A stretch of 64,000 nucleotides of DNA from the NCBI GenBank assembly GCA_036170915.1, contig JAVHQC010000004.1, positions 1-64,000 on the forward strand. The letters are read 5' to 3'. Origin of the DNA: Cyanobacteria bacterium auto_48_18. Its GTDB lineage: Bacteria; Cyanobacteriota; Vampirovibrionia; Obscuribacterales; Obscuribacteraceae. The notes under the pieces are model-generated. The model did no database searches. It worked only from the letters and a program-made list of their open reading frames with translations, and had not been told where the DNA came from. The translations under genes were made by a program, and so were the position numbers. Position 1 is the stretch's first letter, and each line of letters opens with the position of its first letter. Positions 1 to 64,000 of this stretch are shown here, in pieces.

Positions 1-112
1 CAAATTTCTTTGAATTCTTTGACTTGACTTTCAAGACACTATCTATAGGTTGAAATTTAGGGTCTAGGCAGCATTTTTAACAACCCTCACCCCGGCCAAC
101 AAAACGGCAAAT

Positions 113-1567
113 TCATCTCATCTTTAATTTGCCATCAGCACCAGAAGTGAGACTGAGGAAAGTTTTGTCTTTTTTCAGTGAGTCGAAAACATTATCAACT
201 CTTGCTTCCATCATTTCTTTAGAGCGTACGGCCTCGTAACGTTCATATTCGAAAAAGTGACGTCGCAAAAGTTGCAGAGCTTTCTCCTTATTGCCTGATT
301 GAGCGTAGATGGCTGCCAGATTATAGCTGCCGCACATCAGCTTTTCGTTCTCACGAGCTACTTTTAGCGCTTCTTCTTTCTTGCCGCTGGCTGCCATGAA
401 TACAGCCGCAAAGACCAAATTGAAAGGGTCTGTTGGTGCCATCGCCATCGCCTTTTGCGTGTAGGCATAGGCTTTTTTGCTGTCGCCTTCGCTGTTCCAG
501 TAAACTGCCAGATTGCGATAGGCCAGAGCGAGTGGATAAATTTGCACCGATTGTTCCATCAGTGAGAGACCTTTTTTGAAGTTGCCCTCATGAATAGTCA
601 TTTTACCCAGACCATGAAGGGCCACAGCGCGACTGAGCGGGTCACACGGCATGGCCAATACTTGTTCAAACAGACGGCGCGCTTCTACCCAGTCGCCAAT
701 ATCGTGGCGGTAAAGCTCGCCCAAATAGCGCAGGGGCACCGGATCATTTTTATCAAGTTTGTGCGCTTCGAGATAAAGCTTTTTTGCTTCCATATAACGA
801 TCGCTAAGTTCGGCTTTGAGTCCGGCGGCCATAAGCGCAGTAACTTTTGTGCTCACGTTTTTATCTAAAGACGCTTCTTGTGGTGGTGCTTGAACAGTGA
901 CACCAAGGTTCTTTAATTGTTGAGCAGCGTCTTTGCAAAGCTTAGGCAAAAGACATTTCTGTTTCAATAGAGTCTGGTAAATGGCAATGGCACCTGCTTT
1001 GTCACCAGCTTTTACTTTCGCGGCAGCAGCAGTCATTTGAGCTTGAAATGCACTCTGCCGTTTTTTAATTTCAGCGGTGAGCAACTGTTCTACTTTTTCT
1101 ACCTTAAGAACTCCCACAGTATTGTCGGCTTTACTGATCATGCTGCCGTCCGGTGCCATTAGTATTGCCACAGGCAATTTGATACCAGCTGCCAGCTTTT
1201 GACTCAGGGCAGTGCCAGGTGATACCACGGCCAAACTGACGCACCGTGCGGCATAGAGCGACAGCATGCGCGATACCAGCAAACTTGATATTTGTTGCTC
1301 TGCCGCTGTGGCCGGCAGCCAGTACAAAATCAGGCCATCCTTAATCGACACCGGCTCAGTTACTTCTTGCCAGGGAACATCATAAACTTCTTCGTCCGCG
1401 TCCATTCCACCAGTGCCGCCACCACCACCACCACCACATGTAGCCAGGGCGCCTGATAGCATCACTGTAGGTGTCAGACAGGTCGTAGTGGCCAACAGAA
1501 TGGCGGCAGCTGTCCATGAGCGCAAAGTGCCGAACAGTGTTGGACCAATGGAATATTTTTCAGTCAT
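113..1567 (-). CDS. Exported TPR-repeat protein with a Cys-polyGly motif and a possible thioredoxin-like domain
   Basis: 484-aa ORF; hydrophobic N-terminus, TCGGGGGGGTGG segment, C-terminal TPR-like helices (YLGELY, ALHGLG, AYRNLAVY, YNLAAIY). Confidence 0.7.
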   Translation of the reverse strand: MTEKYSIGPTLFGTLRSWTAAAILLATTTCLTPTVMLSGALATCGGGGGGGTGGMDADEEVYDVPWQEVTEPVSIKDGLILYWLPATAAEQQISSLLVSRMLSLYAARCVSLAVVSPGTALSQKLAAGIKLPVAILMAPDGSMISKADNTVGVLKVEKVEQLLTAEIKKRQSAFQAQMTAAAAKVKAGDKAGAIAIYQTLLKQKCLLPKLCKDAAQQLKNLGVTVQAPPQEASLDKNVSTKVTALMAAGLKAELSDRYMEAKKLYLEAHKLDKNDPVPLRYLGELYRHDIGDWVEARRLFEQVLAMPCDPLSRAVALHGLGKMTIHEGNFKKGLSLMEQSVQIYPLALAYRNLAVYWNSEGDSKKAYAYTQKAMAMAPTDPFNLVFAAVFMAASGKKEEALKVARENEKLMCGSYNLAAIYAQSGNKEKALQLLRRHFFEYERYEAVRSKEMMEARVDNVFDSLKKDKTFLSLTSGADGKLKMR

Positions 1568-1683
1568 CTTGATTACCTTGGCAGTGGCCTGATCGTACCA
1601 AATGAAGAGGCCGGCATCTAGTTAAGCAGCGATTTGCGCTTTTCTGTTGACAAACCCCAGTCAAGATTCGCAAAATTCTATCT

Positions 1684-4600
1684 ATGAACTTATTGAGCAT
1701 GATTGCTTCACTGCGCAAGTTCGGCAATTTTGTCGTCGGCTTGTTTCCTGTGGTGGGCACTATCGTCACCCTTTTGTTGTCGCCTTTTGCTAGAGCAGTC
1801 AAGGGTAATAATGCTCTAAGTGGAAAAATTGACTTAGCCAGAGACAAACTCAATCAAGTCGGCCAGATCAAGGCTGTTAAGGCGGCCACTCCTGCCATAA
1901 GGCGCTTTTACTGGAAAGATTATGGTCAAGATCGGCTTGACATAACAACATTGCCTCCAGGCAGTTTGACTGTGTTGCGACCGCTGTTTCTTGTCACGGT
2001 GGCCCTTTGCATTTTAATGCCCGTGCTCTCCTTGTGGACAAAGCCCGCCATTACTTTGACCACTTTAGCTGGTGCTACCAGTAGTGCCCCGGCCTGGTCT
2101 GCATGGCTCTGGCTCATTGCCGCCGCACTCGGTTGGGGCTGCCTATTGGCTGGGTCGGCAATTTGCAACCGTGTGATTTTTTGTTTCGTTGCTGTTATCT
2201 ATATCACCCTTTTTGGCGCCTGCGCACTTTTCATTCCCCGCTCATATGGCAACAGTCTTTTGCCTTTAACAGTATTTCTGGCCCTCGCTTTTAGTGCCAT
2301 CAATCTCAAGCCGCCGCAAATTTGTTTTGCCGACACCTCAGTGAGAAGCTGGCGTGATCGCTTTATGACTTATTTGGCAGCGCTTGTGGTGGGAGTTCCT
2401 GCTGGTATTTATCTAGTGGCACTGACGCCCATGCAGCCATTCTTTAAACCGTTTGTGTGGCAATGGGGCGCTACTATTGGTGCACTGCTGGCGGTGAGCA
2501 TCACTGATTTTGCTAGACGTCGCGCTAGCTTTAGTGGTGCGCGGCTTGCTGATATTTTTCGTCGGCCCGTGCCAGTTGGTGTTAGTGCCTGGGTGCTTTC
2601 ACTTTTAACTTTGCTGTTTTTGTTCACTCTTGTGTGGCGCAGTTCACTCAGCACTCTGGCCGGCCAGTTCATTTCTGAAATGAATCTCTGGAACGGTTAT
2701 CTATGGCCCGTTTGGTATTTCGTTGGTATCGGCATTGTCTTTAAAATGTTGAAGAACACCAAGGTAATGGCAAAGTCAATTAAAGATGCTTTGCCTTTGC
2801 CGCTCTACCATTGTGCCGTAGTGACGCTTGTGCTCATTGGTGCTGCTCTCACCTGGCGCACCACTCTAGTAGATTTTGCCCTCTCCACTCATATGCTTGA
2901 ACCTGCCGCGACCTGGTTCTATCAAAATACAGGCTGGTACTGGCGTGAGCCTATTAATTCATTTTCTGCCGAGGTGCTCAAATGGATTTTTCTTTTTGAT
3001 GTCATTGCTATTTTCTGGCTGATGATCAAAAGAAAATGGAACACTGAGACTGCCGGTTCTATTCTTTATTTTTCGGCTTTGAGCTGGTTTGCTGTTGTCG
3101 AATATATGTTTCAATGGCTCTCGTTTGGCCGCTCACCGGCGCACTCTTTTATTTTACTGATGACTTTTGCTATGTGGCTGATCTGGCTTTTGCACACGGT
3201 TGGCCTCGAAATGAGTTTGCAAAACTCGCGCACTTTTCCCTCGTCAGGACGGCTTTCAATTTACGGTAGCATTGTGGTTTTTGCTTTGCTTGAAATTCAT
3301 GCCCGGTGTGCCATTCGCGATTTTGGCGTGATGAATGAAATATTTCTCTATATGTTTCGCGGCATTATTGACGTTGGTTTACCCTATTTTCTTTATGTCT
3401 TTGCCTGTCGTCGCTTTGGCGAATTACCTCTAGGCGTTGCCCGAATCTTTAAAATCTTTTGTCTGGGAGCGCTGCTCACTTATCCTCTCAATATTCTTGA
3501 TAAACTGGCTCTAGGTGGCTGGACACTAAATGGTCTGCAATCTGTCTGGACAGACGAGGTCACTACATTTAGTACTAAGGGTTATATTTGTGTAGAGGAG
3601 CCGAATTTAGCTCTCGTTTCTATTGCCCTGCGTGCCGCAGCTTTTGTTCTTGCCCTGGCCATGGTTGTAAGGGCTGTTCTCGCTGATGGCGACGATAAAC
3701 GTTTGCCCGGAGCGGCAGAAAAACACAGCGGCAGTGCTGCTATCTTTGCCGCTTTGGCTTTTGCCAGCGGATTTGCTTCTTTTTCTAAAGCTACAGTTGA
3801 TTTGCCTCTGCCTGATCATTGGCGAATTTTGGTGGCACCATTTCACACCAGTCTCTTTTTTGACTACCATTTGATGGCTCTTTATCTCTCCGCCGGAATT
3901 GCCGCGCTGGCGCTGGCTCTTATTCTTGTGGGTAGAGGTGACAAGTTCAGGCCTTCTACTGCCAGGTGGCTCGTCGCTATATTTGCCGCTTTTATTATCG
4001 ATTTATTTATTTCTTGGGCCTGGCCAGGTCAGCAAGTTTGGTTGCGTGCCAGCGGTGTGATTGCCACAGGCACCGCAATTGGTGGCGCCATTCTCATTTA
4101 TCTTATTATTATTTCGGTGAGAGTAATCGAAGACTGGTCTGGTTCTAGTTCTGGCTCTAGTTTTAGTTCTAGTTTTAGTTCTAGTTTTAGTTCTAGTTCT
4201 AGTTTTAGTTCTAGTCAGGCGCAGCGGCTGGTCTCTAAGCGTGAAATCAATCTTGCCTTAGCGATGGCTTTAAGTGTCCTTGGGTGGATTGCTTACGGCC
4301 AGATTGGTCAATCACGTATGCGTGCTCAGCCACTCAAAACAATGCCATCGCTGCAAGTGCCGGCGCGGATGGGTCAACCTAAATTAGATGCTCAAGGCAA
4401 TTCCGCCTTTTTCACCTGGCCTGATCAAAACGGTTTGTCTACTCTTTCGATTACTCAACTACCAACTCTAGGGCAGACCCTTAAGGACGTGCTCATGAAT
4501 CTGGTAAAGAAAACAATAGACAATCATTACTTGCCTGATTTTACGGTGGTGCGGGCGGAAGACTGGAGTAAATATGCTCCTGGTGCCATTGCCCTCGATT

Positions 4601-4776
4601 TTAACTACAGCATGACAACGAAAGCCGGCGACAAAATCGCCATGACCGGCACCACCGTGCTCGCACCCTCTAATGACCCAGCCAGTGCCTCTTATTACTG
4701 TATTTGCGCCACGCCGGTAGATATGGAGGCGCGACGGTTTGACCTGATTCGCATAGTGCAGGCGTCACATTATTAG
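1684..4776 (+). CDS. Large polytopic membrane protein of unknown function with a C-terminal soluble domain
   Basis: 1030-aa ORF with many hydrophobic segments, a poly-Ser linker and a hydrophilic C-terminal ~150 aa; start codon uncertain. Confidence 0.75.
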   Translation: MNLLSMIASLRKFGNFVVGLFPVVGTIVTLLLSPFARAVKGNNALSGKIDLARDKLNQVGQIKAVKAATPAIRRFYWKDYGQDRLDITTLPPGSLTVLRPLFLVTVALCILMPVLSLWTKPAITLTTLAGATSSAPAWSAWLWLIAAALGWGCLLAGSAICNRVIFCFVAVIYITLFGACALFIPRSYGNSLLPLTVFLALAFSAINLKPPQICFADTSVRSWRDRFMTYLAALVVGVPAGIYLVALTPMQPFFKPFVWQWGATIGALLAVSITDFARRRASFSGARLADIFRRPVPVGVSAWVLSLLTLLFLFTLVWRSSLSTLAGQFISEMNLWNGYLWPVWYFVGIGIVFKMLKNTKVMAKSIKDALPLPLYHCAVVTLVLIGAALTWRTTLVDFALSTHMLEPAATWFYQNTGWYWREPINSFSAEVLKWIFLFDVIAIFWLMIKRKWNTETAGSILYFSALSWFAVVEYMFQWLSFGRSPAHSFILLMTFAMWLIWLLHTVGLEMSLQNSRTFPSSGRLSIYGSIVVFALLEIHARCAIRDFGVMNEIFLYMFRGIIDVGLPYFLYVFACRRFGELPLGVARIFKIFCLGALLTYPLNILDKLALGGWTLNGLQSVWTDEVTTFSTKGYICVEEPNLALVSIALRAAAFVLALAMVVRAVLADGDDKRLPGAAEKHSGSAAIFAALAFASGFASFSKATVDLPLPDHWRILVAPFHTSLFFDYHLMALYLSAGIAALALALILVGRGDKFRPSTARWLVAIFAAFIIDLFISWAWPGQQVWLRASGVIATGTAIGGAILIYLIIISVRVIEDWSGSSSGSSFSSSFSSSFSSSSSFSSSQAQRLVSKREINLALAMALSVLGWIAYGQIGQSRMRAQPLKTMPSLQVPARMGQPKLDAQGNSAFFTWPDQNGLSTLSITQLPTLGQTLKDVLMNLVKKTIDNHYLPDFTVVRAEDWSKYAPGAIALDFNYSMTTKAGDKIAMTGTTVLAPSNDPASASYYCICATPVDMEARRFDLIRIVQASHY
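4156..4215 (+). repeat. In-frame hexamer microsatellite T(C/T)TAGT x10 encoding a Ser/Phe tract
   Basis: TCTAGTTTTAGT units read directly; encodes SSFSSSFSSSFSSSSSFSSS. Confidence 0.9.
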
Positions 4777-4798
4777 CTCGCCAAATTAGCTGGCCAAT

Positions 4799-5404
4799 TT
4801 AGCGCGCCAGAGCCTGGAGCATACCACCAAGATTGGCTTCCATTAAAGTTAGCTGCAAATTAACCAGGCGAGCATCAAAACTGTTGGCGTCAAATTCACA
4901 GCCCACCCAGCTCAGTCGCTCTTCGATTTCTTCGTTTTCCGGATCTTCTACAATTTCAATAAAGCGGCGATAGCCTTCGGTGCCACCCACATCTTCTGGT
5001 GGGCAGGCCCGTTTGCCCATGATGCAACGCGCTGTTTGCGGGCCGTTTTCGATTTCGACGATGCGCTCAACGCGAGCTGTATGTTTCCATGAATCGCTCA
5101 GGTCGTATTCATACACAAACTCGTCTCCGTCTTCGGTCAAAAGATCAGATAGTTTGACTTTGGTTTGATCTTTTACTTTTTTGCTTTCAGCATCGGTCAG
5201 GTCACCATATATGGTGTTGCCGAAGTGAAATTGGTGAATGTGATAGCCCGACCAACCCATGGTCAATTGCAATATTTCATGCAATTGATCTAGTCTGACA
5301 TCGGCATTGACCAGTAAACGTCGCCAGATGGGCAGCGGCGCATCATTAAGATCGATGCGCAATTGAATAAATTTGTTGCCACTGCTCTTCTTTCGCGAAA
5401 CCAT
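4799..5404 (-). CDS. Plasmid pRiA4b ORF-3 family protein
   Basis: Family motifs IWRRLLV, LHEILQLTMGW, HIHQF, YEYDLSDSWKH, RACPPEDVGG. Confidence 0.85.
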   Translation of the reverse strand: MVSRKKSSGNKFIQLRIDLNDAPLPIWRRLLVNADVRLDQLHEILQLTMGWSGYHIHQFHFGNTIYGDLTDAESKKVKDQTKVKLSDLLTEDGDEFVYEYDLSDSWKHTARVERIVEIENGPQTARCIMGKRACPPEDVGGTEGYRRFIEIVEDPENEEIEERLSWVGCEFDANSFDARLVNLQLTLMEANLGGMLQALAR

Positions 5405-5430
5405 TTGTTTTCCTCTGTTTATAGTAAGTA

Positions 5431-5877
5431 TTACAGCGATTCAGGCCCGAACGAGTCAGGCAGCAGGCCGTCTAGCGTCCATTTGCAGATATCGCTATTT
5501 TGATTTTGAATAGAGAGAATAATTAGCTCAAGGCCGCCAAATTCGCGTAGCACCTGGCGGCACATGCCGCAAGGTGAGCCACCAGGCTTAGTGGCGGCGA
5601 CAACAGCGATACGCAAAAATTTAGTATAGCCCTCTGACACAGCTTTGACTGCCGCAGTGCGTTCAGCGCATATGGCCCCGCCGTAGCTGGCGTTCTCTAC
5701 ATTGCATCCGCCGAAGCACTTAATTGCACCTTCTTGATTTTGCGCCTCAATTACAGCGCCGACGTAAAACTTCGAATAGGGTGCGTACGCAATTTTTGCT
5801 GCATCCCATGCACCATTGACCAGGTCTTTTTCTGACTGGTCTAAATCGGTAAATTTGGTCAGAGCGGGCTTCGGCAT
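5431..5877 (-). CDS. cdd: Cytidine deaminase (homotetrameric type)
   Basis: AYAPYSKFYVGA, GCNVENASYG, CAERTA and SPCGMCRQ zinc motifs. Confidence 0.95.
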   Translation of the reverse strand: MPKPALTKFTDLDQSEKDLVNGAWDAAKIAYAPYSKFYVGAVIEAQNQEGAIKCFGGCNVENASYGGAICAERTAAVKAVSEGYTKFLRIAVVAATKPGGSPCGMCRQVLREFGGLELIILSIQNQNSDICKWTLDGLLPDSFGPESL

Positions 5878-5896
5878 TTTTCTTTTTTCTCTCTAT

Positions 5897-6466
5897 TTAC
5901 GAATTGTCTTGTGCACTGCCGGTAGTGTCAACAACTTCTGACTGCAATCTTGCTTGCAGAGTCTTAATCACCGCCAGCCGCTTTTTCAATTCTTCCACCA
6001 AAATTTCAGCCGCAGCGCTGGCCTCGATAGTGGTCTTTATGCATAATGTTTCGAGCAGGGCCGCTTTGATGCCCAGCACAAAATTACAAGATTGAAGCAC
6101 GGCAGCCACCGGTTCTTCACGCTCTTGCCCCTTACTAAGGGCTAAACCGGCCTCCAGCGATGAAAGGGCGTCTTTCTGCACATGGTCCAGCAAACTGACG
6201 CCATAATCTTTCTGATTGTCTATTCCTTTGACCAGCTCGCAGAAGTTTAGCAACTCACGCTCAGTGCGCGTAGAAAGCCTCGAAACTCCCTGTCTGGCGG
6301 TTTCCATCCAGATAGCGCGAGTGACTTCAAGTTGGCTGGCTGCGGCAGCCAGCCGCTGCAAAGCGGTAATTTTGTCGAGCTCGCCGGCGCGCCACTGTTT
6401 GAAGGTGTTTTGCGCTAAAGCCAGGTTCGATTGGGTTTCTTCGCTAGGATCGTCGAAGGCATTCAT
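5897..6466 (-). CDS. Hypothetical helical protein
   Basis: 189-aa ORF co-oriented with cdd; GGAGAG upstream. Confidence 0.65.
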   Translation of the reverse strand: MNAFDDPSEETQSNLALAQNTFKQWRAGELDKITALQRLAAAASQLEVTRAIWMETARQGVSRLSTRTERELLNFCELVKGIDNQKDYGVSLLDHVQKDALSSLEAGLALSKGQEREEPVAAVLQSCNFVLGIKAALLETLCIKTTIEASAAAEILVEELKKRLAVIKTLQARLQSEVVDTTGSAQDNS

Positions 6467-6631
6467 GGAATTATTGTGGGCTCTCCGGCCAAATAGTATA
6501 CAGGGTAGATATAGAGCACAGCTCCACCTCCTTAGATCTTCTACCGTACGGAGGTGCTGCCCTATCAGCTTGTCGCGAAAGTTGAGATTAAACTCTAAAT
6601 TGTAGCGCTACAGTGCCTTTCCGAAATTGGA

Positions 6632-7540
6632 TTATAAAGTCTTCTTTTGCAGGCCGGAGCTATTTTTATCTTGTGGGGCAGGTGACGCGCTAGGGACATG
6701 AGGCTGCACTGCAGGTGGCTTGGCTGCGCCTTTACCATCGTCGAAATAGTTACGTATATATAGGTTAGTGCCTACAGGGCTGAGCTTTGGTGAGCCGATG
6801 GTCTTTTTTTCATCCAGTAAAGTTTGCAAATTGTCTGCACTCTTCTGAATTTCTTGGGCGTGACTGTTGCCCCTTTCGAGCGATGTGCGCTGGTTCTCCA
6901 GCTCCTTTTTCATTTGCTCGAGCATCTTTAGCGACTCTTTATTGCCTTTGCCTTTAGCAATGCGGTCCTCCAGCTCTTTTTGGGTTTTCGCCAGAGCCTC
7001 ACTTTGTATTCGGGCCATTTCCAGGGCCTCGCGTTCTCGCTGACTACGCACGCCGTTCTTTGCTTGCTCAACTTGAGCCTTAAATGTATTTCGGGCGCTT
7101 TCGATGGCTTTATCTTTAGGAGTGAGGGGCACAACAGGTGCTTTGGTTTCAGTTTTTGGCGGCTTAACAGCGGCTTCTGAATCGACACCAAGATAGCCTA
7201 AAGCTTGTTTTGAAAGCTTCCCTACTTCTTGATCTGGGGCGAGGGCAAAGGCAATGCGAAATTCTTGAATGGCCAAGTCTTTTTTGTTGACGTGAATATA
7301 TGTATTGGCTAGATAGTAGTGGAATTTTGGATTGCTAAATTCGGCCTGACGAGCGAGGCCAAAATTATTTTCAGCCGATTTGTAGTCTCCATTTTTAAAG
7401 TCGATCACGCCCTCGGTCATTTCTTTGCTTTCCGCCATAGCGGGTGGTGTCAGAAAGATGGTACCGGCCAGCAAGCAAAAGGCAGTGACCAGCCATTTAG
7501 TTGTCTTCAATGCATTAGTGCTGGTGAAATGGCTAATCAT
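6632..7540 (-). CDS. Exported TPR plus coiled-coil protein, last gene of the Tad-like pseudopilin operon
   Basis: Signal peptide ending AMA, TPR (FHYYLANTY...AIQEFRIA), coiled coil; 4-bp overlap with the upstream gene. Confidence 0.75.
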   Translation of the reverse strand: MISHFTSTNALKTTKWLVTAFCLLAGTIFLTPPAMAESKEMTEGVIDFKNGDYKSAENNFGLARQAEFSNPKFHYYLANTYIHVNKKDLAIQEFRIAFALAPDQEVGKLSKQALGYLGVDSEAAVKPPKTETKAPVVPLTPKDKAIESARNTFKAQVEQAKNGVRSQREREALEMARIQSEALAKTQKELEDRIAKGKGNKESLKMLEQMKKELENQRTSLERGNSHAQEIQKSADNLQTLLDEKKTIGSPKLSPVGTNLYIRNYFDDGKGAAKPPAVQPHVPSASPAPQDKNSSGLQKKTL

Positions 7541-9105
7541 GGCTTACTGGAGAAATAAAGTTGAGTCAGGCGTACAACGTACAAGTCACCCACGGCCTTG
7601 TTGAAACCGGTGCCTGGTTGCCAATGCATGACACCGGTATTGGTGGCATAGGGTTGAGGTGTGCCGCCAGGGCTCTGGTCGGCGTGAGCATACTGATCAG
7701 TAGTAGTGGGTTCAGTTACCAGGGCATCACCCCTGATACCATCAAGGTTGGGGTCGCTTGTGCCTTCCCACTTCTTAGGATCAATCCACGGTGGCAAGGC
7801 GCCATTGTCAGGTACCATTTGAATATTGGGATCAGTATGGTCGGCGCTCTGGTCAGCTGCGAAAATATAGTAACGTTGCACTTTGGGATCGTATTGCTGC
7901 TGATCAAAGAGCTTAATCAATCTGGCTTTTGTAAATTTGGGATCCATGCATTGAATGCGTTGCAAAAGTTTTTTCAGAGCTGGATTAATATCAGCTTTGA
8001 GGGCGTTGAGAATGGCATTAATGCTGTTTCCACCCTGATATTCCGCACCGATGGTACCAAAGCAATTAATAACTCGAGTGGGCGTTTGAAAATCTTTCAA
8101 ACCATGCACTCTTTGCTGCTTAAACTCGTAAGAAATCATTTTCACGGGTTTCTTATCCACATTCCAAATAGATAAATTATTGACGTGAATGGTTATGTAT
8201 GACTGCGGAATAGCCATATCGTATGTGCGAATAGGATTAGCCACAGCACTGGCGATGGCCGACACTCCGGTCTGACCGTTGCTGGCTTCGGCAAACTGGC
8301 GGAAGGCATTGGGAATGACAGTGCCTTTGTCATCAATGGGAGCTTTGTCAGCGCGATTGCTCTCAAAAACAGTATCTGAAATTAAGTGGGGCTGCTCGCC
8401 TTCATGAAACGATGTGAAAGTAAATTTCTTGTTGTTGGCAGTCATGGGTACATAACCCTGCATATAACTTTTGCTGCCCTTATCGACTTTTCCAGCGGCT
8501 ACGCCGTCTGGAATTTGAGTGGGTTGCATGGTCAAATTGCTTTCATCACCGCGGTCTACCAGGGCAATGGGGCAGCTTCCTGTCTTGGTTCTGTCGATTC
8601 CCATACCAGGATTGATTAAGTTGGCGGTGCGGCGACCAGCCATCTGGTGAAAATAAACATCTTGATTTTTAGGATCGGCCAGTTCTGCAAATAACTGGTC
8701 GTTGAGTGTTTGAGCAATCTGATAAGCGGTGTCGCCATTACCACTGGCGGCGGGGCCGGCGCGACCACTTTTTTGCATCTCTTCCAGGTTGGCGTTGATT
8801 AGATATGCCTTGCCCCAGAGCCTGTTGATGTTGCTCATACCAAACTTGCCATTGGTGTCGGCGACATCAGCATATTTTGGATCTGCCGGAACCCGAATTT
8901 CCATCATTTTTTTCGACACATTGAGGGCGCCGGCATCTACCGCATTGCGCACTTGACGCGACCCGCCCATGATCATGGTTAGTTGAAAGAGACCATAAAT
9001 TAATAGCACAAGGCCGAAAGCACACGCGATAATCAGCAACAAAGAAGCGCCTGATTGACTGCGTCTGGCTCTCTTGCTTTTTTTATAGTGAGACAAAATT
9101 GACAT
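7537..9105 (-). CDS. TadG-like pseudopilin with a long C-terminal extension
   Basis: Basic leader, QSG-ASLLL site, TM helix, then the VRNAVDAGAL motif typical of TadG/Flp N-termini. Confidence 0.7.
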   Translation of the reverse strand: MSILSHYKKSKRARRSQSGASLLLIIACAFGLVLLIYGLFQLTMIMGGSRQVRNAVDAGALNVSKKMMEIRVPADPKYADVADTNGKFGMSNINRLWGKAYLINANLEEMQKSGRAGPAASGNGDTAYQIAQTLNDQLFAELADPKNQDVYFHQMAGRRTANLINPGMGIDRTKTGSCPIALVDRGDESNLTMQPTQIPDGVAAGKVDKGSKSYMQGYVPMTANNKKFTFTSFHEGEQPHLISDTVFESNRADKAPIDDKGTVIPNAFRQFAEASNGQTGVSAIASAVANPIRTYDMAIPQSYITIHVNNLSIWNVDKKPVKMISYEFKQQRVHGLKDFQTPTRVINCFGTIGAEYQGGNSINAILNALKADINPALKKLLQRIQCMDPKFTKARLIKLFDQQQYDPKVQRYYIFAADQSADHTDPNIQMVPDNGALPPWIDPKKWEGTSDPNLDGIRGDALVTEPTTTDQYAHADQSPGGTPQPYATNTGVMHWQPGTGFNKAVGDLYVVRLTQLYFSSKP

Positions 9106-9108
9106 AGC

Positions 9109-9558
9109 TTATTGTTGCGCCGGAGTAGCAAGCAGAGGTTGTATAGCACTGGCTCTGCATTCGAAACGATTCATCAGAGGCATGGGAATGGGCATGTTTA
9201 CTTGCATCACAGTGCTGACAGTAACCTGACCGTTGACCTCATCAAATTTGACTTTATCCATTTCAACTGAGCTGATGATATTGGTCGGCTTGAAGCGAGT
9301 CAGCGATTTTTTTGCCATGTTGCTGGCCATACTTTCGCAAGTGCAACTGCCTGCTGCACGGGCAGCAGTTTCAGCCCATTGTTCGTTTGTTTGAGTAGCG
9401 CTCATCAGTGTCACTACATCAACAGCAGCCAGACCAATGGGTATCAGTATGATAAAACCAAACATTGCCTCAATCAAAGTTTGACCAGAGCGCGAGCGCC
9501 TGGCGATTCTTTTCTTGGCTGTTCGGGGCTTACTGCACTGCATACATCGGATTCTCAA
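9109..9558 (-). CDS. TadE/TadF-like pseudopilin
   Basis: Basic leader plus G-QTLIE prepilin site, TM helix, AETAARA. Confidence 0.75.
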   Translation of the reverse strand: MRIRCMQCSKPRTAKKRIARRSRSGQTLIEAMFGFIILIPIGLAAVDVVTLMSATQTNEQWAETAARAAGSCTCESMASNMAKKSLTRFKPTNIISSVEMDKVKFDEVNGQVTVSTVMQVNMPIPMPLMNRFECRASAIQPLLATPAQQ

Positions 9559-10021
9559 GCACGCGACTGTTGGACACTGTAAATGAGGCTGGTTCTCCGA
9601 GGCCCGGCACCTTATAGAAAAACGGAATGGTGAGGAAAGGGCGCACTTTCACCGTAGTGGAGACGGTTACATACATATTCCCCGTACTGGCATCATAATC
9701 GACTTTAGTTACAGGTTGTTCGGCCAGACCTGACACCCCACCAAGCACTGTCTGCATCCATTTGTCTGGTATGGTCATCATTACCGGCCCTTTGGCATTG
9801 GTGGCAAGGCTTTTGGGTATTTTGGCCGCTTCACGCAATTGAATATCATTGAGCGAAGAGCAAGACATATAGCCAAAGCTAAGGGCAATGATGTCTACCA
9901 CCGGAAAGACAGCAAAAATGAAAATGAAAAACAAAGCAGGGCCAAACTCGCTCATAGCAGAGCCTTTGCCGCTGCGCGTCAAAGCTCGCTTGATTTTGGT
10001 GTGGTGCTGCTGAGATCTCAT
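9530..10021 (-). CDS. TadE-like pseudopilin
   Basis: Basic leader plus G-SAMSEF prepilin site, TM helix, LREAAK. Confidence 0.75.
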   Translation of the reverse strand: MRSQQHHTKIKRALTRSGKGSAMSEFGPALFFIFIFAVFPVVDIIALSFGYMSCSSLNDIQLREAAKIPKSLATNAKGPVMMTIPDKWMQTVLGGVSGLAEQPVTKVDYDASTGNMYVTVSTTVKVRPFLTIPFFYKVPGLGEPASFTVSNSRVLENPMYAVQ

Positions 10022-10091
10022 ATATATTAAGTAATATACCAGATCTGTGCCTTTGAGCGTTCAGGCTTCATAGGGCTGAGACGCTCACAGG

Positions 10092-11375
10092 CTAATGATT
10101 TAGAGCTCTTACCGCGTCTGCCGCCGCTGCCAGCAAAAGCAAATCCTGATTTTTGCCACCAATTAATGAAATTCCGGAGGCTAAGGGCCGACTACTTTTC
10201 GTCAGCCCGTTCTGCTGCCCATATTGCCGCTCATATTGGTTCAAGAAGACGGGAATTGTCACCTGTGGTAAGCCAGCAAAAGAGGCAATTGAGCAAAGCT
10301 GCATATTGGCCAGCCGATTTTCTTGCAGCTGGTCGGCAGGTGATATCTTCAGTGGTGGCAAGCCAACCGTGGTGGGAAGGCAGAAGAATGTATGATCACC
10401 TAAAATCTCCGCTAAAAATTGCTGTAAGTGCTTTTGCACCATGCGCGCTTTGTTGGCATCACCTGCAGTGGCATTGCGGCAAAGCAGAAAGCGACTTTTA
10501 ATGCTTTCAGCCATATCAGGATTGACTGATTCAATCCACTGACCATGGCACTGCCAGGCCTCATAGCCACGAATGGCGGCGAAATTCTCCACTATTTCCT
10601 CAAGGGTCTTGGGCATTTTTGCATCGTGCTGGGGCAGGAGAGTTTGCACTGTGGTGACTTTTTCAAAACACGATTTAAGCCTCTGCAATGCCGCCATCAT
10701 ATCTGGTGCAAGATTTGCGCTGAGCATTTGAAAACATTCGTCTAAAATAATCAATTTTTTTCTGGCGGCGATTGTGCTTCTCTCTTGCTCATTTCGATCA
10801 TAAAGCAGGCAGGAAGCTACTTTGGTCAGTATTTCAATGTCTGATGCCAGAATGCCAACCGTGTCAAAAGATGGCCCCAGAGGTAGGAAACTATCACTAT
10901 TAATGGCGTCAAAAGTAGGCCGCAGGCTGTAAATGCCGCAGTAACTGGCAGGCACGCGAATTGATCCGGCAGTATCAGTGCCGATACCAAAATCAACCAG
11001 CCCTGCTGCCACCATCGATGCCGGGCCGCTGGAAGAACCGCCTGGAATGCGCTCGGGCCATTGAGGGTTGACCGGCGTGCCGAAATGCACGTTGATGCCA
11101 TCAAGGCTTAAAGCCAATTCATCGCTACAGGCTTTTGCCACTAGACGCGCGCCCTGTTCTAGAAGCAAATCGATCACTGGTGCGTTTGTTTTCTCCACCT
11201 CGTGGGTGGCTTGCCAGTCTATATTACCAAAGCCTGTGGTTTCACCGGCGATGGCACAAATATCCTTAACGGCAAAGCTAAGACCTTGCAACTTATGGCC
11301 CTGAGGCTGGCTCAGAGCTATATCGAGGGGCTTGACGATACCATCGAAGGCCTGCAGTGGATTGTTGAGCGCCAT
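10092..11375 (-). CDS. Amidase-signature family amidase
   Basis: AVKD catalytic Lys, GGSSSG and GTDTAGSIRVPA signature. Confidence 0.92.
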   Translation of the reverse strand: MALNNPLQAFDGIVKPLDIALSQPQGHKLQGLSFAVKDICAIAGETTGFGNIDWQATHEVEKTNAPVIDLLLEQGARLVAKACSDELALSLDGINVHFGTPVNPQWPERIPGGSSSGPASMVAAGLVDFGIGTDTAGSIRVPASYCGIYSLRPTFDAINSDSFLPLGPSFDTVGILASDIEILTKVASCLLYDRNEQERSTIAARKKLIILDECFQMLSANLAPDMMAALQRLKSCFEKVTTVQTLLPQHDAKMPKTLEEIVENFAAIRGYEAWQCHGQWIESVNPDMAESIKSRFLLCRNATAGDANKARMVQKHLQQFLAEILGDHTFFCLPTTVGLPPLKISPADQLQENRLANMQLCSIASFAGLPQVTIPVFLNQYERQYGQQNGLTKSSRPLASGISLIGGKNQDLLLLAAAADAVRALNH

Positions 11376-11398
11376 TAACTAAATTAGTAGTGACTAAA

Positions 11399-12628
11399 TC
11401 AATAGACGCGCGCTGGTCTACCTGTAACCTTAACCGTTTCGATTTTTCCAGCTACGGGCTCACGACCAAATGATGTGCCGAGACTCTCATAGAGAGCCAC
11501 GTCTTCTGGGCTGACGAAGCGTTGTTTAATGGCGTCGGCTACATCCATATATTCAATTTTGCCGGCCTGATAAGAAACCACAGTGACACCAAATGTGCCT
11601 TGTGATATCAGTTCGACGGCAGCTGAACCTACTTCCAAACCAAAATTGGCATCTACCGGTGTGGCGAACCCGCAGCGCACTAAGTGCCCTGGTCGCAAAT
11701 CACGCACTTCGGGAATCTCATAAACGCCTTCCACAAATTGTCCTGTGCGTTTCATGAATGCTTTGATTTCAGGGTCGGCCTTAATGCGGTCGCTCAATTG
11801 TTTGACCACATAGGTACCTGCGCCGATTAATTTGCGGTGGCCAAACGAATCTGGCTGCGAGTTCATGTCGACCAGTTCGTTACCTGACGAATCGCGCAAA
11901 CCTTCCGCCACCACAATCATTACCGTCCCTGCAAAAACGTCGCTTTCTTCCACGCGTTTGATGAACAGGCCTTTGACGTGTTTGTAGAGCACGTCGAAGT
12001 CCACAGGTATTTCAGGAATGAGAATAGCGTCGGCGTCCGCCGCCACCCCTCCACGGAAGGCCGTGTGGCCGGCATAGCGGCCGAAAACTTCCATCACCAA
12101 AATGCGATTGTGAGTGCGGCCGGTGGTGTGCAAATCGCGCACCTGCTCAGCAATGCGATTGATTGTAGAGTCACCACCCACGCTATAGGGCATCAGGTCG
12201 AGGTCCATGGTCTTGGGCGCGTGCACGCAGGGAATGCCTTGCGCTGACAGGTCGACCACCACGCTACCGGTATCGTCGCCGCCGGCAATCACCAGTGCGT
12301 CAAGATTGAACTTTTTCAGGCCGTCTTTAATGCGCTCATATTTGTTGTCATCTTTAATTTTTGAGACTTTGACGCGCGAGTTGCCCGCTTCAGACCCTGC
12401 CAGGAAGACGTCGATTTCGGCCACGCGCTCTCGAGTAAGTTTGGTCAGCGCTTTCATGTCGACCAGGTTGTAGAGGCCGGCGTATCCATTGGGAATGATC
12501 CAGGCAGTCATACCTTTACTTAAGGCCGAGAGTGCCGCCCCTTTAATGACGCCGTTTAATCCGCCGCAATCCCCGCCAGAGGTGATAATTCCGATGTTTT
12601 TCACGCGGCCTCCATATATGCCAGACAA
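11399..12628 (-). CDS. pfp: 6-phosphofructokinase, probably PPi-dependent
   Basis: TSGGDCGG, GGDDT, PKTMDLD, EVFGR; GGDD plus PKT is the PPi-type signature. Confidence 0.85.
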   Translation of the reverse strand: MSGIYGGRVKNIGIITSGGDCGGLNGVIKGAALSALSKGMTAWIIPNGYAGLYNLVDMKALTKLTRERVAEIDVFLAGSEAGNSRVKVSKIKDDNKYERIKDGLKKFNLDALVIAGGDDTGSVVVDLSAQGIPCVHAPKTMDLDLMPYSVGGDSTINRIAEQVRDLHTTGRTHNRILVMEVFGRYAGHTAFRGGVAADADAILIPEIPVDFDVLYKHVKGLFIKRVEESDVFAGTVMIVVAEGLRDSSGNELVDMNSQPDSFGHRKLIGAGTYVVKQLSDRIKADPEIKAFMKRTGQFVEGVYEIPEVRDLRPGHLVRCGFATPVDANFGLEVGSAAVELISQGTFGVTVVSYQAGKIEYMDVADAIKQRFVSPEDVALYESLGTSFGREPVAGKIETVKVTGRPARVY

Positions 12629-12827
12629 TCTTCTTTAGTCTTTTAAACCAAGTAACTGCTTGTATTTAGCATGTCGGCAGCCCCCATTAAGTCTTGACTG
12701 CTCGAAGGTTCAAGCACGGTAACAAAATTTAAGCTTTCAAATTGAACTTTTTCAGTACTAAATACGTAAACCCTTTAAGAAGGACTATTTAAAGAGTCAA
12801 AAACTGCCCCATTTGGAGAAAAATTCT

Positions 12828-14525
12828 ATGAAACGGCAGATTCAGGCTTTATCTCTCAGCTTTAGCCTGCTAGCCCCCATTTTTTGTCAGGGGCCGGCTC
12901 AATATGCCTGGGCTAAACCGCTGCAAGTGGCGGCTACTACCCCGGTGCGCGCAGACGCTGACGATCAAGTGGTGCAAGTATTAAACCGGCTCACTCTTGG
13001 TGCTGCTCCTGGAGATTTTGACAGGGTAAAAGCCATGGGGGTTAAAGCGTATATACAAAGTCAGCTGCATCCAGAGTCTATTGCTGAAGCGGAGATTGTA
13101 GACAATCAGGTGCGCTCCGCCGACATTATCCATATGAAATCGAGCGATTTAATTCAGAAATATCGCATGGCCCTTCAGCAACAAAAAGCTCTCAAAAAAC
13201 AGCAAGCTCAGGCCCAGGACGCTGCCGATGGCAGTGAGAAAAAAGATGCGATGATGGCCGACGCAAATACTGCCGGCAATAATCTGCGCAATGCCGTTGG
13301 CAGTGGCAAGATTGGCAAAGGCAAGATCGGCAATGGCAAAAATGGCCAGAACATCAAAGGCAATAATCAGAAAAAAACATACGTTCGAGATACTGCTGAG
13401 GCCATCATCAAGACTCGTCTAGTGAGGGCAATCTACAGCCAGCGCCAGCTGCAAGAAGTGATGGTCGATTTCTGGTTCAATCATTTCAATATCAGCATTA
13501 ACAAAGGCCTAGACCGTGTGCTTGTGGGCCCATACGAAGAACAAGCCATTCGACCCAATGTGCTGGGAAAATTCCGCGATATTCTCGGGGCAACTTGTTA
13601 TCACCCGGCTATGCTCTTTTATCTCGATAATGCTCAAAACGCAGCCGCCGGAACTCCCGGGCCGAAAGGCAAAAAAATTGGCTTGAACGAAAACTATGCC
13701 AGAGAACTGATGGAGTTGCACACACTTGGTGTTGATGGCGGCTACAGTCAAAAAGACGTCATTGAGTTGGCCCGTGTGCTTACCGGCTTAAGCATTCCGC
13801 TGCCAGGGTTGCGTCGCATGGCCGCAGAAAATAATAGTGCTTCGGCTGGATACTTTGGGCAGTTTTATCCAGCCAGACATGATCGTGGCGAAAAAGTAAT
13901 TCTGGGCCACAAAATTGCCGCTAGTGGTGCTAAAGAAATTGAAGAAGCATTAGATTTACTTGCTCGCCATCCTTCTACTGCTAAACATATCAGTTATAAA
14001 CTGGCCCAATATTTTGTCGCCGACGAGCCGCCACCCGCCCTGGTGCAGCGCCTGGCGCAAAAGTTTACCGAGAGTGATGGTGATATAAAATCGGTTTTGA
14101 CCACATTGTTTGACAGTCCAGAATTTTTCGATAATCGCAATTTAAACGCTAAATATAAGAGCCCATACCGTTATGCCATATCAGCTTTGCGGGCTACAGG
14201 CGCTCAACCTGCGCGCTACGAGCTCGTGGCCAATTTCCTCAAAATGCAGGGTCAGCCTTTGTACGGTTGTCTTACACCTGATGGATACAAAAATACCAAA
14301 GCGGCCTGGCTCAACTCAGATGCCTTGCTGAAGCGCATAAATTTTGCCACTGCTCTTGGTAGTGGTGCTATGCCGCAAATAGGGGGCATCGTTAGTTATG
14401 ACCAAATCGCCGATACCGTCAATGGTGGCAAGTTAAACGCCAAAACCGAAGCCGTGATCGCAAAAACTCCCCCTCCGTTAAAGGCGGCAATTTTGCTTGG
14501 TAGCCCAGACTTCATGAGTTATTAG
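12828..14525 (+). CDS. DUF1800 family exported protein
   Basis: Signal peptide; FWFNHF, PAMLFYLDN, NENYARELMELHTLG; ATG at 12828 follows GGAGA. Confidence 0.9.
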   Translation: MKRQIQALSLSFSLLAPIFCQGPAQYAWAKPLQVAATTPVRADADDQVVQVLNRLTLGAAPGDFDRVKAMGVKAYIQSQLHPESIAEAEIVDNQVRSADIIHMKSSDLIQKYRMALQQQKALKKQQAQAQDAADGSEKKDAMMADANTAGNNLRNAVGSGKIGKGKIGNGKNGQNIKGNNQKKTYVRDTAEAIIKTRLVRAIYSQRQLQEVMVDFWFNHFNISINKGLDRVLVGPYEEQAIRPNVLGKFRDILGATCYHPAMLFYLDNAQNAAAGTPGPKGKKIGLNENYARELMELHTLGVDGGYSQKDVIELARVLTGLSIPLPGLRRMAAENNSASAGYFGQFYPARHDRGEKVILGHKIAASGAKEIEEALDLLARHPSTAKHISYKLAQYFVADEPPPALVQRLAQKFTESDGDIKSVLTTLFDSPEFFDNRNLNAKYKSPYRYAISALRATGAQPARYELVANFLKMQGQPLYGCLTPDGYKNTKAAWLNSDALLKRINFATALGSGAMPQIGGIVSYDQIADTVNGGKLNAKTEAVIAKTPPPLKAAILLGSPDFMSY

Positions 14526-14549
14526 CTTCTTAAATTGGCTCTTAATCAG

Positions 14550-14605
<56 letters not shown>

Positions 14606-14649
14606 GTCAGCCTCCTCTATCGTCTTCCATTCTACTCAGGTGCAAAATT

Positions 14650-15903
14650 ATGAATCGTCGTGAATTTCTTCGATTGGCTGCGGCCTCTACATTAACAGCG
14701 ATGTTGCCTTCCCATGGTTGGGCATACAGCAATGTCGATGGTGCAAACCATAAAAAGCTAATCGTGATTTTGCTGCGGGGCGGCATGGACGGTTTGAACG
14801 TGATTGCCCCTTACGGCGACAATCAATATCAAACTATCAGGCCCACCATTGCTCTGCAAAAAGCCAACGGCCTGATTGATCTTGATGGCTATTTTGGTAT
14901 GCACCCAGCACTTGCGCCCTTGCAGCCACTCTATCAAAACAAGTCTCTGGCCTTTGTGCACGCTTGTGGCTCACCTGACCCGACTCGTTCGCATTTTGAT
15001 GCACAAGACTATATGGAATCGGGAGTGCCTGGACGTAAATCTGTCAGCTCCGGTTGGGTCAATAGACTGATTTCAGAGTTGCCTACTAAACATTCGCCCA
15101 TCAGAGCAATCAGCATTGGGCCTGTCTTACCTCGCATTTGCGCGGGTCCGGCCTCTGTGGCCACTGTGATGAAAAACATCAAGCAATCAAGAGGTGCTCT
15201 GGATCGCCCGCGGGTAGAAAACGCCTTTACCGATCTTTATTCTGGCCTCAACAATGATATTGGTGGTGCCTTTGCTGAAGGAATGGCGGCTCACAAAACT
15301 GTCAACAATATTCTTGCCATGCCGCAACCTAGCACCACGGGCAGTATGATGTCGATGGACAAAGAACAGATTGCCGCTAACCGCGGCGCGCTTGCGCCCA
15401 ATGCTTTTCCTAATTTCGGTAAGCAACTGGCCACTTTGTTCAGGCAAGATCCTACAGTGCAAGTAGCCTTTGTCGATTTTGGTGGTTGGGACACTCATGT
15501 GCGCCAGGGAGCAGAAGTGGGTCAGCTGGCCGGACATTTGACGCCGCTAGCCAAGGGTCTGGCCGATCTTGTCACTGGCCTGGGGCCGCTCTATAAAGAC
15601 ACCAGTATTGTGGTAATGTCTGAATTTGGCCGCACCGCTCGCGAAAATGGCAATGGTGGCACTGATCACGGCCACGGCAACGTTATGTGGCTTCTTGGTG
15701 GTGGCGTCACCGGTGGCAAGGTTTATGGCCGCTTTGGTGGGTTGACCCAGAATAATCTTTATGAAAATAGAGATGTACCGGCTACCACTGATTTTCGCAC
15801 GGTAATTGCCAGCGTACTCGGTGATCAAATGAACGTGTCAAAAGGCTCTTTGCTTAAGGTCTTTCCTGGTTTCCAAATGACAGGTTCAGCTTTCGTCTCT
15901 TAA
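14650..15903 (+). CDS. DUF1501 family protein with Tat signal
   Basis: MNRREFL Tat motif; LRGGMDGLN, RSHF, GGWDTH, SEFGRT, GTDHG. Confidence 0.92.
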   Translation: MNRREFLRLAAASTLTAMLPSHGWAYSNVDGANHKKLIVILLRGGMDGLNVIAPYGDNQYQTIRPTIALQKANGLIDLDGYFGMHPALAPLQPLYQNKSLAFVHACGSPDPTRSHFDAQDYMESGVPGRKSVSSGWVNRLISELPTKHSPIRAISIGPVLPRICAGPASVATVMKNIKQSRGALDRPRVENAFTDLYSGLNNDIGGAFAEGMAAHKTVNNILAMPQPSTTGSMMSMDKEQIAANRGALAPNAFPNFGKQLATLFRQDPTVQVAFVDFGGWDTHVRQGAEVGQLAGHLTPLAKGLADLVTGLGPLYKDTSIVVMSEFGRTARENGNGGTDHGHGNVMWLLGGGVTGGKVYGRFGGLTQNNLYENRDVPATTDFRTVIASVLGDQMNVSKGSLLKVFPGFQMTGSAFVS

Positions 15904-15925
15904 CTTAGCTTTCGTCTCTTAACTT
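15888..15925. repeat. 19-bp perfect tandem duplication spanning the DUF1501 stop codon
   Basis: AGCTTTCGTCTCTTAACTT x2. Confidence 0.9.
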
Positions 15926-15934
15926 AGGACTCAG

Positions 15935-16630
15935 CTAGCTCTGGCTAGCAGGTTTAGGCAATTCAAATTTATAGCCCACGCCATATACTGTTTGAATAAA
16001 CGATTCTTGATTTTCGCTGTCGATTTTCTTTCGCAGTCTTTTTACGCAAGTAGTGAGCGCGTTACTGGTGGCATCTGATTGCGATGACCAAACTCTGTCG
16101 AGCAGCGCTTCCTGGGTAAAAACCTGATTTGGGTGGCGCATGAGAAATTCCAGTAAGGCATATTCTGTCGGCAATAGCTTAATTTCGGCACCACCTTTGG
16201 TGACTTTATAAGTGCCGCGATCCACAAAAAGATCGCCAAAATTGAGCACTTCATCCACAAGAGTGCTGGGTCGCCTCAACAGTGCCCTTAGCCTTGCGCT
16301 CAATTCTTTCATGTGGAAAGGTTTTGTTAGATAGTCGTCAGCTCCGGCATCAAAACCTTCTTCTTTATCAACAATGGTGTGGCGGCCAGTGAGCATTATT
16401 ACTGGAGTATCTACGCCCAGTTTGCGCATTTCGTGCAGCACTTCGATACCGCTCATTTCTGGCAAGGTCCAGTCGAGAATGACCAGATCATATTTGTAAA
16501 AGCGCAATTTTTCCAAACCGTCTTTGCCGTCTGGAGCCATCTCTAACTGGTGATGTTCAAGCAAAAGCCAGTCTCGAATCATCCGAGACAAACCAGCGTC
16601 GTCTTCTACCAGCAGAATCTTTGCCATCAC
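15935..16630 (-). CDS. OmpR/PhoB-family response regulator
   Basis: LVEDD, LDWTLP, GADDYLTKPF; winged helix ending TVYGVGY. Confidence 0.95.
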   Translation of the reverse strand: MMAKILLVEDDAGLSRMIRDWLLLEHHQLEMAPDGKDGLEKLRFYKYDLVILDWTLPEMSGIEVLHEMRKLGVDTPVIMLTGRHTIVDKEEGFDAGADDYLTKPFHMKELSARLRALLRRPSTLVDEVLNFGDLFVDRGTYKVTKGGAEIKLLPTEYALLEFLMRHPNQVFTQEALLDRVWSSQSDATSNALTTCVKRLRKKIDSENQESFIQTVYGVGYKFELPKPASQS

Positions 16631-18468
16631 GCTCCCTTTCGCGGCAGTTTGAACCAGAATGTGCTGCCTTTGCTGTCAGCCTCAGGGCCGTCGTCTACAC
16701 CTATTGTGCCACCGTGTTCTTCAATTAATGCGCGGCAGATGGCAAGCCCTAAACCAGACCCGCCTTTGGCCGAACTGTCGCCGGCTTCTACCTGACGGAA
16801 ACGCTCAAAGATCGCTTCTCTTTGATTTTTAGGCACGCCCCTGCCCCGGTCGACGATGTCTACTTCAATTTCACTGCCGACTTTTAGCATAACGGCAATG
16901 CTGCCACCTTTTTCTGAAAATTTTATGGCATTGGCGAGTAAATTGACCACTACTTGAGTCAGCCGCTCAGGGTCGCCGTCAACATCAGGCTTCAGTGAGT
17001 CCTGGCTGGTAGCACCGGAATATGTAATTGCCACTCCTTGTTGTTTAGCAAAACCAGTGACCGATTCAATGGATCTGATAATTACAGAATTTAGGTCAAC
17101 TGTTTCCATCTCAAAAGTGAGCATGCCTGATTCAAGTTTTTCAATATCGAGAATATCGTTCACCAGGTGCACCACTCTGTCGATATTCATTTCAGCCAAC
17201 TCTAGACTTTCAGTGCCAGATTGTGAAAGCGCACCGTAAGCGTTGGCCCGCAAAAGATCTAGAAAGCCCTGTACCGAAGTCAGTGGTGTGCGCAAATCAT
17301 GGGAAATCATAGCTACGAAATCTTGCTTTAGATTTTCGATTTTTTTGCGTTCGGTAACATCATGGGCGACGCAAAAAAGCGTCTTCTCCTGGGCTGACCA
17401 CTGGGCGGTCCACACCATATCAACGAGGGTGCCGTTCTTATGTTTGATTTTGTTTTCAAAAGTGCCTTCGCCTTGCGCAGAAATAATCGCTGCAACGGTT
17501 TCTAAAGTCTCTTGAATATCAGGGCCATAAAGTAATTGACTGAATCTAAGGCCGATTAATTCATCGGCATTGTAACCCCAGACCTTTAGAGAGGCCGTGT
17601 TCATGCGGGCTATGCGGCTGTCACCATCAATGGAGCAAATCACTTCTACTGCATTTTCAACCACTGCCCGTTCTTTGCGCAATGCTTCAGCTAGAGCACC
17701 AGCCATGGTGCGAAAGGTGCGATCAAGAAGGGCAATTTCGTCATTGTCGCCTTTGATGGGTGGATTTAACGGCTGGTCGGCCGCCAACTTTTTTGTATTG
17801 TCTACCAGCGCCGTTAGCCTTCTTGTGGTGCCGCGATTGTAGTAAGCAACCAGTAATAATGCCAATAGAATATTGAAGACCACAGCAGCGAATATCAGAG
17901 CTTTGACACCATTGCGATATTGTACCTGTGCCTCTTTTTTCGCCAGCTGAACTGCCTGTTGCTCTTCCACCAGCTGGTCTACAAGTTTGAAAATGCGATT
18001 GAGTGTGCGCTGCACATTCACCCATTTTTTCATCAGTTCAATTTTGTCGCCCGTGACCATGGGCTCATGCGTGCTGTTTAAGTCAACGATGGCGACCTGG
18101 TTGAGATTTTCTAGTTTGGCAAAAATTTCTCTTTCATGATCGTTGTTGCGCACCAGATATTTAAGCTGTTTTGCTTCGCTGTTGAAGACATCGATTAAAT
18201 GGCGATAGCGGCTATGCTGACTTTCTGATTCGGTCAAATAGGTGAGAATACTTGAAATCCCTGCGTCCAAAAGTAAACGCAAAAGCCCGTTGGCGTGCGT
18301 GGCGACGTCGCGGGCGTGAGCTTCGCGTGCTCGCTCTTGCTCGGCTTGCTCTAAGAGCGTGACTAGCCCAGCCACAAACAGCAGTTCAAACACGAGCGGC
18401 ACTGAGACAAGAATAATTGCCTTGCGCGAAAGAGTTAAATTGAAACGACTAGACATACACTTACTCAA
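16627..18468 (-). CDS. Membrane sensor histidine kinase (TM-sensor-TM-HAMP-PAS-HisKA-HATPase), catalytically intact
   Basis: SHDLRTPL, NLLANAIKF, DRGRG, GSGLGL; overlaps its response regulator by 4 bp. Confidence 0.95.
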   Translation of the reverse strand: MSKCMSSRFNLTLSRKAIILVSVPLVFELLFVAGLVTLLEQAEQERAREAHARDVATHANGLLRLLLDAGISSILTYLTESESQHSRYRHLIDVFNSEAKQLKYLVRNNDHEREIFAKLENLNQVAIVDLNSTHEPMVTGDKIELMKKWVNVQRTLNRIFKLVDQLVEEQQAVQLAKKEAQVQYRNGVKALIFAAVVFNILLALLLVAYYNRGTTRRLTALVDNTKKLAADQPLNPPIKGDNDEIALLDRTFRTMAGALAEALRKERAVVENAVEVICSIDGDSRIARMNTASLKVWGYNADELIGLRFSQLLYGPDIQETLETVAAIISAQGEGTFENKIKHKNGTLVDMVWTAQWSAQEKTLFCVAHDVTERKKIENLKQDFVAMISHDLRTPLTSVQGFLDLLRANAYGALSQSGTESLELAEMNIDRVVHLVNDILDIEKLESGMLTFEMETVDLNSVIIRSIESVTGFAKQQGVAITYSGATSQDSLKPDVDGDPERLTQVVVNLLANAIKFSEKGGSIAVMLKVGSEIEVDIVDRGRGVPKNQREAIFERFRQVEAGDSSAKGGSGLGLAICRALIEEHGGTIGVDDGPEADSKGSTFWFKLPRKGA

Positions 18469-18529
18469 GTGCGACCGGTCAATAGTAACTCACATTAGAG
18501 CTTGAGCGCTATGTTCGCGATGGGAGGGC

Positions 18530-20173
18530 TTAAGCTACCGGCGGCGTGAAAGCCCAAACCTGCTCGCCGAAGCGATTGGGGCTGAATGCTCTGGTTGAAG
18601 TTGAATGCGTCCAACGGCCGCTTTTTGAGACGTTGGCGTAAACCATTAACTTACCGTCGTCACGGCCATCTACGATACCTACATGGGCATTACCGCCACC
18701 TCTCATGGCGTTGGTGCCAGGTTTGACGCCATAAATTACATCACCCGGTTTGGCCGTGGACAATGGCACCTTGTCCCAGCCGCGGCGCTCCAGCTGAGCT
18801 ACTAAAGCTCCTGCGGACAATTCTTTTTTGATATCAAGACCTGCCCTTTCAAGCACTTTTGACGTGGATATGGCACAGCCAAGGCGGCCATTATTAGTGG
18901 CTGTTGCATGGTCGGTCCACAGCTTGCGGCCCTCTAATGCTCGCGCACTGGCTACAATGTTTTCTGCTACTGGTGATTCATTGCCCTTCTGTCCGTCGGT
19001 TACCCCGCTGAGTTTATTCAGGCAAGCGACCATGGCACTGTCGCTTTTGGCTATATTACCTTTGCCGCTGCCTGAGCCGGGCATAATTAGAAACTCGATT
19101 TCTTTCTTGTCTGTGCCCCCGCTATTTGGATTACCGCTCAATCCCAGTGCTCGGCACAAGGCTTGCGAACCCTCTCCGATTTTATTTTTTGGACCATGGT
19201 CACCAAATATTGCCGGCACCATTTTTCCGGTGCGTATATTGCGTACGAATGCCATATCGCCCAGTTTGATGCCCAATTTCTTGTACTCGTCGGTCATGGG
19301 TAGAACAAAATAATTGATGTCAGTGGCGTCTAAACTACTACCGTCGCTGTGTGTCAAGCTGGTGAAGGCCTGGCCAAAAGGATCGTTACGCCAATCTGGC
19401 CCACCATCAGCATCAACGGCCAATTTTGAGCGCAGATAAACCATGCCGTTTGGCAACATTGTTAATTTGTCGGCGGGCAAATTTTTTGCCTGGTCTAAGA
19501 TCTGCCTGGCATTGCTCTCCGAGACACCAGACGGCGCGCGACTGCGAACAAAATTTTCGCTGTTGTCGTCAGAAGATCGGTTATTTCTGGTTTCGCTATT
19601 TCTTTGCCTGGGTCTTGCAGTCGATTCATGGTCATCACTGGATGCTCTGCGTAAGCGACTGTGATGCCCTCTGTTATTTTCTGAGTGCTCTAAGCGAGGA
19701 GCTTGAACTTCCATTGCTTTTTGAGCTTCTTTCGGTTTAGACAGTTCATATTTGCCATTTTTGTCAACGGTGCCATCGAGGCAGAGTCTGGCTTTTTTAC
19801 CCTCTATTTCTAAAACCGCAATGCGTGTTTTGTTCTCAGTTGGTTTTTCTACAATTTCAAAATGACGTGTTTTGCCTTTGTCGTCTACTTGCGACAATTT
19901 TCTGTGATTGGCAGTGTATAGTTTGTGAGCCGCTTCCAGCCGCTCTTCAGGCTTGTGCCCTTTTTCAAAAAGTGTTTTTTGTAATGCTTTGTGGTCGACA
20001 ATTTCTACTTTCGGCAAATGCTTTTTTTCTTCATGATTATCATTTGCTTTGGCTGGTACATGGTTGCGCTTGCTGGAGAATAGGCTGTCATGCGCCAGGG
20101 CGTGGCTCGGCTGATCATGCGCTTTATCTTTATTAGATTGGGCGTCGCTAACGTGTTTCTTCTCGGCCGGCAT
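18530..20173 (-). CDS. Multidomain protein: hydrophilic N-terminus, GH75 chitosanase-like domain, CHAP/NlpC-P60-like amidase domain
   Basis: LAVDADGG, IKLGD, GDHGP..KIGEGS..L...LG (GH75-like); GCAISTS, PGDVI, HVGIV (Cys-His amidase); no signal peptide. Confidence 0.7.
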   Translation of the reverse strand: MPAEKKHVSDAQSNKDKAHDQPSHALAHDSLFSSKRNHVPAKANDNHEEKKHLPKVEIVDHKALQKTLFEKGHKPEERLEAAHKLYTANHRKLSQVDDKGKTRHFEIVEKPTENKTRIAVLEIEGKKARLCLDGTVDKNGKYELSKPKEAQKAMEVQAPRLEHSENNRGHHSRLRRASSDDHESTARPRQRNSETRNNRSSDDNSENFVRSRAPSGVSESNARQILDQAKNLPADKLTMLPNGMVYLRSKLAVDADGGPDWRNDPFGQAFTSLTHSDGSSLDATDINYFVLPMTDEYKKLGIKLGDMAFVRNIRTGKMVPAIFGDHGPKNKIGEGSQALCRALGLSGNPNSGGTDKKEIEFLIMPGSGSGKGNIAKSDSAMVACLNKLSGVTDGQKGNESPVAENIVASARALEGRKLWTDHATATNNGRLGCAISTSKVLERAGLDIKKELSAGALVAQLERRGWDKVPLSTAKPGDVIYGVKPGTNAMRGGGNAHVGIVDGRDDGKLMVYANVSKSGRWTHSTSTRAFSPNRFGEQVWAFTPPVA

Positions 20174-20237
20174 TGTTTGATACCATTAACATTGTGGTGT
20201 GATAACTTTTAGTCTCGTAGAACCATATTAGGAAGAC

Positions 20238-20258
20238 ATTTTGTCAAACTTTTGGCAG
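20238..20258 (-). promoter_or_regulatory. 21-bp motif copy 1 (CTGCCAAAAGTTTGACAAAAT), upstream of the GH75/CHAP gene
   Basis: Exact match to 22971-22991; contains TTGACA on the minus strand. Confidence 0.6.
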
Positions 20259-21236
20259 CCGAAATTTTTGCTAAGTGCCGCGCTAGCGGTAGCTCTCGCT
20301 ATATGCACGGCATTTTCATTCGCCGTCGGCCCCATTGAAGCAAAGGCTCCTGAGCCTCGAACAAATGCAATTAGAGTCGTCTTTCCTAATGATGTCAGCT
20401 TAGGCAATCTCACCTTGCTCGATAAAAACTGGACCAATGGCGATGCGCATCCACGGGGGCCATCATTTGGCCAGGCCCGCGGCTCGTTGATTTTGCCGCC
20501 TGATAAAAGCTTGATGATCAGATTTTTCGACACTATAGAAGAGCATCTTGATGGCCTCAACAATCTGCCTAAAGACTCTGTGTCATGCCTTGATTTTGAA
20601 GGAACCGGCGTGGGCGACAAAGTTGTCAGCGCTATTCAGAAAGTAAAAAGTTTAGAAAGCGTACGCAGGATCATTTTGCAAGACACTGAAGTCACAGATA
20701 AGAGCGTGACGATGCTGGCAAACTTTAAGAATCTGGAAACTTTGAATTTGCAAAGCACTAATGTGCGTGGCACCACTATTAGTGCGTTACTGCCTTTACC
20801 TAAGTTTTTTGCTTTCGATATCGGATGTAATGATCTTGAGAAAAAGTCGTTTGATGCGCTATCTGAGCTGACACGCCTGGTTCAGCTAAATCTCTGTCGC
20901 ACCGGATTTGATGATGCTGCTGCTTTGAAAATCGTCAAACTAAAAAACTTAAGTCGCCTCATCGTCAGTGACAATCTCAAATTTACCGACAAGGGTTTGG
21001 CTTACCTGCAAGCTCTTCCTCGTTTAACTCATATAGATTTGCGAAATACGGGGGTAACTGCGGCGGGAATAATGAAGTGGAAGAATAGTAAAACCTTACG
21101 CACAATTACATTTAATAGAGGGCAGTTCAGCACTGCTGCTGAGCGTGAATTTAGTCGCGGAATGAATTCAGTAAGATTTAGAATCGAAGATCGACGTGAA
21201 CAATCACCTGAAGGTTTATTCGCGCCATTGAAGTAA
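20241..21236 (+). CDS. Exported leucine-rich repeat protein
   Basis: Signal peptide; LxxLxL repeats (NLETLNLQSTNV, RLVQLNLCRT, RLTHIDLRNTGVT). Confidence 0.88.
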   Translation: MSNFWQPKFLLSAALAVALAICTAFSFAVGPIEAKAPEPRTNAIRVVFPNDVSLGNLTLLDKNWTNGDAHPRGPSFGQARGSLILPPDKSLMIRFFDTIEEHLDGLNNLPKDSVSCLDFEGTGVGDKVVSAIQKVKSLESVRRIILQDTEVTDKSVTMLANFKNLETLNLQSTNVRGTTISALLPLPKFFAFDIGCNDLEKKSFDALSELTRLVQLNLCRTGFDDAAALKIVKLKNLSRLIVSDNLKFTDKGLAYLQALPRLTHIDLRNTGVTAAGIMKWKNSKTLRTITFNRGQFSTAAEREFSRGMNSVRFRIEDRREQSPEGLFAPLK

Positions 21237-21271
21237 GATCTTTATGTGGAGATAGGGTGATCGACAGAGTC

Positions 21272-21325
21272 TTATGGGCGTTAACAGTTCTCAAAATTGC
21301 TTTTAAAAATAGCTAACGCCCATAA
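21272..21325. terminator. Inverted repeat between convergent genes
   Basis: TTATGGGCGTTA ... TAACGCCCATAA perfect 12-bp arms. Confidence 0.5.
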
Positions 21326-21346
21326 TATCCGCCCCGTCGAGAAAAC

Positions 21347-22888
21347 CTATTTAGATGCTGCGATTTCGCGGCCTTTTGCAATTAGTTCAATTGGAACGCC
21401 TGACAGCTTTTGTCTGCGTGCAGAATATTGATAGCCGTCATGTCCAGAGCGTCCAATCACCTGGCCTGCTTTAATGGTGTCGCCTGTGGTAGCGCTGGCA
21501 AGGTCAAGGCCGGCATAAATTTGGAAGCGACTACCTTTAGCTTTCTTGTCATAACATTCCATCACTACTAGATCTTCACCCGGGTTGGCGGCCTTGTAGC
21601 GCTCGACTACAGCCAGATCGGCTGCGCTCAATTGCATACTGGGAATGCCCTGGTTGTGATTTCTATCGTTATGATTGAGGCTATAGACAACGCGTCCGTC
21701 TTGCATCGCTGTAACAGCGCTGTCTTTTTTGTGAATGTTGGCAAAGATGTCTCCTTTGCTGTACACCACATCAACGTCAGCGCCTGGTACATCAAGCAAA
21801 GCTGATTTGGTTACGCCTTTTTCTACCTTAAATTGCACATGCGATTTGCCGTCTGCATTTTCTACCAGCATACCGTCGGCGAAGTTATCAACTTTGCGGC
21901 CGTTTTTGTCTATGGTAGAAGTAATGCCTTTGTCAACGGTGACAATGGTGCCGTCTTTGCTGTGGCTAACTTTTTTGCCGGATAAATCGGTGTACGAATA
22001 GGTGCCGCTTTCTTTGTCAACTTCTACTTTACCGTACCAACTTTTGTGGCTTTGTTGATTGATCCAGCGGTCGTTGCCCTGGCGTGTCCAGGTACCCTCG
22101 CCATTCGTCAATTTTTGCGGTTGGCCGCGATCATCGTAGTCACTGAAGGTGAATTTTTGACCTGCGGCATCACGCATTGAACTCAGTTGTCCTTTGGCGT
22201 CGAAAGCAAGCAGCGAGTTTTCTTTCAGGTCGCGAATGGCAGTGCGGCCATCTGGAGCGCTATAGCGCACTTTGCCGGCACGCAGGTCTTCATCAGCGAT
22301 ATTGCCCTGGCTATCGACTCTGTGACGTGATACCACTTCATCATTGCCACCAAAGCGCTCTACTGATTTTGTACCGCCTGAAGTGTAGATTGTGCGCTCG
22401 TTGCCACTTCTAAATGAATAGCCTTTTTCGTCAACTCTAATCTCGCCTTTCCATCTGGCACCATCATCAGTTTTCCACTCATCGCTATAGCGACCGTGGT
22501 GTTTTTGTCTATTCCAGGTGCCGCTTTCGTTGCTCACTTGAGTAAGATCATTGCGATCGTATTTGAAAGCGAAGACGCGATTAGATGCATCTCTAAGTTT
22601 GGTGACGCGGTCTAACTCGTCAAATGTTACCTGGCTGCCATCTTTGTTAATGTGAGTTTGCGATTGAAATTCGGGATAAGGCGATTTGCAACTCATGCCT
22701 TTGTCTGACTGACAATTGGCGAGTTCGCGGCTATTGCTATTGGCGCTGATGTTGGCGCGGTTGCTGTTTGCAAAGGTGTGAGTAAACAGGTCACTGCGAC
22801 TGTCTGAACGGTCGTGATTGTTGAACTGGTCGCCTAATGGCTCGTTAAGAGCTCTGCTATCGGCGAAATCAGCTTGTCTAGTGCCCAT
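21347..22888 (-). CDS. YD/RHS-like repeat protein with a degenerate M23 peptidase-like C-terminus
   Basis: FDELDRVTKLRD, FKYD and FDAKGQL repeats; C-terminal VTAMQDGRVV...TGDTIKAGQVIGRSG; ATG at 22888 follows GGAGG. Confidence 0.65.
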   Translation of the reverse strand: MGTRQADFADSRALNEPLGDQFNNHDRSDSRSDLFTHTFANSNRANISANSNSRELANCQSDKGMSCKSPYPEFQSQTHINKDGSQVTFDELDRVTKLRDASNRVFAFKYDRNDLTQVSNESGTWNRQKHHGRYSDEWKTDDGARWKGEIRVDEKGYSFRSGNERTIYTSGGTKSVERFGGNDEVVSRHRVDSQGNIADEDLRAGKVRYSAPDGRTAIRDLKENSLLAFDAKGQLSSMRDAAGQKFTFSDYDDRGQPQKLTNGEGTWTRQGNDRWINQQSHKSWYGKVEVDKESGTYSYTDLSGKKVSHSKDGTIVTVDKGITSTIDKNGRKVDNFADGMLVENADGKSHVQFKVEKGVTKSALLDVPGADVDVVYSKGDIFANIHKKDSAVTAMQDGRVVYSLNHNDRNHNQGIPSMQLSAADLAVVERYKAANPGEDLVVMECYDKKAKGSRFQIYAGLDLASATTGDTIKAGQVIGRSGHDGYQYSARRQKLSGVPIELIAKGREIAASK

Positions 22889-22970
22889 ATATGGAACCTC
22901 CAAAAGTTATCAAAATGCCCGGGGGTGGGGTATTCGAAGCGCTGCTCCGTGTTAACCACAATAGGGTCGA

Positions 22971-22991
22971 ATTTTGTCAAACTTTTGGCAG
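22971..22991 (-). promoter_or_regulatory. 21-bp motif copy 2, upstream of the YD-repeat gene
   Basis: Exact match to 20238-20258. Confidence 0.6.
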
Positions 22992-23012
22992 GGTAAAAAA
23001 GATTTTGCGGGC

Positions 23013-23669
23013 TTAAATAACCGGTCCGGCTTTGATCAGCACTTCATTGCGCCGCAGGAAAGGCAGTGTCCATGGTGGATTGTAATAAGCAAAGACAGCT
23101 TCGCCCATGCTTTTCATATTGTGTTTGATCAAAAAAGTTTCAAGCTCTTCAGCTTTCTTTTCCATGTCTTTTGGTGTGGCCACTCCGGAGAAGCGTATTG
23201 CAGCAATGCGCTCACCAGGCACTTCGAAGAGCTTTATGCGGTCATCCTTAGGCTTGGGCAGTGTAGGCAGGCTGTACTGGCTTGGCATGGTAAAGCGTAT
23301 CTTCCACACGCTACCGCTTGCTTCTGCAGTTACTGGTGCAGTCATAGGAATTTTTTCGCTTTTGGTTTGCGATACGGGAGCGGTCATGGAAATTTTTGCG
23401 CTGGTAAAGGTCTGATTTGATTGGTTTTTGCCAAAGATATAGCCGGCAAGAACGCGGAAGCCAGCCTCTAAAGCCGTCTTTTGATCGCCGGCAATTTCTA
23501 CTTCTGCTACGACCGTAGGTTCGTACTGTCTCAGTTCTATTTGGTCGTAATTTTCGAGCACACTATATTTAGGTTGCTCGACTTTCGAAGCTGCTTCATT
23601 CTGGGCCAGAGCTGCTACCGCCGCTGCACCAATAAGTCCGAAAAATATTAGTCGTTTTTTCATGTACAT
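23013..23669 (-). CDS. SOUL heme-binding protein
   Basis: ELRQY, GFRVLAGYIFG, KISMTAPV/KIPMTAPV, YNPPWTLPFLRRNEV. Confidence 0.93.
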   Translation of the reverse strand: MYMKKRLIFFGLIGAAAVAALAQNEAASKVEQPKYSVLENYDQIELRQYEPTVVAEVEIAGDQKTALEAGFRVLAGYIFGKNQSNQTFTSAKISMTAPVSQTKSEKIPMTAPVTAEASGSVWKIRFTMPSQYSLPTLPKPKDDRIKLFEVPGERIAAIRFSGVATPKDMEKKAEELETFLIKHNMKSMGEAVFAYYNPPWTLPFLRRNEVLIKAGPVI

Positions 23670-23753
23670 ACTATATCAAAAAAAACGGCCCTGGAATGTG
23701 ACTGTTGGGCTTGGGTGCTTGATGTGGTGTTGCGGAGGCTTATGGGTTTTGCT

Positions 23754-23822
23754 CGCCTAAGAAATTTTACAACCTCTGGGTTGTATATTTTCACAACCTA
23801 TGGGTTGTATTTTTCTTAGGCG
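23754..23822. repeat. Two ACAACC-N4-GGTTGT palindromes enclosed by 11-bp inverted repeats
   Basis: CGCCTAAGAAA (23754), palindromes at 23768-23785 and 23792-23809, TTTCTTAGGCG (ends 23822). Confidence 0.8.
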
Positions 23823-23929
23823 CTGAGTTAGGGATCCCATGTTACGGTTTAAGTGAACACCACATAAGGTGGCAGCTGAAAGTGCGAGGTCTAAAAATTG
23901 GTGCTGTCTACCGGCTCCAGGATGGTTGC

Positions 23930-24331
23930 CTAATTTCTTTTGTCGTGTTCACTGGGTGCGGTCTGTGTAGGAGCAGGAGCCGATTTCATAGCATTGAGCT
24001 CAGAGCTTACAGCGCTGAATGCTTTGCTGACGGCTGAAGTCAGGGCCCCTTGAGTTATGCCGCTGAATGTGGCCAATAGAAAAGTCCATAATACTGCTAT
24101 AAAAATTACCCGCGTGCGAAACCAGTGACTGCTAAAGAGAAGAAAGACTACTGGACCGAAAAAAATAGCGTTAAATAAGTAAGGAATATAGGAAGCATTG
24201 CCTGCAAGAGCGGCCAGGAAAATGCATAAAAATAAAATTGGATATACGGCGAGAGGATATATCCAACAGAGGGTTCCAAACCAATCTGGTGGTTTGTCTA
24301 AGAATGCATACATGGCGTCAAGGCGACTCAT
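23930..24331 (-). CDS. Small hypothetical membrane protein
   Basis: 133 aa with about three hydrophobic segments. Confidence 0.6.
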   Translation of the reverse strand: MSRLDAMYAFLDKPPDWFGTLCWIYPLAVYPILFLCIFLAALAGNASYIPYLFNAIFFGPVVFLLFSSHWFRTRVIFIAVLWTFLLATFSGITQGALTSAVSKAFSAVSSELNAMKSAPAPTQTAPSEHDKRN

Positions 24332-24614
24332 CTAACCATTGTCGCAGATATCCCGAATAATTGGTCGATGCTCGAAATCAAAGCTGACTCTGGCTTGGGG
24401 GTTGTTTCAGAAACTAAAACGTATACGCTCTAGTTTATTTGACAAGGCCAGCCCTCGGCAATGGTGCTGCTTTACAGACTAAACCCCTTGCTTTCTGTAA
24501 ATATTTTCAACGGCCAGTAAGTGCCTTTGCCGGGCTCAGTGAAACAATTTTCACACCTCAACAGTACCTTTCTGATACCTTGAATAGTGGTAAGACCCTG
24601 TATGGAGCCACTTA

Positions 24615-26018
24615 GTGACCGCGCCGCTAAAAATCGCATTGATGATTTTTGTGCTCGCACTATGTCAGCAGTCGGCGTTTGCAGCGGTCAAATTGCCCGG
24701 CGTCTTTTCCGATCACATGGTAATTCAACGTGATGTGCCCATCAAAGTCTGGGGCACAGCTAAACCAGCCGAAAAAATTACCGTTTCCTTCGCCAGCCAG
24801 AGAGTTAATTGCGTCGCTAATAAGCACGGAAACTGGAACGCGATTTTGGAAGAAATTCAAACCGGCCATACCGGCGAGTTGAAAATTCAAGGCGAAAACA
24901 CTGTCGTTATCAAAGACGTCGTTGCCGGTGATGTATTCCTTTGCGCGGGCCAGACCGAGTTTATGCCAGCTCTCAAACAGCTGCCTGCTACCGCTGCTAA
25001 ACATCAACCAAACAGCAAGTTGCGAATATTTGTGGTGCCTAAACGTGCGTCGGCGATTCCCCTCGGTACGTTGGTTGGAAATTGGGTACCTGCCGACAAA
25101 GCAGTGCCGGCAGATTGCTCAGCACTTAGCTACAGGCTTGGTCGCGATTTGCAATATAATTTGAAAGTGCCGGTTGGTGTAATCGACTGTACATTTGATG
25201 ATACGCCCATTGCTGCCTGGATCTCGAAAGATCGTTTGATGCAGGTTGATTCTTTTAAAGCGATTTTGATAAACCCCGCTGCCGCCACCACTGGTGGTAT
25301 TGGAAAACCTCAACCAACGAGTGTTTACAATGGCATGATTGCACCACTTATTGGTTACGGTGTCAAAACAGTTTGTTGGTATCAAGGATTTTCTGATCTT
25401 GGCTTTGCCAGTAGTTATCGCAAATTATTGCCCATTCTGATTCGCGATTGGCGCGGCCGCTGGGCTCAAGAGCCGGAGCTGCCTTTTGTATTTGTACAGC
25501 TGCCCAGTAGCTCTTTCCGCCCAGTTAAGGCGCCGCCCAACTGGTGGGCAGAAATACGCGACGCTCAGGCTTCAGCTTTAGCGCTGGGTTCTACGACTAT
25601 GGTCGTTACTAATGATTTTGCCGACGATAGTCAGCTCCAGGCTAAATCAGGCCTTCCCAGCCGTCTGGCCGCCGCCATTCGTCATTGTCTCTATGAAGAT
25701 AAGTTGGCTCCGGTTGGACCATCATTCGAATCGTACGGCAATGAATCTTCTAAAATTGTGCTGCGCTTTAAGCATGCTGATAAAGGGCTTGTCTTGAATC
25801 ATTCGAAAGACAACGTCAGCGGTTTTGAAATTGTTGACATTAAGGGTCGTGTTTTTCCTGCGGAAGCCAAAGTTGTTGAATCACATGTTGTCGTCTGGAG
25901 CCCACAGGTAGTTAATCCAATAGAAGTGCGTTATGACTGGAAAGACGCGGCCCACGCCACTCTCTTCAATGGAGAGCACCTGCCGGCCGCGCCTTTCAAA
26001 ATTAGTATCAGACTCTAA
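24615..26018 (+). CDS. Sialate O-acetylesterase family protein with degenerate catalytic motifs
   Basis: FSDHMVIQR, VYNGMIAPL, WYQG, LPFVFVQLP, VRYDW, LPAAPF; GQTEF in place of GQSNM. Confidence 0.85.
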   Translation: MTAPLKIALMIFVLALCQQSAFAAVKLPGVFSDHMVIQRDVPIKVWGTAKPAEKITVSFASQRVNCVANKHGNWNAILEEIQTGHTGELKIQGENTVVIKDVVAGDVFLCAGQTEFMPALKQLPATAAKHQPNSKLRIFVVPKRASAIPLGTLVGNWVPADKAVPADCSALSYRLGRDLQYNLKVPVGVIDCTFDDTPIAAWISKDRLMQVDSFKAILINPAAATTGGIGKPQPTSVYNGMIAPLIGYGVKTVCWYQGFSDLGFASSYRKLLPILIRDWRGRWAQEPELPFVFVQLPSSSFRPVKAPPNWWAEIRDAQASALALGSTTMVVTNDFADDSQLQAKSGLPSRLAAAIRHCLYEDKLAPVGPSFESYGNESSKIVLRFKHADKGLVLNHSKDNVSGFEIVDIKGRVFPAEAKVVESHVVVWSPQVVNPIEVRYDWKDAAHATLFNGEHLPAAPFKISIRL

Positions 26019-26026
26019 TCGGCAAA

Positions 26027-26989
26027 TTAGTGTTTGCGACTTCTGTATGCTCGACCTTCATCGTGAATCCAGACATTCAATAATTGTGCCAATTGGCTTG
26101 TAAATTGACCCTCTTCCAAAAGCAAATGTTCGCCACCGCCAACTATCCAGAGAAGCTTATCTTGGCTGGATAGAGCGTTGAATAATTCGACGGTGCCTTC
26201 TGGTTTAACGAGTTTGTCTTTAAATCCGGCCATCATCAAAACTGGCTGTCTTTCGATCAGATGGGCACTGTCATAATTGCCCTTCATAAAGGTATCGAAT
26301 TGCTTCAATTCTTTTGGTGTTAGTTCCAGACGATTGAGTGAATTGGCTTCCATTTCTTTGCGAAGGCGAGCGTTATCAGTTATTTTGTCGATAATTTCGG
26401 GATTCATTTTTTTGTCTGGGTCTTCCAGATAATGAGCACCAACCACAATTGCGCCGCCCATTTTAAAGAAGCGATCGCTTGATGGTACTGACGATACCAG
26501 GCCGTCTACCAACTCCGGATGACGAGCTGTTGTGGCCATGGCAATAGCACCACCCATAGATTCGCCCACCATGAAGATTGGCACTCCAGGATAAGCCTTG
26601 CGCAAAGATCTAAGGGCTTGCTCGATGTCGTCTAAACAAGCTTCAAAGTTGACGGTGTCCTGGCCTTTGCGCTTTGCCCATTGACCAAAACCGCGCACAT
26701 CTACTGCATAAACGGCATAACCGTGACCGGCCATTGCGCGGCCGAATTCGCCATAAGAGGCGCTGCTAAAACCAAGACCGTGGACACAAAGAAGAACCTC
26801 TTTTGGTTGATTGAGAGGCAACCAGGCACGATAAGGAACTGTAATTTTCGAGGCCCAGCCAGGCAGTTTTCTGGTTGTGGTTGTTGTGACTGTTTTAGTC
26901 ACTTTCTTCACTTGCGCCTGAGCGGCCACAGACACGGTTGTCAACGTGAACAGTGAAAGTAATAGAGCCGCCGCAGATTTGTGTGACAT
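26027..26989 (-). CDS. Exported alpha/beta hydrolase (lysophospholipase-like)
   Basis: Signal peptide, VHGLG, DVRGFG, GESMG nucleophile elbow, Asp (DKLV) and His (GEH). Confidence 0.9.
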   Translation of the reverse strand: MSHKSAAALLLSLFTLTTVSVAAQAQVKKVTKTVTTTTTRKLPGWASKITVPYRAWLPLNQPKEVLLCVHGLGFSSASYGEFGRAMAGHGYAVYAVDVRGFGQWAKRKGQDTVNFEACLDDIEQALRSLRKAYPGVPIFMVGESMGGAIAMATTARHPELVDGLVSSVPSSDRFFKMGGAIVVGAHYLEDPDKKMNPEIIDKITDNARLRKEMEANSLNRLELTPKELKQFDTFMKGNYDSAHLIERQPVLMMAGFKDKLVKPEGTVELFNALSSQDKLLWIVGGGEHLLLEEGQFTSQLAQLLNVWIHDEGRAYRSRKH

Positions 26990-27039
26990 AGATGGAAGAT
27001 CCTTTTAGATTTGCTATGTTGTGTTTTAGAATCGTGAGT

Positions 27040-27094
27040 TAGAAAGTACTAGTATTAGTTCTAGAAAGTATTAGTTCTCGAAAGTATTAGTACT
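27040..27094. repeat. Imperfect short tandem repeats (GAAAGTATTAGTTCT-like) in a divergent intergenic region
   Basis: AGTATTAGT occurs three times and GAAAGTA three times. Confidence 0.65.
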
Positions 27095-27095
27095 A

Positions 27096-27626
27096 TTGCA
27101 CATACTGACTTCAACTCGCAGGTCATTTGAATCTTTGACTGAAAGTTTAGCCAACATTGAGCCTACAACCATTACAGATGCGGCTTTAAGCGATCTGGTC
27201 TTTACATTGCTTGAGCCGCACGGATTTTCGCAATTCGAAAATAGATTTGTCAAGCATACTGACGAAACCGATCTGCTGATAACTCTGCAAAAGTCGTGCT
27301 GCAGCAGTGTGCACAATCTCAATCTAGCGGTAGTAATTAATCAGCTCCTTGGCCCGGATGCTCTTGATGAAACCCCCGCCTGGGGGCATCTGCAAACAAG
27401 GCTATGTATTTTGGCTGAGAACGATTTGATGCTGGCTTTAGATTCAATGGAGCCCATGACCACAGGCGCCCGCCGAGATATTATTGCAGAGGCCTGGTCT
27501 GAGCATGGCTTACCGTGGTTACTCAAACTCGGCACTCTTGATGGTATACGCACGGCGATTAAGGCTGGCGAAATTAATCCAAAGCATCATCCGCTGGGCT
27601 CAGAAGATTATGCCTTTTTGCTATGA
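27096..27626 (+). CDS. Hypothetical protein (DUF4304-like pattern)
   Basis: 176-aa ORF; LEPHGF...LITLQKS resembles DUF4304 N-termini; start uncertain. Confidence 0.5.
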   Translation: MHILTSTRRSFESLTESLANIEPTTITDAALSDLVFTLLEPHGFSQFENRFVKHTDETDLLITLQKSCCSSVHNLNLAVVINQLLGPDALDETPAWGHLQTRLCILAENDLMLALDSMEPMTTGARRDIIAEAWSEHGLPWLLKLGTLDGIRTAIKAGEINPKHHPLGSEDYAFLL

Positions 27627-28537
27627 GAAATTTGCACATTGATTTCTGCTAGAACCATATGTGGTGTTATTGCTGCCATGCAATTTTCTGCCTCAGATAC
27701 TTGGCAATATTCTCGTTGGAATTTTAAATTGACATTTAAATTGGCAGCAGCGGCGTAGTCAGGTTTTGGAACTTTGATCGGCTGGCATTTTGGTGAGCAG
27801 ACATTACCTTCAAACACCGTGACATTGGCGGCGCTGCGGTGATGGATATTACGCGGATGCACAAATGCGCAGGTAGGCACACCTTGTTGCACGGCAATGT
27901 GCATGAGACCGGTATCAACAGAAACTACTGCCAGGCAATTGCTAATTAGATCGATGGCATCGTCTATGGTGGCAGTGGGCAACCATTCTAGACCGGCGGC
28001 AATAAGTGCTTCCAGTGCCATTGAGTGATTAGCTTCGCCAAGCACCGCAATCTTATGGCCTTCTGCTTTCAATGCTGATGCTAAAAAAAGCCAGTTAGCT
28101 GTGGGCCAATGTTTGTAAAATCCGTCACTGGCCGGTACAAATAATATGGTGTCTTTGAGGGCCGGCATGGGCTTGAATTGAAGCTTAACCAGATTTTGGT
28201 AGTCTGTAACGATGCCAAAATCTAAGGCTATTTTTTCGATTATTTGTTCGATACGCGGCAAGCCAAAATATTCTTGAAATTCAGCAGAGGCCCAGTTGTG
28301 GTCAGTTTGCAGTGGATGGGCGCGCAGATTGATAAAGCGATCATCAGGGCCGATACATAAATTGGCCTCGGCTATTTCACCTTTAATGCCGACAATACGA
28401 TTGCTCAAACCAATCTGTCTGAAAGAACGAGCCACCAGATAAACGTCTTCGCCTGCGTCAATCAGAGCCTGAAAAACAGGCAGCGAAATGAAGAGGTCTC
28501 CCATGCCCAAATCAATTGGTGCGACAAATGTGGACAA
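27608..28537 (-). CDS. Glycosyltransferase family 9 (heptosyltransferase-like)
   Basis: GMGD, KHWP, VSVDTGLMHIA...GVPT. Confidence 0.9.
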   Translation of the reverse strand: MSTFVAPIDLGMGDLFISLPVFQALIDAGEDVYLVARSFRQIGLSNRIVGIKGEIAEANLCIGPDDRFINLRAHPLQTDHNWASAEFQEYFGLPRIEQIIEKIALDFGIVTDYQNLVKLQFKPMPALKDTILFVPASDGFYKHWPTANWLFLASALKAEGHKIAVLGEANHSMALEALIAAGLEWLPTATIDDAIDLISNCLAVVSVDTGLMHIAVQQGVPTCAFVHPRNIHHRSAANVTVFEGNVCSPKCQPIKVPKPDYAAAANLNVNLKFQREYCQVSEAENCMAAITPHMVLAEINVQISHSKKA

Positions 28538-28554
28538 GAAAAAACCACCGTTTG

Positions 28555-29916
28555 TTAAACAGTAGCAGCATACCCCATTACCGACTGTAAGTGAGTATTG
28601 ACGCGCAGCTTTAGTTCAGCCTGTACCACTGGTGTGACGGCAAAGTCTGAGGCGCCGGCTTCAAAAATGTTGTGCCTGGTTACAGCTGTTAGCGTTTCAG
28701 TCAACATAATCACCGGCAGCTTTTGCCAGCGTGAATTGCAGCGAATCATACGGCACATATCCATTCCGCTTAAACCCGGCATTGCCATTTGCAAAAGCAC
28801 TACGTCTGGTTGAAAATCATCCATCACCGAAAAGGCTTCCATGGCGCCACTTACGGAGCGCACGATAATATTTTCAGCTTCAAGTACTGAAGTTATCGCG
28901 GTAGTATTCTCAAGAGAATAATCGACAATCAGAACGCGGGGCGCGGTTAATCTCGCACTGGGAGTCGAATCATGCAAATAAGTCTCAAACGTTGAAGGAA
29001 TGATTGCGGCTATTTCTTCAGCCACATAATGCTTGCAGCTATCAATATCTACTGAATTATCGACTAGATTTTGCTGTCCTCCTTGAAGCTCGTTGCGAGT
29101 CCAGATTGACGCCTGGTCTACGATCAAACTGATGGATTGCCATTTTTCATTTTTGTCAGTCAATTCTTCGTTGATCAAATCGTTAATCAGACATTCTAAT
29201 TTGCCACCGAATTCACTGAGTTCGGTAAAACCGAGTGAACCTGCCGTGCCTCGAATCTGGTGCGCTCGATTTGAGGCGATCGCCAGTAGACTAGCGTCTT
29301 TTTGCGCAGCAGCCATAATCATTTCCAGTCTCAATTGATCGAGAGTGTCAGGCAGTTCTGCGAGATACAGGGCGGCCAATTCAGCTATTGCATCGTCAGT
29401 TTCCTGTAGTGCCGAATCAGCACAAATACTTCTCTCGACGTTTTCTTGCACAAATTCGCATGAGCTGTTTTGAAAATCGGCCTCCGCTTCTTGCAAGTCA
29501 GCAAGCCTCTGCTCTTCGTCGGCAATTTGCTGTTCGTCAGGGAGGTTAGGCAAAAGTTCGGCAATAAGCTGTATAAAGCTGTCTTGCTGAATTGGTTTTT
29601 TGATAATCAAATCTACTTGGTAGACATTGCGCATTGAAGCAAATGTTTTTTGATCAATGCCTGAGCCTGAGCAAAATACAATCGGAAGTTTGTAGCCCTG
29701 TTCGCGCAAATTTTTAATGAATGAAGCACCGTCAACTCCAGGCATACGATAGTCAATTATTGCCAAGTCAGGACCCTGTGCCAGTGCCGAAATGGCGTCG
29801 GGAACGGTACGTGCTTCCAGTACTCGATAGCCTAATGGAGTTAAAAGACGAACAACCAGCGAGCGAAAGAACGCGTCATCATCGACAACGAGGATTGTTT
29901 GTTGCGCCTTGTACAT
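28555..29916 (-). CDS. REC-Hpt-pseudoREC phosphorelay protein
   Basis: Intact REC1 (VVDDD, IIDYRMP, KKP); Hpt AHQIRGTAGSLGF; REC2 has Gln at the phospho-Asp position (LLQMAMP). Confidence 0.85.
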   Translation of the reverse strand: MYKAQQTILVVDDDAFFRSLVVRLLTPLGYRVLEARTVPDAISALAQGPDLAIIDYRMPGVDGASFIKNLREQGYKLPIVFCSGSGIDQKTFASMRNVYQVDLIIKKPIQQDSFIQLIAELLPNLPDEQQIADEEQRLADLQEAEADFQNSSCEFVQENVERSICADSALQETDDAIAELAALYLAELPDTLDQLRLEMIMAAAQKDASLLAIASNRAHQIRGTAGSLGFTELSEFGGKLECLINDLINEELTDKNEKWQSISLIVDQASIWTRNELQGGQQNLVDNSVDIDSCKHYVAEEIAAIIPSTFETYLHDSTPSARLTAPRVLIVDYSLENTTAITSVLEAENIIVRSVSGAMEAFSVMDDFQPDVVLLQMAMPGLSGMDMCRMIRCNSRWQKLPVIMLTETLTAVTRHNIFEAGASDFAVTPVVQAELKLRVNTHLQSVMGYAATV

Positions 29917-29987
29917 TTGTTTATATTACCTGTCTTTTGTCGCTACCTACTTTCATCTTGACCGCTCGGCTATCAGCGCGCTATCCA

Positions 29988-30023
29988 CCGGGTGAGCGAC
30001 ATTAGATAATGTCTCTCACCCGG
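29988..30023. other. Strong intergenic hairpin without a U-tract
   Basis: CCGGGTGAG-C-GACATTA-GA-TAATGTC-T-CTCACCCGG. Confidence 0.6.
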
Positions 30024-30059
30024 CCGCACTCGTTTGGGGGATGGCCGTGTTACGTCCTA

Positions 30060-30743
30060 TTAAACCAGGCCGCTGCGCAATGCCTTGACTGCTGCTTGCG
30101 TGCGATCTGAAACCGCTAGCTTTTCCATCAGGTGACGCATGTGGGTCTTAACTGTTTCGGTGCTGAGCACGAGCTTTTGGGCGATTTCATTATTTGAGAG
30201 GCCTTCAACCACCAGTGTAAGCACCTCCAACTCGCGTTCAGAGAGTAAGGAATCGTTGGTGGGCGCTGGTATGGCTGGTTTTTGATCGACGAAAGCGCGA
30301 ATGACACGTTTGGCAATACTCGGATCGAGCCAGATGCCTCCGCTATTAACTGTACGGATAGCATTAACTATTTGGCCGGCATCAGCCCCTTTTAAACAGT
30401 AGCCATCACAATTTGCCGCTAGAGAAGCCAATACATCTTCATCATTGCTATGGGAAGTGACCATAATTACTCTAATGGCCGGAGATGTGGCCTTAATGGC
30501 TATGGCGGCGTCAATGCCGCTGATGCCGGGCAAATCGATATCCATCAAAATTACGTTAGGTTTTTCACGCAAGGCCATTGTCACAGCAACTTTGCCGTCA
30601 TCAGCCTCGGCAATCACCGCTATGTCATCAATTTCACATAGAGCAAAACGCAAACCCAGCCGTGTTATATGGTGATCTTCAACCAGCATCACTGTGATTG
30701 CACCATCTTTCGAATTTTGATTTTGCTGCTCGGCCTCGGGCAT
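30060..30743 (-). CDS. NarL/LuxR-family response regulator
   Basis: LVEDH, LMDIDLP; LSERELEVL...GLSNNEIA...TVKTH helix-turn-helix. Confidence 0.95.
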   Translation of the reverse strand: MPEAEQQNQNSKDGAITVMLVEDHHITRLGLRFALCEIDDIAVIAEADDGKVAVTMALREKPNVILMDIDLPGISGIDAAIAIKATSPAIRVIMVTSHSNDEDVLASLAANCDGYCLKGADAGQIVNAIRTVNSGGIWLDPSIAKRVIRAFVDQKPAIPAPTNDSLLSERELEVLTLVVEGLSNNEIAQKLVLSTETVKTHMRHLMEKLAVSDRTQAAVKALRSGLV

Positions 30744-30924
30744 GTTACTCGTTCCATAGGAGGATGGGACTTTTGTCGAGTCCCCCTTATTCTACTGACT
30801 AATCACTCTCTGGTGGTCGTTTTAATCACAAAGGGGGATAGCCGACCTATCGAGCTCGAGCTATGTTGGAAAAGACGGCAGTGAAATGCAGTCGGGGGGA
30901 AGGGAATCAGGGGGATTAAACTAA

Positions 30925-31194
30925 ATGTCACTAGACTTGAAAAAGTTACGCACAACAGATAGCAATCTGCCAAAGAGTTTTTTATTCTTTGAGCGTTTGA
31001 AGTTTAATTTGTTGAACAAGCTCGCTTCAGAGTCAGACTTTGGAAAAGTTGAAACAGTAACTATTACACCAGCAGCCACTGCCGGTAGTGACGCACAAGC
31101 TGTTGCGGTTAAAGCGGAAAAATCAATGGGCCGCGCGCGTGTGACCGCCACGAGGCTGGTCGCTTTAAAAACCTATTTAGACGAGCCTGCTTGA
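30925..31194 (+). CDS. Possible small hypothetical protein
   Basis: 89-aa ORF with a G-rich RBS-like run, filling an otherwise empty gap; overlaps the convergent TPR gene by 22 bp. Confidence 0.35.
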   Translation: MSLDLKKLRTTDSNLPKSFLFFERLKFNLLNKLASESDFGKVETVTITPAATAGSDAQAVAVKAEKSMGRARVTATRLVALKTYLDEPA

Positions 31195-32099
31195 GTACCT
31201 TTTTTTGCGCGTGATTCCATTTTTGTTGCTTCGTCAGTCAGTCCGGTTTTGCGTAAAAGCACCGCATAGGCTTTTAAACATCCTGCCAGAGCTGCCGGAT
31301 CGCTTTTGGCATTTGCTTCGCGAATCGCTAAAGCTTGTTTGTATTCTGATTGCGCCTTTTTATATTTGCCGAGTTTAGTTTGTAAGTCGGCCAGGCCCTC
31401 CCGGGCGGTGGCAACTTTGGGGTCGCCTGGGCCGGCTGAACTTTCTCTGGCAGTCACTAGTTTTTCGTAGACTGGCACGGCCATTTCTAATTTGTTGTTA
31501 GCTACAAATGCAGCTGCCAAATTTTCTAGTGACTTTGCTGTTTTAGGATGGTTCGACCCGAGCGCTTTTTGTCTGATGTCTAGCACTCTTGTGTAAATAG
31601 GTACTGCGTCCGCATTTTTACCGGATTTTCGATAAACGTCTGCCAGGCTGTTTAAAGTGTCGGCTAAATCAGGGGTGTCGGCGGCTACTTTTTCTCTGAT
31701 TTTCATCGCTCTAATCAAGAGTGGCTCAGCTTCGCTGTAGCGTTTATTGTGGCGATAGAGATCGCCTAAACCATGCAGCGCTGAAGCGACTTGAATAGCC
31801 TCGGCACCATACGATTTTTCGTAAATGGCTAAGGCTTCTTTGTAGTATTTTTCCGACTGGACCAGATTATTTTTCTTGTCATAGAGCAAACCGAGGTCAA
31901 GCAAAGTGGTGGCATAGTTACCGTAACGATTGCCGCTTTTCTCAGCCTTGGCTTTAGCAGCGGTGAGCGATTTTTCGGCCAGGGCGTAATCGCCGTCGTG
32001 CAAAGCGGCCACAGCGGTTTTGTGCAAATCGTCCCAGCTTTCGGCCAGCGCGGCTGGTGAAAGCAAGAAAAAGACCGTAAGTAAAAGCCAGAAATGCAT
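31173..32099 (-). CDS. Exported TPR protein (kinesin-light-chain-like 42-aa repeats)
   Basis: Signal peptide ALA; repeats such as ASALHGLGDLY...AEPLLIRAMKIREK and HPKTAKSLENLA. Confidence 0.9.
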   Translation of the reverse strand: MHFWLLLTVFFLLSPAALAESWDDLHKTAVAALHDGDYALAEKSLTAAKAKAEKSGNRYGNYATTLLDLGLLYDKKNNLVQSEKYYKEALAIYEKSYGAEAIQVASALHGLGDLYRHNKRYSEAEPLLIRAMKIREKVAADTPDLADTLNSLADVYRKSGKNADAVPIYTRVLDIRQKALGSNHPKTAKSLENLAAAFVANNKLEMAVPVYEKLVTARESSAGPGDPKVATAREGLADLQTKLGKYKKAQSEYKQALAIREANAKSDPAALAGCLKAYAVLLRKTGLTDEATKMESRAKKGTQAGSSK

Positions 32100-32209
32100 T
32101 GTTATTTATCTCGATCACCGAAGAGCTAAAATTATCGTCTATTGGCTTGGTTTTAAGTAAAATTGTTCGTTCAAATTGACTTATTGGTCAGGTAGCTTAA
32201 TGGAGCATT

Positions 32210-32710
32210 ATGACTGAACTGGTAAAAGGCTTGCATCCACTGGTGGACGCGGCGTTGAAGGATCGCGGTATTGTCTACGAGGTTTTCGACTGTGACCCTG
32301 ACTTTGCCGACACAGCCTTGTTTTGCCAACAGTACGGTTTTCTGCCCGAACAATCTGCCAACGCCATAATCGCGGCCACAAAGGTTGAACCGATTAAATT
32401 TGCTTGCTGCATCGTGCTTGCCAATACTAAATTAGATGTCAATAAAAAGGTGTCGAAATTATTGGGCGCGAAAAAAGTTTCTTTTGCATCAGCAGAGCAA
32501 ACTATGCAGTTGACAGGAATGCAGATTGGCGGGGTCACACCTTTCGGTTTGCCGCAACTGCCGATTTATATAGATGCGAAGGTGATGGCAAGCCCGCATA
32601 AAGTAGTTCTAGGTGGTGGAAACCGGGTCAGCAAGGTGGTTTTACCGGCTCAAGAACTATTGAAATTAGCAAACGTAGAAGTGATAGACGACTTGGCTAT
32701 CTCAAAGTAA
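32210..32710 (+). CDS. YbaK/EbsC family aminoacyl-tRNA editing domain protein
   Basis: SFASAE, TGMQIGGVTPFG, LGGGNR. Confidence 0.88.
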   Translation: MTELVKGLHPLVDAALKDRGIVYEVFDCDPDFADTALFCQQYGFLPEQSANAIIAATKVEPIKFACCIVLANTKLDVNKKVSKLLGAKKVSFASAEQTMQLTGMQIGGVTPFGLPQLPIYIDAKVMASPHKVVLGGGNRVSKVVLPAQELLKLANVEVIDDLAISK

Positions 32711-32752
32711 CTTGTCAGGTCATTACAAAACGAAACTGTCAACAATTGATTT

Positions 32753-32778
32753 GGAACTTCTCACAGATGACTCAGTCT
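32753..32778 (+). promoter_or_regulatory. ECF-sigma-type promoter GGAAC-N17-GTCT
   Basis: Exact spacing; upstream of the 32857 gene; motif recurs at six other sites. Confidence 0.65.
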
Positions 32779-32856
32779 CCGTGACTGACTGAGTGAAAAT
32801 TTTATTCACTCTGCAAGGTTTCAAGGTCTGAAAGCATTTACATGGAGAGAGTCAAC

Positions 32857-33654
32857 ATGCGTCGCACGCAAGCATACATTTACACATTACTGGCTGGCTG
32901 TTTAGCATTATCAGGCTCACTTGCCGTTAATGCCGACACCACACAAATTACAACTACCACTACAACTCGCAACAACCTTCCAGCATATGTATTTGCTCCA
33001 AGCAGTTCATATTTTGTTGTTGACCCAATTACCGGCGTGACCCAGGGCAATTACGATCTTACGAGTCATCTTGTCAATGGCCAGCCTTTGAGAAATGGCT
33101 GGGTAATTGTTGATAACAACACTCGCGCAATGGTCGCTACCGTAGATTCTTACGGCAATATCGTCGATGTCTCTTTAGCTCCTGCTGATCAAACTATGCT
33201 GGTCACCTTTGACTCACGTAGAAAAGATTTGGAATTGCAAATCGCCGAAGCGCAAGCAAAAGGCCGTCTGGCTGCTGCTCAAGCCGAAGCACTGCGTCTG
33301 CAGTTGTCTGCCGTTCCTGTATATGATCCTTCCAGCACAGTTACGTACAGCCGTGCCATCCAATATGGTTCCGGTCTAAATGCAGTGTCAAGCCGCTTGA
33401 TGCCACTGACGCAGAAGAATTACAGCAGTGTTATTGCACCGCAATTTGTCACCATTGACGGCAAACTTACAGTTGCAGACGATATGACCTACAAGAAAGT
33501 TCAATTAACCCGTCGCATCGAAGACGAATACGGATATGGCCGCATCAGCAAAGAGCAGATGGAGAGATTCAAATCTGATTTGGATTCTACGACTGCTTTG
33601 AACGACATCAATAATCTGCAAGTCAGACTTGATAGCGCCATTGTCATCAAATAG
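32857..33654 (+). CDS. Exported hypothetical protein, paralog of 56993-57892
   Basis: Signal peptide, poly-Thr, YFVVDPITG, RRIEDEY..GRIS; ATG at 32857 follows GGAGAG. Confidence 0.75.
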   Translation: MRRTQAYIYTLLAGCLALSGSLAVNADTTQITTTTTTRNNLPAYVFAPSSSYFVVDPITGVTQGNYDLTSHLVNGQPLRNGWVIVDNNTRAMVATVDSYGNIVDVSLAPADQTMLVTFDSRRKDLELQIAEAQAKGRLAAAQAEALRLQLSAVPVYDPSSTVTYSRAIQYGSGLNAVSSRLMPLTQKNYSSVIAPQFVTIDGKLTVADDMTYKKVQLTRRIEDEYGYGRISKEQMERFKSDLDSTTALNDINNLQVRLDSAIVIK

Positions 33655-33684
33655 GCATTGACCACGACTTATGAGGAATCAGTT

Positions 33685-34101
33685 ATGAATCGATTAATCG
33701 TGATCTGTACCATGCTGTTGTGCAGCTTATTTTTAAACGCTTTTACCGGCGGTGTCATGGCGCAAACAACGCCTGAAATCGCTAAAGGAAATTGTGATTC
33801 GTGCGCAAACTTCTGCGCTAAGACTCTCAATTATTGCGTTAAGAAAAAGGGCAACTTCGGCAAGGTTTCTGTAACCAATGCTTTGAAAGATTGCATCACC
33901 GCTTGCAAATCAGCTTCCGAATTTATCGGCCGAAATAGCTCTTATCAAAAGAAAGCTGCTGCTCTGGCAATAGAAGCTTGCAATGAGTGCATCAAGGCTT
34001 GCGGAGGAACACAAGTAAGCGCTGATGTCAACATGAAGGCTTGTGCTGATGAATGTCGAAAATGTGCAGGAAACCTTGAGAAAGTAGCTAAGGCTGAGTA
34101 A
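33685..34101 (+). CDS. Cys-rich four-helix-bundle protein (copper storage protein Csp/DUF326-like), exported
   Basis: 12 Cys in CxxC/CxxxC spacing in the mature part; signal peptide ending VMA-Q; ATG follows GAGGA. Confidence 0.75.
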   Translation: MNRLIVICTMLLCSLFLNAFTGGVMAQTTPEIAKGNCDSCANFCAKTLNYCVKKKGNFGKVSVTNALKDCITACKSASEFIGRNSSYQKKAAALAIEACNECIKACGGTQVSADVNMKACADECRKCAGNLEKVAKAE

Positions 34102-34141
34102 TTAGCTGTGGCTGACTAATTAGCTCATAGTTCAACATGTC

Positions 34142-34197
34142 AATGGATGGATACTTAGTGGTGAAGAATTTTTTCTTCCCACTAATTTCCATCCATT
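34142..34197. terminator. Long imperfect hairpin, terminator or leader structure
   Basis: AATGGATGGA..TTAGTGG.GAAGAA pairs with TTCTTC.CCACTAA..TCCATCCATT. Confidence 0.5.
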
Positions 34198-34212
34198 TGT
34201 CGTTTAGGAATT

Positions 34213-35661
34213 ATGAAACACACAAAAATAGCTTTGCTTGGACTTTTTTCTATAGTTTCGCTTTCTGCGTGTGATGGCGACCAGCATATAACTTGGACTC
34301 CGGACGGCAAACGCATGGCGGTGACAGGCTCGTCACTAAGAGTCGCTGATGCCGATGGCGCACTGTCTAAAAGTTTGATGCCTGGTGTGGATTCTTGTCA
34401 GTGGTTCGCCGACGGTCATCATGCTTTATTGAAGCGACATCGAGCAGAGAAAAATTGGACTGCTCTGGCTCCATTGCTTTCACCAGCCGAGCGCAAGCAA
34501 GCAATTTTATTAGCGGAACGGCTGCGTACAGGCCACGGCACCATCAAAAGTTTCGAAAAGCAAAACCCACATGCGGATAACAGTGGCGGTGCCGCATTAG
34601 TTTATATCAATACCAAATACGGTGCCAAGGCACTCTCAGCCACTTTTCGTAACTGGCAAATTCCTCCAAAAGATTCAAAATTTTCAGGAGAAGAAATAAC
34701 GACCCTTCAAATTGTGGACATTGCTGGCGGCGACGATTTGAGTAATTGCAAACTTACGCCTGGTAAGGTCATTTTTGAAAGTCGTAAATGGGCTATTGAT
34801 AAGGTCATGCTTTCACCTGACGGTAAGTTTGTTGCTTTTACAAGATCAATTGGTGCAAAACACCAAACCGAGGTCATGTCGGTCAACAGTGGTGTCGTGG
34901 CAAAACTAGTTCTACTAGAGCGCGATGCTTTTCCCGCGGCCTGGTCCAATGACAGCAAGTCGCTAGTAGTGGTGGAACTTCCAGACTCCAAGAACATGTT
35001 GCCCTCGTCCCATTACTATCCGTTATCAGCTTTAGACAAAGTCAAAGTTGTCGATGACAATGGCAAGATGTTACCGGCCTTAAAAATTGATAGCGGAATT
35101 TGCACTATGTTTCTTACTAATGGTGTGCACGTTGATACAATGCCCGATGGCAAAATACTGTTCTGCGGAATAGCCATCACGTTTCCATCTGTGGGTATGG
35201 GCAACCGCGGCAAAGAATCATTATTCATACTTGATGCCGTGAGAAAAACCATTGAAACAGTTCCTTTAGAAGACGCTAGTCTAGCTGATAGTCTACATAC
35301 TTTTGTTCTCAATCAAGACGGCACCAAGGTCGCGGTGGTGACCGAAAAGAAAGCAATCTATGTACTTGATTTGCCTTCAGGCAAATCTACCTTAATAGAA
35401 AAACCCAACGAAGCTGGCTTAGCCTTCCAACCCAATTGGCGCAGCGCCACCGAGCTTTGTCATCCGCTGCATTACAGCGCATCTGAAAAGCAGAGCAATG
35501 GTAATGACCACGATTATGCGGTGGCCTTAACTAAAGTGCCCTCTGATTTGTCTACATCACCATCAGATGCTGTTCCGCTAAGTGCAAAGTGGCCAGCTAG
35601 TGAGATTGATTTTTTAAGGGGAAGAAAAGACAGTTACATGCCGACCAAAAAGCAGAGGTGA
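34213..35661 (+). CDS. Lipoprotein with TolB/PD40-like beta-propeller repeats
   Basis: LSAC lipobox; WTPDGK, WFADG, LSPDGK, WSNDSK, NQDGTK repeats. Confidence 0.8.
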   Translation: MKHTKIALLGLFSIVSLSACDGDQHITWTPDGKRMAVTGSSLRVADADGALSKSLMPGVDSCQWFADGHHALLKRHRAEKNWTALAPLLSPAERKQAILLAERLRTGHGTIKSFEKQNPHADNSGGAALVYINTKYGAKALSATFRNWQIPPKDSKFSGEEITTLQIVDIAGGDDLSNCKLTPGKVIFESRKWAIDKVMLSPDGKFVAFTRSIGAKHQTEVMSVNSGVVAKLVLLERDAFPAAWSNDSKSLVVVELPDSKNMLPSSHYYPLSALDKVKVVDDNGKMLPALKIDSGICTMFLTNGVHVDTMPDGKILFCGIAITFPSVGMGNRGKESLFILDAVRKTIETVPLEDASLADSLHTFVLNQDGTKVAVVTEKKAIYVLDLPSGKSTLIEKPNEAGLAFQPNWRSATELCHPLHYSASEKQSNGNDHDYAVALTKVPSDLSTSPSDAVPLSAKWPASEIDFLRGRKDSYMPTKKQR

Positions 35662-35671
35662 AATACCTAGC

Positions 35672-36629
35672 GTGCGGCCAGCTTTCTATTTTTCGATTTT
35701 GCTATTGCTCGTGTTGTCTGTTACACGTCCGGCACTCGCTGCCGAAAGTAATGCAGAAGAGCACCTCTCCCTGGACGATGCGCGCCAGTATATGCTCACT
35801 CTGATAAACCGAGATCGCGCTGCTCACAATTTAGCACCGGTGGTTCTAGATCCGATCGCCTCGCAAGCTGGTCAAGTGCATACCGAAGATATGGTGCTCA
35901 ACAATCACTCCGGGCATTATGATGTGAACGGCAAAAAACCATGGCAACGTTATACCGAGGCTGGCGGTTCTGGTTATGTATCAGAGAATGCCTTTTGGTC
36001 GTGGTTTACCGAAAATGACGATGGCAGGCCTGAGAGTGGGAATACAGAAAAAGTCTTTGCACTACCAGCGGTGCAAAGCTTTAATAAAGGCGCGTTTGAA
36101 GAAGCTGAATCTTCTTATTATAACGAGGTGCCTCCTAATGATGGCCACCGACTCAATATTCTTGACCCGGGACATACTGGCGTTGGCATTGCCTTTACCA
36201 TGGGCAGCGATGGGAGCAGATTTCGCTTTGCCAATACTCAAGAATTTACCGACAATTATGGCCGCTATACCAATTTGCCAGCAGATTTAAATCGGCCATT
36301 TTATGTAGGGGGAGTGCTTGCGGACGGCTGGGCCGTGCAGTGTATTTCCATTTTGTGGGAGCGCGCACCTGAGCCATTAATGCCTGAAGCGATTGAAAAA
36401 AATGGAGTCATACAAGCACCCCGGCAAATCGCTCGGCGATTACTTCGCTGTGGCGTGGGCTAAACAGCCGATTGAGGTCAGGACGATCAATGGCAGCCAG
36501 CAACAATTTCGTGTACTGATTACGCCCCAGAAAAACTGGAAGCCGGGTCTCTACTATGTCGACGTTCGCGCCCAGCGTAATGGTCAAAAACCAGTCTTAA
36601 TTTCACGCAGGACTATAAGTTGTAAATAG
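35672..36629 (+). pseudogene. CAP/SCP domain exported protein interrupted by a frameshift in an A7 run
   Basis: LINRDR, HTEDM, SENA, GHRLNIL, GVGIA; deleting one A at 36396-36402 joins the 36393-36629 frame (IEKMESYKHP...). Confidence 0.7.
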
Positions 36630-36662
36630 CGCGCCAGGCGTCCTTTGGGTCGTAAATGGAAC

Positions 36663-36720
36663 TCAGATTGATATCAATCTAGTTATGAAGTTGGAAAATC
36701 AGATTGATATCAATCTAGTT
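36663..36720. repeat. Tandem pair of the 16-bp palindrome AGATTGATATCAATCT (locus 1)
   Basis: Copies at 36665-36680 and 36701-36716, each within TCAGATTGATATCAATCTAGTT. Confidence 0.92.
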
Positions 36721-36778
36721 TTTATTCGAACCCCTGCCGCCTCACTGGGTCAGCCTCTAAGCCCTTCCAGCCCAACGA

Positions 36779-36807
36779 AAAGTCCCGAATGTCAAATTCG
36801 AGACTTT
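36779..36807. terminator. Bidirectional intrinsic terminator-like hairpin
   Basis: AAAGTCCCGAAT / ATTCGAGACTTT between convergent genes. Confidence 0.55.
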
Positions 36808-36853
36808 ATATAGTCTAAAAACACACTTTTCGTTCGGTTGCAAGGAATCAGAT

Positions 36854-37513
36854 TTAAGACGTAGCCTCTATGGCATCTCGGGTGAGATTGGCCCTTTGTT
36901 CTACTGTTGCCGCTTCGTCCGTTTTATCTTGCCCGGCTAAAGCAGCTGCCAGTTTGTGTCGAGCGGAAGCAACCTCGGCATGATCGGCTCCCAGCAGATT
37001 TTCAAGGCCCGAAATCAATATTCTGTAGTGGTTTTCAGCTTCTTCAAAAGACCCCTGTAAGAGTAATTCGTCGGCTGTTTCCAGTACGCTCTTTACGGCT
37101 TTAAGTGTCCTCTCGGCGCGGTCAACAATATATGGATTCTCATCGTTTTTGAGCGATTCTAAAATTTCAAGCGGCGTGTTGGCATTGCCAGCCAGTTCAA
37201 ATCTCACATCTGGATGCTCGTCGTGAGCCAGCGCATCTAGAACTTCACCTGGTGTATTTGGATTTTTTGAGACCGCTGAACGAACTTCATGGGCGTTGTG
37301 GGTTGCTAGTTTTTGCAGTGTGCTTACAGGTACTTGGGCGTTTTCTGCCACGCGGGCAGTTACATCTGTATTGCCCCTGTCGGCCAACTTTTCCAGCACT
37401 GCGGGTTTAGCGTCAGGATTAGAGGCTAATCTCTGCTTAGCTTGCGTATGGGCACCTGGTTTGCTGCACTCTTCTGCATTCTGATGACCGCAAGCATTTT
37501 CTTCATCTGGCAT
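36854..37513 (-). CDS. LRV/HEAT-like repeat protein with a C-terminal TPR
   Basis: Repeats A.NP.TP..VL..LA.D...VR; GADHAEVASARHKLA. Confidence 0.8.
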   Translation of the reverse strand: MPDEENACGHQNAEECSKPGAHTQAKQRLASNPDAKPAVLEKLADRGNTDVTARVAENAQVPVSTLQKLATHNAHEVRSAVSKNPNTPGEVLDALAHDEHPDVRFELAGNANTPLEILESLKNDENPYIVDRAERTLKAVKSVLETADELLLQGSFEEAENHYRILISGLENLLGADHAEVASARHKLAAALAGQDKTDEAATVEQRANLTRDAIEATS

Positions 37514-37538
37514 AACTTTTCTCCCGTATTTCTTGCAT

Positions 37539-37564
37539 CGACGGGAGGGCAGATTAAAGGTTCC
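37539..37564 (-). promoter_or_regulatory. ECF-sigma-type promoter GGAAC-N17-GTCG
   Basis: Minus strand, about 25 bp before the ATG at 37513. Confidence 0.6.
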
Positions 37565-37581
37565 AACTCTACTGTAAACAA

Positions 37582-38352
37582 TTATTCATCGACTATTTCA
37601 GCGTCTACCACTGTCAGGTCAGTTTTCTTTTCTTTGTCACTAACAATCATAGGGACGTTGCCATCCACGACTATTTTGGGCTGCTTATCGCCGATTAACT
37701 TTGTATCGGTCATTTTGGCTTTGAGGGCTGCCAGTTCGTCGTCCAGATCAAGACCTTTGGCGGCATCGTCGAAATGCTTTTCTGTTGTCGTGCCGCTCAT
37801 TTCTTTCAATGCTTCGTTTTTAAATTCCTTCTCGCGAATTTTGTCTTCCCATTTGTCCATGCTCGAGCCACCACCAGCAGGGCCGCCATTAATTAGTTCA
37901 TTGGCTTTAGCCACACCGTCGGCTGCTTTTGTTCTAGCCAACATAGATTGTTTTTTGATTTTAAAATCTCGATATTCTTCTTCGAGCTCATTCATTCTTT
38001 GTTTGAGGGCGGTGGTGGCTTTTTTCTGCTCACTAATCTGTACTGTGAGCGTGTCCACATTCTCTTTAAAATCTTTTTTCTTAGCAATGCACTGGCGTGC
38101 CAGGTCGTCATTATTCTGCTCCACGGCCATAACCGCTCGCTTTTCCCACATTGCTAGTTCGTCGCTGTTTTTTTGCAGCTGACCTTCCATCATTTTTTCA
38201 TTGGTCAGAGCAGCGGTCACGGCTTCTTTAACTTTCTTAAGGCCGCTTTCCAACTCCATCTGTGCTTGCTCGGCCAGAATGGTTGGCGTCTCCATTTTGC
38301 TCACACCCTGGTTGAGCATGCCTTTGATTACGTTTTTCAATCGGTCAAGCAT
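37582..38352 (-). CDS. pspa: PspA/IM30 family protein
   Basis: MLDRLKNVIKG, ETP.ILAEQ, WEKRAVMAV..NNDDLAR, DDELAALKAKM. Confidence 0.9.
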   Translation of the reverse strand: MLDRLKNVIKGMLNQGVSKMETPTILAEQAQMELESGLKKVKEAVTAALTNEKMMEGQLQKNSDELAMWEKRAVMAVEQNNDDLARQCIAKKKDFKENVDTLTVQISEQKKATTALKQRMNELEEEYRDFKIKKQSMLARTKAADGVAKANELINGGPAGGGSSMDKWEDKIREKEFKNEALKEMSGTTTEKHFDDAAKGLDLDDELAALKAKMTDTKLIGDKQPKIVVDGNVPMIVSDKEKKTDLTVVDAEIVDE

Positions 38353-38434
38353 TTTTAATTCCTACCTTAGCGGCGCCTGTTAGCTGCCCACCCATAATAC
38401 CCCCGGAGCTCCAGTTTGTAACCGACCGGCCCAG

Positions 38435-40252
38435 TTAATCAAGCAGTCGGTCAGCGCTATCCGTGCCTGTTGGTAAGAGAAAATTGAAGGAGGCACCGCC
38501 CTCGGCGCCGTTATCAACCCAGATTTTGCCCCCGGCGCGCTCGACTATGGTTTTACACACGCTGAGCCCCAGGCCTGTAGATGGTGTGGATGTTTTTGAA
38601 TTATCAAGCTGCTTAAACGGTGCGAAAATTTCTTGGCGAGATTGAGCCGGAATGCCACTACCCTGATCCAGAACTGAAAAGATTACTTGATTGCCTTGAG
38701 GCAAAAAACTGTTTACTTTGTAGGGTCGCGAAGCTACTTCAATACGGCTGCCCTCCGGAGTAAATTTAATAGCGTTAGAGATCAAATTGATTAAGACCCG
38801 CTCTAATTCTGACTCTGTGCCGCGCACCATTGACCAATCGACCTTCGAGACTATTTGTACGCCTTTGGCCTGTGCCAGGCTGCGCACGGCCTCGATAGAG
38901 CGACTGATAACTGTTTTATTTGAGCACATCCCTTGCGAGACGGCAATTTCAAGTTTGGTCGGGTCGGTGGATTGATCAAGTTGATTGAGAAGATTGCTCA
39001 ATCGCTCAACATTAGAGGCAATGACGGCCAGTTGTTTATTGCTCCAGGTATCTTGAGCCGGTTTGGTTGCCGCAATTTGTTTTGCCTGGCTGATTAAGGA
39101 GGATATAGTTTTGAGCGGTGAACCCAGCTCTAGAGTAAGGTAGCGACTGATTTGATCCCGTAAGCGCTCAACATTAGTTGAGTCGGTAATGTCGTGTGCC
39201 ACGCAAAAATATGACTGGGATTGTTCATTCCAGTTTACTGTCCACTGAGTGTGGTCAGGCACACTCAGGAGGTTTTGCGTATCGAGTTGAAATACTTTTC
39301 TTGCACCGGTCTCACGAGCCATTTCAACTTGGCTCTCCAGACGCAAACGCACAGTGCCACTGAAAAAACCAAATAAATTTTGATCGATTAAGTCAGGCAT
39401 GCCCTGGGCAAGCCAGTTTGATACTGTGATGTTCCCTTTAACAATTTTTCCGCTGGGTGAAACTTCAAGCAAAAAGGCTGGTGATAGTTCATACAAATTA
39501 TGCTGACGCGAGCTGGCGGTGGCCAGCGTTGAGGCAATATGCAAAAGAGCGCTGTCGATTTCTAGAAGCTCTTGTGGCGCTAACTGTAGCGGAACCAATT
39601 TTCTTTGGGCTGCCATTGCCCTAGCGTTTTGAAGAATGTGATAAATGGGTTTGTAAGCCAGCTGCCCCACAAGCCAGGCCAAACAAATACCACCAATAGA
39701 AGAAATTGCCAGGCCGGTGATCAAAAACTGTTTTACAGCAGCCAGAATGATTACGGTATCACCAGAGGTGCCCCGGGCGCGCTCAATAACTTCATTGGCG
39801 ACCATATTAATGTCGGCAAAGATTTGAACGGTAGCCTTTTGTACTTCTGCATTTGCGTCTTTCTGTGAGTCAGAAAAAGATAGTTGTTTCATATCTTCTT
39901 CCAGTTTTTTTTGATGGGCCAGAATACTCTGCAGTCTTTTTCTGGCCTCTGGTGAAAGAGATTGATATTGAAAAACCTTGCGAGTAGTTCTGTCTATTGT
40001 AGAAGTAGTGGTGGCCTCGGCAAACAGGCTGGTGCTATTTTTCTCGAGCCTCACGGCCAGAAGTTTTTCCAGCATTGCTGTCACTAACTTTTGCAAATCA
40101 ATAGTGTATCCACGAGCGGCAATTTCAGCTTTTACTGCTGATTCGGCGTTCCTTACTTGCCAGTAAAGTACTGTAGAAAAAATTATCTGGCAAACTAATG
40201 GAATGCACAGTACGAAAATACCAAGCCATTTAAGGGAGATTGAATATTTCAT
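38435..40252 (-). CDS. Membrane histidine-kinase-like protein lacking the phospho-acceptor His, with an intact HATPase
   Basis: H-box reads TLELGSPL; N box NLISNAIKF, G1 DQGSG, F box IFAPF and G2 TGLGL all present. Confidence 0.88.
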   Translation of the reverse strand: MKYSISLKWLGIFVLCIPLVCQIIFSTVLYWQVRNAESAVKAEIAARGYTIDLQKLVTAMLEKLLAVRLEKNSTSLFAEATTTSTIDRTTRKVFQYQSLSPEARKRLQSILAHQKKLEEDMKQLSFSDSQKDANAEVQKATVQIFADINMVANEVIERARGTSGDTVIILAAVKQFLITGLAISSIGGICLAWLVGQLAYKPIYHILQNARAMAAQRKLVPLQLAPQELLEIDSALLHIASTLATASSRQHNLYELSPAFLLEVSPSGKIVKGNITVSNWLAQGMPDLIDQNLFGFFSGTVRLRLESQVEMARETGARKVFQLDTQNLLSVPDHTQWTVNWNEQSQSYFCVAHDITDSTNVERLRDQISRYLTLELGSPLKTISSLISQAKQIAATKPAQDTWSNKQLAVIASNVERLSNLLNQLDQSTDPTKLEIAVSQGMCSNKTVISRSIEAVRSLAQAKGVQIVSKVDWSMVRGTESELERVLINLISNAIKFTPEGSRIEVASRPYKVNSFLPQGNQVIFSVLDQGSGIPAQSRQEIFAPFKQLDNSKTSTPSTGLGLSVCKTIVERAGGKIWVDNGAEGGASFNFLLPTGTDSADRLLD

Positions 40253-42120
40253 TCCATTTCCTTCGATTGTGGCAATGAAACTGTGGCTTGCTGCACGAAG
40301 CCCTTGTCAAGAATCAGTGAAATACTGCCGCCGTGACTGCGAATAATGTTGTCAACCAGGTAGAAAGACATGGGTAAATTCAACTCCATGATTGAGTCGC
40401 TGTCTATGGTTATGGCTGCTGGTGAATTGGAAAAGTCACCGTCATTGGTGGCTTCTGGCAGGTAGCCGACAAAAGTGGTTTTGCCAAACGCTTCGCTTAT
40501 GATCAGATTAAACTGCTGGGCGCGCACCACTCTTTCGATCAAAATCTCAAAAATCGAAATTAGTGAACGTGTCAGTAATTCTTTGTCACCGCTGATAGTG
40601 CTCTTGCGTTCACTAATGATGTCGGTGCTCACAACCGGATAAAGCGTCTCCAGCCGTTCTGCCACTGCTGCCGCCAGCTCTAGAGCTGGTATTTTACTTT
40701 CAGTAATGCCGATATTGCCCGATTCGATTTTTTTCCAGTCGAGCACATCGGTCACCAGTTTAGTCAGCTTTTGCGATAATTGGCTCGCGTCTTTTAATAG
40801 AGATGCTTCGCGCGGAGTATTTTTTTCGGCGTTCTTCATCGCCAGTAACTCTATACTTGTAGACATCGACATTAATGGTGTGCGCATGTCGTGACTTAGA
40901 GTTGAACAAATATTTTCGCGCAAACTTTGCATCTGGTGCTTCTGGGTAATGTCATGACAGACGCAGAGAAATTCTTTTTCGGCTGCTACCCAGTGAATAG
41001 TCCAGAGGAAAAAAGTCTCGATGCCGCTTACATCTAAATGCTGGCATTCTACTGATCGCGAGCCACCTTCAAGTTTGGCCCGATTAAGTGTCTTGAGCAT
41101 AGGTGCTACAAAGGGCTCAGCGATTAAATTTTCAACGCTGGTTCCAATTAGACTGTCTGCCGGATAACCCCAGAATACTTCACATGATTTATTCACTCTG
41201 GTAATCAAACCGTTTGCATTTAATGAGCAGAGCACATCACCAGAATATTGAACGATAGCTAATTCTGATTGGTGCAAATTACTAATTTCAATAAAAGCCG
41301 TCTGAATTTCTTTAGCGAGCTGAACTATTTCATTGTTCGTGTGCCTGCTGCGCTCCAGATAAGCAGCGGTTCTTCGAGCATGAGCGTCTAGCTCATCATC
41401 ATCATCATCACCAGCATAATCATAATCGTCTTCATTAGAGGACGATGGAATTTCTTCCGGGCGCCCAGTTTCGATTTGTTTCTTCAGTCGGTTTAGTGGG
41501 GCAATGATTTGTCCATTGAAAATACTGATGGATAGCCAGGTCACCGCAAGGCTGAGAGCATTGCTGAGCAGAAGAAAAGGCAAGAACAACAATTCCTGGC
41601 GGTGCAAGTTGGCCAGAGAATTATGTTGCAACCAGTCTTCAGCCTCTTCGCGAGCACCAAATAATGTTCTTGAAGCCAGTCCGATTGAGAAGAAGCCCAT
41701 TCTCATCTGTTTTAGTTCTTTTGGACCAATGGGTTTCTTTAGTAGTAACCTTGTCTTTTCCGCTACGGCTACGAAGTTGTCGCAGAGTTCAATGGTCTCA
41801 TCGTTGTACAGCGCCAAGCGCGGATTCTCGCGCACCGCGGCAGGAAAGTCCGCTCGCATGGTTTTAAGAGCGGCAATTACCATGGTGGCAAAGCGTTGTC
41901 CTTCTTCCGAATTTGCATTGGAATCGGTGCTTAGAAGCGTAAAAAGCATGCACAATTTTTCTTCAAAAGCGAGTACCATGCGCACTCTTTCAATAGAGTG
42001 TTTGTGAACGATATACTCGAACTGCAATTGGTTGAGGGCGTATGTGGCAATGACAATGCTAATCAGGCCGCTGCAAACGGGCAGCAGCATGAGCAGTATA
42101 CATTTCAAGCGGATGGACAT
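40249..42120 (-). CDS. Membrane histidine-kinase-like protein with an intact H-box and a degenerate HATPase
   Basis: SHDMRTPL present; N box replaced by RSLISIFE, no DxGxG or GxGL; TM-HAMP-PAS upstream. Confidence 0.85.
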   Translation of the reverse strand: MSIRLKCILLMLLPVCSGLISIVIATYALNQLQFEYIVHKHSIERVRMVLAFEEKLCMLFTLLSTDSNANSEEGQRFATMVIAALKTMRADFPAAVRENPRLALYNDETIELCDNFVAVAEKTRLLLKKPIGPKELKQMRMGFFSIGLASRTLFGAREEAEDWLQHNSLANLHRQELLFLPFLLLSNALSLAVTWLSISIFNGQIIAPLNRLKKQIETGRPEEIPSSSNEDDYDYAGDDDDDELDAHARRTAAYLERSRHTNNEIVQLAKEIQTAFIEISNLHQSELAIVQYSGDVLCSLNANGLITRVNKSCEVFWGYPADSLIGTSVENLIAEPFVAPMLKTLNRAKLEGGSRSVECQHLDVSGIETFFLWTIHWVAAEKEFLCVCHDITQKHQMQSLRENICSTLSHDMRTPLMSMSTSIELLAMKNAEKNTPREASLLKDASQLSQKLTKLVTDVLDWKKIESGNIGITESKIPALELAAAVAERLETLYPVVSTDIISERKSTISGDKELLTRSLISIFEILIERVVRAQQFNLIISEAFGKTTFVGYLPEATNDGDFSNSPAAITIDSDSIMELNLPMSFYLVDNIIRSHGGSISLILDKGFVQQATVSLPQSKEME

Positions 42121-42135
42121 ATTGTACTTAGGTAC

Positions 42136-44391
42136 TTAGTGTTGTTGACCGGGCAAGGGCAGGAGCTGTGAGCCACTTCCGGTTACCCAGCTGGTGTACA
42201 GGGTATGTTTGCTACCGGCCAACTGCTCGAGCCAGATTGGGGCCGTCCACATTCTATCTAAATTGGCAGTGATCGGATCTTTTCTGTGCACTTCAACAAA
42301 ATATGCCGAGTTGTGACCAACTTTGCCGGTAATCGGATCAAAGGCCACTGTTTTAGACGTTTGCAATAAATCGGCACCAGTCAAGACTCTTTCTTGTAGT
42401 ACCGTGGCCAATTTGCCGTCACCGATTTTGGTATCACCCCAGAGTTTGACTGTGTAGGCTGCAGCTGGGTCTACCACGCCGTCTATTTTCATTTTTAGAG
42501 CCAGGCTTGGCACCACACTTTGGTCAACAATGCTGCCCATGACAAACTTGTCGTTGGCGATCATCACTCCACTGAGATTTTTAGAGCTGGTTGTGGCAAT
42601 TGTGCGACGTTCACGCATGGCTTCAAGAATGCTCGGTTTGTCTAAAGCTTTGGCATAAAATCCTGTTGCGCCTGGGTTTCCAACGGGCTCGCCAAAATGG
42701 AAATCGCGTCCAAAAGTAGGGCTGGCGTGGACTTTTTTGTCAATGTAGCCGGCAAAGCTGGTGGGATCCAGGTCGCCGGGAGCGACTTTGTCCACCGGAT
42801 TTTCTTTCATGGCGCCGCCCTTAATCAACTCAATTTGTCTGACGTACTTATCGGCAAATCGCTCCAGCCATTCCTTTTGACTTTTGAATGATTTCTGACC
42901 GTAGTCGCGACCTCTCGCCCAGGCCGCAGTGGTGGGATTTTCATCAGCCAGGTAGCGGGGGTGATTGAGTTGAATGATTGGTGTGTTACCGGTCTTGTCC
43001 ACAATTTTGTCTAGATGAGTGACCATGGCCTTATAATCACCGTCGTTATATTTAATAACGTCTGGCACCGTCACCACCGGTTCTGGTTCTTTACCCATAG
43101 TTCTCATGATGAAGCTGCGCAAGCCGGTTCTAGGTTCTCGAATGGCCTCAAAAAAAGTAGGCACTTCAAAAAGATTGATGTGGTTGACTCCACCCAGGTG
43201 ATCGGCTTCGTTAGATTCGTGGCGTGCTTTCTTTAGATCAAATAATCCGGCTACTGTTTTTGCTTCGCCCACACTCTCTGCGTTTACCATGCCGTGAGTG
43301 TGCCCGTGTTCCGCACCGGTTTTACCGATGGTACCCATTTCGGTGCCAACAAGAGAAACATGCTTGCCATTAACAGTGGTGGCAGCAGCATCGGCAAAAG
43401 TCTGAGAATATGAGATGGGGTTTTCAGTATTGATGGGGGTACCGGCTTGATCTTTGACTCTGGCGTCACCAGCGTGTATACCACCTCTGGCCGCGGCATG
43501 ATTGTGGTCGGTAATGGTGGTGACGTGTTGGCCTTGAGCGGCAGCTTTGGCATATAAGTCTTTGGGCAGCCCCATACCGTCTGAATAACGTGAGTGGCCG
43601 TGCAGCGATCCGAAATACATTTGCATGCCATTGCTTTCGCCGGCCGTGCCACCATCTAAGGTGCGCTCGATATTTTTGTTGACGAAACTATATTGCTCTA
43701 AGCGTCTGGTTAAGGCGCCGGGTTTGAAGATACCTTTTTCTAGAGGTGTGAGGATTGCCCCCGCTTCAGCCTCTTTGGCATTGGCAAGCACGTTAATTTT
43801 GCCAACATTTGCTGTGGGCGTTTCGCCAAAGCTATTTTTTAACCTTGCCAAAGCTACCAGAGCTTCATTTTCGCCTTTTTGAATAAGTTTCTGGCTGATT
43901 TGGCCAAAGCTACCGATGGCAGATTCATGCCTGGCCAGTTTGGAGCCGAGTTCTGTACCGCCGACGCCGCCCACCAGGCTGATGCCTAAATCAAAGCCAC
44001 CGACAACGGCTTCGCCAGCCAGTTTCTTTGAAACATCGTCCATGCTGACGCCTGATTTAATCTGGTTGCGGGCTTCTTCAACACGTCCGTAACCGCTTAC
44101 AATTACTGGTATCGTGAAGGCGGCACCAATCACCATGGCTGCTGGCCCTCTGGCCGGTAGCACGTAGCCTAGAGCTGCACCCATCGCGGCTGAAGACACT
44201 AAAGTCGTACCCACATGCAGTAGCGCTTCTGCTGGTTTTTCATAAAGCTCTTTGGCAAAGGCGACACTGGCATCAGGAATATGCTGAGCCGTCTCCTGTA
44301 GCAGTTCCACAGTCGACACATCGGTGCCGTTGCTGTTATTTGAATTTATTGCGCTGGACGCACTTTTGGAGACAAGGGGCATCTTCACCAC
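42136..44391 (-). CDS. PHP-superfamily (CehA/McbA-like) metallohydrolase with an N-terminal Gly/Ala-rich hydrophobic region
   Basis: GSLHGHSRYSDG, ITDHNH, GTEMG, HINL, LNHP, GRDFH, WTAPIW. Confidence 0.75.
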   Translation of the reverse strand: MVKMPLVSKSASSAINSNNSNGTDVSTVELLQETAQHIPDASVAFAKELYEKPAEALLHVGTTLVSSAAMGAALGYVLPARGPAAMVIGAAFTIPVIVSGYGRVEEARNQIKSGVSMDDVSKKLAGEAVVGGFDLGISLVGGVGGTELGSKLARHESAIGSFGQISQKLIQKGENEALVALARLKNSFGETPTANVGKINVLANAKEAEAGAILTPLEKGIFKPGALTRRLEQYSFVNKNIERTLDGGTAGESNGMQMYFGSLHGHSRYSDGMGLPKDLYAKAAAQGQHVTTITDHNHAAARGGIHAGDARVKDQAGTPINTENPISYSQTFADAAATTVNGKHVSLVGTEMGTIGKTGAEHGHTHGMVNAESVGEAKTVAGLFDLKKARHESNEADHLGGVNHINLFEVPTFFEAIREPRTGLRSFIMRTMGKEPEPVVTVPDVIKYNDGDYKAMVTHLDKIVDKTGNTPIIQLNHPRYLADENPTTAAWARGRDYGQKSFKSQKEWLERFADKYVRQIELIKGGAMKENPVDKVAPGDLDPTSFAGYIDKKVHASPTFGRDFHFGEPVGNPGATGFYAKALDKPSILEAMRERRTIATTSSKNLSGVMIANDKFVMGSIVDQSVVPSLALKMKIDGVVDPAAAYTVKLWGDTKIGDGKLATVLQERVLTGADLLQTSKTVAFDPITGKVGHNSAYFVEVHRKDPITANLDRMWTAPIWLEQLAGSKHTLYTSWVTGSGSQLLPLPGQQH

Positions 44392-44497
44392 CCGTTAGTG
44401 GCACTACTCTAAGGCCGAGGGTAGCGCGGGCCATTGGGGAAAATACTGCTTCATGGGCAAATTACGAAAGAATTTAATGCTTGTCCGGAGAAACTCT

Positions 44498-44899
44498 TTA
44501 CGAGCGCTGACTGCGATTGCGAATGGAAGAAAGAATAGCAATGGCAATTCTGCTGCCGTCAGCCTTATCTTTAATCAGATAGTTGTCTGCTCCGCTCTGT
44601 AACGCTTCGGCAAGGAGATCGCGATCCTCCATTCCCGTAACGATGATAATAGGCGTGTTATTGGCCTGAGCTCTCATGTCCAGATAGGTTGAGAGGCCAT
44701 TCGAATCAGGTAAATTCAAATCAAGAATAATGCACTCGTGTGTTTCTTTGCCATACTTTGTAATTGCTTCATCTAAGGTTTGCACATGGTCTAAGGTGTG
44801 AGGAAATTCCACCACTTCCAAAAGCATTTGAGTCATGAGCATAGCGTCTGAAGGACTATCTTCCACCAGCAAAACAGAAGTTGGCTTGATCTCAGTCAT
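44498..44899 (-). CDS. Single-domain response regulator
   Basis: LLVEDS, LDLNLPD, GADNYLIK; ATG at 44899 overlaps the end of the upstream gene. Confidence 0.9.
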   Translation of the reverse strand: MTEIKPTSVLLVEDSPSDAMLMTQMLLEVVEFPHTLDHVQTLDEAITKYGKETHECIILDLNLPDSNGLSTYLDMRAQANNTPIIIVTGMEDRDLLAEALQSGADNYLIKDKADGSRIAIAILSSIRNRSQRS

Positions 44900-45341
44900 T
44901 CCGACCGCCGTTAGGTGGAACAGTGGCGACAACAAAATAAAAGTTTTGAATATCTTTGACTATACTGATGAACTTTTCAAAGTCTACCGGTTTCGTAATG
45001 TAGGCGCTGGCTTGCAGGTTGTACGATTCGAGCACGTCTCTTTCACTTTCTGATGTGGTCAAAATAATTACAGGAATTCGCTTGAGCAGAGGGTCTTGTT
45101 TGATTTCTGCCAATATCGAGTGACCATTTTTTACAGGCAAATTTAAATCGAGCAAGATCAAGTCAGGCACCTGAGCATCGCTGTATTTGCCTTTCCTTTG
45201 TAAATACTCCATGGCATCGCCGCCATTGTCGATAATCGTCAGGGTGTTCATCACGCGGCTTTGTTTGAAGGCTTCCACTGCCAGTTCGGCGTCTGATGGA
45301 CTATCCTCCACCATCAAAATCTGAATATCTTTGACATTCAT
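44892..45341 (-). CDS. Rcp1-type single-domain response regulator
   Basis: PDLILLDLNLP, IPVIILTTS, YITKPVDF. Confidence 0.92.
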   Translation of the reverse strand: MNVKDIQILMVEDSPSDAELAVEAFKQSRVMNTLTIIDNGGDAMEYLQRKGKYSDAQVPDLILLDLNLPVKNGHSILAEIKQDPLLKRIPVIILTTSESERDVLESYNLQASAYITKPVDFEKFISIVKDIQNFYFVVATVPPNGGRND

Positions 45342-46795
45342 TACGCTACTATCTCCTCTACTTTTTGTACTTTGATGGCGCCGGTGTTAATGGGCAATTT
45401 AATCATAAATTTCGAACCACTACCAACGGTTGAAATAGCAGTAATGGTGCCGCGATGCCTCTCAACAATGCGGCGACAGAGAGCCAAACCAATGCCTGTG
45501 CCTTCATATTGACTGCGTGAATGCAGGCGCTGGAAGAGCACAAATATTTTGTCTTGATGTTGCATGTCAAAACCGATGCCGTTGTCTTCAACGCATATTT
45601 GCCAGTTGGGAGTTATTTGCAAGGCGCTAATTTCTATTTTAGGAGTTCTATCGCCACGGTATTTGATTGCGTTATTAATCAAATTGACAAAAAGCAGGCG
45701 CAACTGGCTGGCATCACCTTGCAAGGTAGGCAAAGACTGATCGACTTTAATTTCTGCTGCAGTTTCAGCAATAAGAAGGCTCAAATCTTTGAGAGCGTCT
45801 TTAACTACCACGTTCAAGTCAATTGCTTCCATCTGACCACCGCGCGATTCTACTCGAGCATACTGCAGCAAACCGTTAATCAGCGCACGCATGCGTTCAG
45901 CACCCGACACAGTCTGTTCAATCCATCCGTCTGCTTGTTCGCTCAGTTGACCCTTGTAGGTTTTGGCCAGTAAGGTTGTAAAACCTTGCACTGCCCGTAG
46001 TGGCTCTTGTAAATCGTGAGAGGCGACATATGCAAACTGTTGCAGATCTTGATTTGAGCGGGCTAAATATTCGCTAGCTTCACGCAAAGACTGTTCAGTG
46101 GCCAGGCGCAATTTTATTTCGGCTTCAAGTGCTTCGGTGCGTTTTCTTTGATCTTCAGCAAAAGCATTGTTCAGTTTGTAGGTATAAATTAGTGATGCTG
46201 CTTCCAATAAGGTGAAGACGGCGATCAATGCGCCTACTGAAACTTGTAAGGAGGCCACCGCAGCTTCGCGTTTCTTCAGCAGCTGATTTTGCCACATGTC
46301 TGATTCAGCAATTAAATTGCGAATTCTATCCATGATCAGTTTGCCTTTATAGGTTTTGATTATTGCGATGGCCTCATCAGGTGACCTTGAATAAGACTTT
46401 ATTATGGAATCGATAAAATCAAGTTTGTTTTTGACTTCTCCTCTGATTTTCTGCATGCGCGCAGTCTCAACCTCGTCATCGGCAGTCAAATTTTGCAGCC
46501 TATCGGCAATTTCGCCTGCTCGATGGCGTGATTTGTTGAGAGGCTCGAGAAAAGTAGCATCACCAGTGGCCATGTATCCTCGTTGACCAGTTTCGCAGTC
46601 GAGGCAGACCAATAGTAGTTCTTTGCAACCGCTGATTACTTGATGACTGTGAGAAACCCATTGTTGAGCTACGCGCAATTGAGCGATTGCCCATCCGGTG
46701 GCGGCCAGGGCGAGCAAAAACAGACACCCGGCAATAGCCAGGGCGTAAGCCGTTTTCTTGTTGACACTCTGCGACAAATCCGCCTCACGTAGCAC
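45341..46795 (-). CDS. CHASE3 sensor histidine kinase (bacteriophytochrome-like kinase class)
   Basis: WVSHSHQV, ETGQRGY (CHASE3); ASHDLQEPLR, NLINNAIKY, DNGIG, GTGIGL. Confidence 0.93.
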   Translation of the reverse strand: MLREADLSQSVNKKTAYALAIAGCLFLLALAATGWAIAQLRVAQQWVSHSHQVISGCKELLLVCLDCETGQRGYMATGDATFLEPLNKSRHRAGEIADRLQNLTADDEVETARMQKIRGEVKNKLDFIDSIIKSYSRSPDEAIAIIKTYKGKLIMDRIRNLIAESDMWQNQLLKKREAAVASLQVSVGALIAVFTLLEAASLIYTYKLNNAFAEDQRKRTEALEAEIKLRLATEQSLREASEYLARSNQDLQQFAYVASHDLQEPLRAVQGFTTLLAKTYKGQLSEQADGWIEQTVSGAERMRALINGLLQYARVESRGGQMEAIDLNVVVKDALKDLSLLIAETAAEIKVDQSLPTLQGDASQLRLLFVNLINNAIKYRGDRTPKIEISALQITPNWQICVEDNGIGFDMQHQDKIFVLFQRLHSRSQYEGTGIGLALCRRIVERHRGTITAISTVGSGSKFMIKLPINTGAIKVQKVEEIVA

Positions 46796-46835
46796 ACGGC
46801 TTATTATTGCAGCTTAGCTGGACAGTCACCTTAGT

Positions 46836-46872
46836 GAAAAGGAATTCGCGGTCTAAACACGAATTCCCTTTC
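46836..46872 (-). terminator. Intrinsic terminator after the fasciclin gene
   Basis: AAAGGAATTCG / CGAATTCCCTTT arms followed by a T-run on the minus strand. Confidence 0.55.
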
Positions 46873-46917
46873 TTCTGCAGCTCAAAAATCATGGAGCTGC
46901 AAAGTTTTGTTTGTAAT

Positions 46918-47475
46918 TTACTCAGCCAGTCTCGGCATAATGGGCTGGTCTATGATGTGAATCACACCGTTAGAACACTGAATATCAGCCTCTTTAATAC
47001 GAGCCTTGTCTACATAAAGTTCTTTTTTATTGTCTTCAGTCTTGCTTGAAACATTGATTTTGTGTTTGAGGTCCATTGGTTGCAATGTTCTTTGCATAGC
47101 GATGGCGTCAGAATTGATTCTTTGGTCTTTGAGAACGTGATAGCTCAGTACTTCCGACACACGTTTTGGATTGTTGAAAAGTGACGTCTGGTCTTCACCT
47201 GGCATTTTGCCCCAGGCTTTGTCGTCTGGTGCAAAGAATGTGAATGGTCCTCGTCCTTTCAATTGATTGTCCATGTTGTAGGCAATGGAAAGGCCGTCGA
47301 GAGTTTTATGGAAAGAACCACGTCGTTTCAGCTCATTGACGATATCGAGCTTATCAGAGGTGGATCCTTTACCAATGACAGCTGGGTCTTTGGCAATACT
47401 TGGGGATTGAGCCAGGGCTGTTAAGGCTATTGCTGACAGAGCTGTGCATAGCCATTTGTTACTAGATGATTGCAT
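46918..47475 (-). CDS. Fasciclin (FAS1) domain exported protein
   Basis: GPFTFFAPDDKAW, VLSYHV, ADIQCSNGVIHIID; ATG at 47475 follows GGAGA. Confidence 0.92.
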   Translation of the reverse strand: MQSSSNKWLCTALSAIALTALAQSPSIAKDPAVIGKGSTSDKLDIVNELKRRGSFHKTLDGLSIAYNMDNQLKGRGPFTFFAPDDKAWGKMPGEDQTSLFNNPKRVSEVLSYHVLKDQRINSDAIAMQRTLQPMDLKHKINVSSKTEDNKKELYVDKARIKEADIQCSNGVIHIIDQPIMPRLAE

Positions 47476-47611
47476 GAATTTTCTCCGTTGGGCTGTTTGG
47501 CACCGAATATGGTGCGGTTGCATTGATGTTTAGTTATTAGATGTTTATTTCTGGATAGTCATATCCGGGATTGAATTGTTTTAGTTTTTGAATTGCCGAT
47601 CGCTCCTCCTT

Positions 47612-47637
47612 CGACTGACCTGCCGTCGAAAAGTTTC
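47612..47637 (-). promoter_or_regulatory. ECF-sigma-type promoter variant GAAAC-N17-GTCG
   Basis: Upstream of the fasciclin gene; one mismatch to the consensus. Confidence 0.45.
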
Positions 47638-47687
47638 TTTCTGAACAAATTATTCTTTGCTGAGCAAGCTAAGTAGGCATGAGAGGA

Positions 47688-47713
47688 GGAACTTCCGCGG
47701 CGTGCTATGGTCT
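47688..47713 (+). promoter_or_regulatory. ECF-sigma-type promoter GGAAC-N17-GTCT
   Basis: Upstream of ndvB; followed by a GACTCCA/TGGAGTC hairpin. Confidence 0.65.
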
Positions 47714-47790
47714 ATGACTCCACCGCAGGAAGCTGGAGTCTGGAGCGTGTTGCCTGGGCAATATGGGCAAAACGCGTCAAGAGGTAGTCT

Positions 47791-50700
47791 TTGGCCATTT
47801 CGACATATGAAGTACCTGAACAAAAGGCCATAGGGGATACTCCTCTGCGGGCCGAATTGTTCAGTGCCGGGCAGATGGAGCAACATGGTTATGCCCTGGC
47901 CCGCCAACACGTGCTTGGTTCGGGCACGGGTGGTGATCGGCTGCTTGACCGACTGGCAGAAAATGAAGAGATTTTGCTGCAAGCCGTGCGCATTCTCACG
48001 GTTACAGTCAAAGCAAATAGCCGTGTCAGCCCAGCCGGTGAATGGCTGCTTGATAACTTTTATTTAGTCGAAGAACAAGTGCGCATAGCCAAAAGCCACT
48101 TGCCAAAAGGATACAGCCGTCAATTACCTCGCTTGTTGGGAGGCATAAACGCTAATTTTCCTCGCGTCTATGACATTGCTCTTGAAATCATTTCGCACGG
48201 TGACGGCAGATTGGATCCTGAAAGTCTCAGTCGCCTGATCACTGCCTATCAGACTATTACACCGCTAACTCTCGGCGAACTCTGGGCTATTCCCATTATG
48301 TTGCGCATGGCTCTAATTGAAAACTTGCGGCGCGTAGCCGCTCGCATTGCCTCAGATAGCCAGGAACGAGATTTTGCTGTGAGCTGGGCGGCTCAAATGA
48401 TCGAGACGGCTGAAAAAGATCCAAAGAATTTAATTCTCACATTGGCCGATATGGCTCGCTCAGGGCCCCCACGGGCCAGTGCTTTTGTTGCTGAGTTAAC
48501 CAGATTATTGCGCGGTCAGGGGCCTGCACTGGCCCTTCCGATTTCATGGATTGAGCAATGGTTGTCAGAGGTGGGTTTAACCACTGAGCAACTTATACAA
48601 GCTGAAAGCCAGCTACAAGCTCAAGATCAAGTTTCAATTTCGAATACCATCTCCAGCTTGCGCTCTCTGGCATCTTTTAACTGGCGTGATTTTGTTGAAA
48701 GCCATAGCTTAGTTGAACAGATTTTACGCGAAGATCCTGAAGGCATCTATACCCGGATGGATTTTGCTACCCGCGACCACTATCGCCACGTGGTGGAAAA
48801 ATTAGCCAAGTTGACGCACCTGTCTGAAAGTGAAGTGGCCAGACAAGCCATTAGTCGCGCTCGTGAAGCGGCTCAAGCCAATAGTGGCCCGCAGCTCAGT
48901 CACGTTGGATATTATCTAGTCGACAAAGGTTATCCGCAGTTAGAAAAAATCGTTGAAGTAGATCTTTCGCTTGTGGATCACTTCCGGCGGGCTGCTAAAC
49001 GCTATCCGCAGATAATCTATTTTGGCACCATGGCTGTCATCACTTTGTCGGTCACCATATTTTCTATCTGGCGATTCTATCAACTCAATCATCTTTCAAA
49101 AGTTGCCTGGGCCGGCGTAATTTTTCTACTGTTGTTGGCTGCCAGTCAGTTTGCCGTTGCTCTGGTTAACTGGCTTTCCACTACATTCGCTAAAGCTTAT
49201 CCTCTGCCTAAAATGGATTATTCCAAAGGCATACCGGTGGAAGACTCGGCACTGGTAGTGGTGCCAACCATGCTCGGCAGCTTAAATGGTGTTGAAGACA
49301 TGGTGGAGGCCTTAGAAGTTAGATATCTGGCGAATCAGGACGACAATGTTTTCTTCGCCTTGCTTACCGATTTTACTGATTCCCCTAACCAAGCACAGCC
49401 TCAAGATGCACAGCTGGTCAACCTTGTGGCTAAGCGGGTGCAAGAGCTCAATATCAAATACGGCGACGGCAAAGATGTATTTTATCTCTTTCACCGCCCC
49501 CGTCTCTGGAATTCTCTCGATAGTATATGGATGGGTCACGAGCGTAAGCGTGGCAAACTGGGCGACCTCAATTGCTTGTTACGCGGCGGTAAAAATCATT
49601 TCTCCACAGTGGTGGGCGACGTCGCTGCTCTTGCTGACGTGCGCTACGTCATTACACTTGACGCTGATACGCAGTTACCACTCGAAGCTGCTAAGCAATT
49701 TGTCGGTGCTATTGCCCACCCACTTAATCGCGCTCGTTATGACGAGGCTAAGCAGCGAGTGGTAGAAGGTTATGGTATTTTGCAGCCTAGAGTTGATGTG
49801 AGCCTTTCGCCTCTCACTCATCGTTCGCCTTACGCCAAACTTTATGGTGCCGGTGTTGGTATTGACCCATACACGCGCACCGTATCTGATGTCTATCAAG
49901 ACTTATTCCATGAGGGTTCCTTTGTCGGCAAAGGCATTTACGAAATCGATGCTTTCGAACGCGCCCTGCGCGATCGCTTTTGCGAAAATCAAATTCTCAG
50001 TCACGACCTTCTTGAAGGCTGTTATGTCAGGTCTGGCCTGCTCAGCGACGCTCAGCTATACGAAGAATATCCCACCAGTTATAGTTTTGATGTGGCCAGA
50101 CGCTCCCGCTGGATTCGTGGTGACTGGCAGCTTTTACCCTGGCTTTTGCCTTTTTCCAGGAATGGCGATCAGCGCAGAAGCAAGCCATTGTCTTTGCTTT
50201 CACGCTGGAAAATATTTGACAATTTGCGCCGCAGTTTGGTGGCAGCTGCACAAGTAGCGCTTTTCATACTCGGATGGACAGTGCTTGCCCCCCATCCCTT
50301 CTGCACCATATTGCTAGTCGCTATGATGTTTCTGCCGGCGGCAGTGGCTGTGTTTAGCGAACTAATTCGCAAGCCGGAAGAACTTGAGCTGACACAACAC
50401 CTGACGACTGTAGCCGATTCTTGTCGCATACATTTTGCCCAGGTGCTTTTCTCCCTTATATGTTTGCCTTATGAGGCTTTCTATAGTCTATCGGCTGTTT
50501 TGCGCACACTTTTCCGCATGTACGTGACTCACCGCAAATTACTCGAATGGCGCACGGCAGGGGAAACGAGCGTCAGCAGCAACATGCTCTCGTTCTTCTG
50601 CTCAATGTGGATTGGCCCGTTTATAGCAATCGTTTGTTTGAGCTATTTATTTGTCAATGATCAAAAGACACTTGCTTATGCCATGCCGGTGCTGTTGTTC

Positions 50701-53700
50701 TGGTTGCTTTCGCCGGCGGTGGCATGTTGGTTCAGCCGGTCGTCACCAGTGGTGGTGGCAGAGCTTACCGTTGAGCAAAATTTATTCTTGCGTCAGATGG
50801 CACGCAAGACCTGGCAATTTTTCAAGGCACTTGTGGGGCCTGAAGACAACTGGCTGCCCCCCGACAATTACCAAGAAGAGCCTGTGGAGCGCACTGCTCA
50901 CCGTACTTCGCCTACCAATATTGGTATGGCCTTGCTGGCTAATCTGGCTGCTTACGATTTCGGCTATATCCACACCACCGAATTGATTGAACGCACGCAC
51001 TCGACTCTCACCACACTGAATCGGCTGGAGCGATATCGCGGGCATTTTTATAACTGGTATGACACCATCAGTCTGGCACCATTGCATCCGCGCTATGTTT
51101 CTACTGTTGACAGCGGAAATCTAGCCGGGCACTTATTAACCTTAAGACCTGGTTTAATCGGTCTGGTGGAATGTCCGGTTTTGCCGCCACATCTTTTTGA
51201 TGCCATCGCTGATACTTGCAGATTGCTGCAGCTGGCGCTCGGTAGTAATAGCAATCAGTTAAATAGTTTTGAGACCATGTTAGAGGGAGTGCGGCGCAAA
51301 CCGGCTACTAATCTCTCTTCCATACGCACAGATTTACTCGGCCTGGAGAAAGCGGCCATAAGCTTTAATGCCGGCCTGATTTTGATGTGTGATCCTAGAG
51401 TGCGCACCGATAGCTCCATTGAAGTGGAAATTTGGTCTGCCGCCTTGCTGGATCAATGCCAGGCGGCCTTAAATGAATTGAATTTGCTCACGCCCTGGGT
51501 GCAAGAAGAAGCGCTGACAAAACTGTTGCCTCTACTGCCGGTGCTCGACGGAGTACCAACATTGCGATTGCTTGCAGGTTACGACGACCTGGTGGATCAA
51601 GTTGATCTTGCTACTCTTGTTCAGTTAGCAGACTCAGACGTAGATCGCGAAAAAATTGATAACGTTCTAGAACTGGTTCGGCAGGCCAGTGTGCGCGCTC
51701 AGGAACTGATCATTACGATTGAGAATTTAGCCTCGTCGGTAGGTAAACTGGCGCAGATTCCATTTGATTTTCTCTATGACGAAAGGCGCCGCCTGCTCTC
51801 TATTGGTTACAACGTAGAAGACCACAGGCTCGACGCCAGCTTCTATGACTTACTTGCCTCGGAGGCCCGGCTCGGTAATTTTGTCGCCATCGCTCAGGGC
51901 AAACTACCTAAAGAAAGTTGGTTCTCCCTCGGTCGCCTGCTCACACGTGCTGCTGGAGAATCAGTTTTGTTCTCCTGGAGCGGCTCAATGTTCGAATACT
52001 TGATGCCACTGCTGGTGATGCCCTCGTATGACGACACGCTTTTAGCACAGACTTATCGGGTCTGTGTGGCCAGGCAGATTGAATACGGTAAGCAGCGCGG
52101 TGTGCCCTGGGGTGTTTCAGAGTCTGGATACAACAGTGTCGACGTGCACCTCAACTATCAATATAGAGCATTTGGTGTACCTGGTCTCGGTTTAAAACGC
52201 GGTTTAGTTGAAGATTTGGTCATCGCGCCTTATGCGTGCGTGATGGGGCTGATGGTGGCACCGGAAGAGTCTGTGGCCAATTTGCAGAAAATGCACGCCA
52301 GCGGATTTTCAGGTAAGTATGGATTTTACGAAGCGGTTGATTACACTGCTGCTCGGGTACCTCGCGGTCAGACTTATGTTCTTGTCAAATCGTTCATGGT
52401 GCACCACCTTGGTATGAGTCTGCTTTCCATGGCTTATCATCTGCTTGATAGGCCTATGCAAAAACGGTTTATGGCCGACCCATCTTTTCAGGCCACTGAG
52501 CTCTTGTTGCAAGAGAGAGTGCCCAAGGTCAGACCTGTGCAATCGCTGACCTCAGAAATTGCCGACTTGCGCACCACCCCTGATAATTCCGAATCATCTC
52601 TGCGGGTTCTCACCAGCCCAGACACTCCGTCGCCAGAATTGCAACTCTTGTCGAATGGTCGTTATCATGTGATGGTGACTAACTCTGGTGGTGGCTATTC
52701 CAGATGGAAAGACATGGCCATTACGCGCTGGCGTGAAGACACTACGGCCGACAACTTTGGTAGCTTCTGCTATGTGCGCGATCGCGAAAGTGGTGACTTC
52801 TTCTCCACTACCTATCAGCCGACTTTAGAAGTACCAGATGGTTTTGAGGCAATTTTCTCCGAAACAAAAGTAGAATTCAAACGCCGCGACGGCGACTTTG
52901 ATACACACTGCGAAATTGTAGTCTCGCCTGAAGACGACGTAGAAGTGAGGCGCGTGCAGCTGACTAATCGCTCACGTACACGCAGAGTGATTGACATTAC
53001 AAGCTACGGCGAGGTGGTTATCACTTCGCAAAATGCCGATCTTGCCCACACTACTTTCAGCAATTTGTTTGTCCAAACCGAAATCGACAAAGAGCGTCAG
53101 GCCATTCTTTGCCACCGCCGTGCGCGTTCTGAAAATGAAGCCATTCCTTATATGTTCCACCTCATGGCAGTGCACGGGGCAGAGCCTGGTGAAGTTTCTT
53201 ACGAAACTGATCGATCGCGCTTTATCGGTCGTGGTAACACTGTGGCCGATCCTCTGGCAATGAAGCGTCTTTCGGCATTGTCGAATACCCAGGGTAGTGT
53301 GCTTGATCCAATCGTTTCAATGCGCCACCGCATTGTCATTGAGGCTGAAGCTAATGTCACTATCAATATCGTTTCTGGTATTCATGAGACAAAAGAAGGC
53401 TGTCTGGCTCTGGTTGATAAATATCGCGATCGTGGACTGGCCGAGCGCGTTTTCGATCTGGCCTGGACTCACGGTCAGGTTGTTTTAAGGCAGCTCAATG
53501 CTAATGAGGGTGATGCGCAGCTCTATAATCGCCTGGCCAGTTCCATTATCTATCCGAGCAAAGCGCTGCGGGCCGATGCCGATATTCTTTTGAAGAACAA
53601 CCGCGGCCAGTCAGCTTTGTGGGGCTATACGGTTTCAGGCGATGTGCCTATCGTGCTTTTACAGATCAAAGAGCAAGCTAACAGCGAGCTGGTGCGCCAG

Positions 53701-56475
53701 CTGGTGCAGGCGCATGCTTACTGGCGATTGAAGGGTTTGACTTGTGATCTGGTGATATGGAATGAAGACCAGGCCGGTTACCGGCAAGTATTGCAAGAAG
53801 AAATTGTCGGCATCATTGCTTCGGGTTTCGAAGCCACCATGGGTGATGGCCCGGGTGGAATTTTTGTGCGCCCAGCAGAACAAATATCGGCCGAAGATAG
53901 AATTTTGTTCCAGGCCGTGGCTAGGGTTATAATCACCGACTCAAAAGGCAGTTTGCTCGAACAAGTTGCCGGTTATGGCTTGCGTGAAAAGCGGCCGCCG
54001 CGGCTCGTTGCTACGCGTATCTATAAACCTGATGTGGGGAAAGGTGTAAGTGAACTGAGATCTGATTTGATTCTCGTTAATGGTCTGGGAGGCTTCACCA
54101 GCGACGGCCGTGAATATGTAATTTCTACTGATCAAAATCAAGTGACACCGGCACCCTGGTCGAATGTTTTGGCAAATCGTAATTTCGGCACAGTGGTGAC
54201 CGAAAGTGGTTCGGTTTACACCTGGGCGGAAAACGCACACGAATTTCGTTTGACCCCATGGAACAACGACCCTATTAGTGATTCCAGTGGTGAAGCTTTT
54301 TATATACGAGACGAAGAAACGGCCAACTTCTGGTCACCATCGCCGCTGCCGGCGCGGGGTTCCGCGCCCTATACCAGCCGTCACGGGTTTGGTTATAGCG
54401 TCTTTGAGCACACCGAATCTGGTATCGAATCTGAACTGCTGGTTTTTGTCGCTTTAGATGATAACGTCAAATTTTCAGTACTTAAGGTGAAGAATCGCTC
54501 CGGGCGACCACGAAAACTTTCAGCTACCGGTTATGTGGAATGGATACTGGGTGATTTGAAATCAAAAACCAGCATGCACGTGGCCACTGAGCTTGATGCC
54601 AAAACAGGAGCGCTTCTGGCTCGCAATGCCTACAACTCAGAGTTTGCCGGTCGAGTCGCTTTCTTTGATGTTAGTGACACCACACGCACAATCACAGGCG
54701 ATCGCACTGAATTTTTAGGGCGCAATGGTAGCCTCGCTTCTCCTGCGGCAATGAGACGGGTGCGCCTCTCAGGCAAATTCGGAGCAGGACTTGATCCCTG
54801 TGCCGCCATTCAAATTCCATTTGAGCTGGCCGATGGTGAAGAGCGCGAAATTGTCTTCAGACTTGGTGTCGGTAACGATATTAATCATGCTCGCGGCATT
54901 ATTAATCGCTTCCGCGGCCTGGCTGCAAAACGTGATGCTTACGAGAATATCTGCCATTACTGGAAGCATACATTGGGTGCAGTCAATGTTGAAACTCCAG
55001 ATGCATCTATTAATATGCTTATTAATGGTTGGCTCTTGTATCAAACCATCGGCTGTCGCATTTGGGGTAGAACTGGCTATTACCAGTCTGGTGGTGCCTT
55101 TGGTTTTAGAGACCAGTTGCAAGATTGCATGGCCCTGGTGCACTGCGAGCCCTTGATTTTGCGTGATCAGTTGCTTAAGAGTGCATCGCGCCAGTTTGTT
55201 GAAGGTGACGCACAACACTGGTGGCATCCTCCTAGTGGCCGCGGCGTGCGCACCCATTGTTCAGACGATTATTTGTGGCTGCCTTTTGCCGCTCATCGCT
55301 ATGTCACATGCACAGGAGACACTGGCATCCTCGACGAGAAAGTATCGTTTTTAACCGGACGCCTGCTCAATGCCGACGAAGAGTCGTATTATGATCAGCC
55401 GCAGATTTCGGATCAAAGTGCATCTTTGTATGAGCACTGTCTTCGCGCGATCAAACATGGTTTGCGCATGGGTGAACATGGCCTACCGCTTATTGGCGCC
55501 GGAGACTGGAACGATGGTATGAACCTCGTTGGTGAACACGGCAAAGGCGAAAGTATCTGGTTGGCCTTCTTCCTTTATGATGTCTTATGTCGGTTTTCTG
55601 AACTGGCCGCTAAACGCGAAGATCAAGAAACAGTAGATTTATGCGCTACCGAGGCGGCAAAGCTCAAAGAAAATGTGGCTGCACATGGCTGGGACGGCGA
55701 GTGGTATCGCCGTGCTTACTTTGACGACGGTACGCCGCTTGGTACCTCCAATGGCAGTGAATGCCAGATTGATTCTATTGCCCAGAGCTGGTCGGTGCTC
55801 TCAGGTGGTGGTGATCATGCCCGTTGTAAGCAAGCCATGGGTAGTCTCAATAAACGCCTCGTGCGTAGAGAACATGCATTGATTCAACTTCTTGACCCAC
55901 CATTTGATCAAGGCACCCTTAACCCGGGTTATATCAAAGGCTATGTGCCTGGTGTGCGCGAGAATGGTGGACAATATACTCACAGCGCTGTGTGGGCGGC
56001 AATGGCTTTCGCCAAACTGGGCGACAGCAGGCTAGCCTGGGAATTGACCACCATGATCAACCCCGTTAACCACGGCAATTCTCCCGAGAAGGTTGCTCTC
56101 TATAAAGTCGAGCCTTATGTCATTGCAGCTGATGTATACGGTGTGACGCCGCACACCGGCCGTGGTGGCTGGACCTGGTACACAGGCTCGGCCGGCTGGT
56201 TCTATCGCTTATTAGTTGAGTCGCTATTGGGCTTAAGGCTCGACATCGACAAACTCTACTTCACGCCGTGTTTGCCTGCAGACTGGAATTCTTATAAGTT
56301 GCACTATCGCTACCGCGAAACTGTATTCCATATCACGGTGACTCAACAAGATCAGCTCGAACGTGAGGTGATGATTAAGTTGGATGGCGTTGATTGCGGC
56401 GAAAGCTTGCCACTTTCAGCTGATCGCAAAGATCATTTTGTAGAAGTGCAAGTCAGGCGCCAGCGGTTAGGTTGA
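47791..56475 (+). CDS. ndvB: Cyclic beta-1,2-glucan synthase (GT84 plus GH94 phosphorylase domain)
   Basis: 2894 aa; [80 protein letters not shown]. Confidence 0.95.
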
Positions 56476-56508
56476 GAAAATACGTTCGAACTTATTGTTC
56501 ATAGAAAG

Positions 56509-56538
56509 AGAGCAGGGCATTAGCCCTGCTCTTTATTT
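56509..56538 (+). terminator. Intrinsic terminator after ndvB
   Basis: AGAGCAGGGC-ATTA-GCCCTGCTCT followed by TTATTT. Confidence 0.85.
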
Positions 56539-56718
56539 CCTGTGCGCTTATGCGAAAGCTTAAAATCCGAATTGAATTATTTGAGATAACGGTTCGGCGT
56601 CTATTTGTTTCTTGCACTTCAGGAATGTACAGAACATAGGACTAAATGCATGCCCTTTAGTTCCATTTCTTTTGAAAGATTTTTTTGAATTTAAAGAGAG
56701 GCAACTCAACGGTATTTT

Positions 56719-56744
56719 GGAACCAATAGCGCCGGTGGCAGTCT
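56719..56744 (+). promoter_or_regulatory. ECF-sigma-type promoter GGAAC-N17-GTCT
   Basis: Upstream of the small membrane protein gene and the 56993 gene. Confidence 0.65.
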
Positions 56745-56795
56745 ATGCCTGTGTCAGAGAATGACACTTGAAGAAACCCATTTGGAGACATTGAA

Positions 56796-56945
56796 ATGAT
56801 AAATACATTGATTTCGCTGCTTATTTTATTCTGGATTGTCGGTCTCGTGTCACACATTGGCGGCGACTTCATTCACACACTTTTGGTGTTGGCCGTTGCT
56901 GTCTTCATTTTCAATATCGTCACGGGCCGTGGCGCTCGAGTTTAA
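56796..56945 (+). CDS. lmo0937-family (DUF5670) 49-aa membrane protein, absent from the ORF track
   Basis: MINTLISLLILFWIVGLVSHIGGDFIHTLLVLAVAVFIFNIVTGRGARV; GGAGA RBS; GG.IH.LLV.A motif. Confidence 0.85.
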   Translation: MINTLISLLILFWIVGLVSHIGGDFIHTLLVLAVAVFIFNIVTGRGARV

Positions 56946-56992
56946 ATTATTTGCTTGCGCCGGCCCGTCATAATCATCACAAGGAGTGATCA

Positions 56993-57892
56993 ATGAGAAA
57001 TTTACCTGTGTTTTTAGCAGGTGTAATACTTGCAGGTACTGTTGCTATGCCCGCCCTGGCAGATGAAATCACCACTGTAAGAACTACTACAACCACCACA
57101 GACAGTGCTCCAGCAGCTGTAGTTACCCTCACCCCCGGCGGCAATTACATGGTAGTTGACCCGGTTACTGGCGTCATGAAGGGCGTTTATGATCCCGCTC
57201 GAGGTCTGGTTGGTTCGTCTATAGCACCAGGCCTTGTTGTTATCGACAACACTTCAAATCGCGTGGTTGCAACATTTGACTCTGGCGGCCGAGTTATTGC
57301 TTTAACCAATGCACCTGCCTATGACAGTCTTGTTGTATCAATTGATGCACGTCGTGCTGAATTAGAAAAAATGATCGCAGCTGGTCGACCGCTCATGAGC
57401 GACGCTGTTGCAGCTGTATTGCGTGAAGAACTAACCAGCATCGCTTCTCAAGAATCGGCATACAGACAGTCAGGCCGGCCGCTCAACTATGAAGAAGCGC
57501 TTTCTTTAGCCCAGCGCCTTAACTCTTTGAGTGATCGCGTGGTGCCTTATGTAAAAGGTGTCACCTTTAGACCGCTGATTGGAAGCAGCTTTGTCACCAC
57601 TTCTGGCAGTCTGGTGATGGTTGACGAGTATTCATCGCGCAATCTCAGAATGCAAAGGCGGATTGATGATGAATATGCAGCCGGAAGATTGTCTAATGAC
57701 AATGTGGCAAGACTTAAAAGTAGCTTGAATGAAGTAGCTTCACTGCAGACCAAATATACAAAAAATGGTCGGCTTAATCCAAGTAGAACTAAGACTATAG
57801 CCACTCGATTAGACAAAGTGCAATCAAGTATGGATCGCGACATCGCCGATATCAACGCTAAACGTGCTCGTATTGGTATCAAGGTTAATTAG
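56993..57892 (+). CDS. Exported hypothetical protein, paralog of 32857-33654
   Basis: Signal peptide ALA-D, poly-Thr, YMVVDPVTG, RRIDDEY..GRLS; AAGGAG RBS. Confidence 0.8.
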   Translation: MRNLPVFLAGVILAGTVAMPALADEITTVRTTTTTTDSAPAAVVTLTPGGNYMVVDPVTGVMKGVYDPARGLVGSSIAPGLVVIDNTSNRVVATFDSGGRVIALTNAPAYDSLVVSIDARRAELEKMIAAGRPLMSDAVAAVLREELTSIASQESAYRQSGRPLNYEEALSLAQRLNSLSDRVVPYVKGVTFRPLIGSSFVTTSGSLVMVDEYSSRNLRMQRRIDDEYAAGRLSNDNVARLKSSLNEVASLQTKYTKNGRLNPSRTKTIATRLDKVQSSMDRDIADINAKRARIGIKVN

Positions 57893-57971
57893 CCGATAAG
57901 GCTGAGACCAAGCTGACAGAAAAGGCCATAAAGAGGCTAAATAGCCCACTGGTGAGGCGTTGGGTTCTAGA

Positions 57972-58029
57972 AAAATAACTAGATTGATATCAATCTAGTT
58001 ATTTTCCAGAATCAGATTGATATCAATCT
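57972..58029. repeat. Tandem pair of the 16-bp palindrome AGATTGATATCAATCT (locus 2)
   Basis: Copies at 57981-57996 (inside a 34-bp perfect palindrome, 57972-58005) and 58014-58029. Confidence 0.92.
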
Positions 58030-58062
58030 AAGATCGAAGCTGACTGCCTAAAGTCATAATTT

Positions 58063-58105
58063 AAAAAGCTTGAACGACCCGACCAACGGTTCATTCAGGC
58101 TTTTT
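58063..58105. terminator. Bidirectional terminator-like hairpin
   Basis: AAAAAGCTTGAA ... TTCAGGCTTTTT between convergent genes. Confidence 0.6.
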
Positions 58106-58122
58106 ATACAGTTTCAGTAGAA

Positions 58123-58509
58123 CTAGTCTAAAGCTTCTGGATCCGGTACAGGGGCCGGCTTAAGCTCAGGAATCTTAGGCATGGGCGGCTTCGGTTCTTC
58201 TGGCTTAGGTGCGGGTTGGCCAGGGACCGGATTGGGCGACGGTGCGGGGTTTGGCCCTGGGCTTGGCTGACCAGGCATGGGGTTTGGCACCGGCACTGGA
58301 ATAGGGCTTGGAACAGGTACTGGAATGGAAGGCTCAGCCCGACGCAAGTGACCAGGCGAGCCCTGAGGCGCTTCGCGTTTTGGTAAATTGGCACCCGGCG
58401 GGTGGTTCGGCATGATAACCGCCAGTGCTGGGGCCAAAAATGCTGCCTGAGCCTGACACATAGTCTGGCAAACAAGGGCTAAAATCAGATATTTTTGCTT
58501 CGCAGACAT
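58123..58509 (-). CDS. Small exported proline-rich protein
   Basis: Hydrophobic N-terminus followed by PVPVP/PSP/PKP low-complexity repeats; ECF motif upstream. Confidence 0.6.
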   Translation of the reverse strand: MSAKQKYLILALVCQTMCQAQAAFLAPALAVIMPNHPPGANLPKREAPQGSPGHLRRAEPSIPVPVPSPIPVPVPNPMPGQPSPGPNPAPSPNPVPGQPAPKPEEPKPPMPKIPELKPAPVPDPEALD

Positions 58510-58558
58510 TTGCTTATACCAGTGTTTCTACTATCCAGGTTTCTACAACCCGCCACAA

Positions 58559-58584
58559 TGACATAGAAATCAAGCACTGGTTCC
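58559..58584 (-). promoter_or_regulatory. ECF-sigma-type promoter GGAAC-N17-GTCA
   Basis: Minus strand, about 50 bp before the ATG at 58509. Confidence 0.55.
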
Positions 58585-58636
58585 CAAATGTAATGTTTTT
58601 TTAGCAGATGTCATGTTACAGGTTGCGCCAGGGTAT

Positions 58637-59761
58637 TTAACTGGCCCTTTCCTGAACGCTGGAATCAATGATTTCGATGTTGTCAATCTGTTCAATTGTT
58701 TCCATTACATTCAACTTTTCCTGCCCATCTAATGCTGTGTTCTCGTAATTGATTTGATCAAAGATGGCGGGTGGCACTAGAACGTATACGGCATTCGGAA
58801 TCACTGTGACACGCATGGGTGTTGTACCTGCTTCTTCGCCATCAATCATGGCTGTCACGGCGTTATTTCGTGGGCTTAAAGCGCTGCCGGCGCTGGTCAA
58901 AACTGACCTTGCTTTTTTTGCCACATTTTGAAAAGCTGAGCGAAGTCCGCGTCGAGGCACCACGTCGATCACTGCTTCTTTTACCTTCAACACGATGTGA
59001 GGTGCCTCTCCATCAATCTGGCCACCAGCAAAGCGGAAACCAATTTTCACATAATCGTTGAATCTTTTAGGGTTCAATATATGCAGTTCCATAAGGCCGT
59101 CGTATAGCATGCTGGTATCAGCAGTTTTCCCCAGGCCGAGATCTTCTACATTGCCGACAAACACTCCAGAGGCTTGCACCTTGAAGGTTTGACCGCCAGT
59201 GGTGATTTTGAATATTACTGGTCTTTCAGCGATTGTATTTATCATTGCTACGGCATATGCCATCATCTTGAACTTAGTTTTTAGTTGCCTGGCAGGAAAG
59301 ACAAAGGCGTCTGAAAGTGGCCCTGCGCCTGCCATGCCAGCGAAAAATTCGCCATTCATCATGCCCATATCAATGCGCATAGGCTTGCCGTTTTTGATCA
59401 CCTCAAGCGCGTTTTCGAGCGGATCGGCGAAAAACTTTTCGGCCACGATACCTAAATTGCGAGCTAACACGTTACCTGTACCGAGTGGCATAATCGCGGC
59501 AGGAATATTTGACTTGGCTTCAGCCAGCGCTGCCAGGGCAAATCGTATAGTGCCATCACCGCCAGCGGCAATGACGAGGTCTAGTGGTGGCTTTAATAGT
59601 GGCACAAGATGCTGGGCTGTGGTTTCTATTGACGTTGGATATAAAGTAACTAGAAACTCGCCGTCTTTAGTTAGTTCGGTAACAAACTGTCCGAGCCAAG
59701 CTTCGGCGTGAGTTTGCGAACGGGCAGAAGGGTTGTAAACGAGCAAGACATTTTTTGGCAT
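58637..59761 (-). CDS. Diacylglycerol/lipid kinase family protein (YegS/DgkB-like)
   Basis: YNPSA, AAGGDGT, PLGTGNVLA, IDGE. Confidence 0.92.
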   Translation of the reverse strand: MPKNVLLVYNPSARSQTHAEAWLGQFVTELTKDGEFLVTLYPTSIETTAQHLVPLLKPPLDLVIAAGGDGTIRFALAALAEAKSNIPAAIMPLGTGNVLARNLGIVAEKFFADPLENALEVIKNGKPMRIDMGMMNGEFFAGMAGAGPLSDAFVFPARQLKTKFKMMAYAVAMINTIAERPVIFKITTGGQTFKVQASGVFVGNVEDLGLGKTADTSMLYDGLMELHILNPKRFNDYVKIGFRFAGGQIDGEAPHIVLKVKEAVIDVVPRRGLRSAFQNVAKKARSVLTSAGSALSPRNNAVTAMIDGEEAGTTPMRVTVIPNAVYVLVPPAIFDQINYENTALDGQEKLNVMETIEQIDNIEIIDSSVQERAS

Positions 59762-59854
59762 ATTGTTATTTTAGTTGTGGGGTTCCATACTGTTTCGTTC
59801 TACTAGTGTCGCTGAAACACCCCAGATTGTTCCATTTTTATTGTCGCGTTATCT

Positions 59855-59880
59855 GGAACTCTTTATTGGCTTCACCGTCT
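59855..59880 (+). promoter_or_regulatory. ECF-sigma-type promoter GGAAC-N17-GTCT
   Basis: About 33 bp before the ATG at 59914 of the exporter operon. Confidence 0.65.
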
Positions 59881-59913
59881 CAGACTTTGAATCTCATAAT
59901 TGGTGCTTCTAAT

Positions 59914-60942
59914 ATGAACAGTGAGTCCACAGAGATGCCCGCAGCGTCTGAACCGAAGGTTAACTCAAAATCAGACTCGGGTGTCGTTAATCGCAGTAAT
60001 AGCAAATTAGTAGCGATATTAGTTGTACTTACTATCTGTGGAATTTTGTCTTATTTGGTTTTCGATGGTATGAAAACCAATTCGGCGAATAACCAACTTT
60101 TTGTCAGCGGTCGCATTGAGGCACCCGAAACATATATTTCATCGGCCACAGCAACAAGAGTGCAATCGGTCAATATAAAAGAAGGCGATCACGTGCGCAA
60201 AGGCCAGCTGATTTTGACATTAGACGCCTCGTCTGTTGAAAACAAACTGGATGCTTCGGGTTCAGCCATCGCTCTGGCACAGAGTGCGAAAGCCAAGGCC
60301 AATGCGCAAATTGCTGCTACTCAGAGTGAAATCAACACGGCCAAGAAAAAGTCTAAAGGTTTTTTCGCCAAGATTTTTACCAGCAAAAAGAAAAAGGCTG
60401 AGGTAACTGCTCATTTTAAACAAGAGATGACCGAAGCTCAGATGCTGCTGCAAAAGACTCAGGAGGCAGAATTGCGCGCAAGAGCCATGCGCGCCGAAGC
60501 ATCGTCAAAGCTTTCATATTTTTATTTGAAGAGTCCTATTGATGGTGTCTGCACCATTCGTAGTGTTCAACCAGGCGAACTGGTGGCAGCCGGACAGATA
60601 CTTCTGACCATCAGCAATCCCAAATCAGCTTTTATGAAAGGATACATTCCTGAAGGTAAGGTAGGCGAAATCAAGGTTGGGCAGCCTGCCATTATTACCC
60701 TCGATTCCAACCACCAACTGAAAGCGCATATCACCGCCATTGATACCACGCCCTCTTTTACTCCGGAGAATGTCTATTTTAAGGAAGACCGAGTACGTCA
60801 GGTTTTTGGGTTGAAGCTGGCCATCGACCAGAATGACGGCAGTGCTAAAGCCGGAATGCCTGCCGAAGCAGAAATATTGCGCCCAGGCCAGACAACCAGC
60901 AGTCTTAAACAAAAGCCGAAAACTCCGGAGCTTTCTAAATGA
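59914..60942 (+). CDS. HlyD-family membrane fusion protein (YbhG-like)
   Basis: TM helix, SGRIEA, KEGDHVRKGQ, SPIDG, FTPENV, KAGMPAEA; start moved to the ATG at 59914. Confidence 0.9.
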   Translation: MNSESTEMPAASEPKVNSKSDSGVVNRSNSKLVAILVVLTICGILSYLVFDGMKTNSANNQLFVSGRIEAPETYISSATATRVQSVNIKEGDHVRKGQLILTLDASSVENKLDASGSAIALAQSAKAKANAQIAATQSEINTAKKKSKGFFAKIFTSKKKKAEVTAHFKQEMTEAQMLLQKTQEAELRARAMRAEASSKLSYFYLKSPIDGVCTIRSVQPGELVAAGQILLTISNPKSAFMKGYIPEGKVGEIKVGQPAIITLDSNHQLKAHITAIDTTPSFTPENVYFKEDRVRQVFGLKLAIDQNDGSAKAGMPAEAEILRPGQTTSSLKQKPKTPELSK

Positions 60943-62909
60943 GTGTGGACGCGCCTTCTCCCCTGGTCAAGTCCACAACCGAAACGGTGATTGGCACCAC
61001 CGGTCTGACCAAAATCTACAAAGGAAAAGTTAAGGCTCTGGACGGCTTCAATTTAGAAGTCAATCACGGCGATCTTTTTGGCCTGGTGGGGCCTGACGGC
61101 GCCGGTAAGTCTACAGCTTTGAAAATTCTAGCTGGCATTATGGAAGCAAGCAGTGGCGATGCCACAGTCTTTGGTCAGAAACCCTCTGCTGTGAGAGGTT
61201 CCATTGGTTATGTACCGCAAAATTGCGCTCTTTATCCAGAACTTACTGTAGACGAAAGTCTGCAATACGAAGCTGGTTTGCACAATGTAGACCAGGCCAC
61301 TTTCGAAAAGTTGCGTGCCACCCATCTCGAGCGCATGGGCCTGGCAAAATTTGGATCGCGCTTGACGTCGAAGTTGTCTGGTGGCATGCGGCAAAATCTG
61401 GCCTTGTGTTGTGCCCTAGTCTCGCAGCCCAAGCTGATTTTGCTCGACGAGCCCACCACCGGCCTTGACCCTATTGCCCGCCGTGAATTGTGGCAGACAT
61501 TGATTGCATTAACCGCTGAGGGTGTGACAACGGTTATCGCTACTCCCTTTCTCGATGAAGCTGAAAGGTGCACTCGCATAGCATTAATGTATGAGGGGAA
61601 AATACACCAGAGCGGCTCACCGGAAGAATTACAGAACGCTCTTGGTGTGAGACGTTTAGAGATACTGGTGAGAGGCGCAGATAGCCAATCGGTGTCAGCG
61701 CTGAGTGAGAAACTCTCGAACCATTCTGAAAACATCGTAGACCTCTACCCGTTCGGCGACCATCTGGAGATTCTTGCTAAAGACGGAAAAGCCGCACAGA
61801 CAGAGGTGGAAGCTGCCTTTGCTGGAGATGCAAACAACCTTGTTAGCCACGAAACTACGCCGAGCATGGAAAATGTATTCGTCATGCGCTTACGCGAATT
61901 AGGCCTGACTGAAATTCAGCCGCCAGCGTTTCCTTCATTAGATGACGGTCAGAAAAGAGCTGCTAAAGCTACTTCTGCCATTGCTGCTAAAAACCTGGTT
62001 AAGACTTTTGGCGCGTTTAAAGCTGTAGACGACTTGAGCGTTGATATCAAATATGGTGAGATTTATGGCCTTCTGGGCGCTAACGGTGCGGGAAAGACCA
62101 CTACCATTAAGATGCTTTGCGGCCTGCTTTCTCCCACTTCCGGACAGGTGACACTGGCTGGCGAAAGTGGTAGTTTGCGCAGCCGCGACGTGCGGCGCAA
62201 GATTGGCTATATGAGCCAAAAATTCACTTTGTATGATGGTCTGACTGTTTTTGAAAATTTGCAATTTTATGCTGGCATCTATGAGCTGCCTTTGTCAAAG
62301 CGTAAGCAACAGCTTGACTGGGCTCTAGCCGCTTGTGGTCTGGCAGAAACCAGAGATGTGGTGGTGGGCAGTTTACCTTTAGGCTGGAAACAACGCATCG
62401 CATTTGGTGCGGCTGTCATGCATGATCCGCAAGTAATTTTTCTAGACGAACCGACAGCCGGGGTTGATCCCCTGGCGCGCAGGCAATTGTGGCGCATGAT
62501 TAGAGAGTTTTCTGCGCGGGGAGCGGCGATTTTAGTCACCACCCATTACCTTGATGAAGCAGAATATTGCAACCGTCTCAGTTTTGTTTCTGCCAGCCGT
62601 ATGATCGCTGAGGGTACTCCAAGTGAAATCAAGACGATTGGAGACGGTGAACTCTTTGAAGTAATCTGCCATCAGCCGCAAGAGGCTTTCACGGCTCTGG
62701 CTAACACTCTTGAACCCTGGCGCATTTCTATTTTTGGCAAAGCCCTGCATATATTTCTTGATCATCCTGAAACGGATCTACCGCCGGTGAAGGCACTTTT
62801 AGAAAAAGCTGATCTGGTCAAGCAAGAAATTCGCTCCATTCCTTTTTCTCTTGAAGACGCCTTCATTGCTCGTGTTCAACACGGCAAAAAAGGATCAGGT
62901 GCAGGCTAA
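60939..62909 (+). CDS. ABC transporter ATPase with two nucleotide-binding domains (YbhF-like)
   Basis: GPDGAGKS/LSGGM/LLDEPT and GANGAGKT/LPLGWKQR/FLDEPT. Confidence 0.95.
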   Translation: MSVDAPSPLVKSTTETVIGTTGLTKIYKGKVKALDGFNLEVNHGDLFGLVGPDGAGKSTALKILAGIMEASSGDATVFGQKPSAVRGSIGYVPQNCALYPELTVDESLQYEAGLHNVDQATFEKLRATHLERMGLAKFGSRLTSKLSGGMRQNLALCCALVSQPKLILLDEPTTGLDPIARRELWQTLIALTAEGVTTVIATPFLDEAERCTRIALMYEGKIHQSGSPEELQNALGVRRLEILVRGADSQSVSALSEKLSNHSENIVDLYPFGDHLEILAKDGKAAQTEVEAAFAGDANNLVSHETTPSMENVFVMRLRELGLTEIQPPAFPSLDDGQKRAAKATSAIAAKNLVKTFGAFKAVDDLSVDIKYGEIYGLLGANGAGKTTTIKMLCGLLSPTSGQVTLAGESGSLRSRDVRRKIGYMSQKFTLYDGLTVFENLQFYAGIYELPLSKRKQQLDWALAACGLAETRDVVVGSLPLGWKQRIAFGAAVMHDPQVIFLDEPTAGVDPLARRQLWRMIREFSARGAAILVTTHYLDEAEYCNRLSFVSASRMIAEGTPSEIKTIGDGELFEVICHQPQEAFTALANTLEPWRISIFGKALHIFLDHPETDLPPVKALLEKADLVKQEIRSIPFSLEDAFIARVQHGKKGSGAG

Positions 62910-64000
62910 TGAAACGAATTTGGGCACAAGCAGTTAAGGAGTGGCAAGAATTTCGGCGCGATCGCCTCAGTTTGGCGCTGGCCTTTTTATTGCCCTTATT
63001 TTCATTGCTTCTATTTGGTTATGGCATCAGACTGGAATCGAAAAATATTCCCATTGTGGTGCAAGACAATGATCAGACCTCATTTAGTCGCGAATATGTT
63101 GAAAGACTTTATGCCACCAATATTCTTTCTCGCGCCAATATTGCAGGCGCCAAATCGCCGCGCGATGCCATCGATCGCGGGTTGGCAAAAGTATCTATCA
63201 CCATTCCTGAGGGGTTTACACAAAAAGTTTTGCGCCGTGAAACTTCATCTCTCGATGTGCTGATCGACGGCACTGACATCGCCAACACTCAAATTGTCTC
63301 TAACAGCATCAAAGCAGCGAATATTTATTTTGTTGCCATGCTTAAGGCATCCAAGACTGCCGGCGATCCTAACGATTTAAAAGTGGTGGCACCACAGGTG
63401 CGCGTCTGGTACAACCCGGGCCGGCTCGAGCCTTTGTTTATTGTGCCGGGTGCCATCGGCATCATACTCTGGATGTATCCGGCACTTCTGGCTGCCGTGG
63501 CCGCTTCACGCGAGAAAGAACAAGAGACGATTATCAGGGTCTATTCTTCGTCTATCAAACCGCTCGAGTTTTTGTTGGGCAAGGCTCTGGTTTATTTTCT
63601 AGTGGGAATGGTAATGGCACTACTGGTAATAACACTAGGTTGGATTTTATTTGCAGTAAAAATTGTGGGTGATCCCACTCCGCTACTCGTTTGTATACCA
63701 ATTTATGTATTTGCTGCAGTTCTATTCGGTCTGATGCTTGGTACCTTTGCCAATTCGCAAACCGTTGCTGTGCAGGCCACCTCTACTGCGGGATTTTTCC
63801 CTTGCCTTCTGCTTTCGGGCTTTGTTTATCCGATTTATAACATTCCCATGCCGCTCAATTTACTTACGTTGGTTGTGCCGGCACGTTATTTCATTCAACT
63901 CACTCGTGACACCTTTGTGCGCGGAATGGGTTGGCCTGCAGTCTGGTTTGTGCCCCTGATTTTACTGGTTTTCTGCCTGGCATACCTGGCGCTCAGTTGG
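62909..64000 (+). CDS. ABC-2 type permease (YbhS-like), truncated at the window end
   Basis: Open frame from the ATG at 62909: MKRIWAQAVKEWQEFRRDR...LLFGYGI, WYNP, IVPG, REKE. Confidence 0.9.
   Translation, partial: MKRIWAQAVKEWQEFRRDRLSLALAFLLPLFSLLLFGYGIRLESKNIPIVVQDNDQTSFSREYVERLYATNILSRANIAGAKSPRDAIDRGLAKVSITIPEGFTQKVLRRETSSLDVLIDGTDIANTQIVSNSIKAANIYFVAMLKASKTAGDPNDLKVVAPQVRVWYNPGRLEPLFIVPGAIGIILWMYPALLAAVAASREKEQETIIRVYSSSIKPLEFLLGKALVYFLVGMVMALLVITLGWILFAVKIVGDPTPLLVCIPIYVFAAVLFGLMLGTFANSQTVAVQATSTAGFFPCLLLSGFVYPIYNIPMPLNLLTLVVPARYFIQLTRDTFVRGMGWPAVWFVPLILLVFCLAYLALSW

Follow-up and report, generated by a model that had tools for sequence, protein, structure and literature searches.

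Histidine kinases are textbook homodimers, whose symmetry and whose phosphorylation in cis or in trans have been probed with engineered mixtures of mutants. In EnvZ/Taz1, NtrB and CheA, point mutants of the His box and of the ATP box rescue one another: a dimer with one subunit of each kind regains autophosphorylation in trans. These are engineered mutants of one homodimeric protein, whereas the two proteins described here, A and B, form a natural and fixed pair with two different sensor domains. With respect to HK1 and HK2 of Mycobacterium tuberculosis, one protein is said to bind ATP and the other to carry the His, in work attributed to Shrivastava et al. in 2007; unlike A and B, they are reportedly one kinase physically split into two short proteins, with no pseudo-domains and no second sensor. 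They belong to a three-protein system (HK1/HK2/TcrA, Rv0600c-Rv0602c) in which a HisKA-class kinase is spread over two adjacent genes and accompanied by its cognate OmpR-type regulator, according to the part of PMC9321153 that deals with it. Phospho-acceptor and ATPase are also found on two polypeptides, as in A/B, in CheA3/CheA4 of Rhodobacter sphaeroides and in the Synechocystis split CheA Hik36/Hik43; CheA3 and CheA4 are each unable to autophosphorylate singly, whereas their mixture does so, and the His-bearing partner is also a phosphatase (relevant sections of PMC3591291 and PMC7656254). CheA3 and CheA4 are soluble proteins of the CheA class (HPt/P1-type) and each does without the other's domains, whereas A and B are transmembrane sensors of the HisKA class, full length and with every domain kept, in which opposite sets of catalytic motifs are degenerate; the sequence relationship between the two systems is that of the kinase superfamily only.

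The closest analogue of A is MaeK of the Lactobacillales, a membrane kinase that keeps the His and the E/DxxT/N motif beside a degenerate catalytic domain that is unable to bind nucleotide and is still needed; the passages of PMC5457438 on MaeK describe no His-less ATPase-bearing partner and place it in the citrate/DcuS-type sensor family, which sets it apart from A by description. In the case of DivL (with CckA) and RetS (with GacS), a catalytically deficient kinase-fold protein acts by contact with another membrane kinase, and DHp-level heteromers are described for RetS-GacS in the relevant section of PMC12189002 (see also PMC8498467). CckA and GacS are complete kinases that are modulated by DivL and RetS, whereas A and B are both defective, in opposite ways; a complete partner kinase of that kind was not found, the constant partner being itself defective and the nearby intact kinase not conserved. 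A preliminary description of the locus had taken CheA3/CheA4 as precedent, and this comparison stands, although its scope was too narrow, since HK1/HK2/TcrA (PMC9321153) and MaeK (PMC5457438), as treated in the corresponding parts of those papers, also belong in it. No description of full-length membrane kinases that have naturally undergone reciprocal losses as a pair was found in the literature searched, and A/B would add such a pair to the split kinases and pseudokinases already known.

Gene A (40249..42120, 623 aa) and gene B (38435..40252, 605 aa) are encoded on the minus strand of the window, that is, the whole stretch of 64,000 nucleotides that was analysed. Both open reading frames are full length and uninterrupted, as previously described, and the stop of A and the start of B overlap by 4 bp (ATGA, 40249..40252, minus strand), which marks the two genes as translationally coupled; a Shine-Dalgarno-like AAGGAA lies 6 nt 5' of B's ATG. 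In agreement with the expectation from their motifs, Pfam matched HisKA (E 8.8e-11, residues 405-468) and PAS but no HATPase_c (E <= 0.1) in A, and HATPase_c (E 4.8e-26, residues 479-595) but no HisKA in B, whereas both domains were matched in the intact kinase at 16627-18468 (minus strand). The layout of A comprises a TM segment, a sensor, a second TM segment, a HAMP-like linker, a PAS domain, a DHp with His410 and a degenerate kinase-fold domain, and that of B comprises a TM segment, a sensor, a TM segment, a HAMP-like linker, a PAS-like region, a His-less DHp and an intact catalytic domain. The shared TM-sensor-TM-HAMP-PAS-DHp-CA order proposed earlier thus holds for the TM-flanked sensors of both proteins and for the PAS of A, whereas Pfam matched no HAMP in A or B (the match in the intact kinase, E 0.016, misses the cut-off) and no PAS in B of the window; PAS_8 was matched at E 1.6e-5 in B2, a paralogue of B, and where the PAS region ends, A and B can be aligned with each other (51 aa at 33%, E 5e-9). 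Each protein shows two hydrophobic segments around ~140-150 residues; in A, a hydropathy scan places them at residues 7-25 and 177-195, flanking an extracytoplasmic sensor of ~residues 26-176 (41593..42045, minus strand), and residues 1-205 have a dN/dS of 0.13. The sensor of A showed no similarity to that of B (hhalign probability 0.5%; no BLASTP match), in accordance with the proposal of two different extracytoplasmic sensors, as an AND gate would need.

The HisKA/DHp domain of A (40717..40908, minus strand; dN/dS 0.022) carries His410 (codon 40891-40893) in the sequence SHDMRTPL, and H-D-x-R-T-P-L is invariant in 19/19 A-type sequences. The same stretch also matches the HE/DxxN/T phosphatase motif (H-D-M-R-T), again kept in all 19, as this motif is defined for a bifunctional split kinase in the pertinent section of PMC3591291. 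It is followed by a pseudo-catalytic domain (residues 471-623, 40252..40710, minus strand; dN/dS 0.108) which, as first noticed, has neither the N-box Asn nor the G1 DxGxG, and in which LPMS aligns where the G2 glycines belong; Asn and glycines are missing in 19/19 A-type sequences, and LPMSFYLV, followed by Glu or Asp, is invariant at the G2-box position. AlphaFold2 predicts an alpha/beta sandwich with pLDDT of 81-94 per 10-residue block (60 in the last block), and the model of DHp plus pseudo-catalytic domain matched histidine-kinase cores in Foldseek, among them RetS (6dk8_A, TM 0.62, rmsd 4.3) and DivL (4q20). The domain is confidently modelled as retaining the kinase ATPase fold despite its absent N, G1 and G2 boxes; a search of 1.84 billion representatives with its profile yielded, at E < 1e-30, no match beyond its own clade.

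In B, hhalign locates a pseudo-DHp at residues 356-435 (38948..39187, minus strand; dN/dS 0.028), which the structure model predicts to be a helical hairpin and in which Leu374 (codon 39131-39133), within YLTLELGSPL, takes the place of the His; the residue at this position is other than His in 19/19 B-type proteins. YLTxELGxPL replaces the H-box in the B-type, and its Y, L, E, L, G, P and L are nearly invariant between B1 (the orthologues of B) and B2. Comparison of the cytoplasmic profiles of A and B by hhalign (probability 96.8%, E 2.5e-10, 225 columns) pairs LSHDMRTPL with LTLELGSPL. The HATPase_c catalytic domain of B (38468..38818, minus strand; dN/dS 0.086) contains the N (NAIKF), G1 (DQGSGIP), F (FAPF) and G2 (STGLGLS) boxes. 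The Leu at the His position and the intact N, G1 and F boxes were therefore described correctly, whereas the first Gly of the G2 box is a Ser in 19/19 B sequences, so the ATPase activity of B is an assumption. The closest solved relative of B by sequence is HK853, to which the B fragment aligns end to end (fragment residues 3-244, E 1e-18). What a complete class I (HisKA-type) kinase requires is thus present in A and B together, with the His in A only and the HATPase_c boxes in B only; judged by its motifs, neither protein alone is a complete class I sensor histidine kinase, and the His-bearing and ATPase-bearing functions lie, as in a split kinase, on separate, co-occurring polypeptides.

The conservation of the pair was compared across the genus, in 15 genomes (MAGs with the titles Candidatus Obscuribacter / Obscuribacterales). 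The host is a non-photosynthetic relative of cyanobacteria, and the genomes derive from uncultured environmental bacteria. Pair 1, which includes the genes of the window, occurs in 12/15 genomes, with B after A on the same strand; it is cut by contig ends in two of the remaining three and has no match in the other. Twelve full-length A1 orthologues share 58-62% identity with A of the window, and 11 intact B1 orthologues, directly downstream of A, share 57-60% with B. Species-representative genomes, scanned independently by motif, gave 20 loci, two of which were set aside since the contig ends just after A, and B follows A in 18/18 assessable loci, as anticipated for conserved adjacent His-only and ATPase-only pairs, although the genomes are related and these counts are not independent. 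A-type and B-type proteins, whose separate occurrence had been named as evidence against a joint function, were never seen apart in the genomes and databases searched, and very large searches found neither type outside the clade; since neighbouring genes are passed on and lost jointly in any case, this co-occurrence overstates the functional dependence of A and B.

A paralogous pair, A'-B' (A2/B2), with ~36-40% identity to pair 1 and the same reciprocal losses, was found in 8/15 genomes; A2 and B2 occur together in the same 8, where they are adjacent in the order A then B (8/8), and both are unmatched in the other 7. The 4-bp start/stop overlap is present in 9/11 pair-1 and 8/8 pair-2 loci. 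The reciprocal loss pattern recurs in 38/38 sequences (12 A1, 11 B1, 7 A2 and 8 B2), far beyond chance. In the tree, A1 and A2 form one clade and B1 and B2 another (SH-aLRT 100 each), with long stems among the intact paralogues, which indicates that each loss arose once, before the pair was duplicated as a unit.

Whole-gene dN/dS ranges from 0.089 to 0.171 for A1, 0.054 to 0.116 for B1, 0.091 to 0.178 for A2 and 0.092 to 0.176 for B2; both genes are under purifying selection, degenerate domains included, in place of the relaxed selection that the preliminary description had named as contrary evidence. These values (0.05-0.18 overall, 0.03-0.11 in the degenerate domains) contradict the idea that A and B, as duplicates of an ordinary kinase, are in decay and share no function. 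That idea draws on one congener (G009) in which both genes are disrupted, A being broken into three reading frames with ~49 residues missing and B stopping after ~430 residues, a locus that reflects either real decay or poor assembly. Decay also disagrees with the existence of 12 A1 and 11 B1 orthologues that are intact and ~60% identical to the window copies, with new invariant motifs (LPMSFYLV and YLTxELGxPL) common to paralogues only 36-40% identical, and with the confidently predicted fold of the pseudo-domain of A, and it appears extremely improbable.

From these comparisons, A and B probably make up, as its two subunits, a single transmembrane sensor histidine kinase in which B would phosphorylate A. 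B would bind ATP via its intact catalytic domain, with Leu374 at the His position barring its own phosphorylation, whereas A would provide the sole phosphorylatable His (His410) and a phosphatase-type HDxxT without canonical ATP binding. The catalytic domain of B would phosphorylate His410 of A in trans, and A would then hand the phosphoryl group to a response regulator, which it probably also dephosphorylates. As to geometry, an A:B heterodimer is preferred, in which the real hairpin of A and the His-less hairpin of B would together make up the four-helix DHp bundle; such a dimer would fix permanently an asymmetry that is only transient in ordinary homodimeric kinases, and a single output would be fed by two extracytoplasmic sensor domains that are unrelated to each other. 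A cis-type bundle would leave such a heterodimer inactive; HK853, the closest solved relative of B, is known as a cis kinase. Histidine kinases are generally selective homodimerisers, which counts for a different arrangement in which A and B each form homodimers and the catalytic domains of B phosphorylate the His of A between dimers in the membrane, a situation comparable to that of CheA4 with CheA3, or of EnvZ ATPase domains with DHp domains when both are isolated. The modelled hairpins of A and B are complete and strongly constrained (dN/dS 0.022 and 0.028) and would serve homodimerisation equally well, and EnvZ DHp and ATPase polypeptides are still active in trans when separated (cited in the EnvZ passage of PMC3591291). 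However, it is not usual in HisKA-type kinases for a tethered ATPase domain to reach across to a second dimer. The translational coupling of A and B points to the two proteins being made 1:1, which suits a heterodimer no less well, and the near-invariance of the His-less H-box between B1 and B2 is hard to explain by dimerisation alone; phosphorylation between homodimers is considered unlikely.

The kinase reading is strengthened by the neighbourhood of pair 2, which lies beside a divergently transcribed OmpR-type regulator (REC + Trans_reg_C) in 7/7 loci reaching that far. Pair 1 of the window, however, has no directly adjoining response regulator by Pfam and is followed 82 bp downstream of B by pspA/IM30 (37582..38352, minus strand; PspA_IM30 E 4.1e-26), both as previously noted. 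The pspA/IM30 gene is found downstream of B in every pair-1 locus extending that far, which suggests a possible envelope-stress role for pair 1. Upstream of A, after a 15 bp gap, lies a gene for a PHP-domain protein of 751 aa (42136..44391, minus strand; PHP E 6.6e-6), and a homologous ORF of 748-768 aa precedes A in every pair-1 locus extending that far. An orphan OmpR-type regulator (G000, contig C22, 124744-125418) was considered as partner of pair 1, but it is not a reciprocal best match of the regulator of pair 2 and also occurs in a genome that yielded no pair 1. We infer that A and B associate physically, that transfer runs in trans and that pair 1 acts on a response regulator.

Potential phosphoryl donors are numerous, as the source genome encodes at least 65 kinase-like ORFs, and a CHASE3 kinase with two single-domain receivers lies just upstream in 3/7 genomes checked. 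A could then be a phosphatase or phosphotransfer hub fed by other, intact kinases, as proposed for HisKA-only proteins and MaeK, and B an ATP-binding pseudokinase, an allosteric regulator of A or of another partner in the manner of DivL or RetS. Regulatory His-less or ATPase-less kinase relatives are documented (DivL; MaeK; RetS, described with GacS in the relevant section of PMC12189002; archaeal 'HisKA, no HATPase' proteins, PMC5847659). Against this, the CHASE3 module is missing in 4/7 genomes checked, and most genomes have no intact kinase beside pair 2 and its regulator: one was seen downstream at a single locus (G000), whereas the other six loci reaching downstream show ORFs of 232-307 aa or list none of at least 200 aa, and the two of these ORFs analysed with Pfam, both from locus L014, gave no match. 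Additionally, known pseudokinases partner a fully competent kinase while the sole constant partner here is itself defective, and the losses are exactly reciprocal, arose once each and were duplicated together in proteins never seen apart in the genomes and databases searched. Such a division of roles seems as doubtful as phosphorylation between homodimers, or marginally more so.

The comparative evidence, which is of sequence only, describes a reciprocal-loss pair kept side by side through long evolution, and A and B most likely work only as a team. More tentatively, the pair may represent a natural obligate heterodimeric transmembrane histidine kinase whose asymmetric signalling needs both inputs (a coincidence detector), and which may have arisen when an ordinary kinase was duplicated and its copies degenerated reciprocally, to be re-duplicated later as a unit with new sensor specificities. 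Current labels of these proteins (hypothetical, 'ATP-binding protein', 'sensor histidine kinase') mask that neither would be a kinase alone. If the proposal is true, the pair would offer a natural system of fixed asymmetry, in which one subunit only gives and the other only receives, for studying the direction of phosphorylation, half-of-sites behaviour, the specificity of heterodimers and the integration of two signals. In bacteria it would parallel the kinase/pseudokinase receptor pairs of eukaryotes, and it would be a clean case of how duplication and reciprocal degeneration lead to mutual dependence.

The two genes lie on the minus strand as uninterrupted reading frames, A at 40249–42120 (623 aa) and B at 38435–40252 (605 aa), which overlap by four bases (ATGA), with an AAGGAA word 6 nt 5' of the ATG of B. 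Pfam detected HisKA (E 8.8e-11) and PAS in A, with no match to HATPase_c (the ATPase, or CA, domain) at E ≤ 0.1, and HATPase_c (E 4.8e-26) in B, with no match to HisKA; both domains are present in the paralogous kinase at 16627–18468 (minus strand). In alignments A keeps the H-box SHDMRTPL, with the phospho-acceptor at His410, lacks the N-box Asn and the DxGxG of G1, and carries LPMS in place of the G2 glycines. B has Leu374 at the His position (LTLELGSPL) and keeps NAIKF, DQGSGIP, FAPF and STGLGLS. The reciprocal losses, the four-base overlap and the full-length frames claimed in the preliminary description were thus all borne out, and its intact ATP-binding boxes of B hold for N, G1 and F but not entirely for G2, whose first glycine is replaced by Ser; this box is not fully canonical, which was counted against the proposal. 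The common architecture that had been assigned to both proteins was recovered in part: each has two hydrophobic segments separated by approximately 140–150 residues, but HAMP was not detected by Pfam in A or B, nor PAS in the B of the window. PAS was detected by Pfam in the paralogue of B, and the A–B alignment spans the end of the PAS region. Profile–profile comparison showed that the cytoplasmic parts of A and B are homologous (225 columns, probability 96.8%, E 2.5e-10) and aligned LSHDMRTPL of A with LTLELGSPL of B. Additionally, the linker after the second membrane segment of A harbors an acidic, Asp-rich insert of about 25 residues (residues ~224–250; 41371–41451, minus strand), located where the protein is under the weakest constraint (dN/dS 0.25) and absent from B and the intact paralogue.

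Both genes were searched in the same 40 relatives. Full-length orthologues of A without stops were found in 12 of 14 congeners (58–62% identity), and orthologues of B (57–60% identity) follow directly 3' on the same strand wherever the contig continues. The adjacent His-only and ATPase-only genes that the preliminary description had proposed to look for in related genomes therefore exist as pair 1 (A1-B1) in 12 of the 15 genus genomes, the window genome counted, although adjacency inflates the co-occurrence of A and B. The remaining three are G008, with A and B on two contig ends, G001, in which A is cut by the end of its contig, and G006 (77% complete), with no match; in G009, A is in pieces. 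The best matches beyond the genus are ordinary kinases, matched in the PAS-DHp part alone (DHp being the His-bearing helical hairpin). Both searches also found a second pair, A2-B2 (pair 2), in the same order and likewise with a 4-bp overlap, which shares 36–40% (A) and 35–40% (B) identity with pair 1 over the matched parts and occurs in 8 of the 15 genus genomes, including that of the window (contig C5); in the other seven, A2 and B2 were both unmatched. The 4-bp overlap is found in all eight pair-2 loci and in 9 of 11 pair-1 loci, the remaining two showing a 1-bp overlap and an unclear start.

The reciprocal pattern is fixed in the full-length sequences compared (12 A1, 11 B1, 7 A2 and 8 B2). 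This set excludes A1 of G001, the A1 of G009, which is broken, and three truncated genes, namely A2 of G008 (cut by the contig end) and B1 of both G008 and G009. H-D-[ML]-R-T-P-L is retained by each of the 19 A-type proteins, none of which has the Asn, G1 or G2, and an invariant LPMSFYLV stands in all of them at the place of G2. Conversely, N, G1, F and G2 are all present in the 19 B-type proteins, and the His is replaced throughout, by Leu, Ile or Val in B1 and by Thr or Ser in B2, inside a conserved YL[TN]xELGxPL motif. Whole-gene dN/dS (Nei–Gojobori, pairs with dS 0.05–1.5) ranged over 0.089–0.171 for A1, 0.054–0.116 for B1, 0.091–0.178 for A2 and 0.092–0.176 for B2. Per-domain values, pooled over four genome pairs, were 0.131 (sensor), 0.254 (linker), 0.059 (PAS), 0.022 (DHp) and 0.108 (pseudo-CA) in A, and 0.102 (sensor), 0.164 (linker), 0.059 (PAS), 0.028 (pseudo-DHp) and 0.086 (CA) in B; the pairs are related, and these figures are descriptive rather than independent tests. 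Since the constraint on the degenerate domains is as strong as that on the working domains, the relaxed selection that the preliminary description had named as a sign of decay was not seen in them, whole-gene values being low throughout (0.054–0.178), and decay of A and B was considered and rejected. A point counted against the proposal is the copy of the closest congener, G009 (locus L031, contig C133, 1–6200), where both genes are damaged: A lies in three frames (residues 1–76, 126–417 and 418–623, with ~49 residues missing) and B stops after ~430 residues. This damage reflects either real decay or poor assembly of the 7.5-kb contig; beside it, the protein collection contains a near-identical intact pair (P0002 and P0053, 89% and 94% identity).

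The pairs appear to be confined to one lineage. The DHp-plus-pseudo-CA part of A, used as query in a word-indexed search over 5.8 billion protein clusters, returned 33 A-type proteins (defined as HisKA without HATPase_c in the precomputed Pfam column), followed by two weak matches to ordinary kinases. With B, the same type of search gave 28 clusters with HATPase_c only, the E value falling from 2e-57 to 5e-35 where complete kinases start. Of 1.84 billion representatives searched with a pseudo-CA profile, A1, A2 and one fragment were matched at E < 1e-30 and fifteen further at E ≥ 9.8e-6, 13 of the latter with a normal HATPase_c. A motif scan covering 185,579 species, each represented by one genome, gave 20 loci (13 of pair-1 and 7 of pair-2 type), all in metagenome-assembled genomes (MAGs) titled Candidatus Obscuribacter, Obscuribacterales, Obscuribacteraceae, Candidatus Melainabacteria and Cyanobacteriota, and one titled Flavobacterium psychrophilum. 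The contigs under this last title (loci L044 and L057) carry Obscuribacter-type pairs and probably belong to a mislabelled bin. In these cluster, profile and motif searches neither type was seen alone or outside the Obscuribacter-type clade, and no example was met of the independently occurring orthologues that the preliminary description had named as refuting its proposal: B-type motifs lie 3' of the A-type on the same strand in 18 of the 20 scan loci, the remaining two being cut off by a contig end right behind A. The host is an Obscuribacter-like, non-photosynthetic relative of cyanobacteria; a sequencing-run search for the locus listed one DNA run, a groundwater metagenome that may be the source sample, and no RNA runs. 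On this sequence evidence, A and B form a genuine two-gene unit that is conserved and specific to the lineage.

The origin of the unit was approached with a tree of 39 rows (IQ-TREE, short search) comprising A1, A2, B1 and B2 from five genomes each, 13 intact ~600-aa paralogues of the window genome (G000) and six outside relatives. A1 and A2 form one clade and B1 and B2 another (SH-aLRT 100 each), on long stems of 2.17 and 1.73 changes per site respectively, both nested in a group of intact kinases with the same architecture. A and B were not resolved as exclusive sisters, and the deeper placement is unsure, as the program warned that long branches meet. On the simplest reading, each loss would be a single event that preceded a duplication of the joint A-B unit, from which pairs 1 and 2 derive. 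Within each type the sensors of the two pairs can still be recognised as related, although they diverged far more than the cytoplasmic domains (23–25% identity for A1 against A2 and ~22% for B1 against B2, E 1e-6 to 1e-14), and the sensor of A against that of B gave no BLASTP match and an hhalign probability of 0.5%. Kinases of ~600 aa with the TM-sensor-TM-PAS-DHp-CA layout are greatly expanded in the window genome and its congeners; G000 has 65 kinase-like ORFs of ≥300 aa, with at least 31–33 matches per congener. A crude regular-expression check flagged 27 of the 65 for lacking some motif, most of them misses of the expression (such as a CHASE3 kinase that is complete by Pfam), and by this check only the two A-type genes keep the His with N, G1 and G2 all absent.

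Structure prediction (AlphaFold2, 19-row alignment) of the DHp-plus-pseudo-CA part of A gave a mean pLDDT of 79.4, with 81–94 per 10-residue block in the pseudo-CA except the last block (60); the model is predicted to be a helical hairpin followed by an alpha/beta sandwich. Foldseek matched it to histidine-kinase cytoplasmic cores in the PDB, including 6lgq_C (TM 0.68), RetS 6dk8_A (TM 0.62, rmsd 4.3) and DivL 4q20. The B fragment (mean pLDDT 73) was modelled as a hairpin and a catalytic domain whose lid is of low confidence, and it can be aligned with HK853 along almost its entire length (E 1e-18). In the mechanism proposed, B would bind ATP and phosphorylate in trans A, the sole putative bearer of a phosphorylatable His and of an HDxxT phosphatase-type motif (motif as defined in PMC3591291), and A would in turn serve the regulator. 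The weakest link is the direction, cis versus trans, of autophosphorylation in the A/B subfamily; an inter-dimer mechanism, with B phosphorylating A between dimers, is considered less likely than a heterodimer. Complex prediction of A (DHp plus pseudo-CA) with B (pseudo-DHp plus CA), run without controls, scored 0.23 and 0.24, the mark being 0.32, a result of no weight on either side of the binding question. The geometry favored is an A:B DHp heterodimer because of the translational coupling of the genes, the constraint on both hairpins, which is the strongest in A and B, and the useless H-box of B, which is nearly invariant across paralogues. Two unrelated, constrained sensors with one output would allow coincidence detection, the potential AND gate of the preliminary description. 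Judged from the sequences, A-B quite probably constitutes a two-subunit sensor kinase.

The flanks of pair 1 are constant wherever the contig reaches. On the 5' side, 15 bp upstream of A, lies a gene for a PHP-domain (phosphoesterase) protein of 751 aa with a hydrophobic N-terminal part (42136–44391, minus strand); a homologue of 748–768 aa occupies the same place in every pair-1 locus reaching that far, and this fixed phosphoesterase may act in the same pathway as A and B. On the 3' side are pspA/IM30 (256 aa) and a gene for an LRV/TPR-repeat protein (219 aa) (36854–38352, minus strand), followed by a convergent gene for a ~420-aa protein. The location of pspA directly 3' of B, already remarked upon, proved to be conserved in all pair-1 loci reaching it; the conserved pspA and LRV/TPR neighbors suggest a membrane-stress module, and the conserved pspA hints at a possible role of pair 1 in stress of the envelope or membrane. 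Farther 5', beyond the PHP gene, genes for a CHASE3 kinase and two single-domain receivers follow closely on one another (44498–46795, minus strand), the listed receiver ORFs overlapping by 44 bp. This module was found in 3 of 7 genomes checked (G000, G002 and G004), the other four having in its place a gene for a protein of at least ~1,900 aa. A promoter/terminator consensus scan of 36400–47200 gave 16 promoter-like and 14 terminator-like sites against 12.9 ± 3.4 and 12.5 ± 3.1 in shuffled sequence; since the counts equal those of shuffled sequence, no operon boundaries were drawn from it.

Pair 2 is flanked by a divergent OmpR-type regulator (REC + Trans_reg_C) in 7 of 7 loci reaching it, so that it looks like a three-gene two-component system with A2-B2 as the "kinase". 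In the window genome (locus L013, contig C5, 84700–93700) the pair and its regulator are ORFs 3036–4799, 4796–6604 and 6699–7376; an additional intact kinase just downstream (1153–2937 of L013) was seen in this genome only. The best non-self phmmer match of the regulator in G000 (E 8.8e-74, not reciprocal) is an orphan OmpR-type regulator without an adjacent kinase (locus L040, contig C22, 122900–126600; ORF 1845–2519, minus strand). This gene shows 96–99% identity in 13 of the 15 genus genomes, far more conserved than the kinases, and is present in G006, where pair 1 was not found; it is only a weak candidate for the regulator of pair 1.

Earlier reports describe split kinases of the CheA class (PMC3591291; PMC7656254), the HK1/HK2/TcrA system (PMC9321153), MaeK with its degenerate ATPase domain (PMC5457438), archaeal "HisKA, no HATPase" proteins (PMC5847659), the pseudokinases DivL and RetS (PMC12189002; PMC4211667; PMC8498467) and a His-less hybrid kinase of Caulobacter suggested to heterodimerise (PMC11481889), and PsmA and a ChrS variant are further pseudokinases in the literature. 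Unlike A-B, none of the former systems, as described there, is a natural pair of complete transmembrane sensor kinases with reciprocal losses. In the full-text literature searched, to which most subscription journals do not belong, no reciprocal pair of full-length membrane kinases occurring in nature is described, nor is Obscuribacter signalling covered. A-B joins the known split-kinase and pseudokinase themes as a variant of both. The lineage of the host, a non-photosynthetic cyanobacterial relative, is of interest for PspA/Vipp1 evolution, and A-B would give a natural kinase of fixed asymmetry that is directly testable with standard assays.
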